A stretch of DNA of 64,000 nucleotides, from IMG/VR virus record IMGVR_UViG_2913112809_000002. One strand, written 5' to 3'. The translations under genes and the position numbers were made by a program. The stretch comes from a virus. Taxonomy: Duplodnaviria > Heunggongvirae > Uroviricota > Caudoviricetes. Numbering within the stretch: position 1 is the first letter of the stretch; every line of letters begins with the position of its first letter. The notes below the pieces were generated by a model. The model was given only the letters and a program-made list of their open reading frames with translations. It did not search any database and was not told the DNA's origin. Below, in pieces: positions 1 to 64,000 of the stretch.

Positions 1-639
1 AGACTGGCTGGTAACGGAACGACCGGCACCGATACGTATACCGTTCGCGTATTCGTGCAACCGCTTAACTGCGCCAGAAGGAACGATACGAACAGCGCAA
101 TCATCATCCGCAACAGCCACTTTGATATCTTCCTGGGCTCTCTGTGACTCCAGTGCGATCTGCTGTTTTGCATGCTGGTTAGCCAGGGAGTTAATCTCAG
201 CGACCAACACTGGCTTCGTATAGCGCCATGCCGCCAGCCCTTGTCCGCAGAAGCTCGCCATGTCTTTCTTCTGGTCAAACTCATGACATTTCATGTTGAG
301 CTGCGCACTTAAGCTGTTGCGATGCTGAAGTTCTCCGGTGAAGTAGTCATCCAGGACTTTATAGGCTGCATATTTAAATCCGGGGTTTAGCCATGCTGCA
401 TAATCATAAGCAACAAACTTCCCGCCATATGTTCCACCGTGTACACCGCGCTCAGTAAAAACCACAGATTCGTGGTTTTTCTCCAGCTCGGCTAAGAACT
501 CTTTGGTCTGCTTGTTTCGCAGGTAGTGGTACGGAGATTCAGATTCACTTTTACCACTGGCTTTCCACATATCAGTGAGGCAGATCATGCCATCTTCACC
601 GATACGAATTGGTTGATTGAAGAGGGTTAATGATTTCAT
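1..639 (-). CDS. KilA-N domain protein (antirepressor-like cargo), 3' end cut by window
   Basis: Minus-strand ATG at 639; translation MKSLTLFNQPIRIGEDGMICLTDMWKASGK... has KilA-N signature; open to position 1. Confidence 0.65.
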   Translation of the reverse strand, partial: MKSLTLFNQPIRIGEDGMICLTDMWKASGKSESESPYHYLRNKQTKEFLAELEKNHESVVFTERGVHGGTYGGKFVAYDYAAWLNPGFKYAAYKVLDDYFTGELQHRNSLSAQLNMKCHEFDQKKDMASFCGQGLAAWRYTKPVLVAEINSLANQHAKQQIALESQRAQEDIKVAVADDDCAVRIVPSGAVKRLHEYANGIRIGAGRSVTSQS

Positions 640-791
640 AGCGTGTACCTACTCTTTGAAATGAACCTTTGCCGCACAGGAAACCAGCCCACCGAGGCTC
701 GCCAGCACTAACTGGTATCCTCAAAGGCCCATTCCAAAGGGTCAGGTTCGGTGTTTATTGTGCGCTGCGGTGCGCGGTGAAATACCGGTAC

Positions 792-824
792 AAAAATGCC
801 CCGCATCTGCGAGGCATTTTCCTG
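792..824 (-). terminator. Intrinsic terminator after lysis cassette
   Basis: GC hairpin gccccgca/tgcgaggc followed by T-run on minus strand, just downstream of Rz stop. Confidence 0.4.
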
Positions 825-857
825 AAAGTCACTTGTTAAATTTCAGTGAAATTAAAA

Positions 858-1295
858 TTATTTTAAGCACTGCGTCCTGATGTACTCCTGCAGGTAGTTA
901 ACCTGCGCGGTTATCCTGTCGATTCCACTTCGGAGACGGTAATAATTGAGTTCAGCATCTGCTGTAAGTCTTGGGCTTTCTCCATCGCCCATGCCGCTGG
1001 CTCCGGTCGTTGACTTTGCACAGGTGGCGGCGACTTGCAGGCGCTTACGCCCAGCAGAAACATCAGCACGGAGACTTTCGATAGTCGCGTTAGCATCAGC
1101 AAGCTCCTTTGTGTATCTGGCGTCGAGTTCTGCTACGTCACGTTGACGCTTCTGCATGTCAGCGATTATGGATGCGGCTTTGTCGCGCTGCTCTTTATAG
1201 GCGATGGCGTTATCACGGTAATGATTAACAGCCCATGACAGGCAGACGATGATGCAGATAATCAGAGCGGAGATAATCGCGGTTAACCTGCTCAT
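858..1295 (-). CDS. Rz: Rz i-spanin
   Basis: Translation [30 protein letters not shown]... resembles lambda/P21 Rz; N-terminal TM; start overlaps R stop. Confidence 0.8.
911..1102 (-). CDS. Rz1: Rz1 o-spanin lipoprotein, embedded in Rz in +1 frame
   Basis: Embedded ORF with lipobox LLGVSAC and proline-rich stretch [13 protein letters not shown]. Confidence 0.6.
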
Positions 1296-1789
1296 TGCTG
1301 CCCCCACAAACAGACTTCACGCTCAATCTCACGACGGGTCATCAGCCCTTTCCATTGCTTACCGCCAGCGTATGTCCAGCGACGTAGCTGGTCACATGCG
1401 CCCTTGATATCGCCCTGGTTGATTTTGCGAAGAAGCGTCGATGTTCTGAAATTGCCTGCGCCCACGTTATAGACGAACGAATAAAGAGCGCCGCGCGTTG
1501 TTTCCGGTATATCGACTTTGATGTACGGGTTAATTTGTCTGGCGACCGTGGCAAGGTCTTTATTCAGGAGGGCTTTGCATTCTGCTTCGGTATACGTTTT
1601 ACCGGGAATGATGTCTTTTCCTGTATGCCCGTAACATACAGTCCATACACCAACAATATCTTTGTATGGTATGTAGCTGACACCTTCCAGACCATCGTTA
1701 CCACTTGGTCCAGTGATTAACACAGATGCTATAGCAATAGCCCCGCCACCAATAGCAGCAGCAACGGCTTTTCGTAATGATGGAGGCAT
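1292..1789 (-). CDS. R: SAR endolysin (T4-type lysozyme, phage 21 R-like)
   Basis: N-terminal signal-anchor [20 protein letters not shown] followed by lysozyme E...C/D...T catalytic region. Confidence 0.85.
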
Positions 1790-2004
1790 TATTCACCTCT
1801 CGCAGCCTTTCGTCTGTCTTCTCTGATTTTGAAATACAGATTTGTCAGATAAGTGAGAAAACCCAACACAAGGCTTCCAAGCACTCCAATCGCAGCCCAC
1901 TGTGACGGACTGACCTGATCCAACCACTGCAAAAACCAGTATCCTGCACTACCAGCAGATGTTCCGTAGGCAATGCCAGTTGAGATTTTGTCCATTGATT
2001 TCAT
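1789..2004 (-). CDS. S: Pinholin, phage 21 S-like (dual start MKSMDK)
   Basis: 71 aa, [63 protein letters not shown] matches S21 pinholin as recalled. Confidence 0.85.
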
Positions 2005-2122
2005 AGCAACGCCTCCGCCAGTAACGGATTGCGTAGTTCTTATATTGGGAAGGGGAAAAAAGAAGGCCGCAGCGTAACTATCACTGATGAATTCAGGATA
2101 GCCAGTGGCTACGGCTCAGTTA

Positions 2123-2198
2123 TGGTGCTGGTTAACGGACTTGAACCGCTACCCATTCGCTTACAAGGCGACTGCTCCACCACTGGAGCTAAACCAGC
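2123..2198 (-). tRNA. tRNA-like gene, anticodon UGU (Thr) by manual fold
   Basis: 76 nt; acceptor GCTGGTT/AACCAGC, D-stem GCTC/GAGC, anticodon loop CTTGTAA, T-arm GGTTCAAGTCC, encoded CCA. Confidence 0.55.
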
Positions 2199-2203
2199 AT
2201 ATT

Positions 2204-2278
2204 TGGCGGGACAGCGTGGACTCGAACCACGATAAGAAGGTTAACAGCCTTCCGTAATGACCTTTATACGACTGACCC
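2204..2278 (-). tRNA. tRNA-like gene, anticodon GUU (Asn) by manual fold; one acceptor-stem mismatch, possibly degenerate
   Basis: 75 nt; anticodon stem GAAGG/CCTTC, loop CTGTTAA, T-arm CGTGGTTCGAGTCCACG, 3' GCCA; T:T mismatch at acceptor pair 4:68. Confidence 0.4.
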
Positions 2279-2280
2279 AA

Positions 2281-2341
2281 ATAAAAAATCCCGAAACCGT
2301 TATGCAGGCTCTAACTATTACCTGCGAACTGTTTCGGGATT
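2281..2341 (-). terminator. tR'-like terminator downstream of Q/PR'
   Basis: Inverted repeat tcccgaaac/gtttcggga with inner gcagg/cctgc stem, followed by T-run on minus strand. Confidence 0.5.
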
Positions 2342-2552
2342 GCATTTTGCAGACCTCTCAGCCTGCGATGGTTGGAGTTCCAGACGATACGTCGAAGTGA
2401 CCAACTAGGCGGAATCGGTAGTAAGCGCCACCTCTTTTTATCTCACTACCACAACGAGCGAATTAACCCATCGTTGGGTCAAATTTACCCAACCTTATTC
2501 AAAAAGTCAATATCATGCCGTTAATATGTTGCCATCCGTGGCAATCATGCTG
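2342..2552 (-). promoter_or_regulatory. Late promoter PR' / qut region (inferred from position)
   Basis: Intergenic segment between Q stop and tR'-like terminator, as in lambda. Confidence 0.35.
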
Positions 2553-3176
2553 CTAACGTGTGACCGCATTCAAAATGTTGTCTGCGATTGACTCTTCCTT
2601 GTGGCATTGCACCACCAGAGCGTCATACAGTGGCTTAACAGTGCGTGACCAGGTGGGTTGAGTAAGATTTGGGATTAGCATCGTTACAGCGCGATATGCG
2701 GCGCTTGCTGGCATCCTTGAATAGCCGACGCCTTTGCATCTTCCGCATTCTTTCTCAACAACTCTCCCCCACTGCTCTGTTTTTGCTATATCAACCGCAC
2801 GGCCTGTACCGTGACAATCTCTGCATCTTGCGCCCGGCGTCGCGGCACTACGGCAATAATCCGCATAAGCGAATGTTGCAAGCACTTGCAGTACCTTTGC
2901 CTTAGTATTTCCTTCAAGCTTTGCCACACCACGGTATTTCCCCGATACCTTGTGTGCAAATTGCATCAGATAGTTGATAGCCTTTTGTTTGTCGTTCTGG
3001 CTGAGTTCGTGCTTACCGCAGAATGCAGCCATTCCGAATCCGGCTTGTGATTGCGCCATCCCCATAGCAGCCATCACATCAGTACCAGAAAGAGAGTCAG
3101 AAGCCGTGGCCCGTGGTGAGTCACTCATCATCGGGCTTTTTGGCGAATGAAATTTAGCCACGCTTTCGAGTCTCAT
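2553..3176 (-). CDS. Q: Late antiterminator Q (lambda Q-like)
   Basis: 207 aa, [28 protein letters not shown]... with CxxC...CxxC zinc motif; matches lambda Q as recalled. Confidence 0.85.
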
Positions 3177-3838
3177 GCGCCTTCTCCCTGTACTTGAATC
3201 AATGTGAGGTTTCCGCAGAACACTGCGCCGGTATCGATATACATCTGGTTGGCAAACTTGAGTGGTTTCACTGCTGGCGTATGACCAAAGATGAACGTGT
3301 CCGCGCCTTTGATTTCTTTCACGATCCCGTCTTGTGAGTTGCTGATTCGTTCGCGGTTCCAGATTACCTGCTGATGATCAACTGGCTTTCCAAACTCGTA
3401 TTCGTCACAAGGATAATCGGCGTGGCAGATGACATATTTTTTATCTTTGCTCACCAGTTCGATGATTAACGGAAGTTCATCTGCTTTATGGGCAAGAGCT
3501 TTAGCCAGAATTTCTTTGTCGTAATCGAGATTAAAGAACCAGCCACCGCCATTAAGCATCCAGTGATTGACGTTTCCGCGCTCTGATAAGCCATCAATCA
3601 TCATTTGCTCATGGTTTCCACGTACAGCTCTGAACCAGGGGAATGTGATTAATTCCAGGCATTCGACGTTCTCTGTACCGCGATCGACCAAATCGCCAAC
3701 CGAGATAAGCAGGTCTTTTTTGGTGTCGAATCCTATCGTCTCCAGTTTTTTCATCAGGTTCGTGTAGCATCCGTGCAGATCGCCAACTACCCAAATATTT
3801 CGGTATTTGCTGCCATCAATTTTTTCGTAATAGCGCAT
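3173..3838 (-). CDS. ninI: Ser/Thr protein phosphatase NinI (lambda orf221-like)
   Basis: [23 protein letters not shown]...GNHE metallophosphatase motifs; start chosen at internal Met matching lambda. Confidence 0.85.
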
Positions 3839-4022
3839 CTCTTTCACTCCATCCGCGATGAACCATGAGAACGTCGTTGACGATGGCGTGCATTTTCCCG
3901 TCTTTATCATCAACGTATTTTCTGACCGTACCGCGACTACATTTCAGTCTGCGTGCTACTTCTGTCTGGTTTCCGTATGCTTCAACGAGCATGTCTGGAA
4001 TGGTTTTTACTGAGAACGTCAT
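3816..4022 (-). CDS. ninH: NinH
   Basis: 68 aa [39 protein letters not shown]... matches lambda NinH; 23-nt overlap with ninI as in lambda. Confidence 0.85.
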
Positions 4023-4630
4023 GCGGCCTCACTTCTGCTATTTCGCAGGTCTTTGAGTTTCTGTTGGTACTCTGCCTTGATCGCCTTGCACTCTTCGATA
4101 GTCCAGCGATGGCGGTTATGGTTTGATTCGATTTCGTCTACTGCTTCCTGCCCGATGCGGCTAATCAGTTCGACGCGATACGGAACGAGATTTCCGCTTT
4201 TGTGCTGGTTGCACACCACGCATTGCTTGTGAATATTGCGTTCATCAAATCGGAGTTGAGGTGCCGCAGCAGTTGTCCGGTAATGTCCGGCATCCCACTG
4301 AGCAGACGTGAGCGTTCCGCACGAGATACATGGTAAGTCGCGGTCTCTTTCTCTGATGAAGGCGTTTACGGCTTGTTGGGCTTGTTTAATCCAGTAACTG
4401 CGGGGCTTTAAGGCGAGTTTTCGAATCTTAAGTTTATCTTTCTGTTTCTGCTCCTCTCGTCGTCGTTTCTTCTCTGCTGCTTTTTCCGCTTTTTTGCGTT
4501 CTTTACTTCGTCGTTCGAGTGCTATCTTGGTTCCACACTCTGGAGAGCACCACCACTGATTAGCGAATGCAGGGTGAAACCATTCCCGACATTCATCGTT
4601 TTTACATCGTCTTCGCGCTGGTTTAGCCAT
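4019..4630 (-). CDS. ninG: NinG (Rap recombination endonuclease)
   Basis: 203 aa [33 protein letters not shown]... matches lambda NinG. Confidence 0.85.
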
Positions 4631-4799
4631 CGTCTTCTTCCTCGTACATTGAGCTATTCGGATCGCTCATCAGTTCTGCGCAGCAATCGGAGCACACGTG
4701 AACTTCCAGCACATGCAGCTTCTGACCGCAGTTAGCGCACGTTAAAGCTCGCTCGACGCTTTCTTTCTGGTATTGAAGAGATTGGGATGGACTAAGCAT
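4623..4799 (-). CDS. ninF: NinF
   Basis: Manual translation [58 protein letters not shown] (58 aa, below the ORF-track cutoff). Confidence 0.75.
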
Positions 4800-5217
4800 T
4801 ATTAGCGTCCTGCATCATGAGAAAGACAATCATGGCGGCGCGGAGAGGCGATTCGCCACAGAAGCAGTAGCCAGGAATATTTTCCCATTCCCAACAACCT
4901 TCCTCTAAATCACCTCCTGACCATGCGCACCATTCTTTTTCCGCTGTCATCCACATAGTGCTGATTTTGCTTTCAGTGATAATTGGCCACGCGTATTCAG
5001 GATTATTGCAAGGATTGAAGCAATTCCCGTTTGAAGAACGGAAGCCATTAATATCCCTTTTTTGCGTCTGCCAAATAGGACCTCTTTCGTCAGTGGGGAT
5101 CTCAGAATCGAAGTCTGCTTCGTCATCAGGTATGAAGAAATGCTCCTCCATATCTAAAGCCTCACATACTCGTCTGTTAATTTCAAAATCACTTAACTGT
5201 GAATAATCCATTGTCAT
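4792..5217 (-). CDS. Hypothetical nin-region protein (DUF2591-like by recollection)
   Basis: [31 protein letters not shown]...; compact overlap with neighbours. Confidence 0.45.
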
Positions 5218-5390
5218 TTCCTCGCACGATGTCTTAGCCACCGGATATCCAACAGGTGAGCCGTGTAGTTGAAGGTTTTTACGTCAGATTCTTTTGGGAT
5301 TGGCTTGCGTTTATTTCTGGAGCGTTTCGTTGGAAGGTATTTGCAGTTTTCACAGATTATGTCGGTGATACTTCGTCGCTGTCGTCTCAT
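5214..5390 (-). CDS. ninE: NinE
   Basis: [46 protein letters not shown]... matches lambda NinE; start at internal Met of the ORF. Confidence 0.8.
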
Positions 5391-5797
5391 TCGTACCTCC
5401 TGTCGGTAAATCTGACGCCCTGACCAATAGCCCATGCTGTCGTGTACTCAATCAGACTTGCCATACGCTTCACACTCATCTGCGCGCTACTTTCGCGAAT
5501 GTTGACGTATTCGCCTTCAAGGCCGGGCAAAACATCAGCTTCCTGCTTTGTTGCCACTGCATGACCGCTAATCAACAAAACCTTCCATTGTTCTGGTTTT
5601 AACCACTTATCGCACCATTGAACCTGACGTGCGATATCCGCCAGCATCGCGTGAAATTTTGCGTTCTGGTCAAGGTTGCGCTTGTAGTCAGTAATGCGGA
5701 TGGTGACTGGCTTGTCTTTATCGAGTGGTGTTGCGAGGATGGCATTTATTGCAGCTTGCTGTTGTTGTTTAGTTCGGAGGAAGATTGTTTGCTTCAT
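5387..5797 (-). CDS. ninB: NinB family recombination protein
   Basis: 136 aa with DQN..RQV.W pattern of NinB/Orf family; position upstream of ninE. Confidence 0.6.
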
Positions 5798-6131
5798 CGA
5801 AATTCTTCTCTTTAATTCCAGCGGCTCTGATAGCTTTCATTACTGCAATTACCGTTTTGTCTCTCCCATCCTCATAACCCATCGCATAAGCACCTTCTTC
5901 ACCATCTTTCCAAAAGTCGTCATTCGATTCGGGCCAGTCAATATCCAGTTCAATAGCTGCTCGCGATGCCTGCCACGTTTGCCAGTGGCCTTGAACATCG
6001 TCCATCACGTATTGACCACCAATATCACCACTGCCAATTTCATGGTGATTTTCAGGGTAACGGATAAGGTCTGAGGATTCGCCTCCACGTCGCAACCAAC
6101 TTTCTTCAAACTGCTTTCTTGATTCGTCCAT
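5769..6131 (-). CDS. Hypothetical acidic protein
   Basis: 120-aa ORF in nin-region operon; no recognised domain. Confidence 0.35.
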   Translation of the reverse strand: MDESRKQFEESWLRRGGESSDLIRYPENHHEIGSGDIGGQYVMDDVQGHWQTWQASRAAIELDIDWPESNDDFWKDGEEGAYAMGYEDGRDKTVIAVMKAIRAAGIKEKNFDEANNLPPN

Positions 6132-6148
6132 CGATACTTACCCTCAGT

Positions 6149-6355
6149 TCAACTCACAAAACGCCACGCCATTTTTGCTACAGCGACAGGCATAACACCG
6201 ATAATCACCCACAGGAAAATGCTACCGAAAAGCACACCCACCAGGTCTTTACCTTCGCCTACCAACCGGACAAAACTGCTGGCAACAACAATGAACGTCG
6301 CCACCATCCACATAGCACCGAGAATCCTCAATGCAGAGAAAATTAACTCAGCCAC
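6149..6355 (-). CDS. Small membrane protein (two predicted TM helices)
   Basis: 68 aa, hydrophobic segments MWMVATFIVVASSFV and VLFGSIFLWVIIGVMPVAVA. Confidence 0.4.
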   Translation of the reverse strand: MAELIFSALRILGAMWMVATFIVVASSFVRLVGEGKDLVGVLFGSIFLWVIIGVMPVAVAKMAWRFVS

Positions 6356-6429
6356 GATTTACCCTCCCCCCCAAATAAAAAGGCCTGCGATTACCAGCAG
6401 GCCTGTTATTAGCTCAGTGATGTAGATGG

Positions 6430-7806
6430 TCATACGTCAGCCCCTTGTGCATATCGTCTGCCACGCGCAGCAGGTGCATTTGATGCTGTGCAAATCTGTC
6501 TGGCTTCATCCTGGTCACATGCAACAAAGTGTCCGTTGCAGAACCGCTGGTAAACCGTACCAAGTGAGCCAAAACGGTTTTTCGTCACGATGATTTCAGC
6601 AAATGGCGCGGCGCTACTGTTCTCGTCATATACCGCTTCCCGATAGAGCATGATGATTGAGTCTGCGTCCTGCTCAATGCTTCCTGAATCACGCAAATCT
6701 GCGTTTGTCGGACGTTTGTTTGGTCGCTTCTCAACATCGCGCGAAAGCTGACTCAGGGAGATAACCGGTGTTTTCAGGTCTTTCGCCATCGCCTTCAGGC
6801 TTCCGGAGATGTGAGCAATTGCGAGGTCGTTGCGGTCTGCTTTCGGCTTCTCAATCAGGCCAAGATAATCCGCCATGATGAGTGACAGGTTTGGATTTTC
6901 CTGTTTGTGCCGCTCTGCGATTGAGCGAATTTCTTCGACCGATAACCGCGAGGCATCGACTACCCATACATCCAAATCTGCAAGCTGACTCATGCCGTTA
7001 GCAACACGCGCCCAGCCTTCGTCATCCATCGATGCAGGATTTCGCAGCACGCTAACCGACATCCTCCCGGCGTTGGCAATACTTCGCTCTGCAATCTGCA
7101 ATGCGCTCATTTCCATTGAGAAAATCAATACTCCGCGCCGGACGTCAGAACCAGGAATAACACGACTTGCAACGCCTTCGGCAATCTTCAGCGCCAGTTC
7201 GGTTTTCCCCATACCAGGACGAGCGGCGATAATCACCAGGTCTTCTGCGTTCATCCCTCCGGTGATGGCGTCAAGTTCTTCGATTCCGGTCTTCAGGGTA
7301 TCTGACTCTTCTCCGTTCCTCAGACGCCTGTCAAGCGTGTCAGTGTAGTCAGTGATGATTTCCCCTAACCGTACAGGTTTAACCTCGTCACGGGGCTTTC
7401 TGATGGCTGAAAGACGCTTTACAAACTCATCCATCGCCTGACTCGATGCGTCGATGGTTCCGCTCTGAATTGGTTCACGCATTTCATCCATGATTTCCAG
7501 CACCAGACGGCGGTGATAGTTATCCGCGACCATTCCGGCATATCCCTTCAGGTTTGCGGCACTCGGGCAGTTTTTGCTGGTCATCAGGATTGACGTGAAA
7601 TGCTCCTCTCCGCACGCCTCGGCAACCATCAGCGCGTCGATTAGGTTTCTGTTTCGCGCCTGCTTCCGGATAACCTCGAAGGCTTTCCGGTAGAGCGGAA
7701 TTGAAAACGCTTCCGGCTCAAGCGTTGCCAGAACGTCACTGGCAGTTGGTGTTAATCCACCAATCAGCAGGCCACCGATAACGCTCGCTTCGATATCCTG
7801 TTTCAT
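6430..7806 (-). CDS. Replicative DNA helicase (DnaB-like, P22 gene 12-type)
   Basis: 458 aa with Walker A GMGKTE and DnaB C-terminal motifs. Confidence 0.9.
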
Positions 7807-8750
7807 GCAATCCCCCTGTCTGCAAACTTTCCTTCCCGTACTCCCGTTAACGAATCTTCCCTCAGCAGGTAATCAAAATCTGCCGTCCAGCCCGTGTCGT
7901 TGTCTCCGAAGTAAAACGGCTTTGCCTGATGCACAAACGCCCTGACATACGCTCTGAAACCGTCCACATTTGGCGTTTTCAGTTGCGGGATGATTTTCTT
8001 CAGGCGGCGTTTGCGTTTCTCGTTGACCGCAACAGCGTGTGGCAGTCTGTCACCGACTTCGGTGTTGTAGGCGTTCAGGAAGGATTCGTAGTCGATTCGT
8101 TCTGCCTTGCGACGTTCAGGTTTAACCTGCCCATCGCCTCCCCCATTGGGGGGTAGGGGGGTATTATTTATATTCTTGTTAATACCTTCTTGTTCATGAT
8201 GTGCGGTTGTTTGTGCGGCTCCATGTGCGCTTTCATGTGCGGCATGTGCCCTGAAAGCCGCGCCATTACTGGCTTCGTCATGTGCGGCTTCATGTGCGGT
8301 TGTTTGTGCGGCTTCATGTGCGGGTGAATCGTCCATTTTTTGAGCATATTCATGGTAATTTGTGATGGTGATCACACGACCTTTTTGCTTCTCTCCATCA
8401 ATGGAGATCATCCCCTCTTTCACAAAAACCTGAAGCATCCGCTCAACCTGATCACGGCTTGCTGGCTTGCCATGCCTGTCGCATAACTGAAGACCTAAAT
8501 CAGCTGCTGTCACAACCAGTTGACCGGGTTGCAGATGCCATTCATGACCTTTGAAATTCGCTTTGTATGGCTTTCTGGCGGCATTCAGGAGAAGGTTTTC
8601 CCACAGGGTGCGAAGATAAACATCTTTCGCCCATGACTGTTTCAGAATGCTCCGGTACAACGGAATGTAACCAGTTTTCTGGTTCTCCATCCTGTTGCTC
8701 CTGCGCTCGTGTGCGGCGCTGAAATCGTAGATTTTTGCTGTATTGCTCAT
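7803..8750 (-). CDS. Replication initiator O-like protein (iterons inside gene)
   Basis: N-terminus [10 protein letters not shown] resembles lambda O; central AHEAA/AHGAA repeats encoded by DNA iterons. Confidence 0.75.
8190..8340. repeat. Iteron array (putative origin) inside O-like gene
   Basis: Direct repeats of catgtgcgg(c)t/gtttgtgcgg units; they also create the spurious HMKPH-repeat ORF 8168..8353. Confidence 0.55.
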
Positions 8751-8752
8751 AA

Positions 8753-9025
8753 CTACCTGCCTTGACGAAAGACCTTAAGAACATCGTTAAACTGACTTAC
8801 GGATATGTCTTCTTTGAGAAGCTTTTCCAGAAATGCGTTTGGAATGAACGTATATCCCTCCTCTTTTGGTAGAGACGGGAGCAACGCCCTCGCCTCAGCC
8901 TTCAGAAGCTCAGTTCTGGCAACTTTCACAAAAGAGATTTGAGTTCTTTCATCAATGGAACGAAGGAAGCGCAAACGCTTAGCTTCTTTGTGTGTATCAG
9001 GTGGATTAAAGCCTTTGTTTCGCAT
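8753..9025 (-). CDS. Hypothetical protein between cII-like and O-like genes
   Basis: 90-aa ORF, compact arrangement. Confidence 0.4.
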   Translation of the reverse strand: MRNKGFNPPDTHKEAKRLRFLRSIDERTQISFVKVARTELLKAEARALLPSLPKEEGYTFIPNAFLEKLLKEDISVSQFNDVLKVFRQGR

Positions 9026-9069
9026 ATAATTACCTCGTTGGATGTTGTTAAAATTCCATTTGTATTTGA

Positions 9070-9345
9070 TCAGAACGCTCGGTTGCCGCCGGGCGTTTTT
9101 TTATTGGTGAGTCCATCCAATGCATACTTAAAAGCCCTGCTAATCGGACTGATGTCTGATGCCATTCCAAAAGCACACAAGACCGAAGCAATAAATCTCC
9201 AGTCCGTTCTGCTTATCTTCGATTCATGACAGCCAATCATCTTTGCCAGACCGCGCTGGGTAAGCGTTGACAGGTTGATGAGTAAATCTGTTTCTGCGCG
9301 ATCAACGTCGCGCTGTGATAGTTTGCTGCAGCTTGTTTGTTCCAT
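9070..9345 (-). CDS. CII-like transcriptional activator
   Basis: 91 aa; HTH-like segment GLAKMIGCHESKISRTDWRF and ...NKKTPGGN resemble lambda CII; correct position. Confidence 0.5.
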   Translation of the reverse strand: MEQTSCSKLSQRDVDRAETDLLINLSTLTQRGLAKMIGCHESKISRTDWRFIASVLCAFGMASDISPISRAFKYALDGLTNKKTPGGNRAF

Positions 9346-9384
9346 TTCTTACTATTTCCATAGGTAAATAATCACTAATACCCA

Positions 9385-9420
9385 TCTTTCGATGAGCGCT
9401 TAATTAGTTACCGCGTTGTC
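9385..9420 (-). promoter_or_regulatory. Candidate nutR (boxA-like CGCTCTTTA plus hairpin with GACAA-type loop)
   Basis: Minus-strand read ccgctctttatc ... accgc-cgacaac-gcggt between cro-like and cII-like genes. Confidence 0.35.
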
Positions 9421-9451
9421 GGCGGTGCAGATTGATAAAGAGCGGTGTTAC

Positions 9452-9679
9452 TTATGCAGCCAGAAGGTTCTTTTTGCTTATTTCAAGCATTTCGCTTGCT
9501 TGATATTTGCCACCAGAAATCTCTTCGATTTTTGATGCGTATTTAGTTTTCCCAAAAAACTCAGTCTTAGGGAGGAAGCCGTTTTTGAGCCACTTATAGA
9601 CAGCCCTTTCGCTAACTCCACAAGCCTTCGCAACTTCAGGGATGCCGACACCTTTAATCGGCTCATCAAGATTTTGCAT
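9452..9679 (-). CDS. Cro-like repressor (HTH)
   Basis: Divergent from cI; MQNLDEPIKGVGIPEVAKACGVSERAVYKWLKNG...; start set at second Met because upstream Met lies inside operator palindrome. Confidence 0.5.
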   Translation of the reverse strand: MQNLDEPIKGVGIPEVAKACGVSERAVYKWLKNGFLPKTEFFGKTKYASKIEEISGGKYQASEMLEISKKNLLAA

Positions 9680-9757
9680 AGGAATATCCTTTTTCGTACT
9701 TTCAGTACGCATTATGATTGAACTGAAAGTTTTTGCAAGTGCTTTAGTATCGTACTC
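9680..9757. promoter_or_regulatory. OR operator/promoter region (PR/PRM)
   Basis: Perfect palindrome cgtactttcagtacg at 9695..9709 plus half-sites actgaaagt (9722..9730) and cgtac (9751..9755) between cro-like and cI. Confidence 0.55.
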
Positions 9758-10465
9758 ATGGTTCAGAATGAAAAAGTGCGCAAAGAATTCGCCCAGCGGC
9801 TAGCGCAAGCCTGTAAAGAAGCTGGTCTTGATGAACATGGTAGGGGGATGGCCATAGCCCGTGCCCTTTCTCTTTCGTCCAAAGGCGTTAGCAAATGGTT
9901 TAATGCTGAGTCTTTACCGCGTCAGGAAAAAATGAATGCGCTTGCGAAATTTCTAAACGTTGATGTTGTTTGGCTTCAGCACGGCACTTCGTTAAATGGA
10001 GCGAATGATGAAGATACTCTTTCATTTGTTGGCAAATTAAAAAAAGGGTTAGTGCGCGTGGTTGGTGAGGCAATTCTTGGTGTTGATGGTGCCATCGAGA
10101 TGACCGAAGAGCGCGATGGGTGGCTCAAAATTTATAGCGATGATCCTGATGCCTTTGGTCTTCGTGTGAAAGGAGACAGCATGTGGCCCAGAATAAAATC
10201 AGGAGAATATGTACTCATTGAGCCTAACACCAAAGTATTCCCGGGTGATGAGGTGTTTGTCAGAACCATCGAAGGACACAACATGATCAAGGTTCTTGGC
10301 TATGACAGAGATGGAGAATACCAATTTACAAGCATCAACCAGGACCACAGACCAATAACGTTGCCTTATCATCAAGTAGCCAAAGTGGAGTATGTGGCTG
10401 GTATTCTGAAGCAATCTCGCCATCTGGATGACATCGAGGCAAGGGAGTGGCTGAGAGATTCCTGA
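9758..10465 (+). CDS. cI: CI repressor (HTH + S24 LexA-like peptidase)
   Basis: 235 aa; N-terminal HTH, C-terminal GDSM...K autocleavage domain. Confidence 0.9.
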   Translation: MVQNEKVRKEFAQRLAQACKEAGLDEHGRGMAIARALSLSSKGVSKWFNAESLPRQEKMNALAKFLNVDVVWLQHGTSLNGANDEDTLSFVGKLKKGLVRVVGEAILGVDGAIEMTEERDGWLKIYSDDPDAFGLRVKGDSMWPRIKSGEYVLIEPNTKVFPGDEVFVRTIEGHNMIKVLGYDRDGEYQFTSINQDHRPITLPYHQVAKVEYVAGILKQSRHLDDIEAREWLRDS

Positions 10466-10571
10466 CATCAAAGTCATAGAGTGAGTTTTCTAGTTAGAAA
10501 TAGTGGTCAATGGGTACGCGTAGGTAAACCGTTTAAACATAATAAACAAGCCATATAAGATGAAATAAATC

Positions 10572-10928
10572 ATGAGCGATAAAGAGTTTAAAGTACTTAA
10601 TTTTGATGACTTTGCTCATTATTTGAGCACATTGAACGGCGAACAAATTTGTCCAATGTGTATGGAAGAGTCATGGACGCTTTTCACCCCAAACAAGCTT
10701 CCTCCAGAAGACGAGGATAGGTATGTAATAAGTTCTATCCCAGGATCACTTATTTCAAGTAAAAGACCTGAAAAATCAAATCTCTTCTTCAGAAGTTACA
10801 ACAACGATGTCCTCCTGATGCAATGCAGAAATTGTGGATACATGGCATTTTTTAATTATAAAAAAGTCCAAGAAAACCTTGAGTCAGGGGATTATATAAA
10901 AAAAAGAAGATATAGATATGGTGGATGA
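10572..10928 (+). CDS. Hypothetical zinc-ribbon protein (cargo at rexA position)
   Basis: 118 aa, CPMC and CRNC pairs; AT-rich; stop overlaps next start (ATGA). Confidence 0.55.
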   Translation: MSDKEFKVLNFDDFAHYLSTLNGEQICPMCMEESWTLFTPNKLPPEDEDRYVISSIPGSLISSKRPEKSNLFFRSYNNDVLLMQCRNCGYMAFFNYKKVQENLESGDYIKKRRYRYGG

Positions 10929-11410
10929 AAATGACAAATCAGAAGACTGATTTCTTCCGTCCAATGGAGTATGATAACAAATATGAGCAATTTGGTGTTA
11001 TAGAAGCACACAGGAATGGTCGCTCTACTCCGTCATATCAGCCAGGCACCATTGGTAAGGATATCCCGGTTATTATTGCGCATAAGTTAAGCGATCAACC
11101 AGCAGAGGGTGAGTCACAGATGAGCGTAAAATCACTGTCACGTTGGGAGTTTTGGCTAGGGATTTTCACTGCCATTATTGGGATATTTTCCATTGTTGTA
11201 GGAGCAACGTGGACAATTTCTAATAATATCAATGATAAGATTAATGCATCAAGACAAGAGCTAACTGGGAACATCCAATCCAGTCGAGCAGAAATCACGG
11301 CAAGAATTGACAGGCTCGAAGATAAGATGGAGTCTAATTTCAAAGAAACATCATCGAGCCTGTTCAAAATACAGGCAATTCTAGAAGCAAAATCCGACAA
11401 AGAAAAATAA
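10925..11410 (+). CDS. Hypothetical single-pass membrane protein with coiled-coil C-terminus (cargo at rexB position)
   Basis: 161 aa, TM segment WEFWLGIFTAIIGIFSIVVGATW, heptad-like C-terminus; followed by terminator. Confidence 0.55.
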   Translation: MKMTNQKTDFFRPMEYDNKYEQFGVIEAHRNGRSTPSYQPGTIGKDIPVIIAHKLSDQPAEGESQMSVKSLSRWEFWLGIFTAIIGIFSIVVGATWTISNNINDKINASRQELTGNIQSSRAEITARIDRLEDKMESNFKETSSSLFKIQAILEAKSDKEK

Positions 11411-11416
11411 GAAAGT

Positions 11417-11440
11417 CCGGCCTCAGCGCCGGGTTTTCTT
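11417..11440 (+). terminator. Intrinsic terminator after cI/cargo operon
   Basis: ccggc-ctcagc-gccgg hairpin followed by gttttcttt. Confidence 0.55.
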
Positions 11441-11594
11441 TGCCTCACGTTCCCCACACCTAATAACACATTAACCAATTGTATTTATTGAAAAATTGAT
11501 AGATACAACTTGCTAAACCACGAAATTCTGATCCCTGCCGCATAACCTTCATCCGCAACATTTACAAAAATAAATTTCCTTATATATCAAAATC

Positions 11595-11665
11595 ATATTT
11601 CGTAGAGTTAATAAACCACAAAAATTTCGTACCAATAGTTCTTGATAATGTCGAACTATTGGTTC
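11595..11665. promoter_or_regulatory. OL/PL region
   Basis: Half-sites ttcgtag and ttcgtac matching OR half-site ttcgtac; 11-bp inverted repeat accaatagttc/gaactattggt at 11631..11663. Confidence 0.4.
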
Positions 11666-11714
11666 ATTATTATCGCCATCAGCAGGAAGCTGGAAGCCAA
11701 ACGGAACAGATTGG

Positions 11715-11751
11715 CATGCTCTTTAACTTCGATGGGGCGCTGACAAAGCGC
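11715..11751 (+). promoter_or_regulatory. nutL (boxA gctctttaa; boxB gcgctgacaaagcgc, P22-type)
   Basis: boxB hairpin GCGC-TGACAAA-GCGC at 11737..11751 upstream of N. Confidence 0.6.
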
Positions 11752-11870
11752 AAACAGATACCAAACGAGATGGGTTTGGCGGTGATGTGAATTGCAGCTG
11801 CAACGACAGCAACCAGAAGATCAGCATCTGGCGCATCACCACCAAAGCCATTTCACATGAGGAAAACATC

Positions 11871-12206
11871 ATGACGGTAATCGTGTACGGAAAATCAACA
11901 TTTGCAGGAAATGCCAAAACTCGCCGTCATGAGCGGCGCAGAAAGCTTGCTATTGAGCGTGATGCTATCTGTAACATCATTGATTCTATCTTCGGCACAG
12001 ATAGTGAGGAACCTGTTCAGGAGGCCCCAAGAAAGCGTTTAAGCCTTTCTGAAAAAGCAATATCACTCGGAAGCCTTCGCTGCAAGAAGGCAGAAGAAGT
12101 CGAGCGTAAACAGAACCGTATTTACTACAGCAAGCCACGCAGTGAAATGGGTGTGACCTGTGTCGGTCGCCAGAAAATGAAATTAGGCAGCAAACCACTT
12201 ATTTGA
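11871..12206 (+). CDS. N: Antiterminator N (P22 gene 24-like arginine-rich motif, lambda-like C-terminus)
   Basis: ARM GNAKTRRHERRRKLAIERD; C-terminus YSKPRSEMGVTCVGRQKMKLGSKPLI resembles lambda N; SD gagga before ATG. Confidence 0.75.
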   Translation: MTVIVYGKSTFAGNAKTRRHERRRKLAIERDAICNIIDSIFGTDSEEPVQEAPRKRLSLSEKAISLGSLRCKKAEEVERKQNRIYYSKPRSEMGVTCVGRQKMKLGSKPLI

Positions 12207-12216
12207 GGACTGATAC

Positions 12217-12459
12217 ATGAGAGTAAAAACTATGGGCGCAAGCCCATTAAGCGGTCGTATTTTTCAAGGAACATTAAACACTGAAAAAGGAATGTGGGTA
12301 GGAAAAAAAGAAGATGTAACCGAACAGGCAGTTAAGGCAGTAACTGAACACCTGATGATAAAAGACCGGAAATATGCATACGAAACGAATGATGGCAAAT
12401 GGGTGATAATAATGCATCAACTGGTTGATGAATTACCAGAAGAGTTTATTGCTGATTAA
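12217..12459 (+). CDS. Hypothetical protein
   Basis: 80-aa ORF directly after N, AT-rich. Confidence 0.4.
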   Translation: MRVKTMGASPLSGRIFQGTLNTEKGMWVGKKEDVTEQAVKAVTEHLMIKDRKYAYETNDGKWVIIMHQLVDELPEEFIAD

Positions 12460-12490
12460 AATTATTTTGGCATAAACAACAGAAGCGAAG

Positions 12491-12688
12491 ATGTTGACAG
12501 TTGGTAAGTCATATTCAACTAAAAATGGAAAGACATTTAGTTGTGAAAAAGATATTGGAGAAATAGACACCATCTTTCCATTTGGTGGATGGGTATACAA
12601 TTCTGATGGAAGCAAAGACAGATTTGCATATTACACCAGAGGAGGTGCTTATAAACCAACCAAATCAGAATATGACTTAATTATTTAG
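12491..12688 (+). CDS. Hypothetical protein
   Basis: 65-aa ORF, AT-rich. Confidence 0.35.
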   Translation: MLTVGKSYSTKNGKTFSCEKDIGEIDTIFPFGGWVYNSDGSKDRFAYYTRGGAYKPTKSEYDLII

Positions 12689-12834
12689 CACAGAGAAGCA
12701 CTGTGTATTCATTCCAACGAGTGAATACACGGAGCAATGTCGCTCGTAACTAAACAGGAGCCGACTTGTTCTGATTATTGGAAATCTTCTTTGCCCTCCA
12801 GTGTGAGGGCAATTTTTTTGACGGAGAAATTATG

Positions 12835-13248
12835 AAAATTACAGATATTCTGGTTAATCCAGATAATTACGACCAATTCAATATCTCTACTAAATCGGTT
12901 GATTTGGGATGTGCAACTGTCAGCGCATGGCTACTTAATGGTAAACAGTTGGATAAATGCCTTGATGCACATATGACGGTTAACAGCTTCCTTGCAGAAA
13001 AGACACACTGGCAAGATGCTGGAGGGAAATATGCTGGATGGCTTGAAAGCATGGGATTTGAATATCAATCTGATGAAGGTTGGTGGAGCCTCATAGCTGT
13101 AACGCCTGAGACAATAGAATGCTTCGTTAAATACTCAAACGACGATGACTATAAACACCAGGTAGATTCTGCGATAGAAAGATATAGAAGAAAATCATTC
13201 AACCACGAAATATCATCAGTTCTTGATTTCATAGAAGTATTCAAATAA
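12835..13248 (+). CDS. Hypothetical protein
   Basis: 137 aa from MKITDILVNPDNYDQ..., SD ggag before ATG; preceded by hairpin and T-run at 12788..12823. Confidence 0.45.
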   Translation, partial: KITDILVNPDNYDQFNISTKSVDLGCATVSAWLLNGKQLDKCLDAHMTVNSFLAEKTHWQDAGGKYAGWLESMGFEYQSDEGWWSLIAVTPETIECFVKYSNDDDYKHQVDSAIERYRRKSFNHEISSVLDFIEVFK

Positions 13249-13331
13249 GCCGCCAAGAGCGGCTTTACCGCATACCAATAATGCTTCACCCGAGGCATTT
13301 CCGTTATGTGTAAATAAATAAGGAGCACACC

Positions 13332-13472
13332 ATGCAATATGTCATTGCAGGGTGGCCTGTTGCTGGCTGCCCTTCCGAATCTTTACTTGAACGAATCACC
13401 CGTAAATTACGTGACGGATGGAAACGCCTTATCGACATACTTAATCAGCCGGGAGTTCCAAAAAATGGATAA
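13332..13472 (+). CDS. cIII: CIII (protease FtsH inhibitor)
   Basis: Manual translation MQYVIAGWPVAGCPSESLLERITRKLRDGWKRLIDILNQPGVPKNG matches lambda CIII. Confidence 0.85.
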   Translation: MQYVIAGWPVAGCPSESLLERITRKLRDGWKRLIDILNQPGVPKNG

Positions 13473-13578
13473 AACACTTATGGCTATCCAGACTAAATTC
13501 ACTATCGCCACTTTTATTGGCGATGAAAAGATGTTTCGTGAGGCCGTCGAAGCCTACAGGAAATGGAGGTCAAAATGA
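13465..13578 (+). CDS. kil: Kil-like host-killing protein
   Basis: MDKTLMAIQTKFTIATFIGDEKMFREAVEAYRKWRSK; overlaps cIII end as in lambda. Confidence 0.55.
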   Translation: MDKTLMAIQTKFTIATFIGDEKMFREAVEAYRKWRSK

Positions 13579-13763
13579 TTCCGGTAGAACTGGCGAAAAC
13601 TCCAGAGTTAAGTCGATTAAAAAGAGAATATCACATTGCTGAGGCTCGTTACTGGCGTAAAGCGGGAGATAAATCAAAGAAACAACTTTGTTTATGGCAG
13701 GCACAAAGAGAGCGCATGAATGAGCGCGAGTTTCTTTCCTCCCCATCCGAATTACCATTCTGA
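13575..13763 (+). CDS. Hypothetical protein
   Basis: ATGA overlap with kil, SD ggagg. Confidence 0.35.
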   Translation: MIPVELAKTPELSRLKREYHIAEARYWRKAGDKSKKQLCLWQAQRERMNEREFLSSPSELPF

Positions 13764-13771
13764 GGCAAATT

Positions 13772-14452
13772 ATGGGAACTGCGACATTAATACTCGGTGA
13801 GTCTGGCACCGGAAAATCAACCAGCATGAGAAATATCAATCCCGAGGAAGCAATACTTATAAAACCAATAGGCAAGCCGCTACCATTTAAATCAAAAGAC
13901 TGGCTTGCATGGGATGCCAGAGCAAAAAAAGGAACCGTAGTTACCACTGACAAATGGGACGTAATAGTTGCCGTAATTAAGCGTGCTCACGAATACGGGA
14001 AAAGAATCGTTATTGTTGATGACTTCCAGTATGTGATGAGCAATGAGTTTATGCGCCGCTCAGAAGAAAAATCGTTTGATAAATTTACTGAGATAGGCCG
14101 CCACGCATGGGAGGTGATTAAGGCTGCACAGGATGCGCCTGATGACCTGAGAGTCTATTTTCTTGCCCATACCGAAGAAACCCCTATGGGGCGTGTGAAA
14201 ATGAAGACTATCGGCAAAATGCTGGACGAGAAAATCACTGTCGAAGGCATGTTTACTATAGTTCTTCGCACTCTTACCCGCGATGACCAGTTCTTTTTCA
14301 CCACGAAAAACAACGGTGCAGACACTGTTAAATCCCCAATGGGAATGTTTGATTCCAATGAGATTGATAACGATCTCTCTTTCGTCGATGCCACTGTTTG
14401 TGATTACTACGGCATCAATAATGTTCATCAAATTAAGGAAAACGCCGCATGA
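13772..14452 (+). CDS. P-loop ATPase (AAA_24/Sak4-like recombination-associated ATPase)
   Basis: Walker A GESGTGKS, Walker B RIVIVDDF; position of recombination module. Confidence 0.55.
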   Translation: MGTATLILGESGTGKSTSMRNINPEEAILIKPIGKPLPFKSKDWLAWDARAKKGTVVTTDKWDVIVAVIKRAHEYGKRIVIVDDFQYVMSNEFMRRSEEKSFDKFTEIGRHAWEVIKAAQDAPDDLRVYFLAHTEETPMGRVKMKTIGKMLDEKITVEGMFTIVLRTLTRDDQFFFTTKNNGADTVKSPMGMFDSNEIDNDLSFVDATVCDYYGINNVHQIKENAA

Positions 14453-15036
14453 GCAACGTGATTTTTACTTATAACGAAGAAGCAGCACTGACCGCAGGAC
14501 AAGGTGGTTTTATTAATGAAACTGGCGCTCATATTATTACCATTACTGAAGCAGAACTAAAGCAATCAGAAAAAGGAGCCAAATTTATTGAGTTTTCTGG
14601 AGAATCCGACGACGGACGTAAAATCCAATATCTTAGCGTTTGTGTTCAGAAAAATGACGGCACGGAAAACAAATTTGGCGCAAATGTCGTTCACGCCATG
14701 ATGGGGTGTGCCGGGATTGGGCAATTAACGCAACATATGGTTTCCGCCAGTAAATTTGTTGCACCTGAATTTCATGGAAAGAAAATCGGGTTAGTGCTCC
14801 AGAAAGTATTAACCACAAACAAAAAGACTGGCGCAGACAGCTACCAGATGGAAATACGCATCCCGTTTATTGCACAAACAGGTCAAACCCTTAAAGAAAA
14901 GGCGGAAGGCAAGCAACCAGAAACTATCGCCAACATGGTTGCCAGCCTCAAAGATAAAGACAATCGCTCTAAAAACGTAAGCCAGAATCATGCAGATGAT
15001 TATGGTTACAGCCAGAACGATTACCCTCCTTTCTGA
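14449..15036 (+). CDS. Hypothetical protein (DUF669-like partner of AAA_24 ATPase, by recollection)
   Basis: 195 aa, translationally coupled to the ATPase. Confidence 0.4.
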   Translation: MSNVIFTYNEEAALTAGQGGFINETGAHIITITEAELKQSEKGAKFIEFSGESDDGRKIQYLSVCVQKNDGTENKFGANVVHAMMGCAGIGQLTQHMVSASKFVAPEFHGKKIGLVLQKVLTTNKKTGADSYQMEIRIPFIAQTGQTLKEKAEGKQPETIANMVASLKDKDNRSKNVSQNHADDYGYSQNDYPPF

Positions 15037-15059
15037 TTATTGAAAATAAGGCTCCCATT

Positions 15060-15356
15060 ATGCCAGCGCCTCTGTATGGTGCGGATGACCCGCGCCGCTG
15101 TTCCGGCAATTCCGTATTGGAGGTGCTGGATAAATTCAGAAAAAACTACGACCTGATAATGTCGCTACCGCAGGAAACGAAAGAGGAAAAGGAATTTCGC
15201 CATTGTATATGGCTTGCAGAGAAAGAAGAACGCGAGCGAATTTACCAGACATTAATCCGACCATTCCGCAAAGCCACATATACCCACTTCCCTGAATATA
15301 TCGACTCGCGCCTACGTAATTACCGCTCACGCTATGGCGCTATCAGTAATGACTGA
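15060..15356 (+). CDS. Hypothetical protein
   Basis: 98-aa ORF. Confidence 0.35.
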
Positions 15357-15543
15357 GGAATTTACCATGAGAGGACTTGCATACAATCCCGGCATTCTTC
15401 CGGCAGAAATGATTATTCGCCAACGCGTAAAGCCAATGCCATCAAGAGAGGAATTACTTAAGAGAAATAGTTTCGGTTCTGTTAACGACAACAGATATCT
15501 TGAAATGATTTTGAGGAGTAAGAAGGATTATGTCAAAAAATGA
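15334..15543 (+). CDS. Hypothetical protein
   Basis: 69-aa ORF. Confidence 0.3.
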
Positions 15544-16108
15544 CATTTCATATGAATACCTCATTAGCAACATTCACTACGATAAAGAAACTGGGGTTTT
15601 CAAGAAGATAATTAAATCAAATAATGGGGATATAATTGGTTTCAAACCAACTGGCTGTACGCACTCGATGGGATACATAAGGATATATATTAATAAAAAA
15701 TGGTATTTAGCGCACAGACTAGCTTGGTTATATGTTACCGGGAAATGGCCAGTAAATGTAATTGATCACATCAACAGAAATAAAGCTGACAACAGGTTTA
15801 TTAACCTACGAGATGTCTCCAGTAGGGAAAACAATAGCAATACAAGTAGAAATAAAGGAACTGAAATAGGCACAGAAAGGTGTGCTTATGGATGGAGAGC
15901 ATACATAGGTGTTAATGGAAAACTACATCACCTTGGCTCATATGCAACATGTGATGGTGCAAAATATGCGTATGCTCTAGCAAAATATCAAGTAGAAATA
16001 TATGGTTACCTGCGCCCCACACCAATCGATTGCAGAAAATTAAATTACGGAAACAGGGGGAATCGTAATGGAAATCCTAAATCAAACCGTCGCAAGTTCC
16101 ATCAGTGA
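15530..16108 (+). CDS. HNH homing endonuclease
   Basis: [16 protein letters not shown]...[20 protein letters not shown] motif; AT-rich insertion-like. Confidence 0.75.
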
Positions 16109-16631
16109 ATCAAAACAAATATCTGAATGCGATGTGGCGGAGTGGGAAGAAATGAAACAAATGTCACTAATTGAGATGGATGGATTTCTGAAAGGTAAAT
16201 GCATCCCAAGTGATTTAAAGGTTAACGAAACAAACGCTGAATATCTGGTGCGTAAATTTGCTGAAGCAGAGGCCAAGTGCGCGGCGCTGGCAGCGGAGAA
16301 TGCGAGACTGAAGGTGATGTGTGAGGACCGCCGCAGGTTCATCATGAAAGGGGTGCAACTGGGGTATATCAAGGTGCCAAAAGCGGAAACAGATCCGGAC
16401 CTTGAGACAATTCGCATTGCTATATCACCACAAAAGCCCATTCCAGCCACCGATGCTTTCCTGGCTGAAGTACGGGCGCAGGGCGTGGAGATGCTGGCAA
16501 AAAATCATCAGAGTATCGTCAATGCACTTAAGGGAGATTCTTTATTTTCTGATGGTGAATACCGACATGCAGCTATTGTTTCCGCAGCTGTATATTTCGC
16601 CGCCCAGCTTCGCAAAGGAGGCAACCAGTGA
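16068..16631 (+). CDS. Ea22-like protein, N/middle part
   Basis: Shares ALAAENARLK..CDDRRRFIM..VQLG.IK...ETIRIAISPQKP motif with 62794..63372. Confidence 0.45.
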   Translation: MEILNQTVASSISESKQISECDVAEWEEMKQMSLIEMDGFLKGKCIPSDLKVNETNAEYLVRKFAEAEAKCAALAAENARLKVMCEDRRRFIMKGVQLGYIKVPKAETDPDLETIRIAISPQKPIPATDAFLAEVRAQGVEMLAKNHQSIVNALKGDSLFSDGEYRHAAIVSAAVYFAAQLRKGGNQ

Positions 16632-17113
16632 CTGGACATGCAACAATCCTCGACATGTGCTGTGGCAGTCGCATGTTCTGGTTCGATAAGAATGACGACC
16701 GGGCGATATTTAGCGATATCAGAAAAGAAGAGCACACATTGTGTGATGGACGACGCCTGATTATCAGTCCTGACCTGATAGCAGATTTTCGAGCATTACC
16801 ATTTGCAGACGCATCGTTTCCGGTTGTTGTATTCGACCCTCCGCATCTTGAGCGTGTTGGTGATAAAGCCTGGATGGGAAAGAAATATGGACGGCTGAAT
16901 AAAGATACCTGGCGTGATGATTTGCGGCAGGGATTTAAAGAAGCCTTTCGTGTGTTGTGGCCACATGGCGTTATGATTTTTAAATGGAATGAAACACAAA
17001 TACCTGTTCGCCAGATATTGGCACTGACCGACAGAAAGCCTGTTATCGGTCAACGAACAGGAAAGGGTGACAAGACCCACTGGATTATTTTTATGAAGGA
17101 GGGCAACCAGTGA
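16628..17113 (+). CDS. Putative DNA methyltransferase
   Basis: SAM-binding-like DMCCGSRMF and catalytic-like VVVFDPPH motifs; GTG start. Confidence 0.5.
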   Translation: MTGHATILDMCCGSRMFWFDKNDDRAIFSDIRKEEHTLCDGRRLIISPDLIADFRALPFADASFPVVVFDPPHLERVGDKAWMGKKYGRLNKDTWRDDLRQGFKEAFRVLWPHGVMIFKWNETQIPVRQILALTDRKPVIGQRTGKGDKTHWIIFMKEGNQ

Positions 17114-17310
17114 GCAAGATTGACTACCAGGAATTGGCTGCTGCTAACGCTTTCTTGGCGGATGTGCGGGCTGGGGCGTTTAACGACCTTTGCGCGGCGT
17201 TTGTCAGGAACGCAAAAATTGCAGGACTGGACGATGGCGATCTCGTTACGGTGAAAGAAGCGACCGATGCTCTGCTGCATTGTGTGGAACAGCTTCGCGC
17301 TCCAGAATAA
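17110..17310 (+). CDS. Ea22-like protein, short C-terminal form
   Basis: MSKIDYQ...AFNDLCAAFVRNAKIAGLDD...DALLHCVEQLRAPE homologous to ends of 62794..63372. Confidence 0.45.
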   Translation: MSKIDYQELAAANAFLADVRAGAFNDLCAAFVRNAKIAGLDDGDLVTVKEATDALLHCVEQLRAPE

Positions 17311-17840
17311 TTAAATTTAGTACTGTAAATAAAATTTAATCCTTAACCGGAGGGATTTCTGCACCCTCAGAACATCAGGAGGCCGCCCGAAAGGGCGGTA
17401 ATAAAAATGGCAGAATTAACTAAAGAATGGTTGCAACAAACAATTACTGATATTCAGGTCAATTGAGGTGAGAAACGCGGATGGAAAATTGTTTAGTGCC
17501 GTATCTGGTGCGGTTCGGGGCGTCGTCGTTAACAGTTGTGCCGCATGTCCTGGTGGCTGACAACGTCATCCCGGCACCGAAACGTCGTACCGGTATTGCA
17601 GCGGCACGCCGTGCAGCAAAGAAACGCAGGAGAGCAAAGCGATGAAAAACCGTAAAGCAAAACTGCTTACAGCAAAGCCCGGGCAGCTTATCCGCATCTC
17701 AAATCGACTTGTTGTTCGTTATGCGCCTTCTGGCCTTGCCAGGTGGTTACCAACGCATTTTTACGGTGTCAGGCGACGTAGAAGTGCGGCACAAAACCGC
17801 TGGAGAAATCACGGTTCTAGGCAAATTAAATGGGAGTGAT

Positions 17841-18059
17841 ATGACTACACTATTCAGGAAAAATTATCCGCGAAAGAGCAGAGCAACAGAATTCCTGTTT
17901 CTCATTCTGTTTATCGTGTTGATGATACCGATATCCCCGTTAATTCTGGTATGGGGAATCGGGAAAATAATTGAGCCAGTTATTGAATTGTATAACGACG
18001 TGGTATGGGCGTCGTTCAACGCACTACACAATAAAATTAATCCGTATAAGGAAAACTGA
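17841..18059 (+). CDS. Small membrane protein
   Basis: 72 aa from MTTLFRKNYP..., TM FLFLILFIVLMIPISPLILVWGIG, SD before ATG. Confidence 0.35.
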   Translation: MTTLFRKNYPRKSRATEFLFLILFIVLMIPISPLILVWGIGKIIEPVIELYNDVVWASFNALHNKINPYKEN

Positions 18060-18060
18060 T

Positions 18061-18591
18061 ATGACCACTATTACGAGAGAAAGCGCGGAGATTAAATCAT
18101 TCATCACTGGCTTCCTGAGCGACGCGGCGCACGATAACCAATCGTCAAACAGTCTGCTTGCTAATGTGTTTCGTATCGCACTGGCATCGCTGGAAGCAGA
18201 GCCGGTGGCGTGGAAGGCAACCTTCACGCAAATTGACAATGAATATAATACGTTCACTGCTCTGTATTCTGACAAAGCAGAAGTCGAACGGTGGGTGCGA
18301 CTGCATGAAATAGGTGACTTTCGGGCAGAAATAACACCGCTTTATACAGCCCAACCAGCGCCGGTAGCTCCAGATGGTTGGATAAGCTGTAGTGATGCAG
18401 TTCCTGCGGAATACTGCGATGTGATTCTTCGCGATGATCTCGGGAATGTATTCCCCGGTTCCTGGGATAAGGTTTTTTGCCCCATTCGTGGCGGGAATAA
18501 GATGGCTTTTGTGGACAAAGACGGCATCGAAGTAGAGAGCTCAACTCACTGGATGCCGCTACCGGAACCACCGCAGGAGGTGAATCGATGA
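18061..18591 (+). CDS. DUF551-like early-left protein
   Basis: MTTITRESAEIKSF...IALASLEAEPVAWK...; paralog of 63470..64000. Confidence 0.55.
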   Translation: MTTITRESAEIKSFITGFLSDAAHDNQSSNSLLANVFRIALASLEAEPVAWKATFTQIDNEYNTFTALYSDKAEVERWVRLHEIGDFRAEITPLYTAQPAPVAPDGWISCSDAVPAEYCDVILRDDLGNVFPGSWDKVFCPIRGGNKMAFVDKDGIEVESSTHWMPLPEPPQEVNR

Positions 18592-18755
18592 CCTGGCCTG
18601 AAGCATTCACAACGGTAGGAATTGCAATGGCGGTGGCGCTGGTGGTGTATTCGATTTGCCGCTGGGGTTGACGTAATTACTAATCCGGGGCTATATTTCC
18701 GACGCGCCAGCAAAATCTGGCGTCGGGATTAGCACCCCGGATGTTTACGGAGCGA

Positions 18756-18781
18756 TATGAGACGCGCCCGCGTCTTTTTTT
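18756..18781 (+). terminator. Intrinsic terminator ending early-left operon
   Basis: agacgcg-ccc-cgcgtct hairpin followed by T7. Confidence 0.55.
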
Positions 18782-18945
18782 CATATCGTTTGCACAGTCA
18801 CATTCGCGATTTATGGCGGGCTGTGTGGGGGAGCCGAAAGGCTCGCCGGTTTCCGTACCCGGTAGTGCTAACCCCGCACAGTTCGCCACCACGATGATTA
18901 GCACCTGACGGTGGCGATAATGTCCAAATGTACGGAGTAATCGTT

Positions 18946-19504
18946 ATGACCACTCAGATTTCTGTCGAAACTCTTTCCCCAATTACACACAACCAAATTC
19001 CCGTTATCACTACCGAGTTACTGGCACAGCTTTACTGTACCGAGATCAACAACATCAAAGTAAATTACACCCGTAATTCCGAGCGTTTTGTTGAGGGTAA
19101 ACACTTTTTCAAGATTGTTGGTGATGAGTTGAAAAAATTTGCGGGTTACTTTAAGTAACTCACAAACGCCTGTTTCCCCCAAAACCCGCTCCCTCATCCT
19201 CTGGACAGAACGCGGAGCAGCCCGCCACGCAAAAATGCTGGAAACCGAGCAGGCGTGGGAAGTGTTCGAAAAACTGGAAGACTGTTATTTCAGTCAGAAA
19301 CGCCCGGAAGAAAAAGCACCGGATTTTATGCCACGCCGCTTTCTTCTCACTCTGGTCAATAACCAGTGGTATGTTGAGCCTGTGTCTGCTGATGCGTTTG
19401 TGGCAACGCCGGACTCACTGGTGGCCAGGCTTCAGGCCGAGAGATATCTGTTCGATCAGCAGAGCATAAAGGAGATCATCCAGACCTGCCTGAAGATGAT
19501 TTAA
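18946..19504 (+). pseudogene. ORF6N/Rha-type antirepressor-like gene split over two frames
   Basis: First frame ends ...GDELKKFAGYFK*, second frame continues ...RSLILWTERGAARHAKMLETEQAWEVFEKLED. Confidence 0.35.
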
Positions 19505-19768
19505 AAATTCATTCCGATATGGGAATCCCCATATCGGGAGAATATTACCACCGGGGATAAAATGATTTGCGGTGAAAGGGAAGTTAAGTAGAATTGCTGC
19601 GGGTGCTTGAGGCTATCTGCCTCGGGCATGAATACCAACGGCAGATAGAGAAAAGCCCCAGTTAACATTACGCGTCCTGCAAGACGCTTAACATTAATCT
19701 GAGGCCATATCTATGCGACACATAGAGATTAGCCTCTTACGGACCGAAAGGTCAAGGAGAAGCAGGCT

Positions 19769-19924
19769 ATGAAGCAGCAAAAGGCGATGTTAATCGCCCT
19801 GATCGTCATCTGTTTAACCGTCATAGTGACGGCACTGGTAACGAGGAAAGACCTCTGCGAGGTACGAATCCGAACCGGCCAGACGGAGGTCGCTGTCTTC
19901 ACAGCTTACGAACCTGAGGAGTAA
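19769..19924 (+). CDS. hok: Hok/Gef family type I toxin
   Basis: Manual translation MKQQKAMLIALIVICLTVIVTALVTRKDLCEVRIRTGQTEVAVFTAYEPEE (51 aa). Confidence 0.85.
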   Translation: MKQQKAMLIALIVICLTVIVTALVTRKDLCEVRIRTGQTEVAVFTAYEPEE

Positions 19925-19993
19925 GAGTGACCAGGCGAGGGAGAAATCCCTCGCCGCCTCTGACGTGTCAGGCATTCTCAAAGCACCCGCACT

Positions 19994-20025
19994 TAACCCG
20001 CTTCGGCGGGTTTTGTTTTTTTCTG
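19994..20025 (+). terminator. Terminator-like hairpin after hok
   Basis: cccgcttcggcggg hairpin followed by T-run. Confidence 0.45.
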
Positions 20026-20093
20026 GCATTCTGGTTTACAATCCACTCGTCAGCCTGAACAACTGACACCTGCTGCGCCAGCAGAGAAAACCG

Positions 20094-20372
20094 ATGGCGC
20101 AAAATTCCAGACCACACAATTCTGATAATTCAGCCGTCTTTGCCAGCAGGCACGGGCGGCGTTCCCGCACATTCAAATCTGACTGGTTCCAGCACGACCC
20201 ATGCACTGAAGAACAAGCCGAATGGCTAATTCAGAACTACCGCAGACGTGGGTATGAGTTTCAGAAAGACCTCAGTCTTGACTTCCGACACTGGATAATC
20301 TCAGTCAGGCTGCCGTACTCCGAGCGCCCACCGCGTCCATCCCGCACATTCCAGCAACGGATCTGGAGGTAA
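20094..20372 (+). CDS. Hypothetical protein (position of rem in Qin-type prophages)
   Basis: 92-aa ORF after hok. Confidence 0.4.
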   Translation: MAQNSRPHNSDNSAVFASRHGRRSRTFKSDWFQHDPCTEEQAEWLIQNYRRRGYEFQKDLSLDFRHWIISVRLPYSERPPRPSRTFQQRIWR

Positions 20373-20373
20373 T

Positions 20374-20934
20374 GTGAGAGCATTACTGACACCTGAAATT
20401 GCCCCGCGTATGGGGATCGTACTGTTCAGGCCAGGTTCAGAGCTGATGCCATTGTTTATGCAGGGGCGTGTCTTGCTGGAGCCTGAGCCGGAACGTTATT
20501 CATCTTTTGCCAGTGGTGTCGTTCCGGCGGCATCGCAACCGCTGGCGGATGATCCTGTCGTTCGGGCCGTATTCCGCAATGAGGCAGTGATCCGTCGTGC
20601 AGGTGGCGTGGAATGCCTTGAAAGCTGGTTACTTCGTGAAAAAGGCTGTCAGTGGCCTCATTCTGACTGGCACAGCGAGAACATGACCACAATGCGTCAC
20701 GCGCCGGGAGCAATCCGTTTGTGCTGGCACTGCGATAATCAACTGCGCGATCAGTTCACAGAACGGTTGGAATCAATGGCAACGGATAACTGCGTCCGTT
20801 GGGTGTTGTCTGTTGTCCGTCGGGATCTCGGTTTTGATGAAAGTCACGTTGTGACAATGCCGGAACTGTGTTGGTGGCTGGTTCGTAATGACCTGGCGGA
20901 TGCCTTACCTGAAAGCGCAGCCCGTAGGCTCTGA
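20374..20934 (+). CDS. DUF968-like protein, N-terminal portion
   Basis: 186-aa ORF; may be first half of a split ydfU-like gene. Confidence 0.4.
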   Translation: MRALLTPEIAPRMGIVLFRPGSELMPLFMQGRVLLEPEPERYSSFASGVVPAASQPLADDPVVRAVFRNEAVIRRAGGVECLESWLLREKGCQWPHSDWHSENMTTMRHAPGAIRLCWHCDNQLRDQFTERLESMATDNCVRWVLSVVRRDLGFDESHVVTMPELCWWLVRNDLADALPESAARRL

Positions 20935-20951
20935 GATTACCGAAGCCTGCT

Positions 20952-21362
20952 GTGCAGTCTGTCACTCGGGAAAGTGACCTCGTACCTTCAGTTCCGGCCA
21001 CCAGCATCATCCAGGATAAAGCGAAAAAGGTGCTGGCGCTGAAAGTGGATCCGGAATCGCCGGAGTCTTTTATGTTACGCCCCAAACGTCGCCGCTGGGT
21101 TAACGAAAAGTACACGCGCTGGGTTAAGACACAGCCGTGTGCATGTTGTGGTAAGCCAGCCGACGATCCCCATCACCTGATTGGTCACGGTCAGGGAGGG
21201 ATGGGGACAAAAGCCCACGATATTTTCACGCTACCGCTGTGCCGGGAGCATCACAACGAACTTCATGCTGATCCGCTGGCATTTGAAGAAAAGCATGGTT
21301 CCCAGATTGATTTAATTTTTCGTTTTCTTGATCACGCCTTTGCAACCGGCGTGCTTGGGTAA
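20952..21362 (+). CDS. DUF968-like C-terminal portion with HNH-like Cys/His motif
   Basis: CACCGKPADDPHHLIGHGQGG...CREHHNELH; frame differs from upstream ORF; true start uncertain. Confidence 0.4.
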   Translation: MQSVTRESDLVPSVPATSIIQDKAKKVLALKVDPESPESFMLRPKRRRWVNEKYTRWVKTQPCACCGKPADDPHHLIGHGQGGMGTKAHDIFTLPLCREHHNELHADPLAFEEKHGSQIDLIFRFLDHAFATGVLG

Positions 21363-21374
21363 AAGAGGTTACTG

Positions 21375-21734
21375 ATGCGTATAGAGTTTGTTTTGCCTTA
21401 CCCGCCGACGGTGAACACCTACTGGCGACGTCGTGGCAGCATATATTTTGTATCAAAAGCCGGTGAGCGTTATCGCCGTGATGTGGCGCTTATTGTTCGT
21501 CAGCAGCGGCTGAAATTAAACCTGTCCGGAAGGCTGGCGATAAAGATTATTGCAGAGCCACCGGATAAGCGCCGTCGTGACCTGGACAATATTCTGAAAG
21601 CTCCACTGGATGCGCTGACGCATGCCGGACTACTCATAGACGACGAGCAGTTTGATGAAATCAATATTGTGCGCGGTCAGCTCGTTCCTGGTGGGCGGCT
21701 GGGGATAAAAATCACAGAACTGGAGTGCGCATGA
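21375..21734 (+). CDS. rusA: Holliday junction resolvase RusA
   Basis: 119 aa with DKRRRDLDN...LIDDEQ RusA motifs. Confidence 0.85.
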   Translation: MRIEFVLPYPPTVNTYWRRRGSIYFVSKAGERYRRDVALIVRQQRLKLNLSGRLAIKIIAEPPDKRRRDLDNILKAPLDALTHAGLLIDDEQFDEINIVRGQLVPGGRLGIKITELECA

Positions 21735-22420
21735 ATAACCAGTATTTACAGTTTGTTCGTGAGCAACTCATGATTGCCACCGCCGATTTGAGTGGAGCAA
21801 CAAAAGGACAGCTTGAGGCCTGGCAGGAGAATGCCATGCTTGAAACAGGGCGTTACAGGCGTAAAAAAATCCGGTACCGCGATGAAGTGACCGGAAAAAT
21901 GATAACGCGGGATAATCCACCAATCCCGGGAAAACAATCGCTTGCGAAAGGTTCGTCAATTCCTCTGGTAAGTCAGGTTGAGTTTTCGACATCATCATGG
22001 CGACGGGCAGTTCTGTCTCTTGAAGAACATCATAAAGCCTGGTTGTTGTGGTGTTACAGCGGCAGCATTTGCTGGGAACACCAGATCGCGATAACGCAGT
22101 GGGTGTGGAATGAATTTAACGCACAATCCGGTACCAGAAAAATTGCAGGGAAAACGCTGGAGCGCCTGAAAAAATTAATCTGGCTGGCGGCACAGGATGT
22201 CAGAGGATGGATTACCGGGCGTGAGGTCTACCAGCGACAGGAACTTGCCAGGCTGTGTGGAATTAAACCTGACAACTGGAGCCATAATTATGCGAACTAC
22301 TGGCGTGAGATGTGCGACATTTTTAAGAATCTTGATACAGAATCCTTGATTTGCACAGTGAAAATGAGAACGCAACAAAAAGCGACCTTTTCGCGACGAG
22401 ATGTTGCAAAAATCAATTAA
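21725..22420 (+). CDS. Late antiterminator Q-like protein (Qin quuQ-type)
   Basis: 231 aa; position before terminator, tRNAs and lysis genes. Confidence 0.6.
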   Translation: MRMNNQYLQFVREQLMIATADLSGATKGQLEAWQENAMLETGRYRRKKIRYRDEVTGKMITRDNPPIPGKQSLAKGSSIPLVSQVEFSTSSWRRAVLSLEEHHKAWLLWCYSGSICWEHQIAITQWVWNEFNAQSGTRKIAGKTLERLKKLIWLAAQDVRGWITGREVYQRQELARLCGIKPDNWSHNYANYWREMCDIFKNLDTESLICTVKMRTQQKATFSRRDVAKIN

Positions 22421-22484
22421 ATCGCGTACATTTCGTGTAAATTTGATATTTTGCCGATTTTATACGCGATGGCAAAGCAAGCAA

Positions 22485-22510
22485 AACCCGCCGCCGAGCG
22501 GGTTTTTTTA
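22485..22510 (+). terminator. tR'-like terminator after second Q
   Basis: cccgc-cgccgagc-gggtt hairpin followed by T7. Confidence 0.5.
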
Positions 22511-22744
22511 TGTCCGCAAAATGGCGTGGAAGAAAAAATTAATCAGATTGTAACTGAGATAAAAAACAATCGTTAAATATGCATTTAATAATTTCTTTAT
22601 TTCATAAAAAATAAAAACATATACGTATATTTACAAATCTTGATATGATTTTCCATTGAAAAGAGAGCTGGTATTATTAATATCGGTCCCCGGTTCCGAA
22701 GGGGATGTAAGCGCGGTCATTTTTATTTCTCTTGAGGAACCAAT

Positions 22745-22820
<76 letters not shown>

Positions 22821-22823
22821 TAT

Positions 22824-22898
<75 letters not shown>

Positions 22899-23120
22899 TA
22901 GTAGTAAGGCGAGATTGTGTTATGCACTGACACATTATATATGTGGGGATGGTTTTTGGCCTCTTTATCCACGTCCCGTTCTGTAATGAGTGATACCAAT
23001 TGCAGTCCAGTGCTATTTTTTTACACCATCGGAATGGTGCATCATCCCGATGTTGTAAACATCGCTAAACGTGACATTGAGATTAATCATATATTAATCA
23101 AAATCTGGTAATACATCCTT

Positions 23121-23148
23121 AACCGCCGAACCAGGCGGTTTTTTTTAT
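23121..23148 (+). terminator. Intrinsic terminator after tRNA pair
   Basis: accgcc-gaacca-ggcggt hairpin followed by T9. Confidence 0.55.
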
Positions 23149-23420
23149 TTCTTCTCCGGACAAAAAAAAGACACGAGCATCCTGGAATACTCGTGGGACA
23201 AGGTACTTGGTTAGCAATTTGCGAGAGGGTGAAAAAAATGGCGCGGCTGTCGGATTAAAGCCGCGGGACAAAGTCCATGAAGAATAATAAGTATCAGTCT
23301 CCTACAGGAGACGAGTTGATATTACTAAGCTTTAAAAATGGTTTAAATCCTCAGATTAACCTTAATTTCAGGTAAGTCTTATTTCATTTCTTCGCGCCGC
23401 GCCCGGCGCACATCAAAAAC

Positions 23421-23524
23421 CACAGAGCCTTTCAGGGGTGAGCTTACGGGATGGTCAGTGTGACTTTCTCTGTGGGCTGGTCACTCCTGGGGCGCAGGCT
23501 CACCCACTAAAAGGAAAAGTCACG
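23421..23524 (+). promoter_or_regulatory. Conserved ~100-nt leader element, copy B1
   Basis: Homologous to 25646..25754 and to minus-strand 640..760. Confidence 0.45.
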
Positions 23525-23950
23525 ATGTTTGGTATTTTCAAAAAGAAAACCCGCAAGGCCATTACCGAAGTGAAGAAGATGGAGAACCGCGACGCAGTGG
23601 AGGCGACCGTCTGGGGTGCGTATTCCATTGCATACGCTGACGGCACCTGTGACGCGAAAGAAATCGCGGTACTGGAGAAAACCATTGCAGCACTTCCTGC
23701 CTTTGCGCCGTTCTCCGGTGAGATTGCACAAATGAGCGCAAATATCCGCGCCCGTTATGAAGCGTCACCGCGTAGCGCGAATGCTCAGGCATTGCGTGAA
23801 CTGGCTGATGTGGCAGGAACAGACGACGCGGTGAATGTGCTGTGCCTGTGTCTGGATATCGCTGACCAGGATGGAATTGGTCCGGAGGAAGAAGCACAAC
23901 TCAAGAAAATTGCTCAGGCGCTTCAGCTACCGCTGGAGCAGTACCTGTGA
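23525..23950 (+). CDS. TerB-like domain protein (cargo between tRNAs and lysis genes)
   Basis: 141 aa MFGIFKKKTRKAITEVKKMENRDAVEATVWGAYSIAYADG..., helical; TerB assignment from recollection only. Confidence 0.45.
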   Translation: MFGIFKKKTRKAITEVKKMENRDAVEATVWGAYSIAYADGTCDAKEIAVLEKTIAALPAFAPFSGEIAQMSANIRARYEASPRSANAQALRELADVAGTDDAVNVLCLCLDIADQDGIGPEEEAQLKKIAQALQLPLEQYL

Positions 23951-24037
23951 AAAGTGCGCGCCTTGTGCTGGCTGCCATCCTGCTGTTTCTGGTAGTGGCG
24001 GTGGATTTCACCGGACGGCTGATGTCGGTGCTGGCAG

Positions 24038-24583
24038 ATGGTGTGCTGGTGGCGATGGTGCTGGTCGTGCTCCGGCCTTTACTGCGCAAATCTGAATAAC
24101 ACCACACAAAAGGCATCTGCGGGTGCCTTTGACGGGGTGTTGTTTTTTACGGGCCGCTGGTGGCCCTTTTTTATTTGCAGGAGAAGTTATGGCAGCAGAA
24201 CCTTGTCTGGTGGCGGGGCGGTGGGGCTGACGATAGGTGGAGCCAGTGTATTCGGGATTCTGACCAACACCGATTTCGGCGTGGTTATTGGCGCGTTTGC
24301 AGGGGCGCTTTTTGTTGTCACACAGCAAAAGGAAGTGCCTGTCTGGCGGATGTGTATCCACCTGCTGGTTGCTTTCGTGGTTGGCGTACTTGGTGCGGGT
24401 GTGGCTGCGTCTTTCATGCAGTGGTTAACGCACTACGACGACAAGCCACTGGACGCTCTGTGTGCGGTTGGTGTTTCAGCCCTGTCAATTAAGGCGCTGA
24501 CGTTCCTGTATCAGCAGGAGATTACATCGCTGTTCGGTTTTCTGACGAAGCTGCGCGGCGGAGGAGGAGGAAATGGTAAGTGA
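24038..24583 (+). CDS. Membrane protein (2-3 TM), possible holin/antiholin; start uncertain
   Basis: Hydrophobic segments; good RBS+ATG at 24189 is in a different frame. Confidence 0.3.
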   Translation: MVCWWRWCWSCSGLYCANLNNTTQKASAGAFDGVLFFTGRWWPFFICRRSYGSRTLSGGGAVGLTIGGASVFGILTNTDFGVVIGAFAGALFVVTQQKEVPVWRMCIHLLVAFVVGVLGAGVAASFMQWLTHYDDKPLDALCAVGVSALSIKALTFLYQQEITSLFGFLTKLRGGGGGNGK

Positions 24584-24848
24584 TGTTGCCGGGCAGGTGA
24601 ATGTATTCGTCTGTGTGGCTGTTGTGCTGGGATTGCTCGTGTTCCGGTGGAGGGATGCGGCCCACAAACCCGTCATGGCCTGGCTGACTTATCTGCTGAT
24701 GCTGGGATACGCAATTATTCCGCTGCGCTGGCTTTACGGTACCTACATGCAGTCGAGCTGGCTGGTCGTGGTGCTGAATCTTGTTTTCTGCGCACTGATA
24801 GTCTGGTCGCGTGGAAACGTATCAAAAATTATTTCATTACGGAGGTGA
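24573..24848 (+). CDS. Putative holin (three TM helices)
   Basis: 91 aa, SD ggagga before ATG, immediately upstream of endolysin. Confidence 0.45.
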   Translation: MVSDVAGQVNVFVCVAVVLGLLVFRWRDAAHKPVMAWLTYLLMLGYAIIPLRWLYGTYMQSSWLVVVLNLVFCALIVWSRGNVSKIISLRR

Positions 24849-24850
24849 GT

Positions 24851-25228
24851 ATGCCGGGGAAATTCAGATTCAGTCGTCGTAGCGAAAAAAATCTGGAGGG
24901 CGTCAAACCACAGCTGGTTGCCGTTGTTCGCCGTGCGCTGGAACTGACGGATGTTGATTTCGGTATTACGGAAGGTCTGCGCACGAAAGAACGCCAGAAA
25001 CAGCTGGTTGCTGAAGGAAAAAGCCAGACCATGAACAGCCGCCACCTGACCGGTGATGCGGTGGATGTTGTGGCCTACATTGGCAGCCAGGTGTCATGGG
25101 ACTGGCCTCTGTACGAGAAAATCGCGCATGCATTTAAGCAGGCTGCCGCAGAGCTGGGAACTGCCATCGAATGGGGTGGGGACTGGCGGACGCTTAAAGA
25201 CGGCCCACATTTTCAATTGAAACGATAG
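24851..25228 (+). CDS. Endolysin, peptidase M15 family (L-alanyl-D-glutamate peptidase type)
   Basis: MPGKFRFSRRSEKNLEGVKPQLVAV...H..D..DV...W.DGPHFQL motifs. Confidence 0.7.
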   Translation: MPGKFRFSRRSEKNLEGVKPQLVAVVRRALELTDVDFGITEGLRTKERQKQLVAEGKSQTMNSRHLTGDAVDVVAYIGSQVSWDWPLYEKIAHAFKQAAAELGTAIEWGGDWRTLKDGPHFQLKR

Positions 25229-25298
25229 CTTGCAAAACATACAGGGCCGCCATGAGCGGCTTTTTTATTGCTCAAAAAACGAAAGAACGGAGGTACGT

Positions 25299-25580
25299 AT
25301 GTACGCACTGAAAAAAATTACGGTAACTGAAGATGGTCGCCAGGTTGAGGAAGTGCATGTCCTGGGGGATATGTATCGTCTGGAATTTTACCCGCGTAAT
25401 ACCCATCTTGCAGCGCAGGTTGAGTATTGTCGGGACGGGAATATTCCATGCATTTCTGTAGAAAAAACGGATGAGGCTTATATCACTACGCTGAATGGCG
25501 ATACGGTGCGTTGCATTTGTCGCGGTGACAGCAAAGCCCGGAATGAAATAGCCAGATGTCGCGCCCATACAGATAAATAA
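25299..25580 (+). CDS. Hypothetical Cys-rich protein
   Basis: 93 aa, between terminator-like hairpins. Confidence 0.35.
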   Translation: MYALKKITVTEDGRQVEEVHVLGDMYRLEFYPRNTHLAAQVEYCRDGNIPCISVEKTDEAYITTLNGDTVRCICRGDSKARNEIARCRAHTDK

Positions 25581-25645
25581 AAAGCAAAATACAAGGCTGC
25601 AACGAGTGGCCTTGTTTATCTCAGCACTTCGCACGGTGCGCATAA

Positions 25646-25754
25646 AACAGAGAATCTTTCAGGATGAGCCTTGAGGAAAACCGGTAGTGGTCTGGTTAAC
25701 CCTCTCTGGCTGGTTATTCCTGTGCGCAAGGTTCATCACTAAAAGGAATAAACC
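25646..25754 (+). promoter_or_regulatory. Conserved ~100-nt leader element, copy B2
   Basis: Homologous to 23421..23524; ends at ATG of antirepressor. Confidence 0.45.
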
Positions 25755-26450
25755 ATGAACGAGATGATTTCTGTCGATCATGAAATATCCATGAGCAGTC
25801 TGGACTTCCTGAATAACATTATTAATCCAGCTCGTATAGAGGCTGGAGAAGTCCCTCACGAACCGCGTAAGTTTCTTGCAAAAATTGAAGACGAGCTTGA
25901 GCTTGATGGAACCGGAAAAAAATTCCGGTTAAACAATAACCAGACAAGAACAGCATATTACGATCTGGACTTCGACCAAATGATGCTCGTTGGCATGAGA
26001 GAGTCTAAGGCTGTTCGGCGTTCTGTGCTGGCAAGACTTAAAGCGATGCACGGTATACAAATTCCTCAGACCTTACCTGATGCATTGCGATTTGCGGCAA
26101 AATTGGCAGAGCAAAAAGCAGAGCTGGAAAATAAACTGGCAATAGCGGCACCGAAAGCTGAATTTGTTGATAATTATGTTGAGGCATCCGGCCTGATGGG
26201 GTTCAGGGAGGTTGCTAAATTGCTCGGTATTAGAGAAACCGATTTCCGGCTGTTTTTGCTGGAGAACGGCATAATGTATCGTCTTGCCGGAAAAATGACG
26301 CCTTACTCACATCACCTGGATGCTGGTCGTTTTAGCGTGAAAACCGGAGAAGCAGGCAATGGTCATGCTTTTACACAGGTTAAGTTCACTCCAAAAGGCA
26401 TTCAGTGGGTTGCTGGCTTGATCGCTGCTTGGAGAGCCACCGCAGCATGA
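25755..26450 (+). CDS. Antirepressor-like protein (KilA-C-type C-terminal domain)
   Basis: 231 aa; C-terminal FVDNYVEASGLMGFREVAKLLGIRETDFRLFLLENGIMY. Confidence 0.6.
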   Translation: MNEMISVDHEISMSSLDFLNNIINPARIEAGEVPHEPRKFLAKIEDELELDGTGKKFRLNNNQTRTAYYDLDFDQMMLVGMRESKAVRRSVLARLKAMHGIQIPQTLPDALRFAAKLAEQKAELENKLAIAAPKAEFVDNYVEASGLMGFREVAKLLGIRETDFRLFLLENGIMYRLAGKMTPYSHHLDAGRFSVKTGEAGNGHAFTQVKFTPKGIQWVAGLIAAWRATAA

Positions 26451-26543
26451 ACACGAAACAAACATACTGGAAGTTTTTACTCATATGGATAATTCCATTC
26501 TTGTGGGTGCGGCCCAATTGATTACAGCCATTAAGGGATAAAC

Positions 26544-26678
26544 ATGTCGGATAAAATGGTAAAGCTGGCACAGATCCTCTGTGTGATAACTGGTCTTTCA
26601 TTTTCGGTAATGCTGGTGGCTATTTTCATTTCCACAGCCTGGATGGCGTTGAGTTCATCCGGATTGATTGGTGGATAG
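26544..26678 (+). CDS. Small membrane peptide (44 aa)
   Basis: MSDKMVKLAQILCVITGLSFSVMLVAIFISTAWMALSSSGLIGG; SD before ATG. Confidence 0.3.
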   Translation: MSDKMVKLAQILCVITGLSFSVMLVAIFISTAWMALSSSGLIGG

Positions 26679-26682
26679 CGAG

Positions 26683-26865
26683 ATGAAGCGGAAGCACTGG
26701 ACACACAGAATGCCTCGAGCGGCGGCAAAATGGGCACTGGTAGCGATACCGGTGCCTTTTTTATTGGCGGGATGCGTCAGCCTAGATAAGGCGCGTCAGC
26801 TTTTCGATACGGCTTCTCAGGTTTGCCAGCTTATTGATGGCGTTCGGCGGTGCACACAGAATTGA
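26683..26865 (+). CDS. Putative small lipoprotein
   Basis: Lipobox LLAGC after a basic N-terminus; weak RBS. Confidence 0.35.
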   Translation: MKRKHWTHRMPRAAAKWALVAIPVPFLLAGCVSLDKARQLFDTASQVCQLIDGVRRCTQN

Positions 26866-27789
26866 TCGCTTGTAAGAGTAGAATATTTTGCTGAAAAATG
26901 AAGGGTGCGCCAGCGTCCGGAAAGCATGAAATTCTGTGTTTGTGGCTACTCAATAAAATAAATTCTTTCTGTCGCCGCGAATACTCAAATGTTGATCAGT
27001 GCCCGGTGCGGCGACGGGCTTCGATATCAGGAGACGATGATGGAAGCAACAGAAGATGATCGTCATCCTGGTTGTCCGGTATTTGCCTGCATGAAATTAC
27101 CGGAAGGCGCAGTCGTTACTAAGTAACAGGCATTACAGCAGCCCTTCTGTGAGGGGCTGCGATAATGCAACACAGGAATAAAAACCGGCCAGGGAGAATC
27201 CGTTAAAGGTCTGCCGGTGGCGAAAGATAGCCAAGGCGTCAACTTACGCTATTGCTCATGGTGATGCAATGCATCGCCCTAATGAAGTTAATAGATCTCT
27301 GATTTATCTCTGCGCGTCGTATCGTCGCCGTATTCCCGCATTAACAGAGACCGCAGCCCGATGGGAAGCTCTTCTGCGCGAGTGTGCAGGAATAATCAAA
27401 AACGATGCACACCGGGTTTTTACCGCGCTATTGATTCGCGGGTTTGTCCCTCATGCTCGCCAGTCCTGTGCGAGGTTGGAAGAAACAGGGCATGTATTCA
27501 GGAGCGTGCGACCGTGGTCGCACGGTATCTTTGTCAGGAGGTTGTGATGAAAGAGTCGCAGAAATTTAATTCAAAAATGGAACGATTCAGTTCTCCTGAG
27601 CGAGAGGCTTACAACATGCATTCATTGAGTGCCTGTTGTAATATCGCCAAACATTAATCAGGTGCACGAGATGTCGGCTAATACTGACCCTGACGAAATG
27701 TGGCGCTGCTTTAATCTGAAAGATGGTGCAGACGACCTGTAGTTCGCATCCATTCCTGATTACCCTATTCAAGTTGATGAGACAGAAAC

Positions 27790-28035
27790 ATGACAGCTGC
27801 TAAAGAGCAGATTGAATATGAGCTAAATGTATTCTTCGCGTCCGCCCTTGGTGATGTGTTTAAAAGTTGCCGACTGGCTGAAAGCGTATTGGATTACCAG
27901 ATTTCTACTGTTAGTTTTCCAACGGAAAAAAACGCCTGGCTGGAGCTAGGTGAATTACCCGTGATTATCGAGTTGTCTAACGGACGTCGCTTTGAGATTA
28001 GTGCGTCTGAATGGTTGCAAATCACACCGCTTTAA
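27790..28035 (+). CDS. Hypothetical protein near cos
   Basis: 81-aa ORF upstream of cos. Confidence 0.3.
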   Translation: MTAAKEQIEYELNVFFASALGDVFKSCRLAESVLDYQISTVSFPTEKNAWLELGELPVIIELSNGRRFEISASEWLQITPL

Positions 28036-28111
28036 ATTAAGCCCGCTGCCCACCTTGGCTACAGGCATACGCTTAGTGGCTGGGTCCTTTCCGGCGATCC
28101 GGCAGGCTACG

Positions 28112-28123
28112 GGGCGTCAGGCG
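28112..28123. other. cos: cosN-like cohesive-end site (gggcgtcaggcg), with lambda-like cosB flank
   Basis: Flank cgcgggttttcgctatttatgaaaaatttccggtttaaggcg matches lambda left end as recalled; 12-mer differs from lambda GGGCGGCGACCT. Confidence 0.55.
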
Positions 28124-28300
28124 CGCGGGTTTTCGCTATTTATGAAAAATTTCCGGTTTAAGGCGTTTCCGTTCTTCTTCGTCGTAACTTAATGTTTTTA
28201 TTTAAAACACCCCCTGAAAAGAAAGGAAACGACAGGTGCTGAAAACGGGCTTTTTGGCCTCTGTCGTTTCCTTTCTCTGTTTTTGTCCGTGGAATGAACA

Positions 28301-28820
28301 ATGGAAGTCAACAAAAAGCAGCTGGCTGACATTTTCGGCGCGAGTATCCGTACCATTCAGAACTGGCAGGAGCAGGGAATGCCCGTTCTGCGAGGCGGTG
28401 GGAAGGGTAATGAGGTGCTTTATGACTCTGCCGCCGTCATAAAATGGTATGCCGAAAGGGATGCTGAAATTGAGAACGAAAAGCTGCGCCGGGAGGTTGA
28501 AGAACTGCGACAGGCCAGCGAGACAGATCTCCAGCCAGGGACTATTGAGTACGAACGCCATCGACTTACGCGTGCGCAGGCCGACGCACAGGAGCTGAAA
28601 AATGCCAGAGACTCCGCTGAAGTGGTGGAAACTGCATTCTGTACTTTCGTGCTGTCGCGGATCGCAGGTGAAATTGCCAGTATTCTCGACGGGATCCCCC
28701 TGTCGGTGCAGCGGCGTTTTCCGGAACTGGAAAACCGACATGTTGATTTCCTGAAACGAGATATCATCAAAGCCATGAACAAAGCATCCGCGCTGGATGA
28801 ACTGATACCGGGGTTGCTGA

Positions 28821-28846
<26 letters not shown>
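28301..28846 (+). CDS. Nu1: Terminase small subunit Nu1
   Basis: MEVNKKQLADIFGASIRTIQNWQEQGMPVLRGGGKGNEVLYD... matches lambda Nu1. Confidence 0.95.
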
Positions 28847-32527
<3,681 letters not shown>

Positions 32528-32547
<20 letters not shown>

Positions 32548-33847
32548 TCTCCCGCATATTGCCAGTATGGCCTTTAATGAGCCGCTGATGCTTGAACCCG
32601 CCTATGCGCGGGTTTTCTTTTGTGCGCTTGCAGGCCAGCTTGGGATCAGCCGCCTGACGGATGCGGTGTCCGGCGACAGCCTGACTGCCGGAGAGGCACC
32701 CGCGACGCTGGCGTTATCCGGTGATGATGGCGGGCCACGACAGGCCCGCAGTTATCAGGTCATGAACGGCATCGCCGTGCTGCCGGTGTCCGGCACGCTG
32801 GTCAGCCGGACGCGGGCGCTGCAGCCGTATTCGGGGATGACCGGTTACAACGGCATTATCGCCCGTCTGCAACAGGCTGCCAGTGACCCGATGGTGGACG
32901 GCATTCTGCTCGATATGGATACGCCAGGCGGAATGGTGGCGGGGGCATTTGACTGCGCTGACATCATCGCCCGTGTGCGTGACATAAAGCCGGTATGGGC
33001 GCTGGCCAACGACATGAACTGCAGTGCAGGTCAGCTGCTTGCCAGTGCCGCCTCCCGGCGTCTGGTCACGCAGACCGCACGGACAGGCTCCATCGGCGTC
33101 ATGATGGCTCACAGTAATTACGGTGCTGCGCTGGAGAAACAGGGCGTGGAAATCACGCTAATTTACAGCGGCAGCCATAAGGTGGATGGCAACCCCTACA
33201 GCCATCTTCCGGATGACGTCCGGGAGACACTGCAGTCCCGGATGGATGCAACCCGCCAGATGTTTGCGCAGAAGGTGTCGGCATATACCGGCCTGTCCGT
33301 GCAGGCTGTGCTGGATACCGAGGCTGCAGTGTACAGCGGTCAGGAGGCCATTGATGCCGGACTGGCTGATGAACTTGTTAACAGCACCGATGCGATCACC
33401 GTCATGCGTGATGCACTGGATGCACGTAAATCCCGTCTCTCAGGAGGGCGAATGACCAAAGAGACTCAATCAACAACTGTTTCAGCCACTGCTTCGCAGG
33501 CTGACATCACCACCGTGGTGCAAGCGACGGAGGGCGAAAACGCCAGCGCGGCGCAGCCGGACGTGAACGCGCAGATCACCGCAGCGGTTGCGGCAGAAAA
33601 CAGCCGCATTATGGGGATCCTCAACTGTGAGGAGGCCCACGGACGCGAAGAACAGGCACGCGTGCTGGCAGAAACCCCCGGAATGACCGTGGAAACGGCC
33701 CGCCGCATTCTGACCGCAGCACCACAGAGTGCACAGGCGCGCAGTGACACTGCGCTGGATCGTCTGATGCAGGGGGCACCGGCACCGCTGGCTGCAGGTA
33801 ACCCGGCATCTGATGCCGTTAACGATTTGCTGAACACACCAGTGTAA
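32528..33847 (+). CDS. C: Capsid assembly protease C (Nu3 scaffold nested at 3' end)
   Basis: GTG start giving (M)TAELRNLPHIASMAFNEPLMLEPAYARVFF... as lambda gpC. Confidence 0.8.
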
Positions 33848-33856
33848 GGGATGTTT

Positions 33857-34189
33857 ATGACGAGCAAAGAAACCTTTACCCATTACCAGCCGCTGGGCAA
33901 CAGTGACCCGGCTCATACCGCAACCGCGCCCGGCGGATTGAGTGCGAAAGCGCCTGCAATGACCCCGCTGATGCTGGACACCGCCACCCGTAAGCTGGTT
34001 GCGTGGGATGGCACCACCGACGGTGCTGCCGTTGGCATTCTGGCGGTCGCTGCTGACCAGACCAGCACCACGCTGACGTTCTACAAGTCCGGCACGTTCC
34101 GTTATGAGGATGTGCTCTGGCCGGAGGCTGCCAGCGACGAGACGAAAAAACGGACCGCGTTTGCCGGAACGGCAATCAGCATCGTTTAA
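33857..34189 (+). CDS. D: Capsid decoration protein D
   Basis: [41 protein letters not shown]... Confidence 0.9.
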
Positions 34190-34244
34190 CTTTACCCTTC
34201 ATCACTAAAGGCCGCCTGTGCGGCTTTTTTTACGGGATTTTTTT

Positions 34245-35270
34245 ATGTCGATGTACACAACCGCCCAGCTGCTGGCGGCAAATGAGCAGAAATTTAAGTT
34301 TGATCCGCTGTTTCTGCGTCTCTTTTTCCGTGAGAGCTATCCCTTCACCACGGAGAAAGTCTATCTCTCACAAATTCCGGGACTGGTAAACATGGCGCTG
34401 TACGTTTCGCCGATTGTTTCCGGTGAGGTTATCCGCTCCCGTGGCGGCTCCACCTCTGAATTTACGCCGGGATATGTCAAACCCAAGCATGAAGTGAATC
34501 CGCAGATGACCCTGCGTCGCCTGCCGGATGAAGATCCGCAGAATCTGGCGGACCCGGCTTACCGTCGCCGTCGCATCATCATGCAGAACATGCGTGACGA
34601 AGAGCTGGCCATTGCCCAGGTCGAAGAGATGCAGGCAGTTTCTGCCGTGCTTAAGGGCAAATACACCATGACCGGTGAAGCCTTCGATCCGGTTGAGGTG
34701 GATATGGGCCGCAGTGCGGCGAATAACATCACGCAGTCCGGCGGCACGGAGTGGAGCAAGCGTGACAAGTCCACGTATGACCCGACCGACGATATCGAAA
34801 CTTACGCGCTGAACGCCAGCGGTGTGGTGAATATCATCGTGTTTGACCCGAAAGGCTGGGCGCTGTTCCGTTCCTTCAAGGCCGTCAGGGAGAAGCTGGA
34901 TACCCGTCGCGGCTCTCATTCCGAGCTGGAGACAGCGGTGAAAGACCTGGGTAAAGCGGTGTCCTATAAGGGGATGTATGGCGATGTGGCCATCGTCGTG
35001 TATTCCGGACAGTACGTGGAAAACGGTGTCAAAAAGAACTTCCTGCCGGACAACACGATGGTGCTTGGGAACACTCAGGCACGCGGTCTGCGCACCTATG
35101 GCTGTATTCAGGATGCGGATGCATTGAGTGAGGGTATTAATGCGTCTCCTCGTTATCCGAAAAACTGGAAGACATCCGGCGATCCGGCGCGTGAGTTCAC
35201 CATGATTCAGTCAGCACCGCTGATGCTGCTGGCTGATCCTGATGAGTTCGTGTCCGTACAACTGGCGTAA
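34245..35270 (+). CDS. E: Major capsid protein E
   Basis: MSMYTTAQLLAANEQKFKFDPLFLRLFFRESYPF... Confidence 0.95.
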   Translation: MSMYTTAQLLAANEQKFKFDPLFLRLFFRESYPFTTEKVYLSQIPGLVNMALYVSPIVSGEVIRSRGGSTSEFTPGYVKPKHEVNPQMTLRRLPDEDPQNLADPAYRRRRIIMQNMRDEELAIAQVEEMQAVSAVLKGKYTMTGEAFDPVEVDMGRSAANNITQSGGTEWSKRDKSTYDPTDDIETYALNASGVVNIIVFDPKGWALFRSFKAVREKLDTRRGSHSELETAVKDLGKAVSYKGMYGDVAIVVYSGQYVENGVKKNFLPDNTMVLGNTQARGLRTYGCIQDADALSEGINASPRYPKNWKTSGDPAREFTMIQSAPLMLLADPDEFVSVQLA

Positions 35271-35311
35271 TCATGGCCCTTCGGGGCCATTTTCTCTCTG
35301 TGGAGGAGTCC

Positions 35312-35707
35312 ATGACGAAAGATGAACTGATTGCCCGTCTCCGCTCGCTGGGTGAACAACTGAACCGTGATGTCAGCCTGACGGGGACGAAAGAAGAACT
35401 GGCGCTCCGTGTGGCAGAGCTGGAAGAGGAGCTTGATGACACGGATGACACTGCCGGTCAGGACACCCCTCTCAGCCCGGAAAATGTGCTGACCGGGCAT
35501 GAAAATGAGGTGGTATCAGCGCAGCCGGATACCGTGATTGATACGGCTGAACTGGTCACGGTCGTGGCACTGGTGACGCTGCATACCGATGCACTTCACG
35601 CCACGCGGGATGAACCTGTGGCATTTGTGCTGCCGGGAACGGCGTTTCGTGTCTCTGCCGGTGTGGCAGCCGAAATGACAGCGCGTAGCCTGGCCAGAAT
35701 GCAATAA
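35312..35707 (+). CDS. FI: DNA packaging protein FI
   Basis: MTKDELIARLRSLGEQLNRDVSLTGTKEELALRVAELEEELDD... Confidence 0.9.
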   Translation: MTKDELIARLRSLGEQLNRDVSLTGTKEELALRVAELEEELDDTDDTAGQDTPLSPENVLTGHENEVVSAQPDTVIDTAELVTVVALVTLHTDALHATRDEPVAFVLPGTAFRVSAGVAAEMTARSLARMQ

Positions 35708-35718
35708 CGGGAGGCGCT

Positions 35719-36072
35719 GTGGCTGATTTCGATAACCTGTTCGATGCTGCCATTACCCGCGCCGATGAAACGATACGCGGGTACATGGGAATGTCAGCCA
35801 TCATTACATCCGGTGAGCAGTCAGGTGTTGTGATACGTGGTGTTTTTGATGACCCTGAAAATATCAGCTATGCCGGACAGGGCGTGCGCGTTGAAGGCTC
35901 CAGCCCGTCCCTGTTTGTCCGGACTGATGAGGTGCGGCAGCTGCGGCGTGGAGACACGCTGACCATCGGTGAGGAAAACTTCTGGGTAGACCGGGTTTCG
36001 CCGGATGATGGCGGAAGCTGTCATCTCTGGCTTGGGCGTGGCGTGCCGCCTGCCGTTAACCGTCGCCGCTGA
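35719..36072 (+). CDS. FII: Head completion protein FII
   Basis: GTG start; (M)ADFDNLFDAAITRADETIRGYMG... Confidence 0.9.
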   Translation: MADFDNLFDAAITRADETIRGYMGMSAIITSGEQSGVVIRGVFDDPENISYAGQGVRVEGSSPSLFVRTDEVRQLRRGDTLTIGEENFWVDRVSPDDGGSCHLWLGRGVPPAVNRRR

Positions 36073-36083
36073 AGGGAGGATGT

Positions 36084-36662
36084 ATGGCCATAAAAGGTCT
36101 TGAGCAGGCCGTTGAAAACCTCAGCCGTATCAGCAGAACGGCGGTGCCCGGTGCCGCCGCAATGGCCATTAACCGCGTTGCTTCATCCGCGATATCGCAG
36201 TCGGCGTCACAGGTTGCCCGTGAGACAAAGGTACGCCGGAAACTGGTAAAGGAAAGGGCCAGGCTGAAAAGGGCCACGGTCAAAAATCCGCAGGCCAGAA
36301 TCAAAGTTAACCGGGGGGATTTGCCCGTAATCAAGCTGGGTAATGCGCGGGTTGTCCTGTCCCGCCGCAGGCGTCGTAAAAAGGGGCAGCGTTCATCCCT
36401 GAAAGGTGGCGGTAGCGTGCTTGTGGTGGGAAACCGTCGTATTTCTGGCGCGTTTATTCAGCAACTGAAAAATGGCCGGTGGCATGTTATGCAGCGTGTG
36501 GCCGGGAAAAACCGTTACCCCATTGATGTGGTGAAAATCCCGATGGCGGTGCCACTGACCACGGCGTTTAAACAGAATATTGAGCGGATACGGCGTGAGC
36601 GTCTTCCGAAAGAGCTGGGCTATGCGCTGCAGCATCAACTGAGAATGGTAATAAAGCGATGA
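36084..36662 (+). CDS. Z: Tail completion protein Z
   Basis: 192 aa MAIKGLEQAVENLSRISRTAVPGAAAMAINRV... Confidence 0.9.
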   Translation: MAIKGLEQAVENLSRISRTAVPGAAAMAINRVASSAISQSASQVARETKVRRKLVKERARLKRATVKNPQARIKVNRGDLPVIKLGNARVVLSRRRRRKKGQRSSLKGGGSVLVVGNRRISGAFIQQLKNGRWHVMQRVAGKNRYPIDVVKIPMAVPLTTAFKQNIERIRRERLPKELGYALQHQLRMVIKR

Positions 36663-37054
36663 AACATACTGAACTCCGTGCAGCCGTACTGGATGCACTG
36701 GAGAAGCATGACACAGGGGCGACGCTTTTTGATGGTCGCCCCGCTGTTTTTGATGAGGAAGATTTTCCGGCAATTGCCGTTTATCTCACCGGCGCTGAAT
36801 ACACGGGCGAAGAGCTGGACAGCGATACCTGGCAGGCGGAGCTGCATATTGAAGTTTTCCTGCCTGCTCAGGTGCCGGATTCAGAGCTGGATTCGTGGAT
36901 GGAGTCCCGGATTTATCCGGTGATGAGCGATATCCCGGCACTGTCAGATTTGATCACCAGTATGGTGGCCAGTGGCTATGACTACCGACGCGACGATGAT
37001 GCGGGCCTGTGGAGTTCAGCCGATCTGACGTATGTCATTACCTATGAAATGTGA
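36659..37054 (+). CDS. U: Tail terminator protein U
   Basis: 131 aa [42 protein letters not shown]... Confidence 0.9.
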
Positions 37055-37061
37055 GGACGCT

Positions 37062-37802
37062 ATGCCTGTACCAAATCCAACAATGCCGGTGAAAGGTGCC
37101 GGGACCACACTGTGGGTTTATAAGGGGAACGGTGACCCTTATGCGAACCCGCTTTCAGACGTTGACTGGTCGCGTCTGGCAAAAGTTAAAGACCTGACGC
37201 CCGGCGAACTGACCGCTGAGTCCTATGACGACAGCTATCTCGATGATGAAGATGCGGACTGGACTGCGACCGGGCAGGGGCAGAAATCTGCCGGAGATAC
37301 CAGCTTCACGCTGGCGTGGATGCCCGGAGAGCAGGGGCAGCAGGCGCTGCTGGCGTGGTTTAATGAAGGTGATACCCGTGCCTATAAAATCCGCTTTCCG
37401 AACGGCACGGTCGATGTGTTCCGTGGCTGGGTCAGCAGTATCGGTAAGGCGGTGACGGCGAAGGAAGTGATCACCCGCACGGTGAAGGTCACCAATGTGG
37501 GACGCCCGTCGATGGCAGAAGATCGCAGCACGGTAACAGCGGCCACCGGCATGACGGTAACGCCAGCCAGTGCTTCCGTAGTGAAAGGGCAGAGCACCAC
37601 GCTGACCGTGGCATTCCAGCCGGAGGGCGCAACCGACAAGAGCTTCCGTGCGGTGTCAGCGGATAAAACAAAAGCCACCGTGTCGGTCAGTGGTATGACC
37701 ATCACCGTGAACGGCGTTGCTGCAGGCAAGGTCAACATTCCGGTTGTATCCGGTAATGGTGAGTTTGCTGCGGTTGCAGAAATCACCGTCACCGCCAGTT
37801 AA
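37062..37802 (+). CDS. V: Major tail tube protein V
   Basis: [22 protein letters not shown]..., Ig-like C-terminus. Confidence 0.95.
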
Positions 37803-37817
37803 TCCGGAGAGTCAGCG

Positions 37818-38240
37818 ATGTTCCTGAAAACCGAATCATTTGAATATAACGGCGTGACCGTCACGCTTTCTGAACTGTCAGCCCTGCAGCGTATTGAGCA
37901 TCTTGCCTGGTTGAAAGAGCAGGAAAAAAAGGCTGAATCCAGTGGCAACCTGCAGGTGTCTGTAGAGGATCTTATCAGAGGCGGGGCGTTTCTGGTGGCG
38001 ATGTCTCTGTGGCATAACCATCCGCAGAAGACAAAGCTGCTGTCCATGAATGAAGCCATTACGCAGATTGAGCAGGAAGTGCTTACCACCTGGCCCACGG
38101 AGGCAATTGCTCAGGCTGAAAACGTGGTGCTACGTCTGTCCGGAATGTCTGAGTTTGTGGTGAATAATGCCCCTGAACAGGCAGAGGACGCCGGGCCTGC
38201 AGAGCCTGTTTCTGCGGGAAAGTGTTCGACGGTGAGCTGA
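37818..38240 (+). CDS. G: Tail assembly chaperone G
   Basis: 140 aa MFLKTESFEYNGVTVTLSELSALQRIEHLAWL... Confidence 0.9.
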   Translation: MFLKTESFEYNGVTVTLSELSALQRIEHLAWLKEQEKKAESSGNLQVSVEDLIRGGAFLVAMSLWHNHPQKTKLLSMNEAITQIEQEVLTTWPTEAIAQAENVVLRLSGMSEFVVNNAPEQAEDAGPAEPVSAGKCSTVS

Positions 38241-38656
38241 GTTTTGCCCTGAAACTGGCGCGTGAGATGGGGCGACCCGACTGGCGCGCCATGCTTGCCG
38301 GGATGTCATCCACGGAGTATGCCGACTGGCACCGTTTTTACAGTACCCATTATTTTCATGATGTTCTGCTGGATATGCACTTTTCCGGGCTGACGTACAC
38401 CGTGCTCAGCCTGTTTTTCAGCGATCCGGAGATGCATCCGCTGGATTTCAGTCTGCTGAATCGGTGTGAGGCTGACGAAGAGCCTGAAGATGATGTGCTG
38501 ATGCAGAAAGCGGCAGGGCTTGCCGGAGGCGTCCGCTTTGGTCCGGACGGGAATAAAGTTATCCCCGCTTCCCCGGATGTGGCGGACATGACGGAGGATG
38601 ACGTAATGCTGATGACAGTATCAGAAGGGATCGCAGGAGGAGTCCGGTATGGCTGA
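37818..38656 (+). CDS. G-T: Tail assembly chaperone GT, made by programmed -1 frameshift at G GGA AAG (38214..38220)
   Basis: Slippery heptamer gggaaag at end of G; T frame (38222..38656) has no independent RBS. Confidence 0.75.
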
Positions 38657-41209
38657 ACCGGTAGGCGATCTGGTCGTTGATTTAAGTCTGGATGCGGCCA
38701 GATTTGACGAGCAGATGGCCAGAGTCAGGCGTCATTTTTCCGGTACGGAAAGTGATGCGAAAAAACAGCGGCAGTCGTTGAACAGTCGCTGAGCCGACAG
38801 GCGCTGGCTGCACAGAAAGCGGGGATTTCCGTCGGGCAGTATAAAGCCGCCATGCGAATGCTGCCTGCACAGTTCACCGACGTGGCCACGCAGCTTGCAG
38901 GCGGGCAAAGCCCGTGGCTGATCCTGCTGCAACAGGGTGGTCAGGTTAAGGACTCCTTCGGCGGGATGATCCCCATGTTCCGGGGGCTTGCCGGTGCGAT
39001 CACCCTGCCGATGGTCGGGGCCACCTCGCTGGCGGTGGCGACCGGTGCGCTGGCGTATGCCTGGTATCAGGGTAACTCAACCCTGTCCGATTTCAACAAA
39101 ACGCTGGTCCTTTCCGGTCATCAGTCAGGTCTGACGGCAGATCGTATGCTGGTCCTGTCCAGAGCCGGACAGGCGGCAGGGCTGACGTTTAACCAGACCA
39201 GCGAGTCACTCAGCGCACTGGTTAAGGCGGGGGTAAGCGGTGAGGCTCAGATTGCGTCCATCAGCCAGAGTGTGGCGCGTTTCTCCTCTGCATCCGGTGT
39301 GGAGGTGAACAAGGTCGCTGAAGCCTTCGGGAAGCTGACCACAGACCCGACGTCGGGGCTGACGGCGATGGCACGCCAGTTCCATAACGTGACGGCGGAA
39401 CAGATTGCGTATGTTGCTCAGTTGCAGCGTTCCGGCGATGAAGCCGGGGCATTGCAGGCGGCGAACGAGGCCGCAACGAAAGGGTTTGATGACCAGACCC
39501 GACGCCTGAAAGAGAACATGGGCACGCTGGAAACCTGGGCAGACAGGACAGCACGGGCATTCAAATCCATGTGGGATGCGGTGCTGGATATTGGTCGTCC
39601 TGATACCGCTCAGGAGATGCTGATTAAGGCAGAGGCTGCGTTTAAGAAAGCGGACGACATCTGGAATCTGCGCAAGGATGATTATTTTGTTAACGATGAA
39701 GCGCGGGCGCGTTACTGGGATGATCGTGAAAAGGCCCGTCTTGCGCTTGAAGCCGCCCGAAAGAAGGCTGAACAGCAGAGTCAACAGGACAAAAATGCGC
39801 AGCAGCAGAGCGATACCGAAGCGTCACGGCTGAAATATACCGAAGAGGCGCAGAAGGCTTACGAACGACTGCAGACGCCGCTGGAGAAATATACCGCCCG
39901 TCAGGAAGAACTGAATAAGGCACTGAAAGACGGGAAAATCCTGCAGGCAGATTACAACACGCTGATGGCGGCGGCGAAAAAGGATTATGAAGCGACGCTG
40001 AAAAAGCCGAAACAGTCCGGCGTGAAGGTGTCTGCGGGCGATCGTCAGGAAGACAGTGCTCATGTTGCCCTGCTGACGCTTCAGGCAGAACTCCGGACGC
40101 TGGAGAAACATGCCGGAGCGAATGAGAAAATCAGCCAGCAGCGCCGGGATTTGTGGAAGGCAGAAAGTCAGTTCGCGGTACTGGAGGAGGCGGCACAACG
40201 TCGCCAGCTGTCCGCACAGGAGAAATCCCTGCTGGCGCATAAAGATGAGACGCTGGAGTACAAACGCCAGCTGGCTGCACTTGGTGACAAGGTTACGTAT
40301 CAGGAGCGCCTGAACGCGCTGGCGCAGCAGGCGGATAAATTCGCACAGCAGCAACGGGCAAAACGGGCAGCCATTGAGGCGAAAAACCGGGGGCTGACTG
40401 ACCGGCAGGCAGCGCGGGACGCCACGGAACAGCGCCTGAAGGAACAGTATGGCGATAATCCTCTGGCGCTGAATAACGTCATGTCAGAGCAGAAAAAGAC
40501 CTGGGCGGCTGAAGACCAGCTTCGCGGGAGCTGGATGGCAGGCCTCAAGTCTGGCTGGAGTGAGTGGGAAGAGAGCGCCACGGACAGTATGTCGCAGGTT
40601 AAAAGTGCTGCCACGCAGACCTTTGATGGTATTGCACAGAATATGGCGGCGATGCTGACCGGCAGTGAGCAGAACTGGCGCAGCTTCACCCGTTCCGTGC
40701 TGTCCATGATGACAGAAATTCTGCTTAAGCAGGCAATGGTGGGGATTGTCGGGAGTATCGGCAGCGCCATTGGCGGTGCTGCCAGTAGTGGCGCATCAGC
40801 GTCTGGTGGTACAGCCATTCAGGCAGCTGCGGCGAAATTCCATTTTGCGACCGGGGGATTTACGGGAACCGGCGGCAAATATGAGCCTGCGGGGATTGTT
40901 CACCGTGGTGAATTTGTCTTCACGAAGGAGGCAACCAGCCGGATTGGCGTGGGGAATCTCTACCGGCTGATGCGCGGCTATGCCACCGGTGGTTATGTCG
41001 GTACACCGGGCAGCCTGGCGGACAGCCGGTCGCAGGCGTCCGGGAAGTTTGAGCAGAATAACCATGTGGTGATTAATAACGACGGCACGAACGGTCAGAT
41101 AGGTCCGGCTGCTCTGAAGGCGGTGTATGACATGGCCCGCAAGGGTGCCCGTGATGAAATTCAGACACAGATGCGTGATGGTGGCCTGTTCTCCGGAGGT
41201 GGACGATGA
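38649..41209 (+). pseudogene. H: Tail tape measure protein H, frame broken in poly-A tract near 38760..38765
   Basis: Frame from ATG 38649 (MAEPVGDLVVDL...SGTESDAKK) hits a stop at 38788; homology resumes in -1 frame (...RQALAAQKAGISVGQYKAAMRMLPAQ...); six A here versus seven in lambda as recalled. Confidence 0.75.
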
Positions 41210-41535
41210 AAACCTTCCGCTGGAAAGTGAAACCCGGTATGGATGTGGCTTCGGCCCCTTCCGTCAGGAAGGTGCGCTTTGGTGATGGTTACTCCCAGCG
41301 CGCGCCTGCCGGGCTGAATGCCAACCTGAAAACGTACAGCGTGACGATTTCTGTCCCCCGTTGGGAGGCCACGGCGCTGGAATCGTTTCTGGCAGAGCAC
41401 GGAGGCTGGAAAGCCTTTCTGTGGACGCCGCCTTATGACTGGCGGCAGATAAAGGTGATCTGCGCAAAATGGTCGTCGCGGGTCAGTATGCTGCGTGTTG
41501 AGTTCAGCGCAGAGTTTGAACAGGTGGTGAACTGA
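41206..41535 (+). CDS. M: Tail tip assembly protein M
   Basis: 109 aa MKTFRWKVKPGMDVASAPSVRKVRFGDGYSQRAP... Confidence 0.9.
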   Translation: MKTFRWKVKPGMDVASAPSVRKVRFGDGYSQRAPAGLNANLKTYSVTISVPRWEATALESFLAEHGGWKAFLWTPPYDWRQIKVICAKWSSRVSMLRVEFSAEFEQVVN

Positions 41536-42233
41536 TGCAGGATATCCGACAGGAAACACTGAATGAATGCACCCGTGCGGAGCAGTCTGCCAGCGTGGTG
41601 CTCTGGGAAATCGATCTGACAGAGGTTGGTGGAGAACGTTATTTTTTCTGTAATGAGCAGAACGAAAAAGGTGAGCCGGTCACCTGGCAGGGGCGACAGT
41701 ATCAGGCGTATCCCATTCAGGGGAGTGGTTTCGAACTGAATGGCAAAGGCACCAGTACGCGCCCCACGCTGACGGTTTCTAACCTGTACGGTATGGTCAC
41801 TGGGATGGCGGAAGACCTGCAGAGTCTGGTCGGCGGAACGGTGGTCAGGCGTAAGGTTTATGCCCGTTTTCTGGATGCGGTGAACTTCGTCAACGGAAAC
41901 AGCGACGCCGATCCGGAGCAGGAGGTGATTAGCCGCTGGCGCATCGAGCAGTGCAGCGAACTGAGCGCGGTCAGTGCCTCTTTTGTACTGTCCACGCCGA
42001 CGGAAACGGATGGTGCCGTTTTTCCGGGACGTATCATGCTGGCCAACACCTGCACCTGGACCTATCGCGGTGATGAGTGCGGTTATAACGGTCCGGCTGT
42101 CGCTGATGAATATGACCAGCCGACGTCCGATATCACGAAGGATAAATGCAGCAAATGCCTGAGTGGCTGTAAGTTTCGCAATAATGTCGGCAACTTTGGC
42201 GGCTTCCTTTCCATTAACAAACTTTCGCAGTAA
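41535..42233 (+). CDS. L: Tail tip protein L
   Basis: 232 aa MQDIRQETLNECTRAEQSASVVLWEIDLTEVGGERYFFCNE... Confidence 0.9.
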   Translation: MQDIRQETLNECTRAEQSASVVLWEIDLTEVGGERYFFCNEQNEKGEPVTWQGRQYQAYPIQGSGFELNGKGTSTRPTLTVSNLYGMVTGMAEDLQSLVGGTVVRRKVYARFLDAVNFVNGNSDADPEQEVISRWRIEQCSELSAVSASFVLSTPTETDGAVFPGRIMLANTCTWTYRGDECGYNGPAVADEYDQPTSDITKDKCSKCLSGCKFRNNVGNFGGFLSINKLSQ

Positions 42234-42238
42234 ATCCC

Positions 42239-42982
42239 ATGACAGAGACAGAATCAGCGATTCTGGCGCACGCCCGACGATGTGCGCCAGCGGAGTCGTG
42301 CGGCTTCGTAGTGAGAACGCCGGAGGGGGAAAGATATTTTCCCTGCGTGAATATCTCCGGTGAGCCGGAGGATTATTTCCGGATGTCGCCGGAGGACTGG
42401 CTGCGGGCAGAAATGCAGGGTGAGATTGTGGCGCTGGTCCACAGCCACCCCGGTGGTCTGCCCTGGCTGAGTGAGGCCGACCGGCGGCTGCAGGTGCAGA
42501 GTGATTTGCCGTGGTGGCTGGTCTGCCGGGGGGCGATTCACAAGTTCCGCTGTGTGCCACATCTTACCGGGCGGCGCTTTGAGCACGGGGTGACGGACTG
42601 TTACACGCTGTTCCGGGACGCTTACCATCTGGCGGGGATTGAGATGCCGGATTTTCATCGCGGGGATGACTGGTGGCGTAACGGTCAGAATCTCTATCTG
42701 GATAATCTGGAGGCCACAGGGCTGTATCAGGTGCCGTTGTCATCAGCACAACCGGGCGATGTGCTGCTGTGCTGTTTTGGTTCATCGGTGCCGAATCATG
42801 CCGCCATTTACTGTGGTGATGGCGAGCTGCTGCACCATATTCCTGAACAACTGAGCAAACGAGAGAGGTATACCGACAAATGGCAGCGACGCACACACTC
42901 CCTCTGGCGTCACCGGGCATGGCACGCATCTGCCTTTACGGGGATTTACAACGATTTGGCCGCCGCATCGACCTTCGTGTGA
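42239..42982 (+). CDS. K: Tail tip assembly protein K (JAB/MPN + NlpC/P60); lambda annotation starts at internal Met 42383
   Basis: ...ESCGFV...HSHPGG...SEAD JAMM-like motif and Cys/His peptidase region. Confidence 0.85.
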   Translation: MTETESAILAHARRCAPAESCGFVVRTPEGERYFPCVNISGEPEDYFRMSPEDWLRAEMQGEIVALVHSHPGGLPWLSEADRRLQVQSDLPWWLVCRGAIHKFRCVPHLTGRRFEHGVTDCYTLFRDAYHLAGIEMPDFHRGDDWWRNGQNLYLDNLEATGLYQVPLSSAQPGDVLLCCFGSSVPNHAAIYCGDGELLHHIPEQLSKRERYTDKWQRRTHSLWRHRAWHASAFTGIYNDLAAASTFV

Positions 42983-43551
42983 AAACGGGGGCTGAAGCCA
43001 TCCGCGCACTGGCCACACAGCTCCCGGCGTTTCGTCAGAAACTGAGCGACGGCTGGTATCAGGTACGGATTGCCGGGCGGGACGTCAGCACGTCCGGGTT
43101 AACGGCGCAGTTACATGAGACTCTGCCTGATGGCGCTGTGATTCATATTGTTCCCAGAGTCGCCGGGGCCAAGTCAGGTGGCGTATTCCAGATTGTCCTG
43201 GGAGCAGCCGCCATTGCCGGATCATTCTTTACTGCCGGAGCCACCCTTGCAGCGTGGGGGGCAGCCATTGGGGCCGGTGGTATGACCGGCATCCTGTTTT
43301 CTCTCGGTGCCAGTATGGTGCTCGGTGGTGTGGCCCAGATGCTGGCACCGAAAGCCAGAACTCCCCGTACACAGACAACGGATAACGGTAAGCAGAACAC
43401 CTATTTCTCCTCACTGGATAACATGGTTGCCCAGGGCAATGTTATGCCTGTTCTGTATGGTGAAATGCGCGTGGGGTCACGTGTGGCATCTCAGGAGATC
43501 AGCACGGCAGACGAAGGGGACGGTGGTCAGGTTGTGGTGATTGGTCGCTGA
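42880..43551 (+). CDS. I: Tail tip assembly protein I
   Basis: 223 aa MAATHTLPLASPGMARICLYGDLQRFGRRIDLRVKTG... Confidence 0.9.
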   Translation: MAATHTLPLASPGMARICLYGDLQRFGRRIDLRVKTGAEAIRALATQLPAFRQKLSDGWYQVRIAGRDVSTSGLTAQLHETLPDGAVIHIVPRVAGAKSGGVFQIVLGAAAIAGSFFTAGATLAAWGAAIGAGGMTGILFSLGASMVLGGVAQMLAPKARTPRTQTTDNGKQNTYFSSLDNMVAQGNVMPVLYGEMRVGSRVASQEISTADEGDGGQVVVIGR

Positions 43552-43611
43552 TGCAAAATGTTTTATGTGAAACCGCCTCCGGGCGGTTTTGTCGTTTATG
43601 GAGCATGACGA

Positions 43612-46600
43612 ATGGGTAAAGGCAGCAGTAAGGGGCATACCCCGCGCGAAGCAAAGGACAACCTGAAGTCCACGCAGTTGCTGAGTGTGATCGATGCCAT
43701 CAGCGAAGGGCCGATAGAAGGTCCGGTGGATGGATTAAAAAGCGTGCTGCTGAACAGTACACCGGTGCTGGACAGTGAGGGAAATACCAACATCTCCGGC
43801 GTCACGGTGGTGTTCCGGGCAGGTGAGCAGGAACAGACACCGCCGGAGGGTTTTGAATCCTCCGGATCCGAGACGGTGCTGGGTACGGAAGTGAAATACG
43901 ACACGCCGATCACCCGGACCATCACGTCGGCAAACATCGACCGTCTGCGCTTTACCTTCGGTGTGCAGGCACTGGTGGAAACCACCTCAAAGGGGGACCG
44001 GAATCCGTCGGAAGTCCGCCTGCTGATTCAGATACAACGTAACGGTGGCTGGGTGACGGAAAAAGACATCACCATTAAGGGCAAAACCACCTCGCAGTAT
44101 CTGGCCTCGGTGGTGGTGGGTAACCTGCCGCCGCGCCCGTTCAACATCCGGATGCGCAGGATGACACCGGACAGCACCACAGACCAGCTGCAGAACAAAA
44201 CGCTCTGGTCGTCATACACCGAAATCATCGATGTGAAACAGTGCTACCCGAACACGGCACTGGTCGGCGTGCAGGTGGATTCGGAGCAGTTCGGCAGCCA
44301 GCAGGTGAGCCGTAATTATCATCTTCGCGGGCGCATTCTGCAGGTGCCGTCGAACTATAACCCGCAGACGCGGCAATACAGCGGTATCTGGGACGGAACG
44401 TTTAAGCCAGCATACAGCGACAATATGGCCTGGTGTCTGTGGGATATGCTGACCCACCCGCGCTACGGCATGGGGAAACGTCTTGGTGCGGCGGATGTGG
44501 ATAAATGGGCGCTGTATGTCATCGGCCAGTACTGCGACCAGTCTGTACCGAATGGTTTTGGTGGCACGGAGCCGCGTATCACCTGTAATGCCTACCTGAC
44601 CACACAGCGTAAGGCGTGGGATGTGCTCAGTGATTTCTGCTCGGCGATGCGCTGTATGCCGGTATGGAACGGGCAGACGCTGACGTTCGTGCAGGACCGA
44701 CCGTCGGATAAGGTGTGGACCTATAACCGCAGTAATGTGGTGACGCCGGATGATGGCGCGCCGTTCCGCTACAGCTTCAGCGCCCTGAAGGACCGCCATA
44801 ATGCCGTTGAGGTGAACTGGATTGACCCGAATAACGGCTGGGAGACAGCGACAGAGCTTGTGGAGGACACGCAGGCCATTGCCCGTTACGGTCGTAACGT
44901 CACGAAGATGGATGCCTTTGGCTGTACCAGTCGGGGGCAGGCGCACCGCGCCGGGCTGTGGCTGATTAAAACGGAGCTGCTGGAAACGCAGACCGTGGAC
45001 TTCAGCGTGGGCGCAGAAGGGCTTCGCCATGTACCGGGCGATGTCATTGAAATCTGTGATGATGACTATGCGGGGATCAGCATCGGCGGGCGTGTGCTGG
45101 CGGTGAACAGCCAGACCCGGACGCTGACGCTCGACCGTGAAATCACGCTGCCATCCTCCGGCACCACGCTGATAAGCCTGGTTGACGGGCAGGGGAATCC
45201 GGTCAGCGTGGAGGTCCAGTCCGTCACCGACGGCGTGAAGGTGAAAGTGAGCCGGGTTCCTGACGGCGTTGCCGAGTACAGCGTGTGGGGGCTGAAGCTG
45301 CCGACGCTGCGCCAGCGCCTGTTCCGCTGCGTGAGTATCCGTGAGAATGACGACGGCACGTATGCCATCACCGCTGTGCAGCATGTGCCGGAGAAAGAGG
45401 CCATCGTGGATAACGGGGCGCACTTTGACGGCGACCAGAGCGGCACGGTGAATGGTGTCACGCCGCCAGCGGTGCAGCACCTGACCGCAGAAGTCACCGC
45501 AGACAGCGGGGAATACCAGGTGCTGGCGCGCTGGGATACGCCGAAGGTGGTGAGGGGGGTGAGCTTTATGCTTCGCCTGACCGTGGCAGCGGATGACGGC
45601 AGTGAGCGGCTGGTCAGCACGGCCAGGACGACGGAAACCACATACCGCTTCACGCAACTGGCGCTGGGAAATTACAGGCTGACAGTCCGGGCGGTAAATG
45701 CGTGGGGACAGCAGGGCGATCCGGCATCGGTATCGTTCCGGATTGCCGCACCGGCAGCACCGTCGCGGATTGAGCTGACGCCGGGCTATTTTCAGATAAC
45801 CGCCACGCCGCATCTTGCGGTTTATGACCCGACGGTACAGTTTGAGTTCTGGTTCTCGGAAAAGCGGATTGCGGATATCAGGCAGGTTGAAACCACAGCA
45901 CGCTATCTTGGTACGGCGCTGTACTGGATAGCCGCCAGTATCAATATTAAGCCGGGCCATGATTATTATTTTTATATCCGCAGTGTGAATACTGTTGGTA
46001 AATCGGCATTCGTGGAGGCTGTCGGTCGGGCGAGCGATGATGCGGAAGGTTACCTGGATTTTTTCAAAGGCCAGATAACCGAATCCCATCTCGGCAAGGA
46101 GCTGCTGGAAAAAGTCGAGCTGACGGAGGATAACGCCAGCAAACTGGAGGAGTTTTCGAAAGAGTGGAAGGACGCCAACGATAAATGGAATGCCATGTGG
46201 GGCGTCAAAATTGAGCAGACCGAAGACGGCAAACATTATGTCGCGGGGCTTGGCCTCAGCATGGAGGATACAGAGGAAGGCAAACTGAGCCAGTTCCTGG
46301 TTGCCGCTAACCGTATCGCGTTTATTGATCCGTCCAGTGGCAACACGAAACCGATGTTTGTGGCGCAGGGCAACCAGATATTCATGAACGAAGTGTTTCT
46401 GAAATATCTGACGGCTCCCACCATTACCAGCGGCGGTAATCCTCCGTCATTTTCCCTTACACCGGACGGGCGGCTGACGGCGAGAAATGCCGATATCAGC
46501 GGTAACGTGAATGCGAACTCCGGGACGCTCAATAATGTCACGGTAAATGAAAACTGTACGATTAAGGGCATGCTGGAGGCGAACCAGGTCAGAGGTGACT

Positions 46601-47025
46601 TCGTTAAAACTGTATCCAAATCATTCCCGAAACAGGCTGGTACGTGGGGTAACACGGAAACACCAGGCGGGACGGTTACAGTCACCATTTACGATGATCA
46701 TAACTTTGACCGCCAGATTATTATTCCGCCCATTATTTTTAACGGTGTGGCGTATGACGATCCGGGGAGCGGTAATAAACCGGGAGGTACGCGATACACG
46801 GGTTATGGTTTTGAAGTTCGCAAAAACGGCGTATTAATCGCATCCAGAGAAACTAAAGGAGCCATTCCCGGTAGTTACAGTGCGGTTATTGATATGCCGA
46901 GTGGTGGTGGTAGCGTCACTCTGGAGTTTAAGATTTTCCAGAAAGGCAATCGGGGCGCAGGTAACATCACAGACTGTACGGTGATTGTGACCAAAAAAGC
47001 TGCTTCCGGTATCAGTATCCGTTGA
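43612..47025 (+). CDS. J: Central tail fibre / host specificity protein J
   Basis: 1137 aa lambda gpJ-like. Confidence 0.95.
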
Positions 47026-47045
47026 AATATTTATAACCCAAATAC

Positions 47046-47071
47046 GGGCGCCAGAAATGGCGCCTTTTTTA
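47046..47071 (+). terminator. Intrinsic terminator after J
   Basis: ggcgcc-agaaat-ggcgcc hairpin followed by T6. Confidence 0.5.
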
Positions 47072-47094
47072 TTGCAGAAAAGCGAGAGGTAATT

Positions 47095-47694
47095 ATGCGT
47101 AAATTATGTGCTGTTATTCTGTCTGCAGTAGTCTGGCTGGTCGCCGCTGGTACGCCAGCGAGTGCAGCAGAGCATCAGTCCACACTAAGCGGAGGGTATC
47201 TTCAGTCCCATACTGATATGCCCGGCAACGATGACCTGAAGGGCATTAACGTGAAATACCGTTATGAATTTACGGACACGCTGGGGCTGGTGACGTCATT
47301 CAGCTATGCAGGAGACAAGAATCGCCAGATTACCCGTTACAGCGATACCCGCTGGCATGAAGATTCAGTGCGTAACCGCTGGTTCAGCGTGATGGCGGGG
47401 CCGTCTGTACGCGTGAATGAATGGTTCAGTGCTTATGCGATGGCGGGTGTGGCTTACAGCCGTGTTTCGACCTTCTCCGGAGATTATCTCCGCGTAACTG
47501 ATAACAAGGGGAAAACGCACGATGTGCTGACCGGAAGTGATGACGGTCGCCACAGCAACACGTCTCTGGCGTGGGGGGCTGGCGTGCAGTTTAACCCGAC
47601 CGAATCCGTGGCCATTGATATTGCTTATGAAGGTTCCGGCAGTGGCGACTGGCGTACTGACGGTTTCATCGTGGGTGTCGGTTATAAATTCTGA
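47095..47694 (+). CDS. lom: Outer membrane protein Lom (Ail/Lom family, lysogenic conversion)
   Basis: 199 aa with signal peptide and beta-barrel-like alternating pattern, C-terminal ...GVGYKF. Confidence 0.85.
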
Positions 47695-47720
47695 TTAGCC
47701 AGGTAACACAGTGTTATGAC

Positions 47721-47748
47721 AGCCCGCCGGTTCAGGCGGGCTTTTTTG
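47721..47748 (+). terminator. Intrinsic terminator after lom
   Basis: agcccgcc-ggttcag-gcgggct followed by T6. Confidence 0.55.
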
Positions 47749-47752
47749 TGGA

Positions 47753-50158
47753 GTGGATATGGCAGCGGTAAAAATCTCAGGTGTACTGAAAGATGGTGCG
47801 GGAAAACCAATACAGAACTGCACTATTCAACTGAAGGCAAAGCGTAACAGCACCACGGTACTGGTGAACACGGTGGCCTCTGAAAATCCGGATGAAGCCG
47901 GGCGTTACAGCATGGATGTTGAGCATGGCCAGTACAGCGTCACCCTGCTGGTTGAAGGTTTTCCGCCTTCACATGCCGGGACCATTACCGTCTATGAAGG
48001 TTCCAGACCAGGTACGCTGAATGATTTTCTCGGTGCCATGACGGAAGATGATGTCATGCCGGAGGCATTGCGTCGTTTTGAGGAAATGGTGGAAGAAGCG
48101 GCACGCAACGCTGAAGCCGCCTCTCAGAGCGCAGCGGCGGCAAAGAAATCCGAAACTGCAGCGGCATCATCGAAGAACGCGGCGAAAACCTCAGAAACGA
48201 ATGCAGCTAACAGCGCACAGGCGGCAGCGTCCTCGCAGACTGCATCGGCAAACTCCGCGACAGCAGCCAAAAAATCAGAAACCAACGCGAAAAACAGCGA
48301 GACAGCCGCAAAAACGAGTGAAACCAACGCAAAGTCCAGCCAGACGGCAGCGAAAACCAGCGAAACGAATGCCAAAGCCAGTGAAACTGCGGCGAAAAGC
48401 AGTCAGGATGCAGCAGCTGAAAGCGAGAGTGCGGCGGCCGGTTCTGCGACTTCAGCAGCCGGATCAGCAACTGCTGCGGCTAACAGTCAGAAAGCAGCGA
48501 AGACGAGTGAAACTAACGCAAAGTCCAGCCAGACGGCAGCGAAGACCAGCGAAACGAATGCCAAAGCCAGCGAAACTGCGGCGAAAAATAGCCAGAACGC
48601 AGCAGCCGAAAGCGAAAGTGCCGCAGCCGGTTCTGCAAGTGCGGCGGCTACTTCTGCCACTGCATCAGCCAACAGCCAAAAAGCAGCAAAAACCTGTGAA
48701 ACCAACGCAAAGGCGAGCGAAACAGCGGCTGCGAACTCGGCGAAAGCATCGGCAGCAAGCCAGACGGCAGCTAAAGCAAGTGAAGACGCCGCCAGAGAGT
48801 ATGCAAGCCAGGCAGCAGAGCCGTATAAATATGTCTTACAGCCGCTGCCTGATGTGTGGATACCGTTTAACGATTCGCTGGATATGATTACGGGTTTTTC
48901 GCCATCATATAAAAAGATTGTTATTGGTGATGATGAAATAACGATGCCTGGCGATAAGGTTGTAAAGTTTAAACGCGCATCGAAAGCAACCTATATTAAT
49001 AAATCTGGTGTGCTGACAGAGGCTGCCATTGACGAGCCACGATTTGAACGTGATGGCCTGCTTATTGAGGGGCAAAGAACAAACTACATGCTCAATTCGG
49101 AAAACCCTGCCAGTTGGGGGCGATCGTCAAATATGGATGTTCCCGAAACCGGGAAGGACAGTTTTGGTTTTACCTATGGAAAGTTCGTCTGTAACGATTC
49201 TCTGATTGGGCAAACCTCAGCCATTAATATGGCATCAATTGCTGCAACAAAGTCAGTTGATGTATCAGGCGATAATAAATACGTGACAACCTCATGTCGT
49301 TTTAAAACAGAACTGCAGGTAAGGTTGCGTATCCGGTTTGATAAATATGACGGTAGCGCAACAACTTTTCTTGGTGATGCGTATATTGATACACAAACGC
49401 TTGAAATTAATATGACAGGCGGTGCTGCCTCAAGGATTACAGCGAGAGTCAGAAAGGACGAAGCTACCGGATGGATTTTTGCAGAGGCAACAATTCAGGC
49501 AATTGATGGGGAGTTAAAAATAGGTTCTCAGATACAGTATTCTCCTAAGCAGGGCGGGGCAACCGTATCTGGTGACTATATTTATCTGGCCACCCCACAA
49601 GTAGAAAATGGGCCTTGTGTATCATCTTTTATTATATCAGGAACGACGGCGGCGACTCGTGCGAGTGATATGGTTACGATCCCGACCGAAAACAACATTT
49701 ATAACAGACCGCTTACTTGTTTGGTCGAGGTTAACAGGAATTGGGGCGATATTCCCCCTAATGTAGCACCGCGTATTTTTGATTTTTCTGGTGTGCCGCC
49801 TATTGAGTCAATCACATACGCTTTTAACACAACCGAGAAATATTACGGTCAGCTTTATATGCAAACTTATAAAGCGTCGACAAGTAGTTACGTTTCTAGT
49901 TTGTTTACTGGTCGAACTGATGTTCGAAAATTCGTTGGTGGTTTTAATATTTATTCTGATGGTACTAAACGAGTAGTTTCTAACGGTGAGGCTACTAAAA
50001 CTATGAAAACGGAGTGGACGGGCGTAAAAACACGGACCTTTATTCGAATTGGATGTCAAGCCACATCTGGAACTCGTCATCTATTCGGCCATTTGAGAAA
50101 TCTTCGTCTCTGGCATAAAGAATTAACTGATGCGCAAATGGGGGAGAGTATTAAATGA
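47753..50158 (+). CDS. stf: Side tail fibre protein Stf with internal Ala/Ser-rich tandem repeats
   Basis: 801 aa; repeated AAKTSETNAKSSQTAAKTSETNAKASETAAK units. Confidence 0.85.
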   Translation: MDMAAVKISGVLKDGAGKPIQNCTIQLKAKRNSTTVLVNTVASENPDEAGRYSMDVEHGQYSVTLLVEGFPPSHAGTITVYEGSRPGTLNDFLGAMTEDDVMPEALRRFEEMVEEAARNAEAASQSAAAAKKSETAAASSKNAAKTSETNAANSAQAAASSQTASANSATAAKKSETNAKNSETAAKTSETNAKSSQTAAKTSETNAKASETAAKSSQDAAAESESAAAGSATSAAGSATAAANSQKAAKTSETNAKSSQTAAKTSETNAKASETAAKNSQNAAAESESAAAGSASAAATSATASANSQKAAKTCETNAKASETAAANSAKASAASQTAAKASEDAAREYASQAAEPYKYVLQPLPDVWIPFNDSLDMITGFSPSYKKIVIGDDEITMPGDKVVKFKRASKATYINKSGVLTEAAIDEPRFERDGLLIEGQRTNYMLNSENPASWGRSSNMDVPETGKDSFGFTYGKFVCNDSLIGQTSAINMASIAATKSVDVSGDNKYVTTSCRFKTELQVRLRIRFDKYDGSATTFLGDAYIDTQTLEINMTGGAASRITARVRKDEATGWIFAEATIQAIDGELKIGSQIQYSPKQGGATVSGDYIYLATPQVENGPCVSSFIISGTTAATRASDMVTIPTENNIYNRPLTCLVEVNRNWGDIPPNVAPRIFDFSGVPPIESITYAFNTTEKYYGQLYMQTYKASTSSYVSSLFTGRTDVRKFVGGFNIYSDGTKRVVSNGEATKTMKTEWTGVKTRTFIRIGCQATSGTRHLFGHLRNLRLWHKELTDAQMGESIK

Positions 50159-50436
50159 AAGATTTAACACTTAAATTTTCTGACAGGGCCGACTTTTCGG
50201 CCTTTATGGATAGCACTGGCTATTATGATGACGAGTCGATGCAGGATGATATTCTTATTGACGTGGTAGGTAACGTGTACAAAGAAACCGGAGAACTGAC
50301 TGAAGATGGCGAACCGGTATGTGTTAAGGAAGACGGATATTTTGTAAACGTGCGCATCATTAATGATGTGAAAACACCGTCAATATTCGATGAATACGTG
50401 GTTGCTGTTGAGCATCAACTTCGTGGCTGGATGTGA
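50155..50436 (+). CDS. Hypothetical acidic protein between tail fibre genes
   Basis: 93-aa ORF overlapping stf stop. Confidence 0.4.
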   Translation: MKDLTLKFSDRADFSAFMDSTGYYDDESMQDDILIDVVGNVYKETGELTEDGEPVCVKEDGYFVNVRIINDVKTPSIFDEYVVAVEHQLRGWM

Positions 50437-50445
50437 GGAAGAATA

Positions 50446-51486
50446 ATGGCTACATCGACAGTAATTCCTGATGACATCAAAACGCTAAAATCCGATGTTA
50501 GCAAATTAAAAAACGAACAAGGAAGCTACGCAACAAAATCATATGTAGACAGCAAAAATGAAACCGTTGGTGACTGGTCTGCTGCATGGTATCAGCAGGT
50601 ATTGCCAACTAGCGGGGCTATATTTGGGCGAAAACTTCGCTCAACTCACAGGACGGCAGGTGTTGAGGATGCGTATTGCGAACTATACCTTAAAAAATGG
50701 ATAGACAGCCCAGGGAACGCAATGGCGCGCCTTAACCTGAACGATAACGGGACAAACATTTGCTGGGACTTTACCAACCTTTATGGCGGTACGATGATTT
50801 TTCCCGGTGATAGCGGATACCTCAAAATGGGTAACTGCCTTATGTCATACGGCAGGCGTGGAAGTAACGCGCTTATTAAATTTGATTACACCGACACATT
50901 ACAGATCAAATATGCCAATCATGGGTCAACCATGACATTAAACACACAGGGGACCGCTCATTCTGGCGCTACTACTAGTTTGTGGGGTAACTCTACCCGT
51001 CCGGTTGTATATGAAGTTGGTGCTGATGGTGGCGCGTATATGTTCTATGCGCAGAAAAATACCGATAACACCTATATGTTAAGCGTTAATGGTGCATGTC
51101 ATGCCACCGCATTTAACCAGCATTCCGACCGGGATCTGAAAGACAACATTCAGGTGATCGATAATGCAACCGACCGCATCCGTAAAATGAACGGCTATAC
51201 ATACACGCTTAAAGAAAACGGCATACCCTATGCTGGTGTCATTGCACAGGAAGCACTGGAAGCAATCCCAGAAGTTGTAGGTTCCGCAATGAAATATCAG
51301 GACGGTGCAAGCGGATCGGAAGGTGAAGAAGGTGAACGTTATTACACAGTAGATTATTCTGGTGTTACTGGCTTGCTTGTTCAGGTAGCCAGAGAGTCAG
51401 ACGACAGAATAACAGCACTGGAAGAAGAAAACATAGAATTAAAACAAAGATTATCTGCAATTGAGGCGGCGCTTGCGTCTAAATAA
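50446..51486 (+). CDS. Tail fibre/tailspike-like protein with C-terminal S74-type intramolecular chaperone domain
   Basis: C-terminal ...[52 protein letters not shown]... Confidence 0.55.
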
Positions 51487-51500
51487 TATTAAGGGGCCGT

Positions 51501-52928
51501 GTGTCCCGCTATAGTATTCTGGAGTATAAAGTGTCAGTTTTAATATCTGGTGAATTATTGGATGGTTCCGGTAGTCCAATGTCTGATTTTCGGATAATTA
51601 TAAAGGCGAAAGTAAATACGTATGCGGTGCTACAGAAAACCACATTTGATATCTTAACTAATGAAGCTGGTGAATATTCGTTTAATATTCAAACCGGAAA
51701 GTACAGCGTTTATTTAAAGCAGGGCTGGCATGATCAGTATTACGTCGGTGACATTGTTGTATTTGATGATTCAAAGCCTGGCACGCTGAACGACTTCCTG
51801 ACCGCTCTCGATGAAGGCGACCTGAAACCGGATGTAGTGAAACGTTTTGAGGAAATTGCGGATACGGTCAACCGTCTCTCTGAACAGGTGAGCAGTGACA
51901 GGGAGAAAGCAGAAGCGGCCGCTGATGCTGCAAAAAACGCAGCAACCACAGCTCTGGACAATAAAAATAAGGCGGAGGAATTTAAAGAACAATCACGGAA
52001 GAATGCCGAAATCGCTGCGGGATGCGCGCAAAGTGCCGGACAGCACGCTTCGGATGCTGCACAAACTGAAAAGCAGGTGGGAATCCTGGCGACAGATATT
52101 CGACAGAATGCAGGCGATGTTTATCAGAACGTACAGCATGTTGAGCGTCTGGCATCAGAAGTTGCGCAGAATGCCAGCCAGGTGCATCAGAATACCCTGA
52201 CAGTAACGGATGCAGCGCAGTCTGTGGAGCGGAATGCACAGCTGACAACGCAGTTAAGAAACGAAGCCGGTCGCTTTGCCGACGATTCCAGGAAAAGTTC
52301 AGAGGATGCAAAAGAGTACAGTGACAGTGCCAGAAAATTGGTCGATGAAATGAAATCTGTCAGTACTCATCCGGCAGGGATAGTTTTTGCATGGCCAGCG
52401 GATATTCCCCCGGAAGGATTTGCATTAATGCGGGGTCAGCCATTCGATAAATCTGCGTATCCACAACTGGCAACTGCATTTCCGTCAGGTGTAATACCTG
52501 ATATGCGAGGGTGGATAATAAAAGGCAAACCCGACGGGCGAGCTGTTCTGTCCCTTGAAGAGGACGGTGTTAAGCGGCACGAGCATACAGCAAAGGTGAT
52601 ACCGACGGATTTGGGTTCAAGGGAGACAAGTTCCTTTGATTATGGCTCTAAAAGCACAGAGTCAGGTGGAGAGCATAATCATATTGTTAATGGTGTGTGG
52701 GCTGGAACAACAACAAGGAACGGTGGAACAAAATGGGATACGCCAGGATATATAGCGGATATAACAACCAGCAGTGGCGGTACACATGCACATCGTACCA
52801 ATATAGGCCCACACGCCCATACCGTGGTGCTGGGTGAACATGGTCATGATGTTATGGTTGATGAGACGGGTAATGCAGAAAATACAGTTAAAAATATCGC
52901 GTTTAACTTCATTGTGAGGCTGGCATGA
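51501..52928 (+). CDS. Second Stf-like side tail fibre protein (divergent C-terminal domain)
   Basis: N-terminus resembles stf N-terminus (ISG.L.DG.G.P......I..KAK.N...VL, GTLNDFL). Confidence 0.55.
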
Positions 52929-53530
52929 CAAATTTCAAAATGAGTCCGGAATCCCGGACACTGAAAATTTATAACTTACGGGCTGATACAAAAGAGTATA
53001 TAGGCGCGGGAGATGTTTATATTCCACCGTATACAGGATTACCGGCGAACTGCACGCTTATCGAACCGCCAGAGGCTGGCCCCGGCCAGGTTGCCGTTTT
53101 CAACGATGCACAGCAACAGTGGGAAGTTGTTGAAGATCACCGTGGGAAAACGGTATATGACACAGCCACCGGGAAGACATTGTGCATTTCCCGTCCGGGG
53201 GCTTTGCCGGATGATATCACCACTTTACCGCCAGAGGGGGAATTCCATCGATGGGATGGTGCGAAATGGATAAAAGACGACGAGGCCGAAAGGGCGGCGA
53301 AAATTCGTGACGCTGAACGGGAGAAGCAAAAATTACTTCAGGAGATAATGGAAAAAACACAGCTGTGGCAAACGTGGCTGTCACTTGGGATTATCAGCGA
53401 AGCTGATAAAAAATCACTCAGGGAGTGGATGTTGTATGCCCAAAAAGTTGAAGCGACGGACACATCTGAATTACCTGTGAGATTTCCCGACAAACCGCTT
53501 ATTGCGGGTGAGCTATCCGGCACGGCGTAA
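52925..53530 (+). CDS. tfa: Tail fibre assembly protein Tfa
   Basis: 201 aa, N-terminal ...[29 protein letters not shown]...VAVFN...[15 protein letters not shown]. Confidence 0.8.
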
Positions 53531-53568
53531 AAAACCAAAAGATAATCGCAGGTTTTAAAGGCTGAAAA

Positions 53569-53817
53569 TATACCAATTGGTATACCAAGTTTATACCAAG
53601 AGCCCAAAAGGCAAAGGGGCTACCATTTGGTAACCCCTTGATTATTTGGCGGAAGCGCAGAGATTCGAACTCTGGAACCCTTTCGGGTCGCCGGTTTTCA
53701 AGACCGAAGAAAAACAAAGGAAAATCAATATAATACGGAAAAGTGATTAAAAGATAATCAACTTTAACCTCTAGAAAAATCAGGCTATTAGGTGGTTTTC
53801 TGAGTTTTTATACCAAG
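53569..53817. other. att-like region: repeated TATACCAAG arm-type motifs flanking a tRNA-Ser 3' fragment
   Basis: tataccaa at 53569, tataccaag at 53581 and 53809, ataccaag at 53593; tRNA fragment 53647..53705 between them; integrase immediately adjacent. Confidence 0.5.
53647..53705 (-). other. 3' fragment of a tRNA-Ser-like gene (anticodon loop to CCA end), putative att core
   Basis: Minus strand reads GGTCTTGAAAACCGGCGACCCGAAAGGGTTCCAGAGTTCGAATCTCTGCGCTTCCGCCA; no matching 5' half. Confidence 0.6.
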
Positions 53818-53846
53818 TATTTTTGCGAAAAGATTTTCTGAATTGT

Positions 53847-54866
53847 CTATTTACTAACCACAAGTGGCAAGTCCAGTGTTGGTGTGACTTTTGTTTTTCG
53901 ATCATAAATCAACACCTGATTTTCTGTTTTATGCCCACTGAAAATTTGTTTGTCGCGACTGCTGCCTTCGTAATCTGAAATCCCTTTGGCTTTTATGTCA
54001 TGGAAGTTGCACCCAAACGGAACACCGGCTTTTTGCTCCGCTGCGCGTTTAGCCTGATTCCACCAGTTGTTCAGCGTTTTGGCTATAACTTTCCCACCTT
54101 TGGTTGTATTGATCACATACTCGCATGTGCCGGAAGTTACATTTCGGGCTAACTGGATCGCGGTACGTAATCGCGGAGACCATTCCTTAATTTGTTTAGC
54201 ACCAGTCTTGTTTTGCTCAATGTAAATTCCTTTATCCATAATATCCTGCCATTTTAGCTCGAGCACATCACCGAGCCTTGCCGCACAAAGATAGGATATC
54301 TCCATTGCAATACGTAACTGCGGAATTGCTTCCGCATATATCGCAGCATATTGTTCATCAGTGATGTAAACAGTACGAGCTTTAAGCGTGAATTTTCTGA
54401 CTCCTTTGCATGGATTATTTTTCACATACCCACGCTCATACCCCCATCCGTATACGCGACTCAGACTTGCCAGTTCATGGTTTGCCTGGGTTTTGCTCTC
54501 TAGTCCTCGTTTATCCATGAAAATTCTTACCTGTTCAATTTTTACATTATCAGCAAGCACTTTACCGAATACCGCCAGCAACGCTCTTTGATGTTGCCGA
54601 TAATCTTTTTGGGTTCGGGGGGCCAGTTCTGTAAATGCAGGGGAGTCCATAAACATGTGCCATAATTTAGCGACGGTCATTATGTTGTGGAGTTTTGCTT
54701 TTTCCAGTTCATAATTTTGCCAGACTTTAGCTACGCTGGTTTCCCGCACTCTTCCGAGCCCTATAGTTCTTGTGCTTCCTTCGGGTTTCCATACATAACT
54801 GTAACCATTCGACCTGACACGTGGTGGCAGTGCATTATCTTTTTTGTTTTTTCTTGGTCTTCCCAT
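53847..54866 (-). CDS. int: Tyrosine integrase (lambda Int family)
   Basis: 339 aa; C-terminal catalytic region ...FHDIKAKG...GHKTENQVLIYDRK; adjacent to att-like region. Confidence 0.85.
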   Translation of the reverse strand: MGRPRKNKKDNALPPRVRSNGYSYVWKPEGSTRTIGLGRVRETSVAKVWQNYELEKAKLHNIMTVAKLWHMFMDSPAFTELAPRTQKDYRQHQRALLAVFGKVLADNVKIEQVRIFMDKRGLESKTQANHELASLSRVYGWGYERGYVKNNPCKGVRKFTLKARTVYITDEQYAAIYAEAIPQLRIAMEISYLCAARLGDVLELKWQDIMDKGIYIEQNKTGAKQIKEWSPRLRTAIQLARNVTSGTCEYVINTTKGGKVIAKTLNNWWNQAKRAAEQKAGVPFGCNFHDIKAKGISDYEGSSRDKQIFSGHKTENQVLIYDRKTKVTPTLDLPLVVSK

Positions 54867-55086
54867 TGTTCAGCGCCTCAAAATCGGGTTCAGCAGAAAC
54901 CAGTTCAGATACTTTCGGCATCGCGGTCGTTCCACGTGGAACATCACTGCGAAGAACTATTGGTTCGTTTTTAGGACCGGTTACAAATGGGATGCCGTGC
55001 AACCTTAACTGGTGTTGCTGTTTTGTGTATCGTTCGTATCTCGTAAGCTCTCTAATCTCTGCTGGCGATAGAGTTAATTCGTACAT
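54835..55086 (-). CDS. Possible excisionase-like protein
   Basis: 83-aa ORF overlapping int start; assignment by position only. Confidence 0.3.
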   Translation of the reverse strand: MYELTLSPAEIRELTRYERYTKQQHQLRLHGIPFVTGPKNEPIVLRSDVPRGTTAMPKVSELVSAEPDFEALNNGKTKKKQKR

Positions 55087-55152
55087 GTGGTCACGTGCCT
55101 TACAGCATGACCGCCGCCACTATAGCTGGTGGACGGCGATCAGGGTTGAACA

Positions 55153-57630
55153 TTAAAAATCAGTCTGATTAGGGATCAGTTTTTGCCAGATTGCTGAAAC
55201 GTATTTCGCCTGGTGGCGGGCGTCATCCAGTGCATTGTGGGGTACACCCTCGAACGGAATAGCCGCTCTGGCATCAAATTCCAGGGCTTTTCCCAGCTCA
55301 ACGATTGTGCGCACATCGCGATCGTTGTAGTAACGCCACGGACAGGGGATCCCCTGTCGTTCATGTGAACGGCGTAAAATCACGTTGTCGAAGTTAGCCC
55401 CATTTCCCCAGACCCGAACAAAAAATTCACCGGAGTTTTCGTCTATAAATTCACGCAACTGCAGCAGTGCATCATCCAACGGGATTTCATCGACCAGAAT
55501 GGCGGATTGCGCTTCGCGTGATTGTTTCAGCCACCATTTTATGGCGTCCCGATCAATGATTCCGCCTGCAGTTTCCAGATCAATAGTCTTAATAAATTCC
55601 GGCCCCATATCTCCGGTCTGCGGATCGAAAAATATTGCACCTATTGAGATAATCGGGGCATCAGGATTTTTTCCCATCGTTTCAAGGTCGATCATCAGAT
55701 GGTGCCACACCCTGCTGGTGGATGTGGTTTCATGATGACCGTTCACCTTAACTAAGGGATCAGTCGCCTCGCCAGTTTCATTATCGCTGACGTGGTCCTG
55801 ATCGCCGCCAGTGTTCTCCTTGTGCGGATGTTCAGTGCCTTCCATTTCCTCTGGAGCTTCTTCCCGAGATTCATCCTGATTTTCTCCATCGAATGTTTCC
55901 TGGTATGTTGCGTCGCCCATCACTGCACCACAATCAGGGCAGTTGCCACTGCCTGTCTGCCCGCAGGCGGTGCAAACTTTTTCCACTTCTTGTTGCACTA
56001 CTGGTTCAGGCTGTTTCGTTTCTGGCTCGTTTTGTAACGCATTTTGGCTGTTTTGTTCCGCTTTCTGGTCGTTTTGTTCCGTTTCTGTTTCTTGCAGGTT
56101 CTGGTTCACAGAATCGCGAGTCTGGATCCCCTTAACCCATTTTGGATCATTCGGGTCGCTAATCCCGTCAACAAATTCACCACGTGATACAGCAAGCAAC
56201 TTATCGGCGTCAGTCTGCTTGATATTGGCTGCCTGCATAATTTGGTTTACTTCGTCAGCGGTAACTTTTACCAGTTCCGGTTGTGCGATCGTGTCAGATG
56301 CACCAGTATTTTGTTGTGAACCTGAGTATGTGCCGTTTTTGCGGGCAAAATATTCTTCTTTCGTGATTTCAGTAGCCCCGGCAGCCAGCGCCTTATCCAG
56401 ACCTGAAAGTTTGTTTGCACGACCGTATTTTTCGCCATCCTTATCGGTGAATAGGAAGTAGAACGGCCCCTCACGCTCTACAGATGGTTCTGCTTCCACT
56501 TCGCATTCGGTTTTTTCGTTGTCCGGCATTGCCGTTTCCACTGCATTAGTTTCTGGTACTGGCGACGGGAGAGTATTAGTTGTGCTCTGATTTGTACCTT
56601 CATCTTCAAACACGCCCTTTGTAGTCAGGTATTCAGTGATGTATTTGTTCAGTGCCACGGGATCCTTGTGAATGTCGATCGGACGCTCACGGACAAGGCC
56701 AAAAATAGTCTGACGGTCATAGCGAATGGCATCAGGCTGTTTGCGCATTGATGCGGAAATACGCTTCCAGTCTTCGCGATCGTTCTCGATAACTTCATTT
56801 TTTGCCCAGCGATGGATGCTGCCGTCAATGTTTCCGGCATCAATGTCACCAGGCCACAGAGCGTAGGCCAGCTCATCATCCAGTGTTTTCCATGTCTGCT
56901 TGTATTCGCGACGAATGACAGCAGTGACAGGGGGGATTTTTTCTGCTGAGTTTTCAGTGTGCTGTCGGTTGACTCTGGCGCGGGCGAGATCAACAACAGA
57001 AGTATATTTCCCGGTTTCTTTTCGTTCGGCTTCGCGACGTTTTTTCCAGGCGCGTAATTCAGTCTGGATCTCAGGCCATTTTGCCCCCGGCTTACATTTA
57101 TGTTTAACCCACCCGATGGCGAACAGCTTAAGCTCCGGATACATGATGTTAACTTCAGGCATTTTCATTAATGCTTCAACGATATGCCCGTCGAATGTTG
57201 CCATGTCTTCCTGCAGTAACTCCTGTGCGCTAATCACCATATCAACGGTGATGTTTTCACATGTACCGAACTTAACCAGGACCGCGTTCTGTACTTCAAG
57301 GGACAGTTTGTCAAAATTGACGTTCATCGGATCGGATTCTGGTTCGACCAGGACAAAAGAAGCTGAGTTTTCATCCCAGCGATTTTCCTGCATATATTCG
57401 GTATCCCAGGAATCGAGGGCAGGGCGTGGCATGCCGGGCTTATCCTCACAGACAATAATTTTATAAGCGCAGTCCTGAGCTGCCGGATATTGCTCCAGGA
57501 ATAACCAGCCAAATTTAGCTCTTGCGCGGCGTTCGTCGCCGGCTTCAATGGCAGTGGCTACAGCAACAGCACCTTCTTCCTTTATTGCCTGTTCGTCCGG
57601 CATGGCGGCGCAAATAAAGACTTTACTCAT
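55153..57630 (-). CDS. RecE-like exonuclease with C-terminal DnaQ-like 3'-5' exonuclease-type region
   Basis: 825 aa; acidic low-complexity linker; C-terminal MIDLETMG...H..DD motifs. Confidence 0.6.
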   Translation of the reverse strand: MSKVFICAAMPDEQAIKEEGAVAVATAIEAGDERRARAKFGWLFLEQYPAAQDCAYKIIVCEDKPGMPRPALDSWDTEYMQENRWDENSASFVLVEPESDPMNVNFDKLSLEVQNAVLVKFGTCENITVDMVISAQELLQEDMATFDGHIVEALMKMPEVNIMYPELKLFAIGWVKHKCKPGAKWPEIQTELRAWKKRREAERKETGKYTSVVDLARARVNRQHTENSAEKIPPVTAVIRREYKQTWKTLDDELAYALWPGDIDAGNIDGSIHRWAKNEVIENDREDWKRISASMRKQPDAIRYDRQTIFGLVRERPIDIHKDPVALNKYITEYLTTKGVFEDEGTNQSTTNTLPSPVPETNAVETAMPDNEKTECEVEAEPSVEREGPFYFLFTDKDGEKYGRANKLSGLDKALAAGATEITKEEYFARKNGTYSGSQQNTGASDTIAQPELVKVTADEVNQIMQAANIKQTDADKLLAVSRGEFVDGISDPNDPKWVKGIQTRDSVNQNLQETETEQNDQKAEQNSQNALQNEPETKQPEPVVQQEVEKVCTACGQTGSGNCPDCGAVMGDATYQETFDGENQDESREEAPEEMEGTEHPHKENTGGDQDHVSDNETGEATDPLVKVNGHHETTSTSRVWHHLMIDLETMGKNPDAPIISIGAIFFDPQTGDMGPEFIKTIDLETAGGIIDRDAIKWWLKQSREAQSAILVDEIPLDDALLQLREFIDENSGEFFVRVWGNGANFDNVILRRSHERQGIPCPWRYYNDRDVRTIVELGKALEFDARAAIPFEGVPHNALDDARHQAKYVSAIWQKLIPNQTDF

Positions 57631-57723
57631 TTTGTTTTAACCTCATTGCAGATTTAAGGATGAACAAATCCCTGCCATTGCTGGCATATAAAAATGGAAC
57701 CGGATATTTACTGCAGGTCTGTT

Positions 57724-57915
57724 TTAAAGCCCTGCCGGGATTTCGCTATTATCTGTGTGAATAACTTTATCGACCGGATAACAGTTACCGGGAATTTTCT
57801 GTTCGTCTGCGGCGGTCGTGCATTCTTTCATTGAGCCGTATACGCCTGTGACCAGGTCAACAGGCTCTCCGGTATTAAGGAAAACTGTCAGAACAAGTGC
57901 AAATGCAGTATTCAT
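57724..57915 (-). CDS. ydfD: YdfD-like small lysis-associated protein
   Basis: MNTAFALVLTVFLNTGEPVD...KIPGNCYPVDKVIH.DN.EIPAGL resembles K-12 YdfD as recalled. Confidence 0.55.
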   Translation of the reverse strand: MNTAFALVLTVFLNTGEPVDLVTGVYGSMKECTTAADEQKIPGNCYPVDKVIHTDNSEIPAGL

Positions 57916-58100
57916 TGCAAGCATCCTTTTTTCATCAGGTTTAAGCGAGCCATCTTTGAAGCAATGCATACTTTATTTAATAAATCCGGCATGCGCTTTA
58001 TCTGATTAATGGCATCCTCAATAAAAGTTTTATCACCAGTTATAACGCCAATTTCAAAACGGGTTTCAGGCGTAGTGGAATTGAGTAATAACGTTTCCAT
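57912..58100 (-). CDS. dicB: Cell division inhibitor DicB
   Basis: 62 aa METLLLNSTTPETRFEIGV...EDAIN...LLNKVCIASKMARLNLMKKGCLQ resembles K-12 DicB as recalled. Confidence 0.75.
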   Translation of the reverse strand: METLLLNSTTPETRFEIGVITGDKTFIEDAINQIKRMPDLLNKVCIASKMARLNLMKKGCLQ

Positions 58101-58254
58101 TATCGCGTCCTCAACAATGAATTTTGTGATGCGGTGCCTGGTGCCTCCAGGTGACGTTAACCAGTTAACAATTAACGCCGGAGTATTTCACCCATAAGGT
58201 CGCTTGTTTTAACTGTTCCGCGTGCGCTTAGCCGCATTCACCGCATCACAAAAT

Positions 58255-58325
58255 TCACTTTAAAAAGGGCGGGTATCACAAGGGAAAACAAAAAACGGAT
58301 ACCCGCCAAAAGGTAATCAACATGG
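58255..58325 (-). ncRNA. dicF: DicF-like sRNA candidate
   Basis: Upstream of dicB; minus strand reads ...ccttttggcgggtatccgttttttgttttcccttgtgatacccgccctttttaaag (hairpin + U-run), resembles DicF 3' half as recalled. Confidence 0.4.
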
Positions 58326-58555
58326 GTTGTTGTAGCTGATTGCCACAACCGGAAGCGCACGGACGAAGATGCCGGCGGCACGCAACAGAGGGAGAAATAA
58401 CTTCGCCGTGCGCTTTCGTGTTGTGCCCTGACTTTTCAGGGATATATCCTTTCAGTAAACTGTCAGTGCCGGATTCTTATCCGTGTCCGGCGCACGACAA
58501 CACGCTGTCACGTGTGGTCTCCATTCTCAACCAGTAACCTCAATGGAGGATAAAA

Positions 58556-58764
58556 TGCCAAACAAACCAATACATCCGCTTATTGAAAAACAGATTGAAT
58601 GTCTGGTTAATCAACTCAGGCAATCAGGGTTATTAAAAACTCATTCAGAGCTAGGGCTCACAGAATCGGCATTCGACGATAAATTAAACAATGCGCTTTA
58701 TAATGGCATCATTGATTACAATCGTGGTGCTGGTCGCCGTGGCCCTGCTGGTACAGCTTTGTAA
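58556..58764 (+). CDS. Hypothetical protein, convergent with 58765..59403
   Basis: SD ggagga before ATG; 69 aa. Confidence 0.35.
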
Positions 58765-59403
58765 TTACCAGTTAATCCAGAGCGGATAGTGTTCAGCATA
58801 AATATAGCTATACACATCCAGGTTGTATTTGCGGTCTGTCCTTAGCAGGTCGCAAATACAGGCCGCAGCTTCCAGGGCAGCAGCTTTGTTGCTGAATAAC
58901 CATGTAGCAACATTCCAGCGATTATCTGTATCCCACTCTTTTGCGAGAGTTGACACCACGAAGGAGCCGTTGGTGTTGCCATCAAATACTTCCGTTTCCA
59001 GATTTTTAAGTAATGCCTGGTGAATTCTTGCCAGGTATTCAGTCGGAATTTCGCCACGAATTCTGATAAGGTTGTCATAAACAAACATATTCCCCGTATA
59101 TGGCGATTTTTCTTTCCTGCATTTTAAGCCAGCATCACGGGTAAACTGGTCAATTTCTTCTTCGGTTTGTTTCGTATTGATGTTTTGCGTTATCGTTTCT
59201 GCAATGGGCTTTGCTTTATTTTCTACACAATGATTGTTTGTGAACGAATCTGAATACAGTCCGGTAAAAGAATTGCGGACATGATTTGATAAATTTCTGA
59301 TGAACACTTTATCTACTAATATCATTGGGTTCCGCGCCAGTTGCGAGCGAATCACATCAGCGGCCATTTCCTGTATTGATATTGGTAAATCTTTAAATTC
59401 CAT
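58765..59403 (-). CDS. Hypothetical protein (212 aa) in early-left operon
   Basis: AT-rich ORF between ydfB-like gene and DicF-like region; no recognised domain. Confidence 0.5.
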   Translation of the reverse strand: MEFKDLPISIQEMAADVIRSQLARNPMILVDKVFIRNLSNHVRNSFTGLYSDSFTNNHCVENKAKPIAETITQNINTKQTEEEIDQFTRDAGLKCRKEKSPYTGNMFVYDNLIRIRGEIPTEYLARIHQALLKNLETEVFDGNTNGSFVVSTLAKEWDTDNRWNVATWLFSNKAAALEAAACICDLLRTDRKYNLDVYSYIYAEHYPLWINW

Positions 59404-59414
59404 CTTTAACCCCG

Positions 59415-59543
59415 TTAGTCGATAGATTTTGTCGAACTGGAAAGCGCCTGTTTAAACTCACTGAAGCTGAGAGTTTCTTCGCCTTCGGCAAGGCCTTCGA
59501 AGTATTCTTCGTAAGCCTTTTCCATGATTGCGTCGAAATCCAT
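59415..59543 (-). CDS. ydfB: YdfB-like small protein
   Basis: Manual translation MDFDAIMEKAYEEYFEGLAEGEETLSFSEFKQALSSSTKSID (42 aa). Confidence 0.55.
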   Translation of the reverse strand: MDFDAIMEKAYEEYFEGLAEGEETLSFSEFKQALSSSTKSID

Positions 59544-59544
59544 A

Positions 59545-59700
59545 TCACTCACCTGAGTTTCTTTCCAGCCAGCGACGTGCGCCAGCTTCGGTTTTAAACG
59601 TTTTGCTTTTGGTATACGTCATCGCGGTGAACGTACCGTCCTGGTTGGGGAACACGCCGCATACCAGAGATTCGTTGTTGCCAAGATCGATAGTATCCAT
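59545..59700 (-). CDS. ydfA: YdfA-like small protein
   Basis: MDTIDLGNNESLVCGVFPNQDGTFTAMTYTKSKTFKTEAGARRWLERNSGE. Confidence 0.6.
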   Translation of the reverse strand: MDTIDLGNNESLVCGVFPNQDGTFTAMTYTKSKTFKTEAGARRWLERNSGE

Positions 59701-59878
59701 GTTGACCTCATTTCCCCTTAACGCCGGGGTAGCGGAACAAAAACCTGCTGCATAGTTAAAGTTGAACCCTGCCGTCATGTTCTTACGCCTCGGGCTGGCT
59801 ACTTACCCCCTGACCACTGCCTGGTAACTCGAAGTATTGCCCTGCGTTCTGTGGGGCGGGGTGGGTTGGTATGCAATA

Positions 59879-59955
59879 AATCTAAAAGTATTTAGTTTTA
59901 TAGTCAAGGGGAATCTAAATTAATTTAAAAAAAAGGTCGGCATAACCGACCTTAA
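59879..59955. promoter_or_regulatory. OL-like operators and terminator downstream of cI-like gene
   Basis: aatctaaaagtatttagtt resembles OR palindrome aatctaaaaatacttagatt; ggtcgg/ccgacc hairpin with T8 on minus strand. Confidence 0.4.
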
Positions 59956-59974
59956 GTTCAAGGACATGGCAGTG

Positions 59975-60622
59975 TTATAGGTTGAACTGTACACCTTTTG
60001 CTACGGCAACAATTTTACACTCTGGCGTAAGCAAGGATGATTGATAGCGCGGATTGAGAGGGCTTAAATACACAAGTTTTCCATCAATAACTAATTTTTT
60101 TATAGTCATAGACGGTTCATTTGTAAGTGGATCTGGAACTATTACAGCGACAATACTGCCATTTTTATAACTTTCTCCTGGTCTTAGGATCACAGTGGCA
60201 CCAACCGGGATACTCGGCGACCCTGAGGGGTTATGCATAGTGTCATCAGGCATTGAAACGGCAAAATCACCTTCCACTACATCAAAGAATGTGGTGATCC
60301 TATCGACATTTCCCATTGTTTTCTCTCCTTCTAAGATTAGGAAAGAAATCGCGTCACCCCACGAAAAGTAGGGGATCTTGGTGCCTGGATTGCTCTGCAC
60401 AAAAGATAGTTCAGGAGACGATACTCCATACAGGAGATAGGACTCAGTAGTTCCTAATGCTTGGGCTAACTTACTTAGAGCTTTGCTGCCGGGTTCGTTT
60501 AGATCTTTCTCCCAGTACCCTATAGTAACCCCAGTCACGCCTGAAAGCTTACCCAGTTCTACCTGGGTGAGTCCCTTATCTTTTCTGAGTTTCTTAAGCC
60601 TGATGCCAAGGCTTTCCATCAT
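59975..60622 (-). CDS. CI-like repressor (HTH + S24 peptidase)
   Basis: 215 aa; N-terminal HTH LTQVELGKLSGVTGVTIGYWE; C-terminal peptidase-like domain. Confidence 0.85.
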   Translation of the reverse strand: MMESLGIRLKKLRKDKGLTQVELGKLSGVTGVTIGYWEKDLNEPGSKALSKLAQALGTTESYLLYGVSSPELSFVQSNPGTKIPYFSWGDAISFLILEGEKTMGNVDRITTFFDVVEGDFAVSMPDDTMHNPSGSPSIPVGATVILRPGESYKNGSIVAVIVPDPLTNEPSMTIKKLVIDGKLVYLSPLNPRYQSSLLTPECKIVAVAKGVQFNL

Positions 60623-60719
60623 TTTCTCCCGCGAGTTGAATATAAATTATTTTAGATTGCATTGACCTAAAAAAAAATTATCCTGTAATCTAAAAATACT
60701 TAGATTTTAGGAGAGTGAA
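60623..60719. promoter_or_regulatory. OR operator/promoter region
   Basis: TTAGATT / AATCTAA half-sites at 60653, 60687 and 60700. Confidence 0.5.
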
Positions 60720-60947
60720 ATGCGAGTTGATGAACTTGTTCAGTTTTTTGGCTCTGTTCAGAGGGTCGCTGATTTTTATGGGATAACCCGCGAAGCTATT
60801 TACATGTGGCGTAAGCGCCCCGGTGAAATAGTTCCGAAAGGGAGAGCTGCGGAAGCTGCTGCATACTCCAAGGGAAAATTATCTTTGAACCCAGAACTTT
60901 ACAAAAAGAATGATACCACCCGGGACGAAAGGAAGAGTGATTCATGA
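60720..60947 (+). CDS. Cro-like HTH regulator
   Basis: 75 aa, SD aggagag, divergent from cI-like gene. Confidence 0.6.
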   Translation: MRVDELVQFFGSVQRVADFYGITREAIYMWRKRPGEIVPKGRAAEAAAYSKGKLSLNPELYKKNDTTRDERKSDS

Positions 60948-61369
60948 AAATCAAGCATGAACACATCCGCATGGCGATGAAAGCCTGGGCGCATCCGGAT
61001 GGCGAGAAAGTACCAACTGCGAAGATTACCAAAGCATATTTTGAACTGGGAATGACGTTTCCGGAGCTGTACGACGATTCACATCCGGAAGGCCTGGCTC
61101 GTAATACCCAGAAAATTTTCCGCTGGGTGGAGAAAGACACCCCTGATGCGGTTAAAAAAATTCAGGCGCTTTTACCAGCGATCGAAAAGGCAATGCCACC
61201 TCTGCTGGTGGCCCGAATGCGCAGCCACAGTTCAGCCTATTTTCGGGAGCTGGTGGAGACGCGGGAACGACTGGTGAGAGACGCTGATGATTTTGTCGCA
61301 GTGGCAATCACTGGTTTCAATCAGATGAATCGTGGTGGTCCGGCGGGAAATGCCGTGGTGATGCACTAA
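60944..61369 (+). CDS. CII-position regulator (YdaT-like by recollection)
   Basis: 141 aa, translationally coupled to cro-like gene. Confidence 0.4.
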   Translation: MKIKHEHIRMAMKAWAHPDGEKVPTAKITKAYFELGMTFPELYDDSHPEGLARNTQKIFRWVEKDTPDAVKKIQALLPAIEKAMPPLLVARMRSHSSAYFRELVETRERLVRDADDFVAVAITGFNQMNRGGPAGNAVVMH

Positions 61370-61392
61370 AAGCACGGTGTTCGGAGTTTTAT

Positions 61393-62340
61393 ATGAGCAG
61401 CAAGCTTCATGGTCTTGTCTGGGAAGGGTGTGCCTTCACCGGCATGATCTTATCCCGGGTAGCAGTAATGGCTCGCCTTGCAGACTACAGCAATGACGAA
61501 GGTGTGTCATGGCCTGCAGTGGAGACTATTCGTCGTCAGATTGGGGCAAAGAGTGAATCAACGGTTAAAGCTGCGATAGCGGAACTGGAAAAGAACGGCT
61601 GGCTGACGAAGGAGGAACGTAAGGTCGGTGGGCGTAATGTAAGCAATATTTACCGCCTTAATGTGGAAAAACTTGAAGCAGCAGCGGCGGCGGCGCGTGA
61701 GGCATATAAACCGAAAAGAAAAATTAACCCGGTAAAAAATGACCCGTCAAATATTGACCCCTCAACGGTTGACCCGTCAAATTTTGATGGATCAACAGTT
61801 GATAAAAAACAGCCGGTTAGGGGGGCGATGGTTGGCCCCGATCCGTCAGTATTAAAACCTGATCCGTCAGATAAAAGATCTTCTTGTCCGGACGCTTCGC
61901 AACCGGACCCGCAGACGGCTGAACAGGATTTTTTAACCCGACACCCTGACGCTGTTGTGTTCAGTGCGAAAAAACGCCAGTGGGGCAGCCAGGAAGATTT
62001 GGCGTGTGCGCAGTGGATCTGGGGGCGAATCGTGAGTCTTTACGAGCAGGCCGCCAGCGATGATGGCGAGCTCATGCGACCGAAAGAACCCAACTGGGCT
62101 GCATGGGCCAATGATGTGCGCACAATGCGGATGCTGGATGGCAGAACTCACAGACAAATTTGTGAAATGTTTGGTCGGGTACAGCGGGATCCATTCTGGG
62201 TAAAAAACATCATGAGCCCGTCAAAGCTCCGCGAAAAATGGGACGAACTGGTCATTCGCCTGGGGCGTTCGCCTGTACAGCGTTGTGTGAATCACATTTC
62301 TGAACCGGATACCGAAATTCCGCAGGGCTTCAGGGGGTGA
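61393..62340 (+). CDS. Replication initiator O-like protein with internal iterons
   Basis: 315 aa; N-terminal HTH-like region; NDPSNIDPSTVDPSNFDGSTVD peptide repeats encoded by DNA iterons. Confidence 0.55.
   Translation: MSSKLHGLVWEGCAFTGMILSRVAVMARLADYSNDEGVSWPAVETIRRQIGAKSESTVKAAIAELEKNGWLTKEERKVGGRNVSNIYRLNVEKLEAAAAAAREAYKPKRKINPVKNDPSNIDPSTVDPSNFDGSTVDKKQPVRGAMVGPDPSVLKPDPSDKRSSCPDASQPDPQTAEQDFLTRHPDAVVFSAKKRQWGSQEDLACAQWIWGRIVSLYEQAASDDGELMRPKEPNWAAWANDVRTMRMLDGRTHRQICEMFGRVQRDPFWVKNIMSPSKLREKWDELVIRLGRSPVQRCVNHISEPDTEIPQGFRG
61735..61810. repeat. Iteron array (putative origin)
   Basis: Direct repeats tgacccgtcaaat / ttgacccctcaacgg / ttgacccgtcaaatt / ttgatggatcaacag. Confidence 0.5.
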
Positions 62341-62380
62341 GTGTTTATTTCAGATCATGAGGTAATTTTCAGGAGGGTTT

Positions 62381-62797
62381 GTGGCAAAAGTATTTACACA
62401 AGAAGAGCGGGAAAAAATTAAGGGGCAGGTTGTTGAACTCGTGCGCCAGAGCGGGCGCGAGACGCTACGACAACTGGAAGCTAAGACGGGTGCGACAAGA
62501 TATCTGATGAGTGTTCTCGCCAGAGAGCTGGTTGCCAGTGGCGATGTATACAATTCTGGCTACGGATTATTTCCGTCTGAACAGGCTCGTAAGGACTGGA
62601 TAAAGGCCCGCAAAAAGATGTCGAAAGCAGCAGTGAAAAAAAAGAGCGACCCGGACCTGGTTTATTCATTACCAGACGGAGAAATACGCCGCTACGACAG
62701 GCGTCTGAACATAATCTGTCGCGAGTGTCGGAAAAGCGAAGCTATGCAGCGTGTACTGGCGTTCTATCAGGGTAATTTTCAGGAGGTGCTTTTGTGA
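62381..62797 (+). CDS. Hypothetical protein (replication-module position)
   Basis: 138-aa ORF downstream of initiator. Confidence 0.4.
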   Translation: MAKVFTQEEREKIKGQVVELVRQSGRETLRQLEAKTGATRYLMSVLARELVASGDVYNSGYGLFPSEQARKDWIKARKKMSKAAVKKKSDPDLVYSLPDGEIRRYDRRLNIICRECRKSEAMQRVLAFYQGNFQEVLL

Positions 62798-63372
62798 GCA
62801 AAATTAACTATCAGGCACTGCGTGATGCGGCACAGAACGCGAGAGATTTAGGTGGGATTAAGAATTACAAGCGAGGTGAGCAAGCTGTTGCCGAATTTGA
62901 GTCCTTGATAACGCCACACCTTGTGCTTGCGTTACTGGATGAGCTGGAAATTAAAAGCAAACGAATTAACGAGTTAATCAAGGGCGGTGAAAACGCCAAA
63001 TACGTGACGGAAATTTTCCGACTTGAGAAAGAACGCATGGCTCTGGCGGCGGAGAATGCTGGGCTGAAGGCGATATGTGATGACCGTCGCAGGTTCATCA
63101 TGAATGCGGTGCAACTTGGGCATATCAAAGCGCCAGCAATGAAAACAAAATCGGGGCTTGAAACAATTCGTATTGCTATATCACCACAAAAGCCCACTCC
63201 GGCCACCGATGTTTTTCTGGCTGAAGTACGGGCGTGGGCGTTTAACGACCTTTGCGCGGCGTTTGTCAGGCACGCAAAAGTTGCAGGGCTGGATGATGCC
63301 GATACCGTAACGCTTAATGAAGCAACGGATGCGCTGCTGCATTGTGTGGAACAGCTTCGCGCTCCAGAATAA
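62794..63372 (+). CDS. Ea22-like protein
   Basis: GTG start (M)SKINYQ...; homologous to 16068..16631 and 17110..17310. Confidence 0.5.
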   Translation: MSKINYQALRDAAQNARDLGGIKNYKRGEQAVAEFESLITPHLVLALLDELEIKSKRINELIKGGENAKYVTEIFRLEKERMALAAENAGLKAICDDRRRFIMNAVQLGHIKAPAMKTKSGLETIRIAISPQKPTPATDVFLAEVRAWAFNDLCAAFVRHAKVAGLDDADTVTLNEATDALLHCVEQLRAPE

Positions 63373-63469
63373 TTAAATTTAGTACTGTAAATAAAATTTA
63401 ATCCTTAACCGGAGGGATTCCTGCAACCTCAATACATCAGGAGTCCGTCCGAAAGGGCGGTAATGAAAA

Positions 63470-64000
63470 ATGACAGAATTAACCAAAGAGCAATTAATCG
63501 AAGAAGCCAAATTAAAAATAGCGATTGCGAAATGCCACCCCAATTCAGGGATGGCGCGGGTAGAGGGCGAGTTATTCAAAATTGCACTGACATCGCTGGA
63601 AGTAGAACCGATAGCGTGGGAATGCGGCGAAAACATAATCCTGTTTAATCCTGACACAGTTGAAGCATATGCAAAACGTGCGGAGATATCACCTAAACCA
63701 CTATTCGCCGCCCCGCCAGTGCTGCCTGATAGACCGGTAGTATCGCTGGAAGCAGAGCCAGTTGTAGTAAACGACGACATGGCTTACGCATTTCACCATG
63801 CGCTTTCTGACTCATCGCTTGGCTCTGATGAAATCGAAGAAATTAAAACCGGGTTGCGTGCTGCCTTTGCCAATGCCACCGTCCAGCCAGCACTGATAGT
63901 GCCGGATGAAATCGAGCCAGACGATAGCAATACGTTTGATTATGTTGATGGCTGGAATGCCTGCCGCGAGGCCATGCTTCAGGATAATAGGGGGAAGTAA
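63470..64000 (+). CDS. DUF551-like protein
   Basis: 176 aa; IALTSLEVEPIAWE motif shared with 18061..18591; stop at window end. Confidence 0.5.
   Translation: MTELTKEQLIEEAKLKIAIAKCHPNSGMARVEGELFKIALTSLEVEPIAWECGENIILFNPDTVEAYAKRAEISPKPLFAAPPVLPDRPVVSLEAEPVVVNDDMAYAFHHALSDSSLGSDEIEEIKTGLRAAFANATVQPALIVPDEIEPDDSNTFDYVDGWNACREAMLQDNRGK

Follow-up and report, generated by a model that had tools for sequence, protein, structure and literature searches.

Tandem tail-fiber cassettes in a lambda-like prophage

The fiber region of this lambda-like prophage probably consists of two complete side-tail-fiber cassettes arranged in tandem where the late operon ends. Comparison with related loci indicates that the first cassette, stfA-orf93-orf346, is one conserved three-gene lateral-fiber module rather than an insertion between stf and tfa, and that the second, stfB-tfa, is a separate mobile pair and the added element of the region. 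Each part of the two cassettes is of a familiar type, and what is unusual is only how the parts are combined. In the window, which is the whole 64,000-nucleotide stretch of viral DNA that was analyzed, the region contains five ORFs, all on the + strand (Table 1).

The fiber ORFs that a preliminary description of this DNA regarded as extra are all present, in agreement with that account, and lie on the + strand. Its characterization of the products also held: the 93-residue protein is acidic (pI 4.09, with 21 D+E against 8 K+R), the 346-residue protein ends in an S74-type chaperone domain (PF13884, E 8.6e-14), and the second Stf resembles the first at the N-terminus only, with 38% identity over 178 residues (E 1e-25) and no similarity found between StfA and StfB beyond these residues. 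The extra genes do not appear to be truncated remnants, the outcome considered at that stage as an alternative. The ORFs look intact, with dN/dS values of 0.13-0.43 (0.34 for orf93, 0.13-0.17 for orf346, 0.22-0.24 for stfB, and 0.28-0.43 for tfa), and the genes of the region are all under purifying selection.

The fiber genes are tightly coupled, without a strong internal terminator. ATGA overlaps join stfA to orf93 and stfB to tfa, and a GAGGAAG ribosome-binding site lies directly upstream of orf346. No terminator-like site with a G+C-rich stem and T-run was found on the + strand from stfA to tfa, where three weak matches to the terminator consensus all fall within coding sequence. The starts adopted for stfA and stfB differ from those in the ORF list. 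For stfA, the ATG at 47759 is likely the true start, giving a protein of 799 aa, and the gene call in an identical NCBI contig begins there. For stfB, the GTG at 51531, which gives 465 aa, is more likely than the listed 51501, because GGAG lies 6 nt upstream, homologues are 465 aa long, and the NCBI gene call agrees.

Table 1 Features of the fiber region and its downstream boundary, in window coordinates.
Feature	Coordinates	Strand	Description
stfA	47759..50158	+	Proximal side tail fiber; start in ORF list, GTG 47753
orf93	50155..50436	+	Small acidic protein; ~92-aa family, phrog_1361
orf346	50446..51486	+	Short distal fiber; PF13884, phrog_4563
stfB	51531..52928	+	Second, shorter side tail fiber; alternative upstream GTG, 51501
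tfa	52925..53530	+	Tail fiber assembly chaperone; PF02413, phrog_105
tRNA-Ser(UGA), 3' 60 nt	53647..53706	-	From comparison with L005; end of identity to related genome

StfB and Tfa as a putative mobile pair

StfB comprises, in order, a divergent collar domain, a shaft, a collar/neck domain, and a needle tip. Its collar domain (nt 51531-51810) matches PF08400 (E 5.1e-46) and the Ur-lambda StfN structure 9E7M (E 1.9e-16) and is only 38-41% identical to those of lambda and StfA; the protein also matches PF07484 (E 3e-9). The T4 gp37-like tip (nt ~52356-52925) matches the tip of T4 gp37 (PDB 2XGF, E 4.8e-56), and StfB has five HxH motifs, at aa 350, 382, 419, 428, and 437. Tfa matches PF02413 (E 3.5e-28; 98.8 bits, with the cut-off at 22.1) and phrog_105 (E 2e-75). 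Compared with their lambda counterparts, the Stf C-terminus and Tfa, the StfB tip and Tfa show 46-47% identity, the value for Tfa being 47%. Ur-lambda has its Stf-Tfa genes in the same position after J-lom as here, and its Stf shares the HxH-containing gp37-like tip. However, the Ur-lambda protein, of about 774 aa compared with the 465 aa of StfB, bears both collar and gp37-like tip, whereas here the two are split, with the lambda-like collar on StfA and the tip on StfB.

Comparison with related prophages, which had been suggested as a check for cassette swapping, points to stfB-tfa as a mobile pair. It replaces orf97, a gene for a 97-aa membrane protein that comes after orf346 in 57 of 62 related loci. 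The tfa gene co-travels with stfB in loci L002, L041, and L094-L098. A P2-like prophage in a mouse E. coli has at its end a gene whose DNA is 93% identical to stfB, and fiber proteins of phiP27 and Rac-SA53 share 68-70% identity with the StfB N-terminus. The closest relatives of the pair are terminal add-on fiber pairs of phiP27-like and P2-like prophages. In phiP27 (L54-L57) and Rac-SA53 (tail1-tail4), a second PF08400-type fiber with its own Tfa comes last before the attachment site, as here. Unlike the prophage in the window, both have baseplate genes and myovirus-type tails, and their first fiber belongs to an ordinary fiber-Tfa pair instead of a three-gene module.

These affinities could also mean that stfB-tfa is a recombination passenger at the prophage end, intact and possibly expressed, that is not built into the lambda-like tail, or that the whole prophage is defective, with no extra host range gained in either case. 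We consider this unlikely. The divergent collar of StfB fits such a reading, as do its best phage matches, phiP27 and Rac-SA53, and the rearranged early region nearby. Five of the six IMG/VR loci with close StfB relatives lack lambda I/J, and L094, the one such locus examined, has baseplate genes. Further, the tandem layout of both cassettes is rare, having been found just once more among about 45 informative loci and never among 5426 complete E. coli genomes. On the other hand, dN/dS values of 0.22-0.43 in comparison with relatives argue against a passenger, as do the translational coupling and the loss here of the T-run from the hairpin found after orf346 in the usual arrangement. Another contig holds a second, diverged copy of the tandem, its StfB N-terminal domain 80% identical, which suggests that the layout persists. 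Finally, the N-terminal domain is 65-69% identical to that of copies in a myovirus context while the shaft is 96% identical, consistent with an anchor-domain swap.

A conserved three-gene lateral-fiber module

The genes stfA, a small ORF, and orf346 occur in the same order in 79 of 79 related loci, and without tfa in about 97% of loci. Of 5426 complete E. coli genomes, 517-1130 carry the module, and the E. coli prophages that have it include those of UTI89 and strain 144. It is also found in five other phage groups (N15-like, T1-like, 9g-like, T5-like, and rV5-like). In the Nonagvirus JenP2, gp23, gp24, and gp25 are full-length homologues of StfA, orf93, and orf346 (37%, 42%, and 40% identity), encoded in the same order downstream of a J homologue and with a collar-type fiber N-terminus, and the three genes co-diverge. 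JenP2 differs from the prophage in being virulent and in having neither a second Stf-Tfa pair nor orf97. The T1-like phage KarlJaspers carries a reduced form of the trio, and T5-like IrisVonRoten (Bas32) has it as Gp22, Gp23, and Gp24. IrisVonRoten and DT57C (LtfA/LtfB) share with the prophage the order of proximal fiber, ~92-aa protein, and chaperone-bearing distal fiber. The anchor is different: here a lambda-type collar is fused to the fiber (PF08400), whereas T5-like phages have a pb1-type N-terminus in a separate LtfC ring. StfA residues 133-800 are 46% identical to Gp22, lectin-like end included. The distal fibers have in common the N-terminal motif MxTxTVIPxDIxxLK, beyond which no similarity between Gp24 and orf346 is detectable; orf346 is much shorter (346 against 574 aa).

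StfA begins with a lambda-type collar domain (aa ~1-95) that matches PF08400 (E 1.5e-66) and 9E7M (E 4e-48) and is 77% identical to that of lambda. An Ala-rich shaft follows, with a 189-bp tandem repeat present in 2.2 copies (48293-48712), and then a LamG/ConA-like lectin region (aa ~441-801, nt 49073-50158), which is hypervariable and is where variability is concentrated. A search for a T4 gp37-like tip in StfA gave no gp37 match, the C-terminus having the LamG/ConA-like fold.

The orf93 protein matches phrog_1361 (E 3e-45) and has no match in Pfam, NCBIfam, or the PDB. Each of the 79 related loci has a homologue, which falls into one of three subfamilies (93, 92, and 89 aa), and others occur in 181 phage records from lambdoid, T1-like, Dhillonvirus, Nonagvirus, T5-like, and rV5-like phages. 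The orf93 protein is 37% identical to Bas32 Gp23 and 49% to Bas06 gp36. The family always forms a stand-alone small protein, with no fusion to another protein among the homologues, and its gene always lies between the proximal and distal lateral-fiber genes. That orf93 is an assembly factor or adaptor is a guess, because its predicted structure has a pLDDT of 46, too low for use. In current annotation, the ~92-aa middle protein of the module appears only as hypothetical.

The orf346 protein matches phrog_4563 over its full length (E 8e-215), with weak matches to PDB 6F45, a chaperone-bearing fiber end, and to T4 gp34 repeats. It starts with a conserved 15-residue motif, a putative docking peptide that is common to JenP2 gp25 and Bas32 Gp24 and found in looser form in Bas06 gp35, and continues with a variable segment (aa 41-100), a beta-rich tip, and the C-terminal S74 intramolecular chaperone domain (aa ~228-346, nt 51127-51483), within which the Peptidase_S74 match covers aa 227-278 and, at 52 bits, exceeds the cut-off of 22. 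At the domain boundary, an HS/DRDLK motif (HS227-D228RDLK) precedes the S74 domain, and HS227-D228 may be the Ser-Asp cleavage motif familiar from the endosialidase and T5 pb1 literature. Pfam and PHROG profiles revealed no PF08400 or other recognizable virion anchor domain in orf346. In the Nonagvirus FritzHoffmann, the C-terminus of a single-chain fiber corresponds to orf346 residues 86-339, which suggests that the first ~85 residues are specific to the split design. In the sample of close homologues, the tip that immediately precedes the chaperone domain shows high conservation; such conservation is unexpected in a host-range determinant and counts against the explanation that we favor.

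Proposed assembly and receptor range

In our proposed scheme, StfA trimers would form a 12-subunit collar at the gpV/gpM junction in the fashion of Ur-lambda, the one phage from which such an assembly is known, where 12 StfN subunits form the collar as four trimers (PMC12617516). Trimers of orf346 would fold with the chaperone domain, which would then be removed by cleavage after Ser227, and the orf346 N-terminus would dock onto the distal part of StfA to give a two-part or branched fiber, with orf93 possibly helping in its assembly or linkage. This part of the scheme draws on published models and genetics of the homologous systems, LtfA/LtfB of DT57C and Gp22/Gp24 of IrisVonRoten: LtfB attaches via LtfA (PMC4728585, PMC10713586), and an AlphaFold-Multimer model has the distal fiber attached to a proximal fiber with a galectin-like end (PMC11990801). 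Weak LtfB density in DT57C also touches the tail tip (PMC10713586), so that orf346 might instead be an independent short fiber elsewhere on the tail tip, or even a non-virion protein. We find this improbable, because orf346 has no recognizable virion anchor domain, its gene strictly adjoins that of a StfA-type proximal fiber in every lineage, its N-terminal motif is conserved while the remainder varies, the single-chain homologue puts the tip at the end of a collar-anchored fiber, and the published multimer model sets the homologous distal fiber on the proximal one.

With orf346 docked on StfA, StfB would be folded by Tfa and would either compete with StfA for collar positions or be mounted elsewhere. 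The fit of StfB to the gpV/gpM junction is uncertain because its collar is divergent and its relatives are used on baseplate-bearing tails. A virion could then carry up to three receptor-binding domains: the lectin end of StfA, whose ligand is probably a glycan such as O-antigen; the tip of orf346; and the gp37-like tip of StfB, whose target could be of the OmpC or LPS type. Taken as a whole, with three such domains on the side fibers, a mixed 12-subunit collar of StfA and StfB or a second site for StfB, orf346 docked on StfA, and the orf93 family as an unrecognized adaptor or assembly factor shared by lambda-, N15-, T1-, 9g-, T5-, and rV5-like phages, the scheme is speculative, and it would be surprising if every part were correct. 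The preliminary description saw in the region a host-range cassette that could give dual receptor specificity. More than one fiber is indeed encoded, and multi-receptor specificity of the prophage is plausible, but "dual" may undercount, as the lectin-like end of StfA is a third candidate receptor-binding domain.

Side fibers govern how fast a temperate phage adsorbs and which hosts it reaches, and the tandem arrangement, a rare variant, could allow the use of multiple receptors. A lambda-like tail with two collar-type fibers offers a natural test for a mixed 12-subunit Stf collar, a question that bears on the engineering of multi-specificity lambda-based vectors. Of wider interest is the three-gene module, which abounds in E. 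coli prophages and recurs in five other phage groups; the role of its ~92-aa protein, once defined, would clarify how two-part lateral fibers are built.

Origin of the arrangement and prophage context

Lambda has nothing between stf and tfa, as had been pointed out, but orf93 and orf346 are not extras in this position: they are the usual partners of this type of stf, the trio forming a unit while tfa pairs with stfB. The idea that orf93, orf346, and the second stf were inserted between the original stf and its tfa, which would make Tfa the chaperone of the first Stf, with one additional specificity coming from the insert, agrees with the stf ... tfa gene order in the window and with a lambda-type Tfa relic downstream of stfA-orf93-orf346-orf97 in E. 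coli 144, but it is very doubtful and already largely refuted by the comparative data, given that StfA ends in a lectin fold and lacks a gp37-like tip on which Tfa could act, that the trio is without tfa in nearly all loci, that tfa overlaps stfB and the pair co-travels in unrelated prophages, and that the relic does not match the window's tfa. The relic, 28 aa with 70% identity to the C-terminal end of lambda Tfa, suggests that some ancestor lost a lambda-type stf-tfa end.

The tail operon is lambda-like, and the two cassettes come after J and lom, with lom between J and stfA. Identity to lambda is 93-99% for the tail tip proteins M, L, K, and I and 88% for J. Upstream on the same strand are Q, holin, and terminase genes. 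To the left of this Q gene is an early-left region that is Stx-phage-like and reversed, where O, DnaB, and a second Q are encoded on the opposite strand. No integrase belonging to the lambda-like prophage was seen in the window, and the prophage may be defective or rearranged. At the other end, identity to the related genome L005 is 100% up to 53706 and then ends. L005 has an intact tRNA-Ser at 12117-12204, followed by hyaABCDEF, whereas no complete tRNA was called at 53647-53706 in the window. The tRNA-Ser 3' fragment at this site marks both the end of identity to the related genome and the start of a second prophage.

Two fiber cassettes at the end of a lambda-like prophage

The fiber region lies downstream of J and lom and consists of two cassettes, stfA-orf93-orf346 (cassette A) and stfB-tfa (cassette B), whose coordinates are listed in the table. 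Pfam places the prophage tail fiber N-terminal domain PF08400 in the products of both Stf-like genes, StfA and StfB, which are 38% identical across their first ~178 residues and unrelated beyond. The preliminary description was therefore right that a second Stf has a matching N terminus and a different C terminus, and the acidic 93-aa ORF and the 346-aa protein ending in an S74-type chaperone domain that it placed between stf and tfa are both present. The most likely start of stfA is ATG 47759, giving 799 aa, and that of stfB is GTG 51531, with GGAG 6 nt upstream, giving 465 aa; both agree with homolog lengths and with how the genes are called on an identical NCBI contig.

Features of the window, with coding strand and supporting matches
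Feature	Position	Strand	Remark
Lysis-region ORFs	within 1-22420	-	left early region
Q gene	2553-3176	-	left early region
DnaB	6430-7806	-	left early region
O	7803-8750	-	left early region
cI-like gene	9758-10465	+	left early region
Q-like antiterminator	21725-22420	+	upstream of fiber genes
Holin	24038-24583	+	upstream of fiber genes
Terminase	from 28301 on	+	upstream of fiber genes
J	43612-47025	+	gene list
lom	47095-47694	+	gene list
stfA, Stf-like ORF, 801 aa as listed	47753-50158	+	PF08400 (Pfam)
orf93, 93 aa, acidic	50155-50436	+	pI 4.09
orf346, 346 aa	50446-51486	+	PF13884 (S74 chaperone of endosialidase; Pfam) at aa 227-278
stfB, Stf-like ORF, 475 aa as listed	51501-52928	+	PF08400 + PF07484 (collar)
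tfa, 201 aa	52925-53530	+	PF02413 (Tfa)
Integrase gene of second prophage	53847-54866	-	bounds fiber region on right

ATGA overlaps join stfA to orf93 and stfB to tfa, and a GAGGAAG site precedes orf346. Between stfA and tfa, the plus strand has no terminator-like site combining a G+C-rich stem with a T-run, and its three weak terminator consensus matches all fall within coding sequence. Orf93 and orf346 (50155-51486) share one reading frame, with a gap of TGA plus three codons. Stop-codon read-through from one into the other was rejected because the frames of the two genes differ in the 92-aa subfamily, and the common frame is probably a coincidence.

Comparison with relatives gave dN/dS values of 0.31 for the StfA lectin region, 0.34 for orf93, 0.13-0.17 for orf346, 0.22-0.24 for stfB, and 0.28-0.43 for tfa. 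The proposal of a host-range cassette between stf and tfa thus stands insofar as this is a multi-fiber host-range region with intact genes, but it named the wrong added element and the wrong partner for tfa.

Conservation of the three-gene cassette A

The added element had been taken to be orf93, orf346, and the second Stf gene. However, among 79 analyzable loci, drawn from 80 IMG/VR loci fetched through orf346 together with annotated loci, the order stfA, small ORF (89-93 aa), orf346 is kept in every one. These genes therefore form a conserved three-gene module, and the view of orf93 and orf346 as an insertion is rejected. The corresponding DNA (window 47700-51508) is ~95% identical in one piece across many E. 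coli chromosomes, such as that of strain 144. The orf93-orf346 DNA has matches in 1130 of 5426 complete genomes, with at least 80% query coverage in 517 of the 5426, including UTI89; among species-representative genomes, orf346 was recovered at only two loci. In strain 144 (L001, 10173-10259), a 28-aa ORF annotated as a tail fiber assembly protein shares 70% identity with the C-terminal 27 residues of lambda Tfa. Judged by its sequence, this ORF is a Tfa relic, the common cassette A arrangement having overwritten a lambda-type stf-tfa end.

The trio also occurs in the N15-like linear-plasmid phage PhiR46_1 and in the virulent Nonagvirus phages ESCO3 and JenP2. JenP2 gp23, gp24, and gp25 are full-length homologs of StfA, orf93, and orf346 with 37%, 42%, and 40% identity, respectively, which indicates that the three genes diverged together. 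Homologs of orf93 were found in 181 phage records, from lambdoid (including phage 21), T1-like, Dhillonvirus, Nonagvirus, T5-like, and rV5-like phages, and adjoin a lateral-fiber gene in each case. In the T5-like phage IrisVonRoten (Bas32), the gene order Gp22, Gp23, Gp24 parallels that of cassette A: residues 61-796 of Gp22 are 46% identical to StfA residues 133-800, Gp23 is 37% identical to orf93, and Gp24 begins MVTKTVIPTDITKLK, with a related 15-residue motif opening orf346. JenP2 gp25 opens with this same N-terminal motif, and a looser form stands at the start of the 225-aa protein gp35 from the T1-like phage KarlJaspers, for which the annotation is putative lateral tail fiber chaperone. 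The Nonagvirus phage FritzHoffmann instead has a single 1060-aa fiber, the final ~260 residues of which correspond to orf346 residues 86-339. Because this single-chain match begins at residue 86, the first ~85 residues of orf346 are confined to the split design. Cassette A is a member of a known but poorly characterized kind, the two-part lateral fiber.

Proteins of cassette A and their proposed assembly

The first ~95 residues of StfA match the solved collar domain of Ur-lambda Stf (9E7M, E 4e-48), and this domain is 77% identical to that of lambda Stf. The region encoding the Ala-rich shaft contains a 189-bp tandem repeat present in 2.2 copies with 42-bp sub-repeats (window 48293-48712), and homologs differ in length (736, 785, and 798 aa), suggesting that shaft length varies through repeat gain and loss. 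Across 71 distinct homologs, mean pairwise identity is about 0.8 over the conserved residues 1-440 and 0.46-0.63 over the variable residues 441-760, a split that would be expected for a receptor-binding domain.

An anchor domain is absent from orf346. Conservation in this protein covers residues 1-20 and 101-346, with residues 41-100 variable; it matches T4 gp34 repeats and the chaperone-bearing fiber end 6F45 weakly, and its S74 domain starts with the motif HS227|D228RDLK. Searches of Pfam, NCBIfam, and the PDB gave no match to orf93, and its AlphaFold2 model, built from a shallow alignment, is unusable (pLDDT 46). The orf93 family has 54 representatives among 1.84 billion proteins, with no orf93-like domain found fused to a larger protein; all are small except for one weak match, which is probably spurious. 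The first five residues of orf346 track the orf93 subfamily, a pattern indistinguishable from simple linkage. From the StfA lectin region through orf93 and orf346 to the StfB collar domain (window 49073-51920), G+C content drops to 0.42-0.45, compared with 0.565 in J and 0.53 in the 5′ part of stfA, a contrast compatible with horizontal exchange of modules.

The Ur-lambda tail has, at its gpV/gpM junction, a collar built from twelve Stf N-terminal domains, equivalent to four trimeric fibers (PMC12617516). Genetics and cryo-EM of DT57C indicate that LtfB is held on the tail via LtfA and that both bind receptors (PMC4728585, PMC10713586). An AlphaFold-Multimer model of the IrisVonRoten fiber seats Gp24 on the proximal fiber Gp22, the galectin-like end of which was proposed as a further receptor-binding domain (PMC11990801). 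By homology with these systems, StfA would form the collar and proximal fiber. Trimers of orf346 would fold with the aid of their own chaperone domain, which would then be lost, and could dock on the distal part of StfA through the N-terminal motif, while orf93 may help assembly or linkage.

Cassette B replaces a membrane protein gene

In 57 of the 62 loci with sufficient sequence downstream of orf346, the next gene encodes a 97-aa predicted membrane protein (phrog_1443, function unknown). Comparison with related prophages, which the preliminary description had recommended, revealed that stfB-tfa occupies the place of this gene in the window, in the twin contig identical to it over the fiber region, and in one IMG/VR contig. 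Similarity between the two arrangements stops about 13 nt past the orf346 stop codon; in E. coli 144, a hairpin and T-run follow orf346, and in the window the T-run is lost. The 97-aa gene, which lies behind the terminator-like hairpin in strain 144 (L001, 9830-10123) and is absent from the window, could be a lysogen-expressed moron acting, for example, in exclusion or receptor masking.

The last 190 residues of StfB match the receptor-binding tip of T4 gp37 (2XGF, E 4.8e-56) and contain five HxH motifs. The C-terminal part of StfB and Tfa are 46-47% identical to their lambda counterparts. The StfB collar domain is divergent, with 38-41% identity to those of lambda and StfA, and is 68-70% identical to that of the second fiber of phiP27 (L56) and Rac-SA53 (tail3). 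These prophages have baseplate genes and end with a fiber-Tfa pair followed by a PF08400-type fiber and a second Tfa. The best DNA matches to stfB-tfa in complete E. coli genomes come from three mouse isolates, where the pair ends a P2-like prophage beside potB. Close StfB relatives occur in six IMG/VR loci, one of which is lambda-like and comes from the contig with the second example of the tandem; lambda I and J are absent from the other five, and the one of these examined (L094) has baseplate genes as well as a fiber and Tfa upstream. Lambdoid and other StfB copies share 65-69% identity over the N-terminal 130 residues and 96% over the shaft, which points to a putative breakpoint immediately behind the anchor domain. 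Cassette B is an ordinary Stf-Tfa pair of mobile type.

The combination of cassettes A and B on a lambda-like tail is a rare variant. Excluding the window and its twin, the tandem layout appears in one of 45 fetched loci with at least 1.5 kb downstream of orf346, and none of the complete E. coli genomes reaches 80% coverage of the region. The 300 phage records with a collar-domain match contain only 302 matching places overall.

Prophage boundary and genome setting

From 41531 to 53706, the window matches a 5.12-Mb NCBI contig (GCA_005781185.1, VATS01000001.1) with 100% identity. In this contig, an intact tRNA-Ser(UGA) gene comes after tfa, with hyaABCDEF-appCB beyond it. The window retains only the 3′ 60 nt of this tRNA gene (53647-53706), after which comes the integrase of a second prophage. 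The boundary after tfa makes the fiber genes the last genes of the lambda-like prophage, and the intact tRNA with the hya operon next in the otherwise identical contig shows that, in the window's genome, an additional prophage has inserted into this tRNA gene. The second prophage is lambdoid, with a cI-like gene (59975-60622, minus strand) and an O-like gene (61393-62340). Its 825-aa early-left protein (55153-57630, minus strand) has a long acidic N-terminal part without a family match and a C-terminal Rv2179c-like 3′-5′ exoribonuclease domain (E 1.6e-65).

The tail-tip proteins M, L, K, and I of the fiber-bearing prophage are 93-99% identical to those of lambda, and J is 88% identical. With the Q-like gene, holin, and terminase upstream on the same strand as the fiber genes, the late operon looks intact. 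An ORF between the Q-like gene and holin (23438-23950) matches a PHROG annotated as tellurite resistance (moron category, E 1.8e-65). The left region is unusual: O, DnaB, and another Q lie on the minus strand at 2.5-8.8 kb, window 9000-16278 matches, in reverse orientation, the early-left region of Stx2a phages, and plus-strand Stx-phage-like early-left genes (Sak4, SSB, HNH) continue directly into the Q-like gene, with no integrase in between. This layout suggests recombination or inversion between prophages, and the fiber-bearing prophage may therefore be rearranged or defective. Phage-borne tRNA gene pairs, Thr with Asn and Thr with Gly, are found at 2123-2278 (minus strand) and 22745-22898 (plus strand), each just 3′ of a Q antiterminator gene, an arrangement also seen in Stx-type phages.

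Follow-up and report, generated by a model that had tools for sequence, protein, structure and literature searches.

A probable attP for the tRNA gene serT, in complete POP′ form, in a contig with lambdoid prophages

Phages P22, at thrW, and HP1, at a tRNA-Leu gene, have tRNA-targeting attPs with the crossover in the anticodon loop, and in the attP of mycobacteriophage L5, at a tRNA-Gly gene, the arm-type sites have been mapped. In all three the phage carries the 3′ part of the tRNA, so that integration restores the gene, and an identity block running from the anticodon stem to the 3′ end is flanked by arm-type repeats. The locus described here appears to have both properties. It differs from these attPs in its target (serT), its integrase lineage and its arm motif, and also in that the phage carries a diverged copy of the host terminator with a built-in IHF consensus.

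The attP of phage lambda is the other close relation. Common to both are a POP′ layout of ~250 bp, phased tandem arm-type repeats in one arm with a further site or sites in the other, and IHF consensus sites between arms and core (consensus matches in our case); the integrase is a heterobivalent tyrosine integrase homologous to lambda Int over the full length, and the order is again tail fibres, attP, int, xis, with int read towards attP. The differences are several. The core here is a 65-nt segment of a tRNA gene identical to attB, whereas the lambda core has 15 bp. The three tandem sites are on the int-distal arm, and the 3′ part of the tRNA together with the terminator hairpin separates them from the presumed crossover by 99-130 bp. 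The arm motif is TATACCAAG and not the lambda arm consensus, the excisionase is a DUF4224 protein, and a Lys occupies the position of lambda R311.

Prophage integration at serT is known from STEC O121:H19, CC119 STEC and E. albertii (PMC8767318, PMC10132054, PMC10673567). The chromosomal target of those prophages is the same; the passages on serT in these papers come without attP anatomy, and the site here is in unrecombined POP′ form. We found no description of the anatomy of this attP in the literature on serT attPs or on arm-type sites at tRNA genes. As an integration locus serT was already known; the attP described here is a well-resolved one. Our understanding of site-specific recombination is unchanged by the result. 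It does provide precise prophage boundaries for a common Escherichia prophage family, many members of which carry type III effector cargo beside the site, as well as a candidate integrase/attP pair (255-bp attP, serT attB) for single-copy integration vectors.

Core, arms and neighbouring genes

We analysed a stretch of 64,000 nt, referred to as the window, which corresponds to positions 51293-115292 of contig PDHY01000019.1 (GCA_004745255.1). Positions 53565-53820 are very probably the attP with which a temperate lambdoid phage of 46.5 kb inserts itself into the tRNA-Ser(UGA) gene serT. The whole site, P arm, core and P′ arm together, takes ~255 bp and has no strand assigned; its left limit was set at the start of homology against four unrelated left contexts and its right limit just beyond the fourth arm site. 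Judged by its sequence, the site is in complete POP′, i.e. unrecombined, form. It belongs to a well-known kind, the lambda-like attP, and is a real and well-formed member of it: every feature of the kind that can be read from DNA was found, IHF sites as consensus matches only, while arm binding and crossover position are predictions.

The core is a 65-nt block of identity with attB (53642-53706, minus strand) made up of the 3′ part of serT (60 nt) and 5 nt downstream. On the minus strand 53647-53706 agrees base for base with the 3′-terminal 60 nt of serT, tRNA-Ser(UGA), from E. coli K-12; the identity begins at tRNA position 28, which belongs to the 5′ side of the anticodon stem, and reaches the CCA and 5 nt past the 3′ end. 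The initial annotation had recognized a 59-nt 3′ portion of a tRNA-Ser gene on the minus strand (53647-53705) and had proposed its alignment to the host genes; this alignment, which defines the 65-nt block, bears out the identity and makes the tRNA fragment one base longer. The statement that the 5′ half is missing holds as well. The DNA 5′ of tRNA position 28 is AT-rich P′ arm sequence, ARAGORN detected no complete cloverleaf or functional tRNA-Ser at the site (four phage tRNAs were detected elsewhere in the window), between 52500 and 55000 Rfam matched no tRNA, and a single copy of the T-arm/acceptor 26-mer is present in the whole window. A search for a known RNA family in Rfam at E≤1 returned an S. 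pombe snoRNA only, with 32 bits against a gathering score of 50; the hit was dismissed as spurious.

The block CCGGT-TTTCAAG-ACCG (53691-53706, no strand assigned) is the anticodon stem-loop. Its parts are predicted to be core-type sites, CCGGT at 53691-53695 and ACCG at 53703-53706, on both sides of an overlap, the anticodon-loop segment TTTCAAG at 53696-53702. Natural junctions cannot place the crossover, since attP and attB are identical over the whole block. All serT-targeting families that we examined lose the tRNA identity within the same 5′ strand of the anticodon stem, after 59-62 nt. The anticodon-loop sublocation class of tRNA integration, summarised in bioRxiv 10.1101/2020.11.02.365908, is the one into which this attP appears to fit, with a block from the anticodon stem to the 3′ end and a gene that would be restored on integration. 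From the common end-point and the sublocation class we infer that strand exchange most likely takes place in the 7-bp segment 53696-53702.

The P arm (53565-53641), on the tfa side, contains phased repeats with start-to-start distances of 12 and 11 bp, followed by a hairpin and an IHF consensus. Arm-type site 1, TATACCAAT (53569-53577, plus strand), is the left half of the palindrome TATACCAATTGGTATA; site 2, TATACCAAG (53581-53589, plus strand), comes 12 bp after site 1, and site 3, again TATACCAAG (53592-53600, plus strand), 11 bp after site 2. Site 4, the same TATACCAAG (53809-53817, plus strand), is in the P′ arm, 30 bp from the stop codon of int. Four motifs, three at 53569-53600 and one at 53809-53817, had been reported initially; all are present and all are on the plus strand, but an inverted TATACCAAT copy (53576-53584, minus strand) had been overlooked, which overlaps sites 1 and 2 and creates the palindrome TATACCAATTGGTATA. 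The full inventory is four direct copies and one inverted copy of TATACCAA(G/T), found in both arms. Exact TATACCAAG occurs in three copies in the 64 kb, all at the attP. Matches with at most one mismatch are not enriched in the window as a whole (8 against 8.5 expected), though five of these eight lie within 249 bp, or 0.39% of the window (binomial probability ~5e-11). The repeats are best read as arm-type sites for the integrase, as had been suggested: the same 9-mer is present in both arms, it is invariant in relatives, and the Int is predicted to be of the heterobivalent lambda type.

Between these repeats and the core a terminator scan, folding and similarity to the K-12 serT terminator hairpin pointed to an 11-bp hairpin followed by TGCCTTTTGG (53614-53639, minus strand). 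Read in the direction of the tRNA and int, from 53639 to 53614, the hairpin is followed by a T-rich tail. It is a diverged phage-borne counterpart of the host serT terminator with a presumed function in termination, and as such would terminate the rebuilt serT in the lysogen and the int transcripts in the attP form. Integration places it immediately after the rebuilt tRNA gene. Retroregulation of the sib type by this hairpin was considered and set aside, because in the lysogen a homologous host hairpin fills the same place and the two states would be alike.

An IHF consensus, AATCAAGGGGTTA (53631-53643, minus strand), overlaps the hairpin and is located between the core and the three arm sites; it is the sole match without mismatches to WATCAANNNNTTR in the 64 kb. 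The P′ arm (53707-53820), on the int side, is AT-rich and contains, besides arm site 4, two IHF-like sites on the plus strand with one mismatch each, at 53723-53735 and at 53778-53790 (AATCAGGCTATTA). In five aligned relatives the 13-mer matching 53778-53790, AATCAAGATATTA or AATCAAGGTATTA, is a perfect IHF consensus. Taking 53631-53919 together, we counted one perfect match and three matches with one mismatch, against 0.23 expected from the window-wide density, these being matches to the consensus only.

The flanks are phage-like on both sides, with tfa on one and int and xis on the other, and the tRNA fragment lies between tfa and int, in agreement with the initial annotation; clear bacterial sequence was found on neither side of the fragment. 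The tail fibre assembly gene tfa (52925-53530, plus strand; Pfam Caudo_TAP, E 3.5e-28) is the last late gene of the phage. It borders the P arm and closes the tail-fibre module and a lambda-like head/tail module, 96.6% identical to lambda. On the right, the gene of a 339-aa integrase of lambda-Int type (53847-54866, minus strand) is transcribed towards the site, and the start of int is overlapped by the gene of a DUF4224 excisionase (54835-55086, minus strand; PF13986, E 3e-10; PHROG 1266, excisionase, E 2.6e-20). Further right, after int and xis, is a gene for an 825-aa exonuclease, also transcribed towards the site.

In a phmmer comparison with lambda Int (PDB 1Z1B; E 2.3e-18) residues 1-318 were aligned to 1-339, and the tyrosine-recombinase domain was recognized by PF00589 with 34.2 bits (cut-off 27.1). 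The Pfam model of the arm-binding domain, PF09003, had no match to Int at E≤1. The phmmer alignment begins at residue 1 in both proteins and spans lambda Int 1-64; therefore the arm-binding N-domain is included, and Int, as far as homology can tell, is a heterobivalent lambda-type integrase with an N-terminal arm-binding domain. Equivalents of the lambda catalytic residues R212, K235, H308, H333 and Y342 are all present. At the position of catalytic Arg311 the integrase subfamily has a Lys (residue 292 in the window Int), in the motif FHDIKAK; this substitution was seen in the window, in phages Evi and BUCT708 and in IMG/VR relatives.

By analogy with lambda, the N-terminal domain of Int would bind the TATACCAA(G) arm sites, three phased at 11-12 bp in the P arm and one in P′, and its central and catalytic domains would bind the core. 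Bends of the IHF type at 53631-53643, 53723-53735 and 53778-53790 would fold the arms back to the core, and strand exchange would most likely take place in the 7 bp of the anticodon loop (53696-53702), with the anticodon stem, symmetric by nature, on both sides. As the phage copy of serT, from the anticodon stem to the CCA, comes with a terminator hairpin of its own, integration would rebuild a complete and terminated serT at the tail-fibre end (attR); a displaced 3′ fragment of serT would be left beside int (attL, the yccA side). Excision would need the adjacent DUF4224 excisionase. Protein binding to the repeats, the use of IHF, the exact point of crossover and the function of the terminator are predictions in this scheme.

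Upstream of the site we saw two successive tail-fibre sets (47753-53530). The first consists of an 801-aa fibre and a 346-aa protein (Pfam Peptidase_S74 in the contig annotation; tail fibre protein in PHROGs), the second of a 475-aa fibre and tfa. The tfa protein is on record in two assemblies only.

Junctions in a sister genome and conservation in relatives

The same phage is present in VATS01000001.1 as a single 46.5-kb prophage at serT. Between the window and this prophage we observed 0 substitutions in the compared regions (17588-31735 and 42925-64000), with one-base indels as the only differences. At its tfa-side junction (attR) VATS01000001.1 agrees with the window at 100% as far as 53706, beyond which come the 5′ half of serT and hyaA; the tfa protein that adjoins attR, serT and hyaA there is identical to that of the window. 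At the int-side junction the match, going from 64000 via int and the P′ arm to the core, is 99.9%, and beyond the core lie the host terminator and yccA; over core, P′ arm and int alone, this attL agrees with the window at 100%. In a four-way alignment of the window attP, the K-12 attB and the VATS01 attL and attR the relation POP′ + BOB′ = BOP′ + POB′ is exact, and the switch between the P half (as in attR) and the P′ half (as in attL) falls inside the 65-nt core shared with attB.

Since the tfa side and the int side are the two ends of one prophage in VATS01000001.1, both sides of the site in the window come from one phage. The main reading of the initial annotation, a phage-borne attP core, is upheld by this comparison, as the site in the window combines the P half found in attR with the P′ half found in attL of one phage, each at 100% identity. 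The alternative that it had offered, a displaced fragment between tandem prophages, is rejected in the form that involves two different phages; a tandem dimer of the same phage would leave the nature of the site unchanged. The phage circle closes when followed from 17498/17588 to 53530, through attP, then from 53847 to 64000 and over a further ~10 bp back to 17498.

In VATS01 the host DNA around serT (flanks at loci L020/L014) reaches only ~92% identity with E. coli K-12 and ~91% with the type strain of E. albertii, which points to another Escherichia lineage as the probable host.

A 97%-related prophage was found at serT in the closed genome of E. coli DCE7, where the attP × attB arithmetic holds too. 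The order from one end is hyaA, complete serT, hairpin, three TATACCAA repeats, tfa remnant and effector cargo, and then onward tail/head genes, int, TATACCAAG, the displaced 3′ fragment of serT, the host terminator and yccA; full serT at attR is common to DCE7 and VATS01. Of the contigs that carry the identical Int protein, 24 were read. In 10 of the 10 places shown, int is next to yccA at serT, and the genes that follow are yccA, tusE, yccX, rlmI and hspQ, on the downstream side of serT. Homologues covering at least 80% of the core, P′ arm and int stretch were detected in 742 of 5,426 complete E. coli genomes.

Isolated phage Evi has a homologous site with 93.6% identity and the same order of tail fibre, attP and int; among the best-matching isolated phages examined, the site was common to Evi alone. 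Phages mEp460_ev081 and HannyBb, the best DNA matches of the surrounding region, have a different integrase of 426-431 aa and are uninformative for the att site.

A footprint alignment was made from six POP′ sequences with four different left contexts. Homology starts abruptly at 53565/6, the left flanks being unrelated; the repeats and the hairpin are essentially invariant, and the P′ arm varies at about one-quarter of its positions. Of the nine bases of arm site 1 eight are invariant in the six attP relatives, the first T being C in one IMG/VR locus (L059). Arm site 4 is invariant (TATACCAAGT) inside a variable 5′ flank (GTTTT, GTTAA or GCTAG). When species-representative genomes were scanned for exact arm repeats, the only match was in the E. 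albertii type strain; the arm and hairpin sequence is found beside serT in E. coli genomes and in this strain.

Arm motifs and integrase N-domains in serT-targeting families

A scan of IMG/VR for the 3′ segment of serT gave 50 loci, which fall into families built on the same plan: three repeats phased ~11 bp apart beside a hairpin, with the motifs TATACCAAC, TATTCTAAG, TATTCTTCG and TTTCTAAC, and a related motif in the opposite arm at a fixed position, ~115-125 bp in. In an automated comparison of cognate and non-cognate arms based on 8-mers, the cognate pairs matched in 15 of 19 cases and the controls in 32%; this test was noisy, because the background is too high in AT-rich arms. It was replaced by inspection at fixed positions and by comparing identities of the N-domain and of the body of the integrases. 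Compared with the window Int, those from loci with TATTCTAA arms (L040, L065) have 76% identity in the body and 48-56% in the N-domain, while for Ints from loci with TATACCAA arms (L027, L060) the figures are 62-66% and 63%. Therefore the motif tracks the N-domain, as arm recognition predicts.

These data bear on whether the TATACCAAG repeats could be incidental, or sites of another protein, such as the excisionase or a regulator of tfa or int, and not arm sites of Int. In lambda the tandem direct repeats in one arm serve Xis too, and the automated covariation test was weak, both of which speak for such an explanation. We nevertheless consider it improbable given that the same 9-mer is present in both arms and stays invariant in relatives with variable neighbours, that homologous attPs have different motifs at the same places, tracking the Int N-domain, and that Int has an N-domain of the lambda type, which requires such sites.

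The two arms of the window match each other. At IMG/VR loci L028, L041, L071 and L073 they are mismatched, which is, as far as such sequences can be read, the look of true hybrid junctions in tandem arrays. As a simple sequence rule, a site with matching arm motifs is a cognate attP, and one with mismatched motifs a hybrid formed within a tandem array. A point against our reading of the site comes from BUCT708: it is a true phage genome, and TATTCT is all that its arms have in common.

Stenotrophomonas phage vB_SmeS_BUCT708 (L006, OM816834.1) has at 2743-4200 an attP of the enterobacterial serT type, with three TATTCTAAG-type repeats, a hairpin and an exact 3′ part of serT; the homologous Int (54% identity) is on the opposite side of the attP. 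The arm and hairpin sequence of BUCT708 was also seen at an IMG/VR junction (L034), where it runs into complete serT and flanking DNA. The recorded host of BUCT708 may be worth checking. A decayed copy of the window attP is carried by the STEC PPompW prophages, with degenerate arm repeats, a hairpin and a mutated serT fragment; in PPompW_132418 (L005, LC567822.1) this copy, at ~7001-7132, is between tail genes and type III secretion effector cargo (espO, nleG, espM) and looks like a fossil of an older right end.

How an unrecombined site may have come to lie in this contig

The setting is odd, as an intact attP is found inside a 115-kb chromosomal contig. Left of 17588 the window contains a different lambdoid prophage, prophage A, which is Stx-phage-like and in reverse orientation (Rz, R, tRNAs, Q, nin, P, O, then cI, N, kil, Sak4, SSB and others); from 17588 on it is the serT phage of VATS01, one-base indels aside. 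In the region 17498-18407 the two have in common an 820-bp exact repeat at 17588-18407, which we call the R repeat and within which the window passes from prophage A to the serT phage. At its end (window-equivalent 64001-64461) the contig reaches 361 bp into another copy of the R repeat and therefore walks once round the phage circle. The order in the contig is the left part of A, the R repeat, late genes, attP, early genes and the R repeat again, so the phage appears circularly permuted and joined to the other prophage. The two occupy separate loci in VATS01, where prophage A is found around 84-96 kb and the position of the serT phage is 4.06-4.11 Mb.

An account that would explain the contig as it stands is that an excised 46.5-kb phage re-entered the chromosome by Campbell-type recombination into prophage A through the R repeat (17588-18407) and is now nested in it, still excisable and keeping a ready-to-use attP. 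We advance it tentatively, as one half of a joint proposal with somewhat less than an even chance of being right; the other half is that the serT integrases form a clade with Lys for the second catalytic Arg, in which specificities of N-domain and arm sites appear to be interchangeable. The nested prophage and the conserved Lys at the Arg-II position are small points worth mentioning. Alternatively, the attP may be true in sequence while the contig goes back either to two copies of this phage in tandem at serT or to phage DNA in circular or concatemeric form, the assembler having joined this DNA to A at the R repeat. To this possibility we give a chance close to even, though slightly below it: a contig end 361 bp into the second R repeat amounts to one lap of the phage circle, an 820-bp exact repeat is available for the join, the two prophages are at separate loci in the sister genome, and a single copy of tfa is on record for the assembly. 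A mis-join at the R repeat is required, however, where Campbell-type recombination of the excised circle into A needs none, and the 1-nt indels between the two assemblies may hint at long reads, which would span the repeat.

Other ways of producing a POP′ order are far less probable. Were the site a hybrid between two different prophages in tandem at serT, its P arm would belong to the left phage and its P′ arm to the right one. Tandem arrays at serT are real: the closed genome of E. coli Z1323CEC0003 has the order yccA, int1, prophage body, tfa, EspF, a POP′-like site and int2, two or three tandem prophages at serT are described for CC119 STEC in the passages on this locus in PMC10132054, and the four IMG/VR loci with mismatched arms are of this appearance. 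In the present case we find a hybrid barely credible, as the tfa and int sides are the ends of one 46.5-kb prophage in VATS01000001.1 with 0 substitutions, the two arms have matching motifs, and the DNA left of the late genes joins prophage A at the 820-bp repeat and not an int-proximal early region. It is likewise very unlikely that the assembler cross-joined attL and attR of a lysogen at the core and so created a false POP′. Since attL and attR share the 65-nt core exactly and have similar hairpins beside it, the two might not be told apart at small k, but a second independent mis-join, at the R repeat, would be needed in the same contig, the same POP′ order is seen in Evi, a phage isolate, as well as in closed E. 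coli genomes and IMG/VR contigs, and a false join of this kind would still give the sequence that excision produces. Under both accounts of the contig given above, nesting in prophage A and dimeric or circular DNA, the site itself is the attP of one phage.

The serT array of Z1323CEC0003 (NZ_CP148493.1; L001/L081/L082) is a genuine tandem array, in which 45 kb separate the two int copies. Its second prophage abuts yegL/ibsA at the right end and not serT-hyaA, which suggests a prophage-mediated chromosomal rearrangement.

One-base indels at 19137 and 20929 split two genes of the window, one for an ORF6N anti-repressor (18928-19504) and one for a DUF968 protein (20374-21362). The VATS01 prophage, identical in other respects, has intact copies of both, and the split ones may be sequencing errors or fresh pseudogenes. 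Each of the two prophages has one pair of phage tRNAs, Thr(UGU) and Asn(GUU) at 2123-2278 (minus strand) and Thr(UGU) and Gly(UCC) at 22745-22898 (plus strand), in both cases just downstream of the Q antiterminator gene.

Follow-up and report, generated by a model that had tools for sequence, protein, structure and literature searches.

The hairpin upstream of dicB in this viral sequence was identified by alignment as a divergent dicF allele, here called class III, and as a true homologue of the RNA at the DicF slot. Beside it, where K-12 carries ydfC, a convergent pair of genes encoding proteins of 212 aa and 69 aa occupied what comparison between loci indicated to be a cargo site with several alternative cassettes. 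The allele and the gene pair were separate, independently recombining modules, not one system. The explanation preferred here comprises these two modules, that is, a divergent DicF-slot allele and an exchangeable cargo cassette, each with a putative mechanism; taken as a whole it was considered probable, with some reserve. 'The window' refers throughout to the whole 64,000-nt stretch of DNA that was analysed, and its features are listed in Table 1.

Table 1. Features in and around the DicF slot of the window, with the evidence or remarks that apply to each
Feature	Position	Strand	Evidence or remarks
dicB	57912-58100	minus	Pfam DicB, E = 2.5e-28
Structured dicB leader	58101-58261	minus	Fold z = -4.6
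DicF-slot RNA element, putative class III allele	~58262-58322	minus	Synteny alignment, fold, inverted repeat
Conserved upstream stem	58350-58418 (arms 58350-58362 and 58406-58418)	minus	13 nt, 92% complementary
Highly conserved structured leader	58419-58554	both	Nearly invariant compared with K-12 and two ETEC loci
69-aa gene, phrog_4274	58555-58764	plus	Transcribed against the early-left operon
212-aa gene, phrog_2151	58765-59403	minus	Named 'Ybl81' by some sources
ydfB-like gene	59415-59552	minus	Among the first genes of the early-left operon
ydfA-like DUF1391 gene	59545-59778	minus	DUF1391, E = 3.8e-29; among the first genes of the early-left operon
Control region	59879-60622	minus	CI-type repressor, terminator-like hairpin, pL-type promoter match
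pL-type promoter match TTGACT-17-TAGATT	59879-59907	minus	Consensus scan only
Terminator-like hairpin in control region	59933-59953	minus	Consensus scan only
CI-type repressor with S24 peptidase domain	59975-60622	minus	HTH_3 and Peptidase_S24 matches

The region belongs to a lambda-like prophage from Escherichia sp. E4742, of which it forms the early-left ('dicB') operon. Its DicB was 56% identical to that of K-12. A perfect inverted repeat of 19 bp (58118-58136 and 58239-58257) closed the dicB leader, over which lay a sub-threshold match to Rfam STnc100 (42 bits; gathering score 47). The K-12 annotation confirmed that ydfC (72 aa, on the dicB strand) is the sole gene between ydfB and dicF in that strain, as the initial annotation of this stretch had stated; the sequence of YdfC was unrelated to the window genes that occupy its slot.

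The inverted repeat was formed by the arms GGCGGGTATC (58268-58277) and GATACCCGCC (58298-58307), each 10 nt long, with 100% complementarity and a spacing of 20 nt. Read along the minus strand, the element passed from a 5' tail (UGUUGAUUACCUUUU) through the 10-bp stem, with its U-rich loop of 20 nt (CGUUUUUUGUUUUCCCUUGU), to C-UUUUU, directly 3' of the hairpin at 58262-58267. A loop of 20 nt is long for an efficient intrinsic terminator. The class III RNA folded with a free energy of -18.5 kcal/mol (z = -5.5), and none of 200 shuffled sequences was as stable. The hairpin lay on the operon strand between the ydfC slot and dicB, 161 nt upstream of the latter, and when the locus was aligned to K-12 and to two ETEC loci, it came to lie exactly at dicF, with invariant flanks. 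Thus the hairpin and U-run that the initial annotation had reported upstream of dicB, on the same strand, were found, with the stem perfect over 10 bp; the element it had marked was present, and only its span required correction, to the limits in Table 1 with the minus strand as sense. Sequence and fold gave the 3' end the character of a Rho-independent terminator (GGCGG/CCGCC base and U-run), and the structure was classed, from its sequence, as a hairpin of the intrinsic-terminator type that occupies the place of K-12 dicF.

Class III had the same operon position and the same flanks as the DicF of the K-12 Qin prophage (Rfam RF00039). The two also had in common the first half of the element (TTTGGCGG..TATC..GTTT) and its end (CCGCCCTTTTT), the GGCGG/CCGCC stem base, the U5 tail and an upstream RNase III stem. 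Class III differed from K-12 DicF in that the apical half was replaced, giving the perfect 10-bp stem and the 20-nt U-rich loop, and in the absence of the 5' seed UUUCUGGUGACG. No match to RF00039 was found between 57600 and 60000 even at E <= 10, and the Rfam DicF model did not match the class III loci L002 and L024; scores were 76.7 bits for K-12, 61.1 bits for locus L043 and 34.1 bits for class II, and class III did not reach the gathering threshold of 48 bits. The earlier remark that the hairpin differs in sequence from K-12 DicF was therefore correct.

The upstream stem was homologous to a stem in K-12 whose 3' arm contains an RNase III cut; processing of the K-12 DicF precursor, including that cut, has been described (PMC10448788). 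In the K-12 locus (L003), CCGTGCGCTTCCGG lies at 3239-3252, and the 190-nt DicF precursor has its 5' end at 3246. Alignment showed that ~95 nt of this precursor were absent from the window, and the long form of the window RNA is therefore predicted to be ~94 nt. The leader adjoining the stem had a different role on each strand: on the minus strand it was part of the DicF precursor, while on the plus strand the cargo gene there drew on it for both its upstream region and its Shine-Dalgarno sequence (GGAGGATAAAATG).

At least five allele classes were distinguished at the DicF slot. Classes I, I', II and III all carried GGCGG(G)TATC..GTTT and CCGCCCTTTTT, and along the series from I to III the basal stem was preserved through changes from C-G to U-A and G-U; beyond these were classes IV and V, of which class IV retained the K-12 5' seed and had a new loop. 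Class III itself consisted of two subtypes that differed mainly in the loop, the stem being intact, a pattern that fits a terminator better than a constrained seed. Among 5426 complete E. coli genomes, class I (the K-12 type) was present in 3975, class II in ~160 and class III in 163; at an identity of at least 99%, class III was found in 82 genomes. Strains with class III include O55:H7 DEC5A and O121 RM8352. The missing RefSeq annotation at the class III site was discarded as a sign of novelty, because canonical dicF was equally unannotated in the genomes listed. No mention of natural DicF variants was found in the literature searched, and variant dicF sequences may have been described earlier. 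Class III is presented as an apparently unstudied dicF allele, and no new mechanism is claimed for it.

Two seeds have been defined experimentally in DicF: the 5' end pairs with xylR and a 3' region pairs with ftsZ and pykA (PMC5069750). Both were gone from class III, and the K-12 5' seed was likewise missing from the tail of class II. Plain RNAduplex on full-length RNAs was uninformative and was replaced by an accessibility-corrected scan of 63 K-12 genes, validated on K-12 DicF, for which xylR ranked 1st and pykA 2nd. For the class II and III alleles, ftsZ, xylR, pykA and manX ranked from 19th to 55th of 63; the values for class III were 37th for xylR, 45th for pykA and 55th for ftsZ. Complementarity of class III to all three, at the 5' end for xylR and in the 3' region for ftsZ and pykA, was at background level. 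The class III loop gave z = -0.7 with the ftsZ leader when compared with shuffles, and the ftsZ pairing was recovered for the K-12 control. A short UCCG/CGGA match, considered as a remnant of ftsZ pairing, did not rise above shuffles and was rejected. No target above shuffles was found for class III in the ftsZ leader, the 63 K-12 genes or the 64-kb window (in all ~1.5% of a genome), the window scan yielding only a trivial self-antisense match that beat the shuffle null. The initial annotation had suggested a variant sRNA with different targets and had advised target prediction from the variant seed. The first half of that suggestion stands, in that a variant dicF homologue without the known seeds was found; the second half gained no support from the prediction, which in the sequences screened returned nothing above shuffles.

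These results can also be read in another way: the class III hairpin may be a mere terminator or attenuator before dicB, left over from a dicF that decayed or was re-stabilised and devoid of any trans-acting function, and the classes may be neutral variants that retain a stable stem. Such a remnant is a serious contender, to which slightly less than an even chance was given. It would explain why the conserved parts (stem base, perfect stem and U5 tail) are those that a terminator needs, why the loop varies between the class III subtypes, and why both known seeds were lost with no target above background and no Rfam match. It does not readily explain why the classes are discrete, each recurring almost unchanged, as class III does at near-identity in the 82 genomes; why the 5' tail and loop are swapped as units, as in class IV; or why the upstream RNase III processing stem was kept. 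A further point against it is the U-rich stretch that precedes the hairpin, together with the U-tail, which is the usual arrangement for Hfq binding.

The second module proved to be as the initial annotation had outlined it: the 212-aa gene (minus) and the 69-aa gene (plus) converge, their stop codons abut at 58764/58765, and the latter has a good Shine-Dalgarno sequence (GGAGG, 7 nt upstream of the ATG). Substitution patterns indicated that both were real genes under purifying selection. The structure and homology search that had been advised for the 212-aa protein produced a full-length match to phrog_2151 (E = 3e-97, residues 1-212 of 212) and no specific fold match: nothing below E = 0.08 was found in a PDB profile search and nothing below 1e-3 in BFVD, and the AlphaFold model was poor (pLDDT 57.5). 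The protein began with an N-terminal domain of ~55-95 aa ('MEFKDLP...NVRDAFTGLY') that is common to many small phage proteins, and this part additionally matched phrog_1363, 6937 and 9419. The C-terminal domain (residues 98-212) was conserved; dN/dS was 0.07-0.33 for the C-terminal half and 0.56-0.65 for the N-terminal half. When 1.84 billion representatives were searched with a profile, mostly relatives of the N-terminal domain were recovered, and just two distant relatives of the C-terminal domain, one carrying a fused HTH domain. Neither Ybl81 nor the WP accessions were mentioned in the literature searched.

The 69-aa protein matched phrog_4274 over its full length (E = 5e-42, 69/69), had homologues in E. 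coli, E. albertii and Salmonella, and was found in identical form on 996 contigs. Its gene showed dN/dS of 0.09-0.32 and variable sites that were distributed 12/13/23 over the three codon positions, and the frame had no internal stop in 24 unique sequences. The predicted structure contained helices at residues 8-24 and 37-61 (pLDDT 75), which suggests a soluble-looking helical hairpin; it had no significant match among PDB folds, and tblastn against 50,697 phage records returned nothing. Membership of phrog_2151 and phrog_4274 is full-length, but both families are annotated 'unknown function', and membership therefore gives no mechanism.

The pair occurred together in ~547 of the 5426 complete E. 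coli genomes, O157:H7 included. The 212-aa cassette was found with DicF class I in 51 loci, with class II in 10 and with class III in four, and because the same cassette is combined with all three classes the modules are independent; the initial annotation, which had taken the RNA and the gene pair as a single finding, was mistaken on this point. In each cassette, a forward gene with the shared N-terminal domain and a variable C-terminus faced an unrelated small gene, and one conserved leader with its Shine-Dalgarno sequence preceded that small gene. Five unrelated partner genes were preceded by the same ~200-nt upstream sequence and Shine-Dalgarno sequence, and DEC5A and FDAARGOS_1077 carried other cargo in the same slot. 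C-terminal class and partner class co-occurred strongly (C1-P1, 62; C2-P2, 31; C3-P3, 9; C4-P4, 5; C5-P5, 4; C2-P6, 4; C3-P7, 3). There may be some functional coupling of the two genes, although adjacency alone would produce co-occurrence.

A stronger form of coupling would make the 212-aa and 69-aa proteins a cognate effector and neutraliser (toxin-antitoxin, abortive infection or exclusion) within a polymorphic cassette family, a view close to the toxin/antitoxin- or defence-type pair suggested initially. The strong pairing of C-terminal and partner classes speaks for it, as does the fact that no cassette leaves any space between the 3' ends, which meet or overlap (gaps of 0, -15, -41, -23 and -14 nt); a conserved N-terminus with a variable C-terminus recalls polymorphic toxins, and prophages vary at this slot, which is a hot spot. 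Yet this pairing can be explained by physical adjacency, and C2 was also re-paired between P2 and P6, and C3 between P3 and P7. Loss of the partner, moreover, was tolerated: the 69-aa gene was broken in nine loci where the forward gene was intact, through frameshifts in six and deletion in three, and in some loci the forward gene was N-terminally truncated beside an intact 69-aa gene. No cassette member matched a toxin, antitoxin or defence model in PADLOC, Pfam or NCBIfam; the 212-aa/69-aa pair itself matched nothing in the three collections, and with PADLOC-DB 2.0 the window cassette and the alternative cargo genes gave best E-values of 0.007-0.04 over short stretches. Known type II toxin-antitoxin operons consist of co-directional, co-transcribed small genes of recognisable toxin or antitoxin fold or family, to which a convergent layout is foreign, and in such a pair the neutraliser would not be expected to be lost beside an intact forward gene, as happened in the nine loci. 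A cognate pair was consequently judged unlikely, and the initial suggestion is not sustained.

Antisense regulation at the convergent genes, which had also been suggested, is a reasonable proposal from geometry only, by analogy with lambda N/sieB. It may be extended to the view that the plus-strand transcript of the 69-aa gene is mainly an antisense RNA, controlling the 212-aa protein, the DicF-slot RNA and DicB through pairing with the leftward transcript or through transcriptional collision. The transcripts would be fully convergent with abutting stops, no plus-strand terminator-like site was seen before 59483, the leader common to all opposite-strand cargo genes lies opposite part of the DicF precursor, and RNase III acts in the same region in K-12. 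Against this, the 69-aa ORF is under purifying selection as a protein and RNA is therefore not the sole product; DicF is made in K-12 and at other loci where no gene lies on the opposite strand; and no sigma-70 consensus promoter was identified upstream of the 69-aa gene, inspection of the leader giving weak candidates only. A mainly antisense role was given a low probability.

That the 69-aa ORF arose by chance, the real plus-strand feature being a hydrophobic type I toxin ORF of 32 aa (58691-58789), is highly improbable: its peptide (MRFIMASLITIVVLVAVALLVQLCNYQLIQSG) resembles a small membrane toxin, but the 32-aa frame is not under coding selection (dN/dS ~1) and contained stops in two of 24 unique sequences, whereas the 69-aa frame has the selection and uninterrupted reading described above, a conserved Shine-Dalgarno sequence and a PHROG family.

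Under the two-module explanation, loss of the CI-type repressor would allow the pL-type promoter to drive a transcript through ydfA, ydfB and the 212-aa gene. The class III hairpin would act as an intrinsic terminator or attenuator ahead of dicB, and, together with cuts made by RNase III and by RNase E, would give rise to small RNAs of ~55-95 nt ending at the hairpin; should any of these function in trans, the K-12 pairings to ftsZ, xylR and pykA would not be available to it. The ydfC slot would be filled by a two-gene cassette, with the 212-aa gene forward and the 69-aa gene facing it from the opposite strand. The 69-aa gene might be expressed as lambda sieB is, from a start of its own as long as pL is off, and after induction it might be opposed by convergent transcription; expression in the lysogen is put forward as an analogy, because no sigma-70 consensus match was found upstream.

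A wider idea would join the two modules, the DicF slot being a seed-swapping sRNA locus and the neighbouring slot an undescribed cargo site with two platforms; this was regarded as doubtful. One processing and terminator scaffold may serve at least five RNAs with differing 5' tails and loops, and at the cargo site the N-terminal domain common to the operon-strand genes may face the leader and Shine-Dalgarno sequence conserved on the other strand. If this were true, the host mRNAs that are reprogrammed would differ from prophage to prophage, class III with its U-rich seed sparing ftsZ, and effector/partner cassettes (exclusion, defence or counter-defence) would be exchanged between two facing expression platforms.

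Among prophage sRNAs DicF is the textbook case, blocking cell division by way of ftsZ. Surveys based on near-identity or on Rfam miss the ~5% of genomes that have other alleles, or call dicF 'lost' in them. E. coli SE11, which was scored as having lost dicF (PMC3318445), carried a class II allele and is an example of a missed allele. A series of alleles on one scaffold, some without the ftsZ and xylR seeds, offers a route to study the retargeting of horizontally acquired sRNAs, and allows one to ask whether the conserved function of the slot is that of an sRNA or of an attenuator before dicB. The gene pair is present in about one tenth of complete E. coli genomes, O157:H7 included, with no function assigned; at a fixed cargo site with an opposite-strand leader, it is a tractable candidate for phage-phage or phage-host interference.

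Among known systems, the slot is comparable to CdiA-CT/CdiI, Rhs-CT/RhsI and the 'moron' hot spots in combining a conserved N-terminus with exchangeable C-terminal domains, and polymorphic cassettes and 'moron' hot spots similarly have an exchangeable small gene at a fixed site with conserved flanks. Unlike CdiA-CT/CdiI and Rhs-CT/RhsI, the partner in the window cassette is convergent rather than co-directional and its loss is tolerated; the proteins, too, are small and cytoplasmic-looking, without the recognisable toxin or immunity domain of polymorphic effector/immunity systems. SieB of lambda is a membrane-bound protein of ~185 aa that excludes superinfecting phage and whose gene has been shown to be expressed in the lysogen, and P22 sieB is arranged similarly to lambda N/sieB. 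The 69-aa protein has no sequence similarity to lambda SieB and no family match with it, and is predicted to be soluble-looking where SieB is membrane-bound; its expression in the lysogen would be by analogy. In geometry, however, the two are alike: lambda N (minus) and sieB (plus) have stops that abut at 35036/35037, so that in lambda, as in the window, an opposite-strand gene lies inside the pL operon, stop-to-stop with an operon gene.

The hairpin and the convergent gene pair were located in a lambda-like prophage, each in a slot of the dicB operon that is modular and polymorphic. The window was matched by the Escherichia sp. E4742 chromosome, which encodes a protein 100% identical to the 212-aa protein, and VATS01000001.1 carries the identical gene order in this region. 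The E4742 genome also encodes a second 212-aa paralogue (P0241, same 90% cluster), and therefore probably contains a second cassette-bearing prophage. The window DicB gave a clear Pfam DicB match while being only 56% identical to K-12 DicB; the dicB leader is strongly structured, and the perfect inverted repeat that closes it (19 bp) has a 3' arm stopping a few nucleotides upstream of the dicB Shine-Dalgarno (SD). Elsewhere in the window, another mobile-element immunity region contains a C4 antisense RNA cluster and a sok antitoxin RNA, and the presence of one or more additional lambdoid prophage segments is suggested by a lambda cIII thermoregulator element together with two tRNA gene pairs.

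Features of the window, with the dicB operon in leftward order followed by elements elsewhere
Feature	Position	Strand	Remark
CI-type repressor	59975-60622	-	HTH and S24 peptidase domains
Terminator-like hairpin	59933-59953	-	
pL-type promoter match	59879-59907	-	
ydfA-like (DUF1391) and ydfB-like genes		-	between promoter match and 212-aa gene
212-aa gene	58765-59403	-	
69-aa gene	58555-58764	+	opposite strand within leftward series
Conserved structured RNA region			between 69-aa gene and hairpin
Stem homologous to K-12 CCGTGCGCTTCCGG	58350-58362 / 58406-58418		
Hairpin at dicF	58262-58322	-	arms 58268-58277, 58298-58307
Small alternative hairpin	58294-58307	-	inside hairpin at dicF
dicB leader	58101-58261	-	MFE -61.3 kcal/mol, z -4.6; repeat 58118-58136 / 58239-58257
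dicB	57912-58100	-	
DUF1482 (ydfD-like) gene		-	
825-aa YdfE/exonuclease gene, xis, int			leftward end
Rfam c4-a1b1 / IsrK / C4 cluster	18691-18893	+	47-78 bits
Rfam sok	19601-19771	+	101 bits
Lambda cIII thermoregulator element	13319-13377	+	86 bits
tRNA gene pair	2126-2278	-	
tRNA gene pair	22745-22895	+	

The initial annotation had described a DicF-like hairpin with a U-run upstream of dicB, differing in sequence from K-12 DicF, and both observations held. The inverted repeat GGCGGGTATC/GATACCCGCC forms a perfect 10-bp stem with its arms 20 nt apart, directly followed on the minus strand by C-UUUUU; the 61-nt RNA had a predicted fold of -18.5 kcal/mol (z = -5.5), and alignment with K-12 and two ETEC loci placed the hairpin exactly on dicF, between invariant flanks. 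When the DicF slot was extracted from 159 IMG/VR prophage loci and RefSeq, its sequences fell into discrete allele classes: the K-12 sequence (class I); class I', with a compensatory U-A pair at the stem base; class II (GGCGGCATCAGTTTCATTGCTGGCTGATGTCCGCC); class III (GGCGGGTATCCGTTTTTTGTTTTCCCTTGTGATACCCGCC), the window allele; class IV (loci L091, L150, L159 and L169), which keeps the K-12 5' tail and seed (UUUCUGGUGACG) with a new loop (UGUUUGCCCAUGAAC); and class V (L110-L112, L114, L118 and L120), a short hairpin (GGCGGAAAUGGAUAUCCGCC). All classes have TTTGGCGG in common at the stem's 5' side and CCGCC(C/A)TTTTT at its 3' side, and class III also retains the K-12 TATC-GTTTT. They are therefore homologous alleles and not an unrelated insertion; the 5' tail and loop appear to have been swapped among them as separate units. 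Against an Rfam DicF threshold of 48 bits, K-12 scored 76.7, class I' 61.1 and class II 34.1, below threshold, while class III received no score at all. Of the complete E. coli genomes searched (5426), 3975 carried class I, about 160 class II and 163 class III. Both the window-type DicB and the K-12-like DicB accompany class III alleles. The hairpin of the window is a divergent allele of an element known as an sRNA and terminator. A consensus scan also identified a small alternative terminator-like hairpin (GGCGGGUAUCCGUU then UUUUGUUUU) within it, which could form first in transcription and compete with the 10-bp stem.

The open-access papers searched describe DicF only as the K-12 type and copies >99% identical (PMC5069750; PMC7873438). 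Natural DicF variants, Ybl81 and the protein accessions are not mentioned in them, although variant dicF sequences may have been mentioned earlier in subscription papers. E. coli SE11 was scored as having lost dicF in one survey (PMC3318445), yet its genome contains the class II allele at 100% identity (NC_011415.1, 1781400-1781471); variant dicF alleles are being counted as absences.

K-12 DicF is excised from the dicBp transcript: cleavage by RNase III sets the 5' end of the 190-nt form, the 53-nt form is produced by RNase E, and termination provides the 3' end (PMC10448788; PMC5069750). The 5' end of the 190-nt form (position 3246 of the K-12 locus, L003) lies within the 3' arm of the stem CCGTGCGCTTCCGG, which is kept in the window. 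In alignment, ~95 nt of the K-12 190-nt precursor, downstream of the RNase III stem and upstream of the hairpin, were missing from the window allele (window 58309-58349 versus L003:~3262-3356), which would reduce the long form to about 94 nt; other class III loci (L002, L006-L008) retain this segment.

According to published genetics, DicF pairs with xylR through a seed at its 5' end and with ftsZ and pykA through a seed in its 3' region (PMC5069750). Accessibility-corrected duplex scoring against the -70 to +40 regions of 63 K-12 genes agreed with this assignment for the K-12 DicF control, ranking xylR first via nt 4-15 and pykA second via nt 25-43. For classes II and III, ftsZ, xylR, pykA and manX ranked between 19th and 55th of the 63 genes, and the class III loop against the ftsZ leader gave z = -0.7. 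Judged by predicted pairing, the specificities known for DicF are gone from the window element, and the loss of the known seeds is demonstrable. To this extent the earlier suggestion of a variant sRNA with different specificity stood; the target prediction proposed for it, covering the 63 genes and the 64-kb window, produced nothing in the window above shuffled controls except a trivial antisense self-match. The conserved features (stem, U-run and position) are those needed by a terminator or attenuator ahead of dicB, and most of the difference between the two class III subtypes lies in the loop. Together these make a terminator and processing role likely for the class III element, a trans-acting role being possible but unsupported.

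The convergent ORFs with abutting stop codons and a good SD (GGAGG, 7 nt upstream of the 69-aa ATG) were confirmed in the sequence, as was, from K-12 annotation, the presence of ydfC only at the equivalent position. Coding statistics indicate that both ORFs are real genes. Compared with five diverged relatives, the 69-aa frame had dN/dS of 0.09-0.32; its variable sites numbered 12, 13 and 23 by codon position, and it contained no stops in 24 unique sequences, while all other frames did. For the 212-aa gene, dN/dS was 0.07-0.33 in the C-terminal half and 0.56-0.65 in the N-terminal half. An overlapping 32-aa hydrophobic frame was rejected as a gene (dN/dS near 1). The 212-aa and 69-aa proteins matched phrog_2151 and phrog_4274 respectively over their full length, both families being annotated as of unknown function; homologues occurred only in Escherichia and Salmonella prophages, and the pair was present in 547 of the 5426 E. 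coli genomes, O157:H7 included, always annotated as hypothetical. In the homology and structure search advised for the 212-aa protein, Pfam, NCBIfam, PADLOC and PDB returned no relatives of either protein, and a low-confidence model gave the 212-aa C-terminal domain only a generic alpha/beta sandwich. The 69-aa protein was modelled as a two-helix hairpin. In profile searches the C-terminal domain of the 212-aa protein had only two distant relatives, P0173 (286 aa) and P0186 (220 aa); these share another N-terminal domain (MFNVKRNG...), and in P0173 an XRE-type HTH segment precedes the shared C-terminal domain, a hint that the C-terminal domain can couple to a DNA-binding module.

Many small phage proteins share residues 1-~55 of the 212-aa protein (MEFKDLP...NVRDAFTGLY) and carry C-termini unrelated to one another. 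With C-terminal classes denoted C1 (212-aa type) to C5 and opposite-strand partners P1 (69-aa type) to P7, the 159 loci included C1-P1 (62), C2-P2 (31), C3-P3 (9), C4-P4 (5) and C5-P5 (4), besides the re-paired C2-P6 (4) and C3-P7 (3), with 3' ends abutting or overlapping. P1, P3, P4, P5 and P7 are five unrelated proteins, each starting right after one conserved ~200-nt sequence and SD; this leader is the DicF precursor leader on the opposite strand. The variable unit thus lies between the shared N-terminal coding region and the shared opposite-strand leader. The 148-aa P6 partner of locus L108 does not use the conserved leader; it has two predicted membrane helices, and in PADLOC it weakly matched the SLATT domain found in DRT systems (E 0.025). 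In RefSeq, DEC5A and FDAARGOS_1077 carry other cargo in the same slot. The RNA and gene pair had initially been presented as one finding; since 51 loci combined the C1 cassette with DicF class I, 10 with class II and 4 with class III, cassette and allele assort freely and are independent modules of a mosaic prophage.

A toxin-antitoxin or defence function had also been proposed for the pair, and the evidence leans against it. Both genes were intact in 63 of 79 C1 loci; in nine the 69-aa gene was not intact beside an intact 212-aa gene, being frameshifted in an A-run (6) or almost wholly deleted (3). Conversely, RefSeq contained N-terminally truncated forward genes with an intact 69-aa gene. 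Partners were exchangeable, and neither cassette genes nor alternative cargo matched known defence models. Co-occurrence of C and P classes is expected from adjacency alone; weaker functional coupling is possible. Among the individual lesions, L012, L075 and L081 had the 69-aa ORF cleanly deleted from the start codon to ~codon 56, leaving the SD, while L025, L029, L035, L052, L060, L067 and L080 shared an identical 1-nt deletion in an A7 run (codons 4-6); these may represent real inactivation, phase variation or homopolymer sequencing error. As a phage cassette the pair is real and common, and it is not recognisable as a toxin-antitoxin or defence system.

The K-12 Qin dicB operon has the same organisation (ydfA-ydfB-ydfC-dicF-dicB-ydfD-ydfE). 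Rfam STnc100 matched the dicB leader at 42 bits, under its threshold of 47, with similarly sub-threshold matches in K-12 and other loci, so that STnc100 looks like the Salmonella counterpart of the dicF-dicB spacer. A consensus scan of the plus strand found no sigma-70 consensus promoter. The closest precedent for the layout of the pair is in lambda, where the pL operon contains sieB (+, 34482-35036) and N (-, 35037-35438) in convergent orientation, their stop codons directly adjacent; by analogy, the 69-aa gene would be expressed while pL is repressed, and opposed by convergent transcription after induction.
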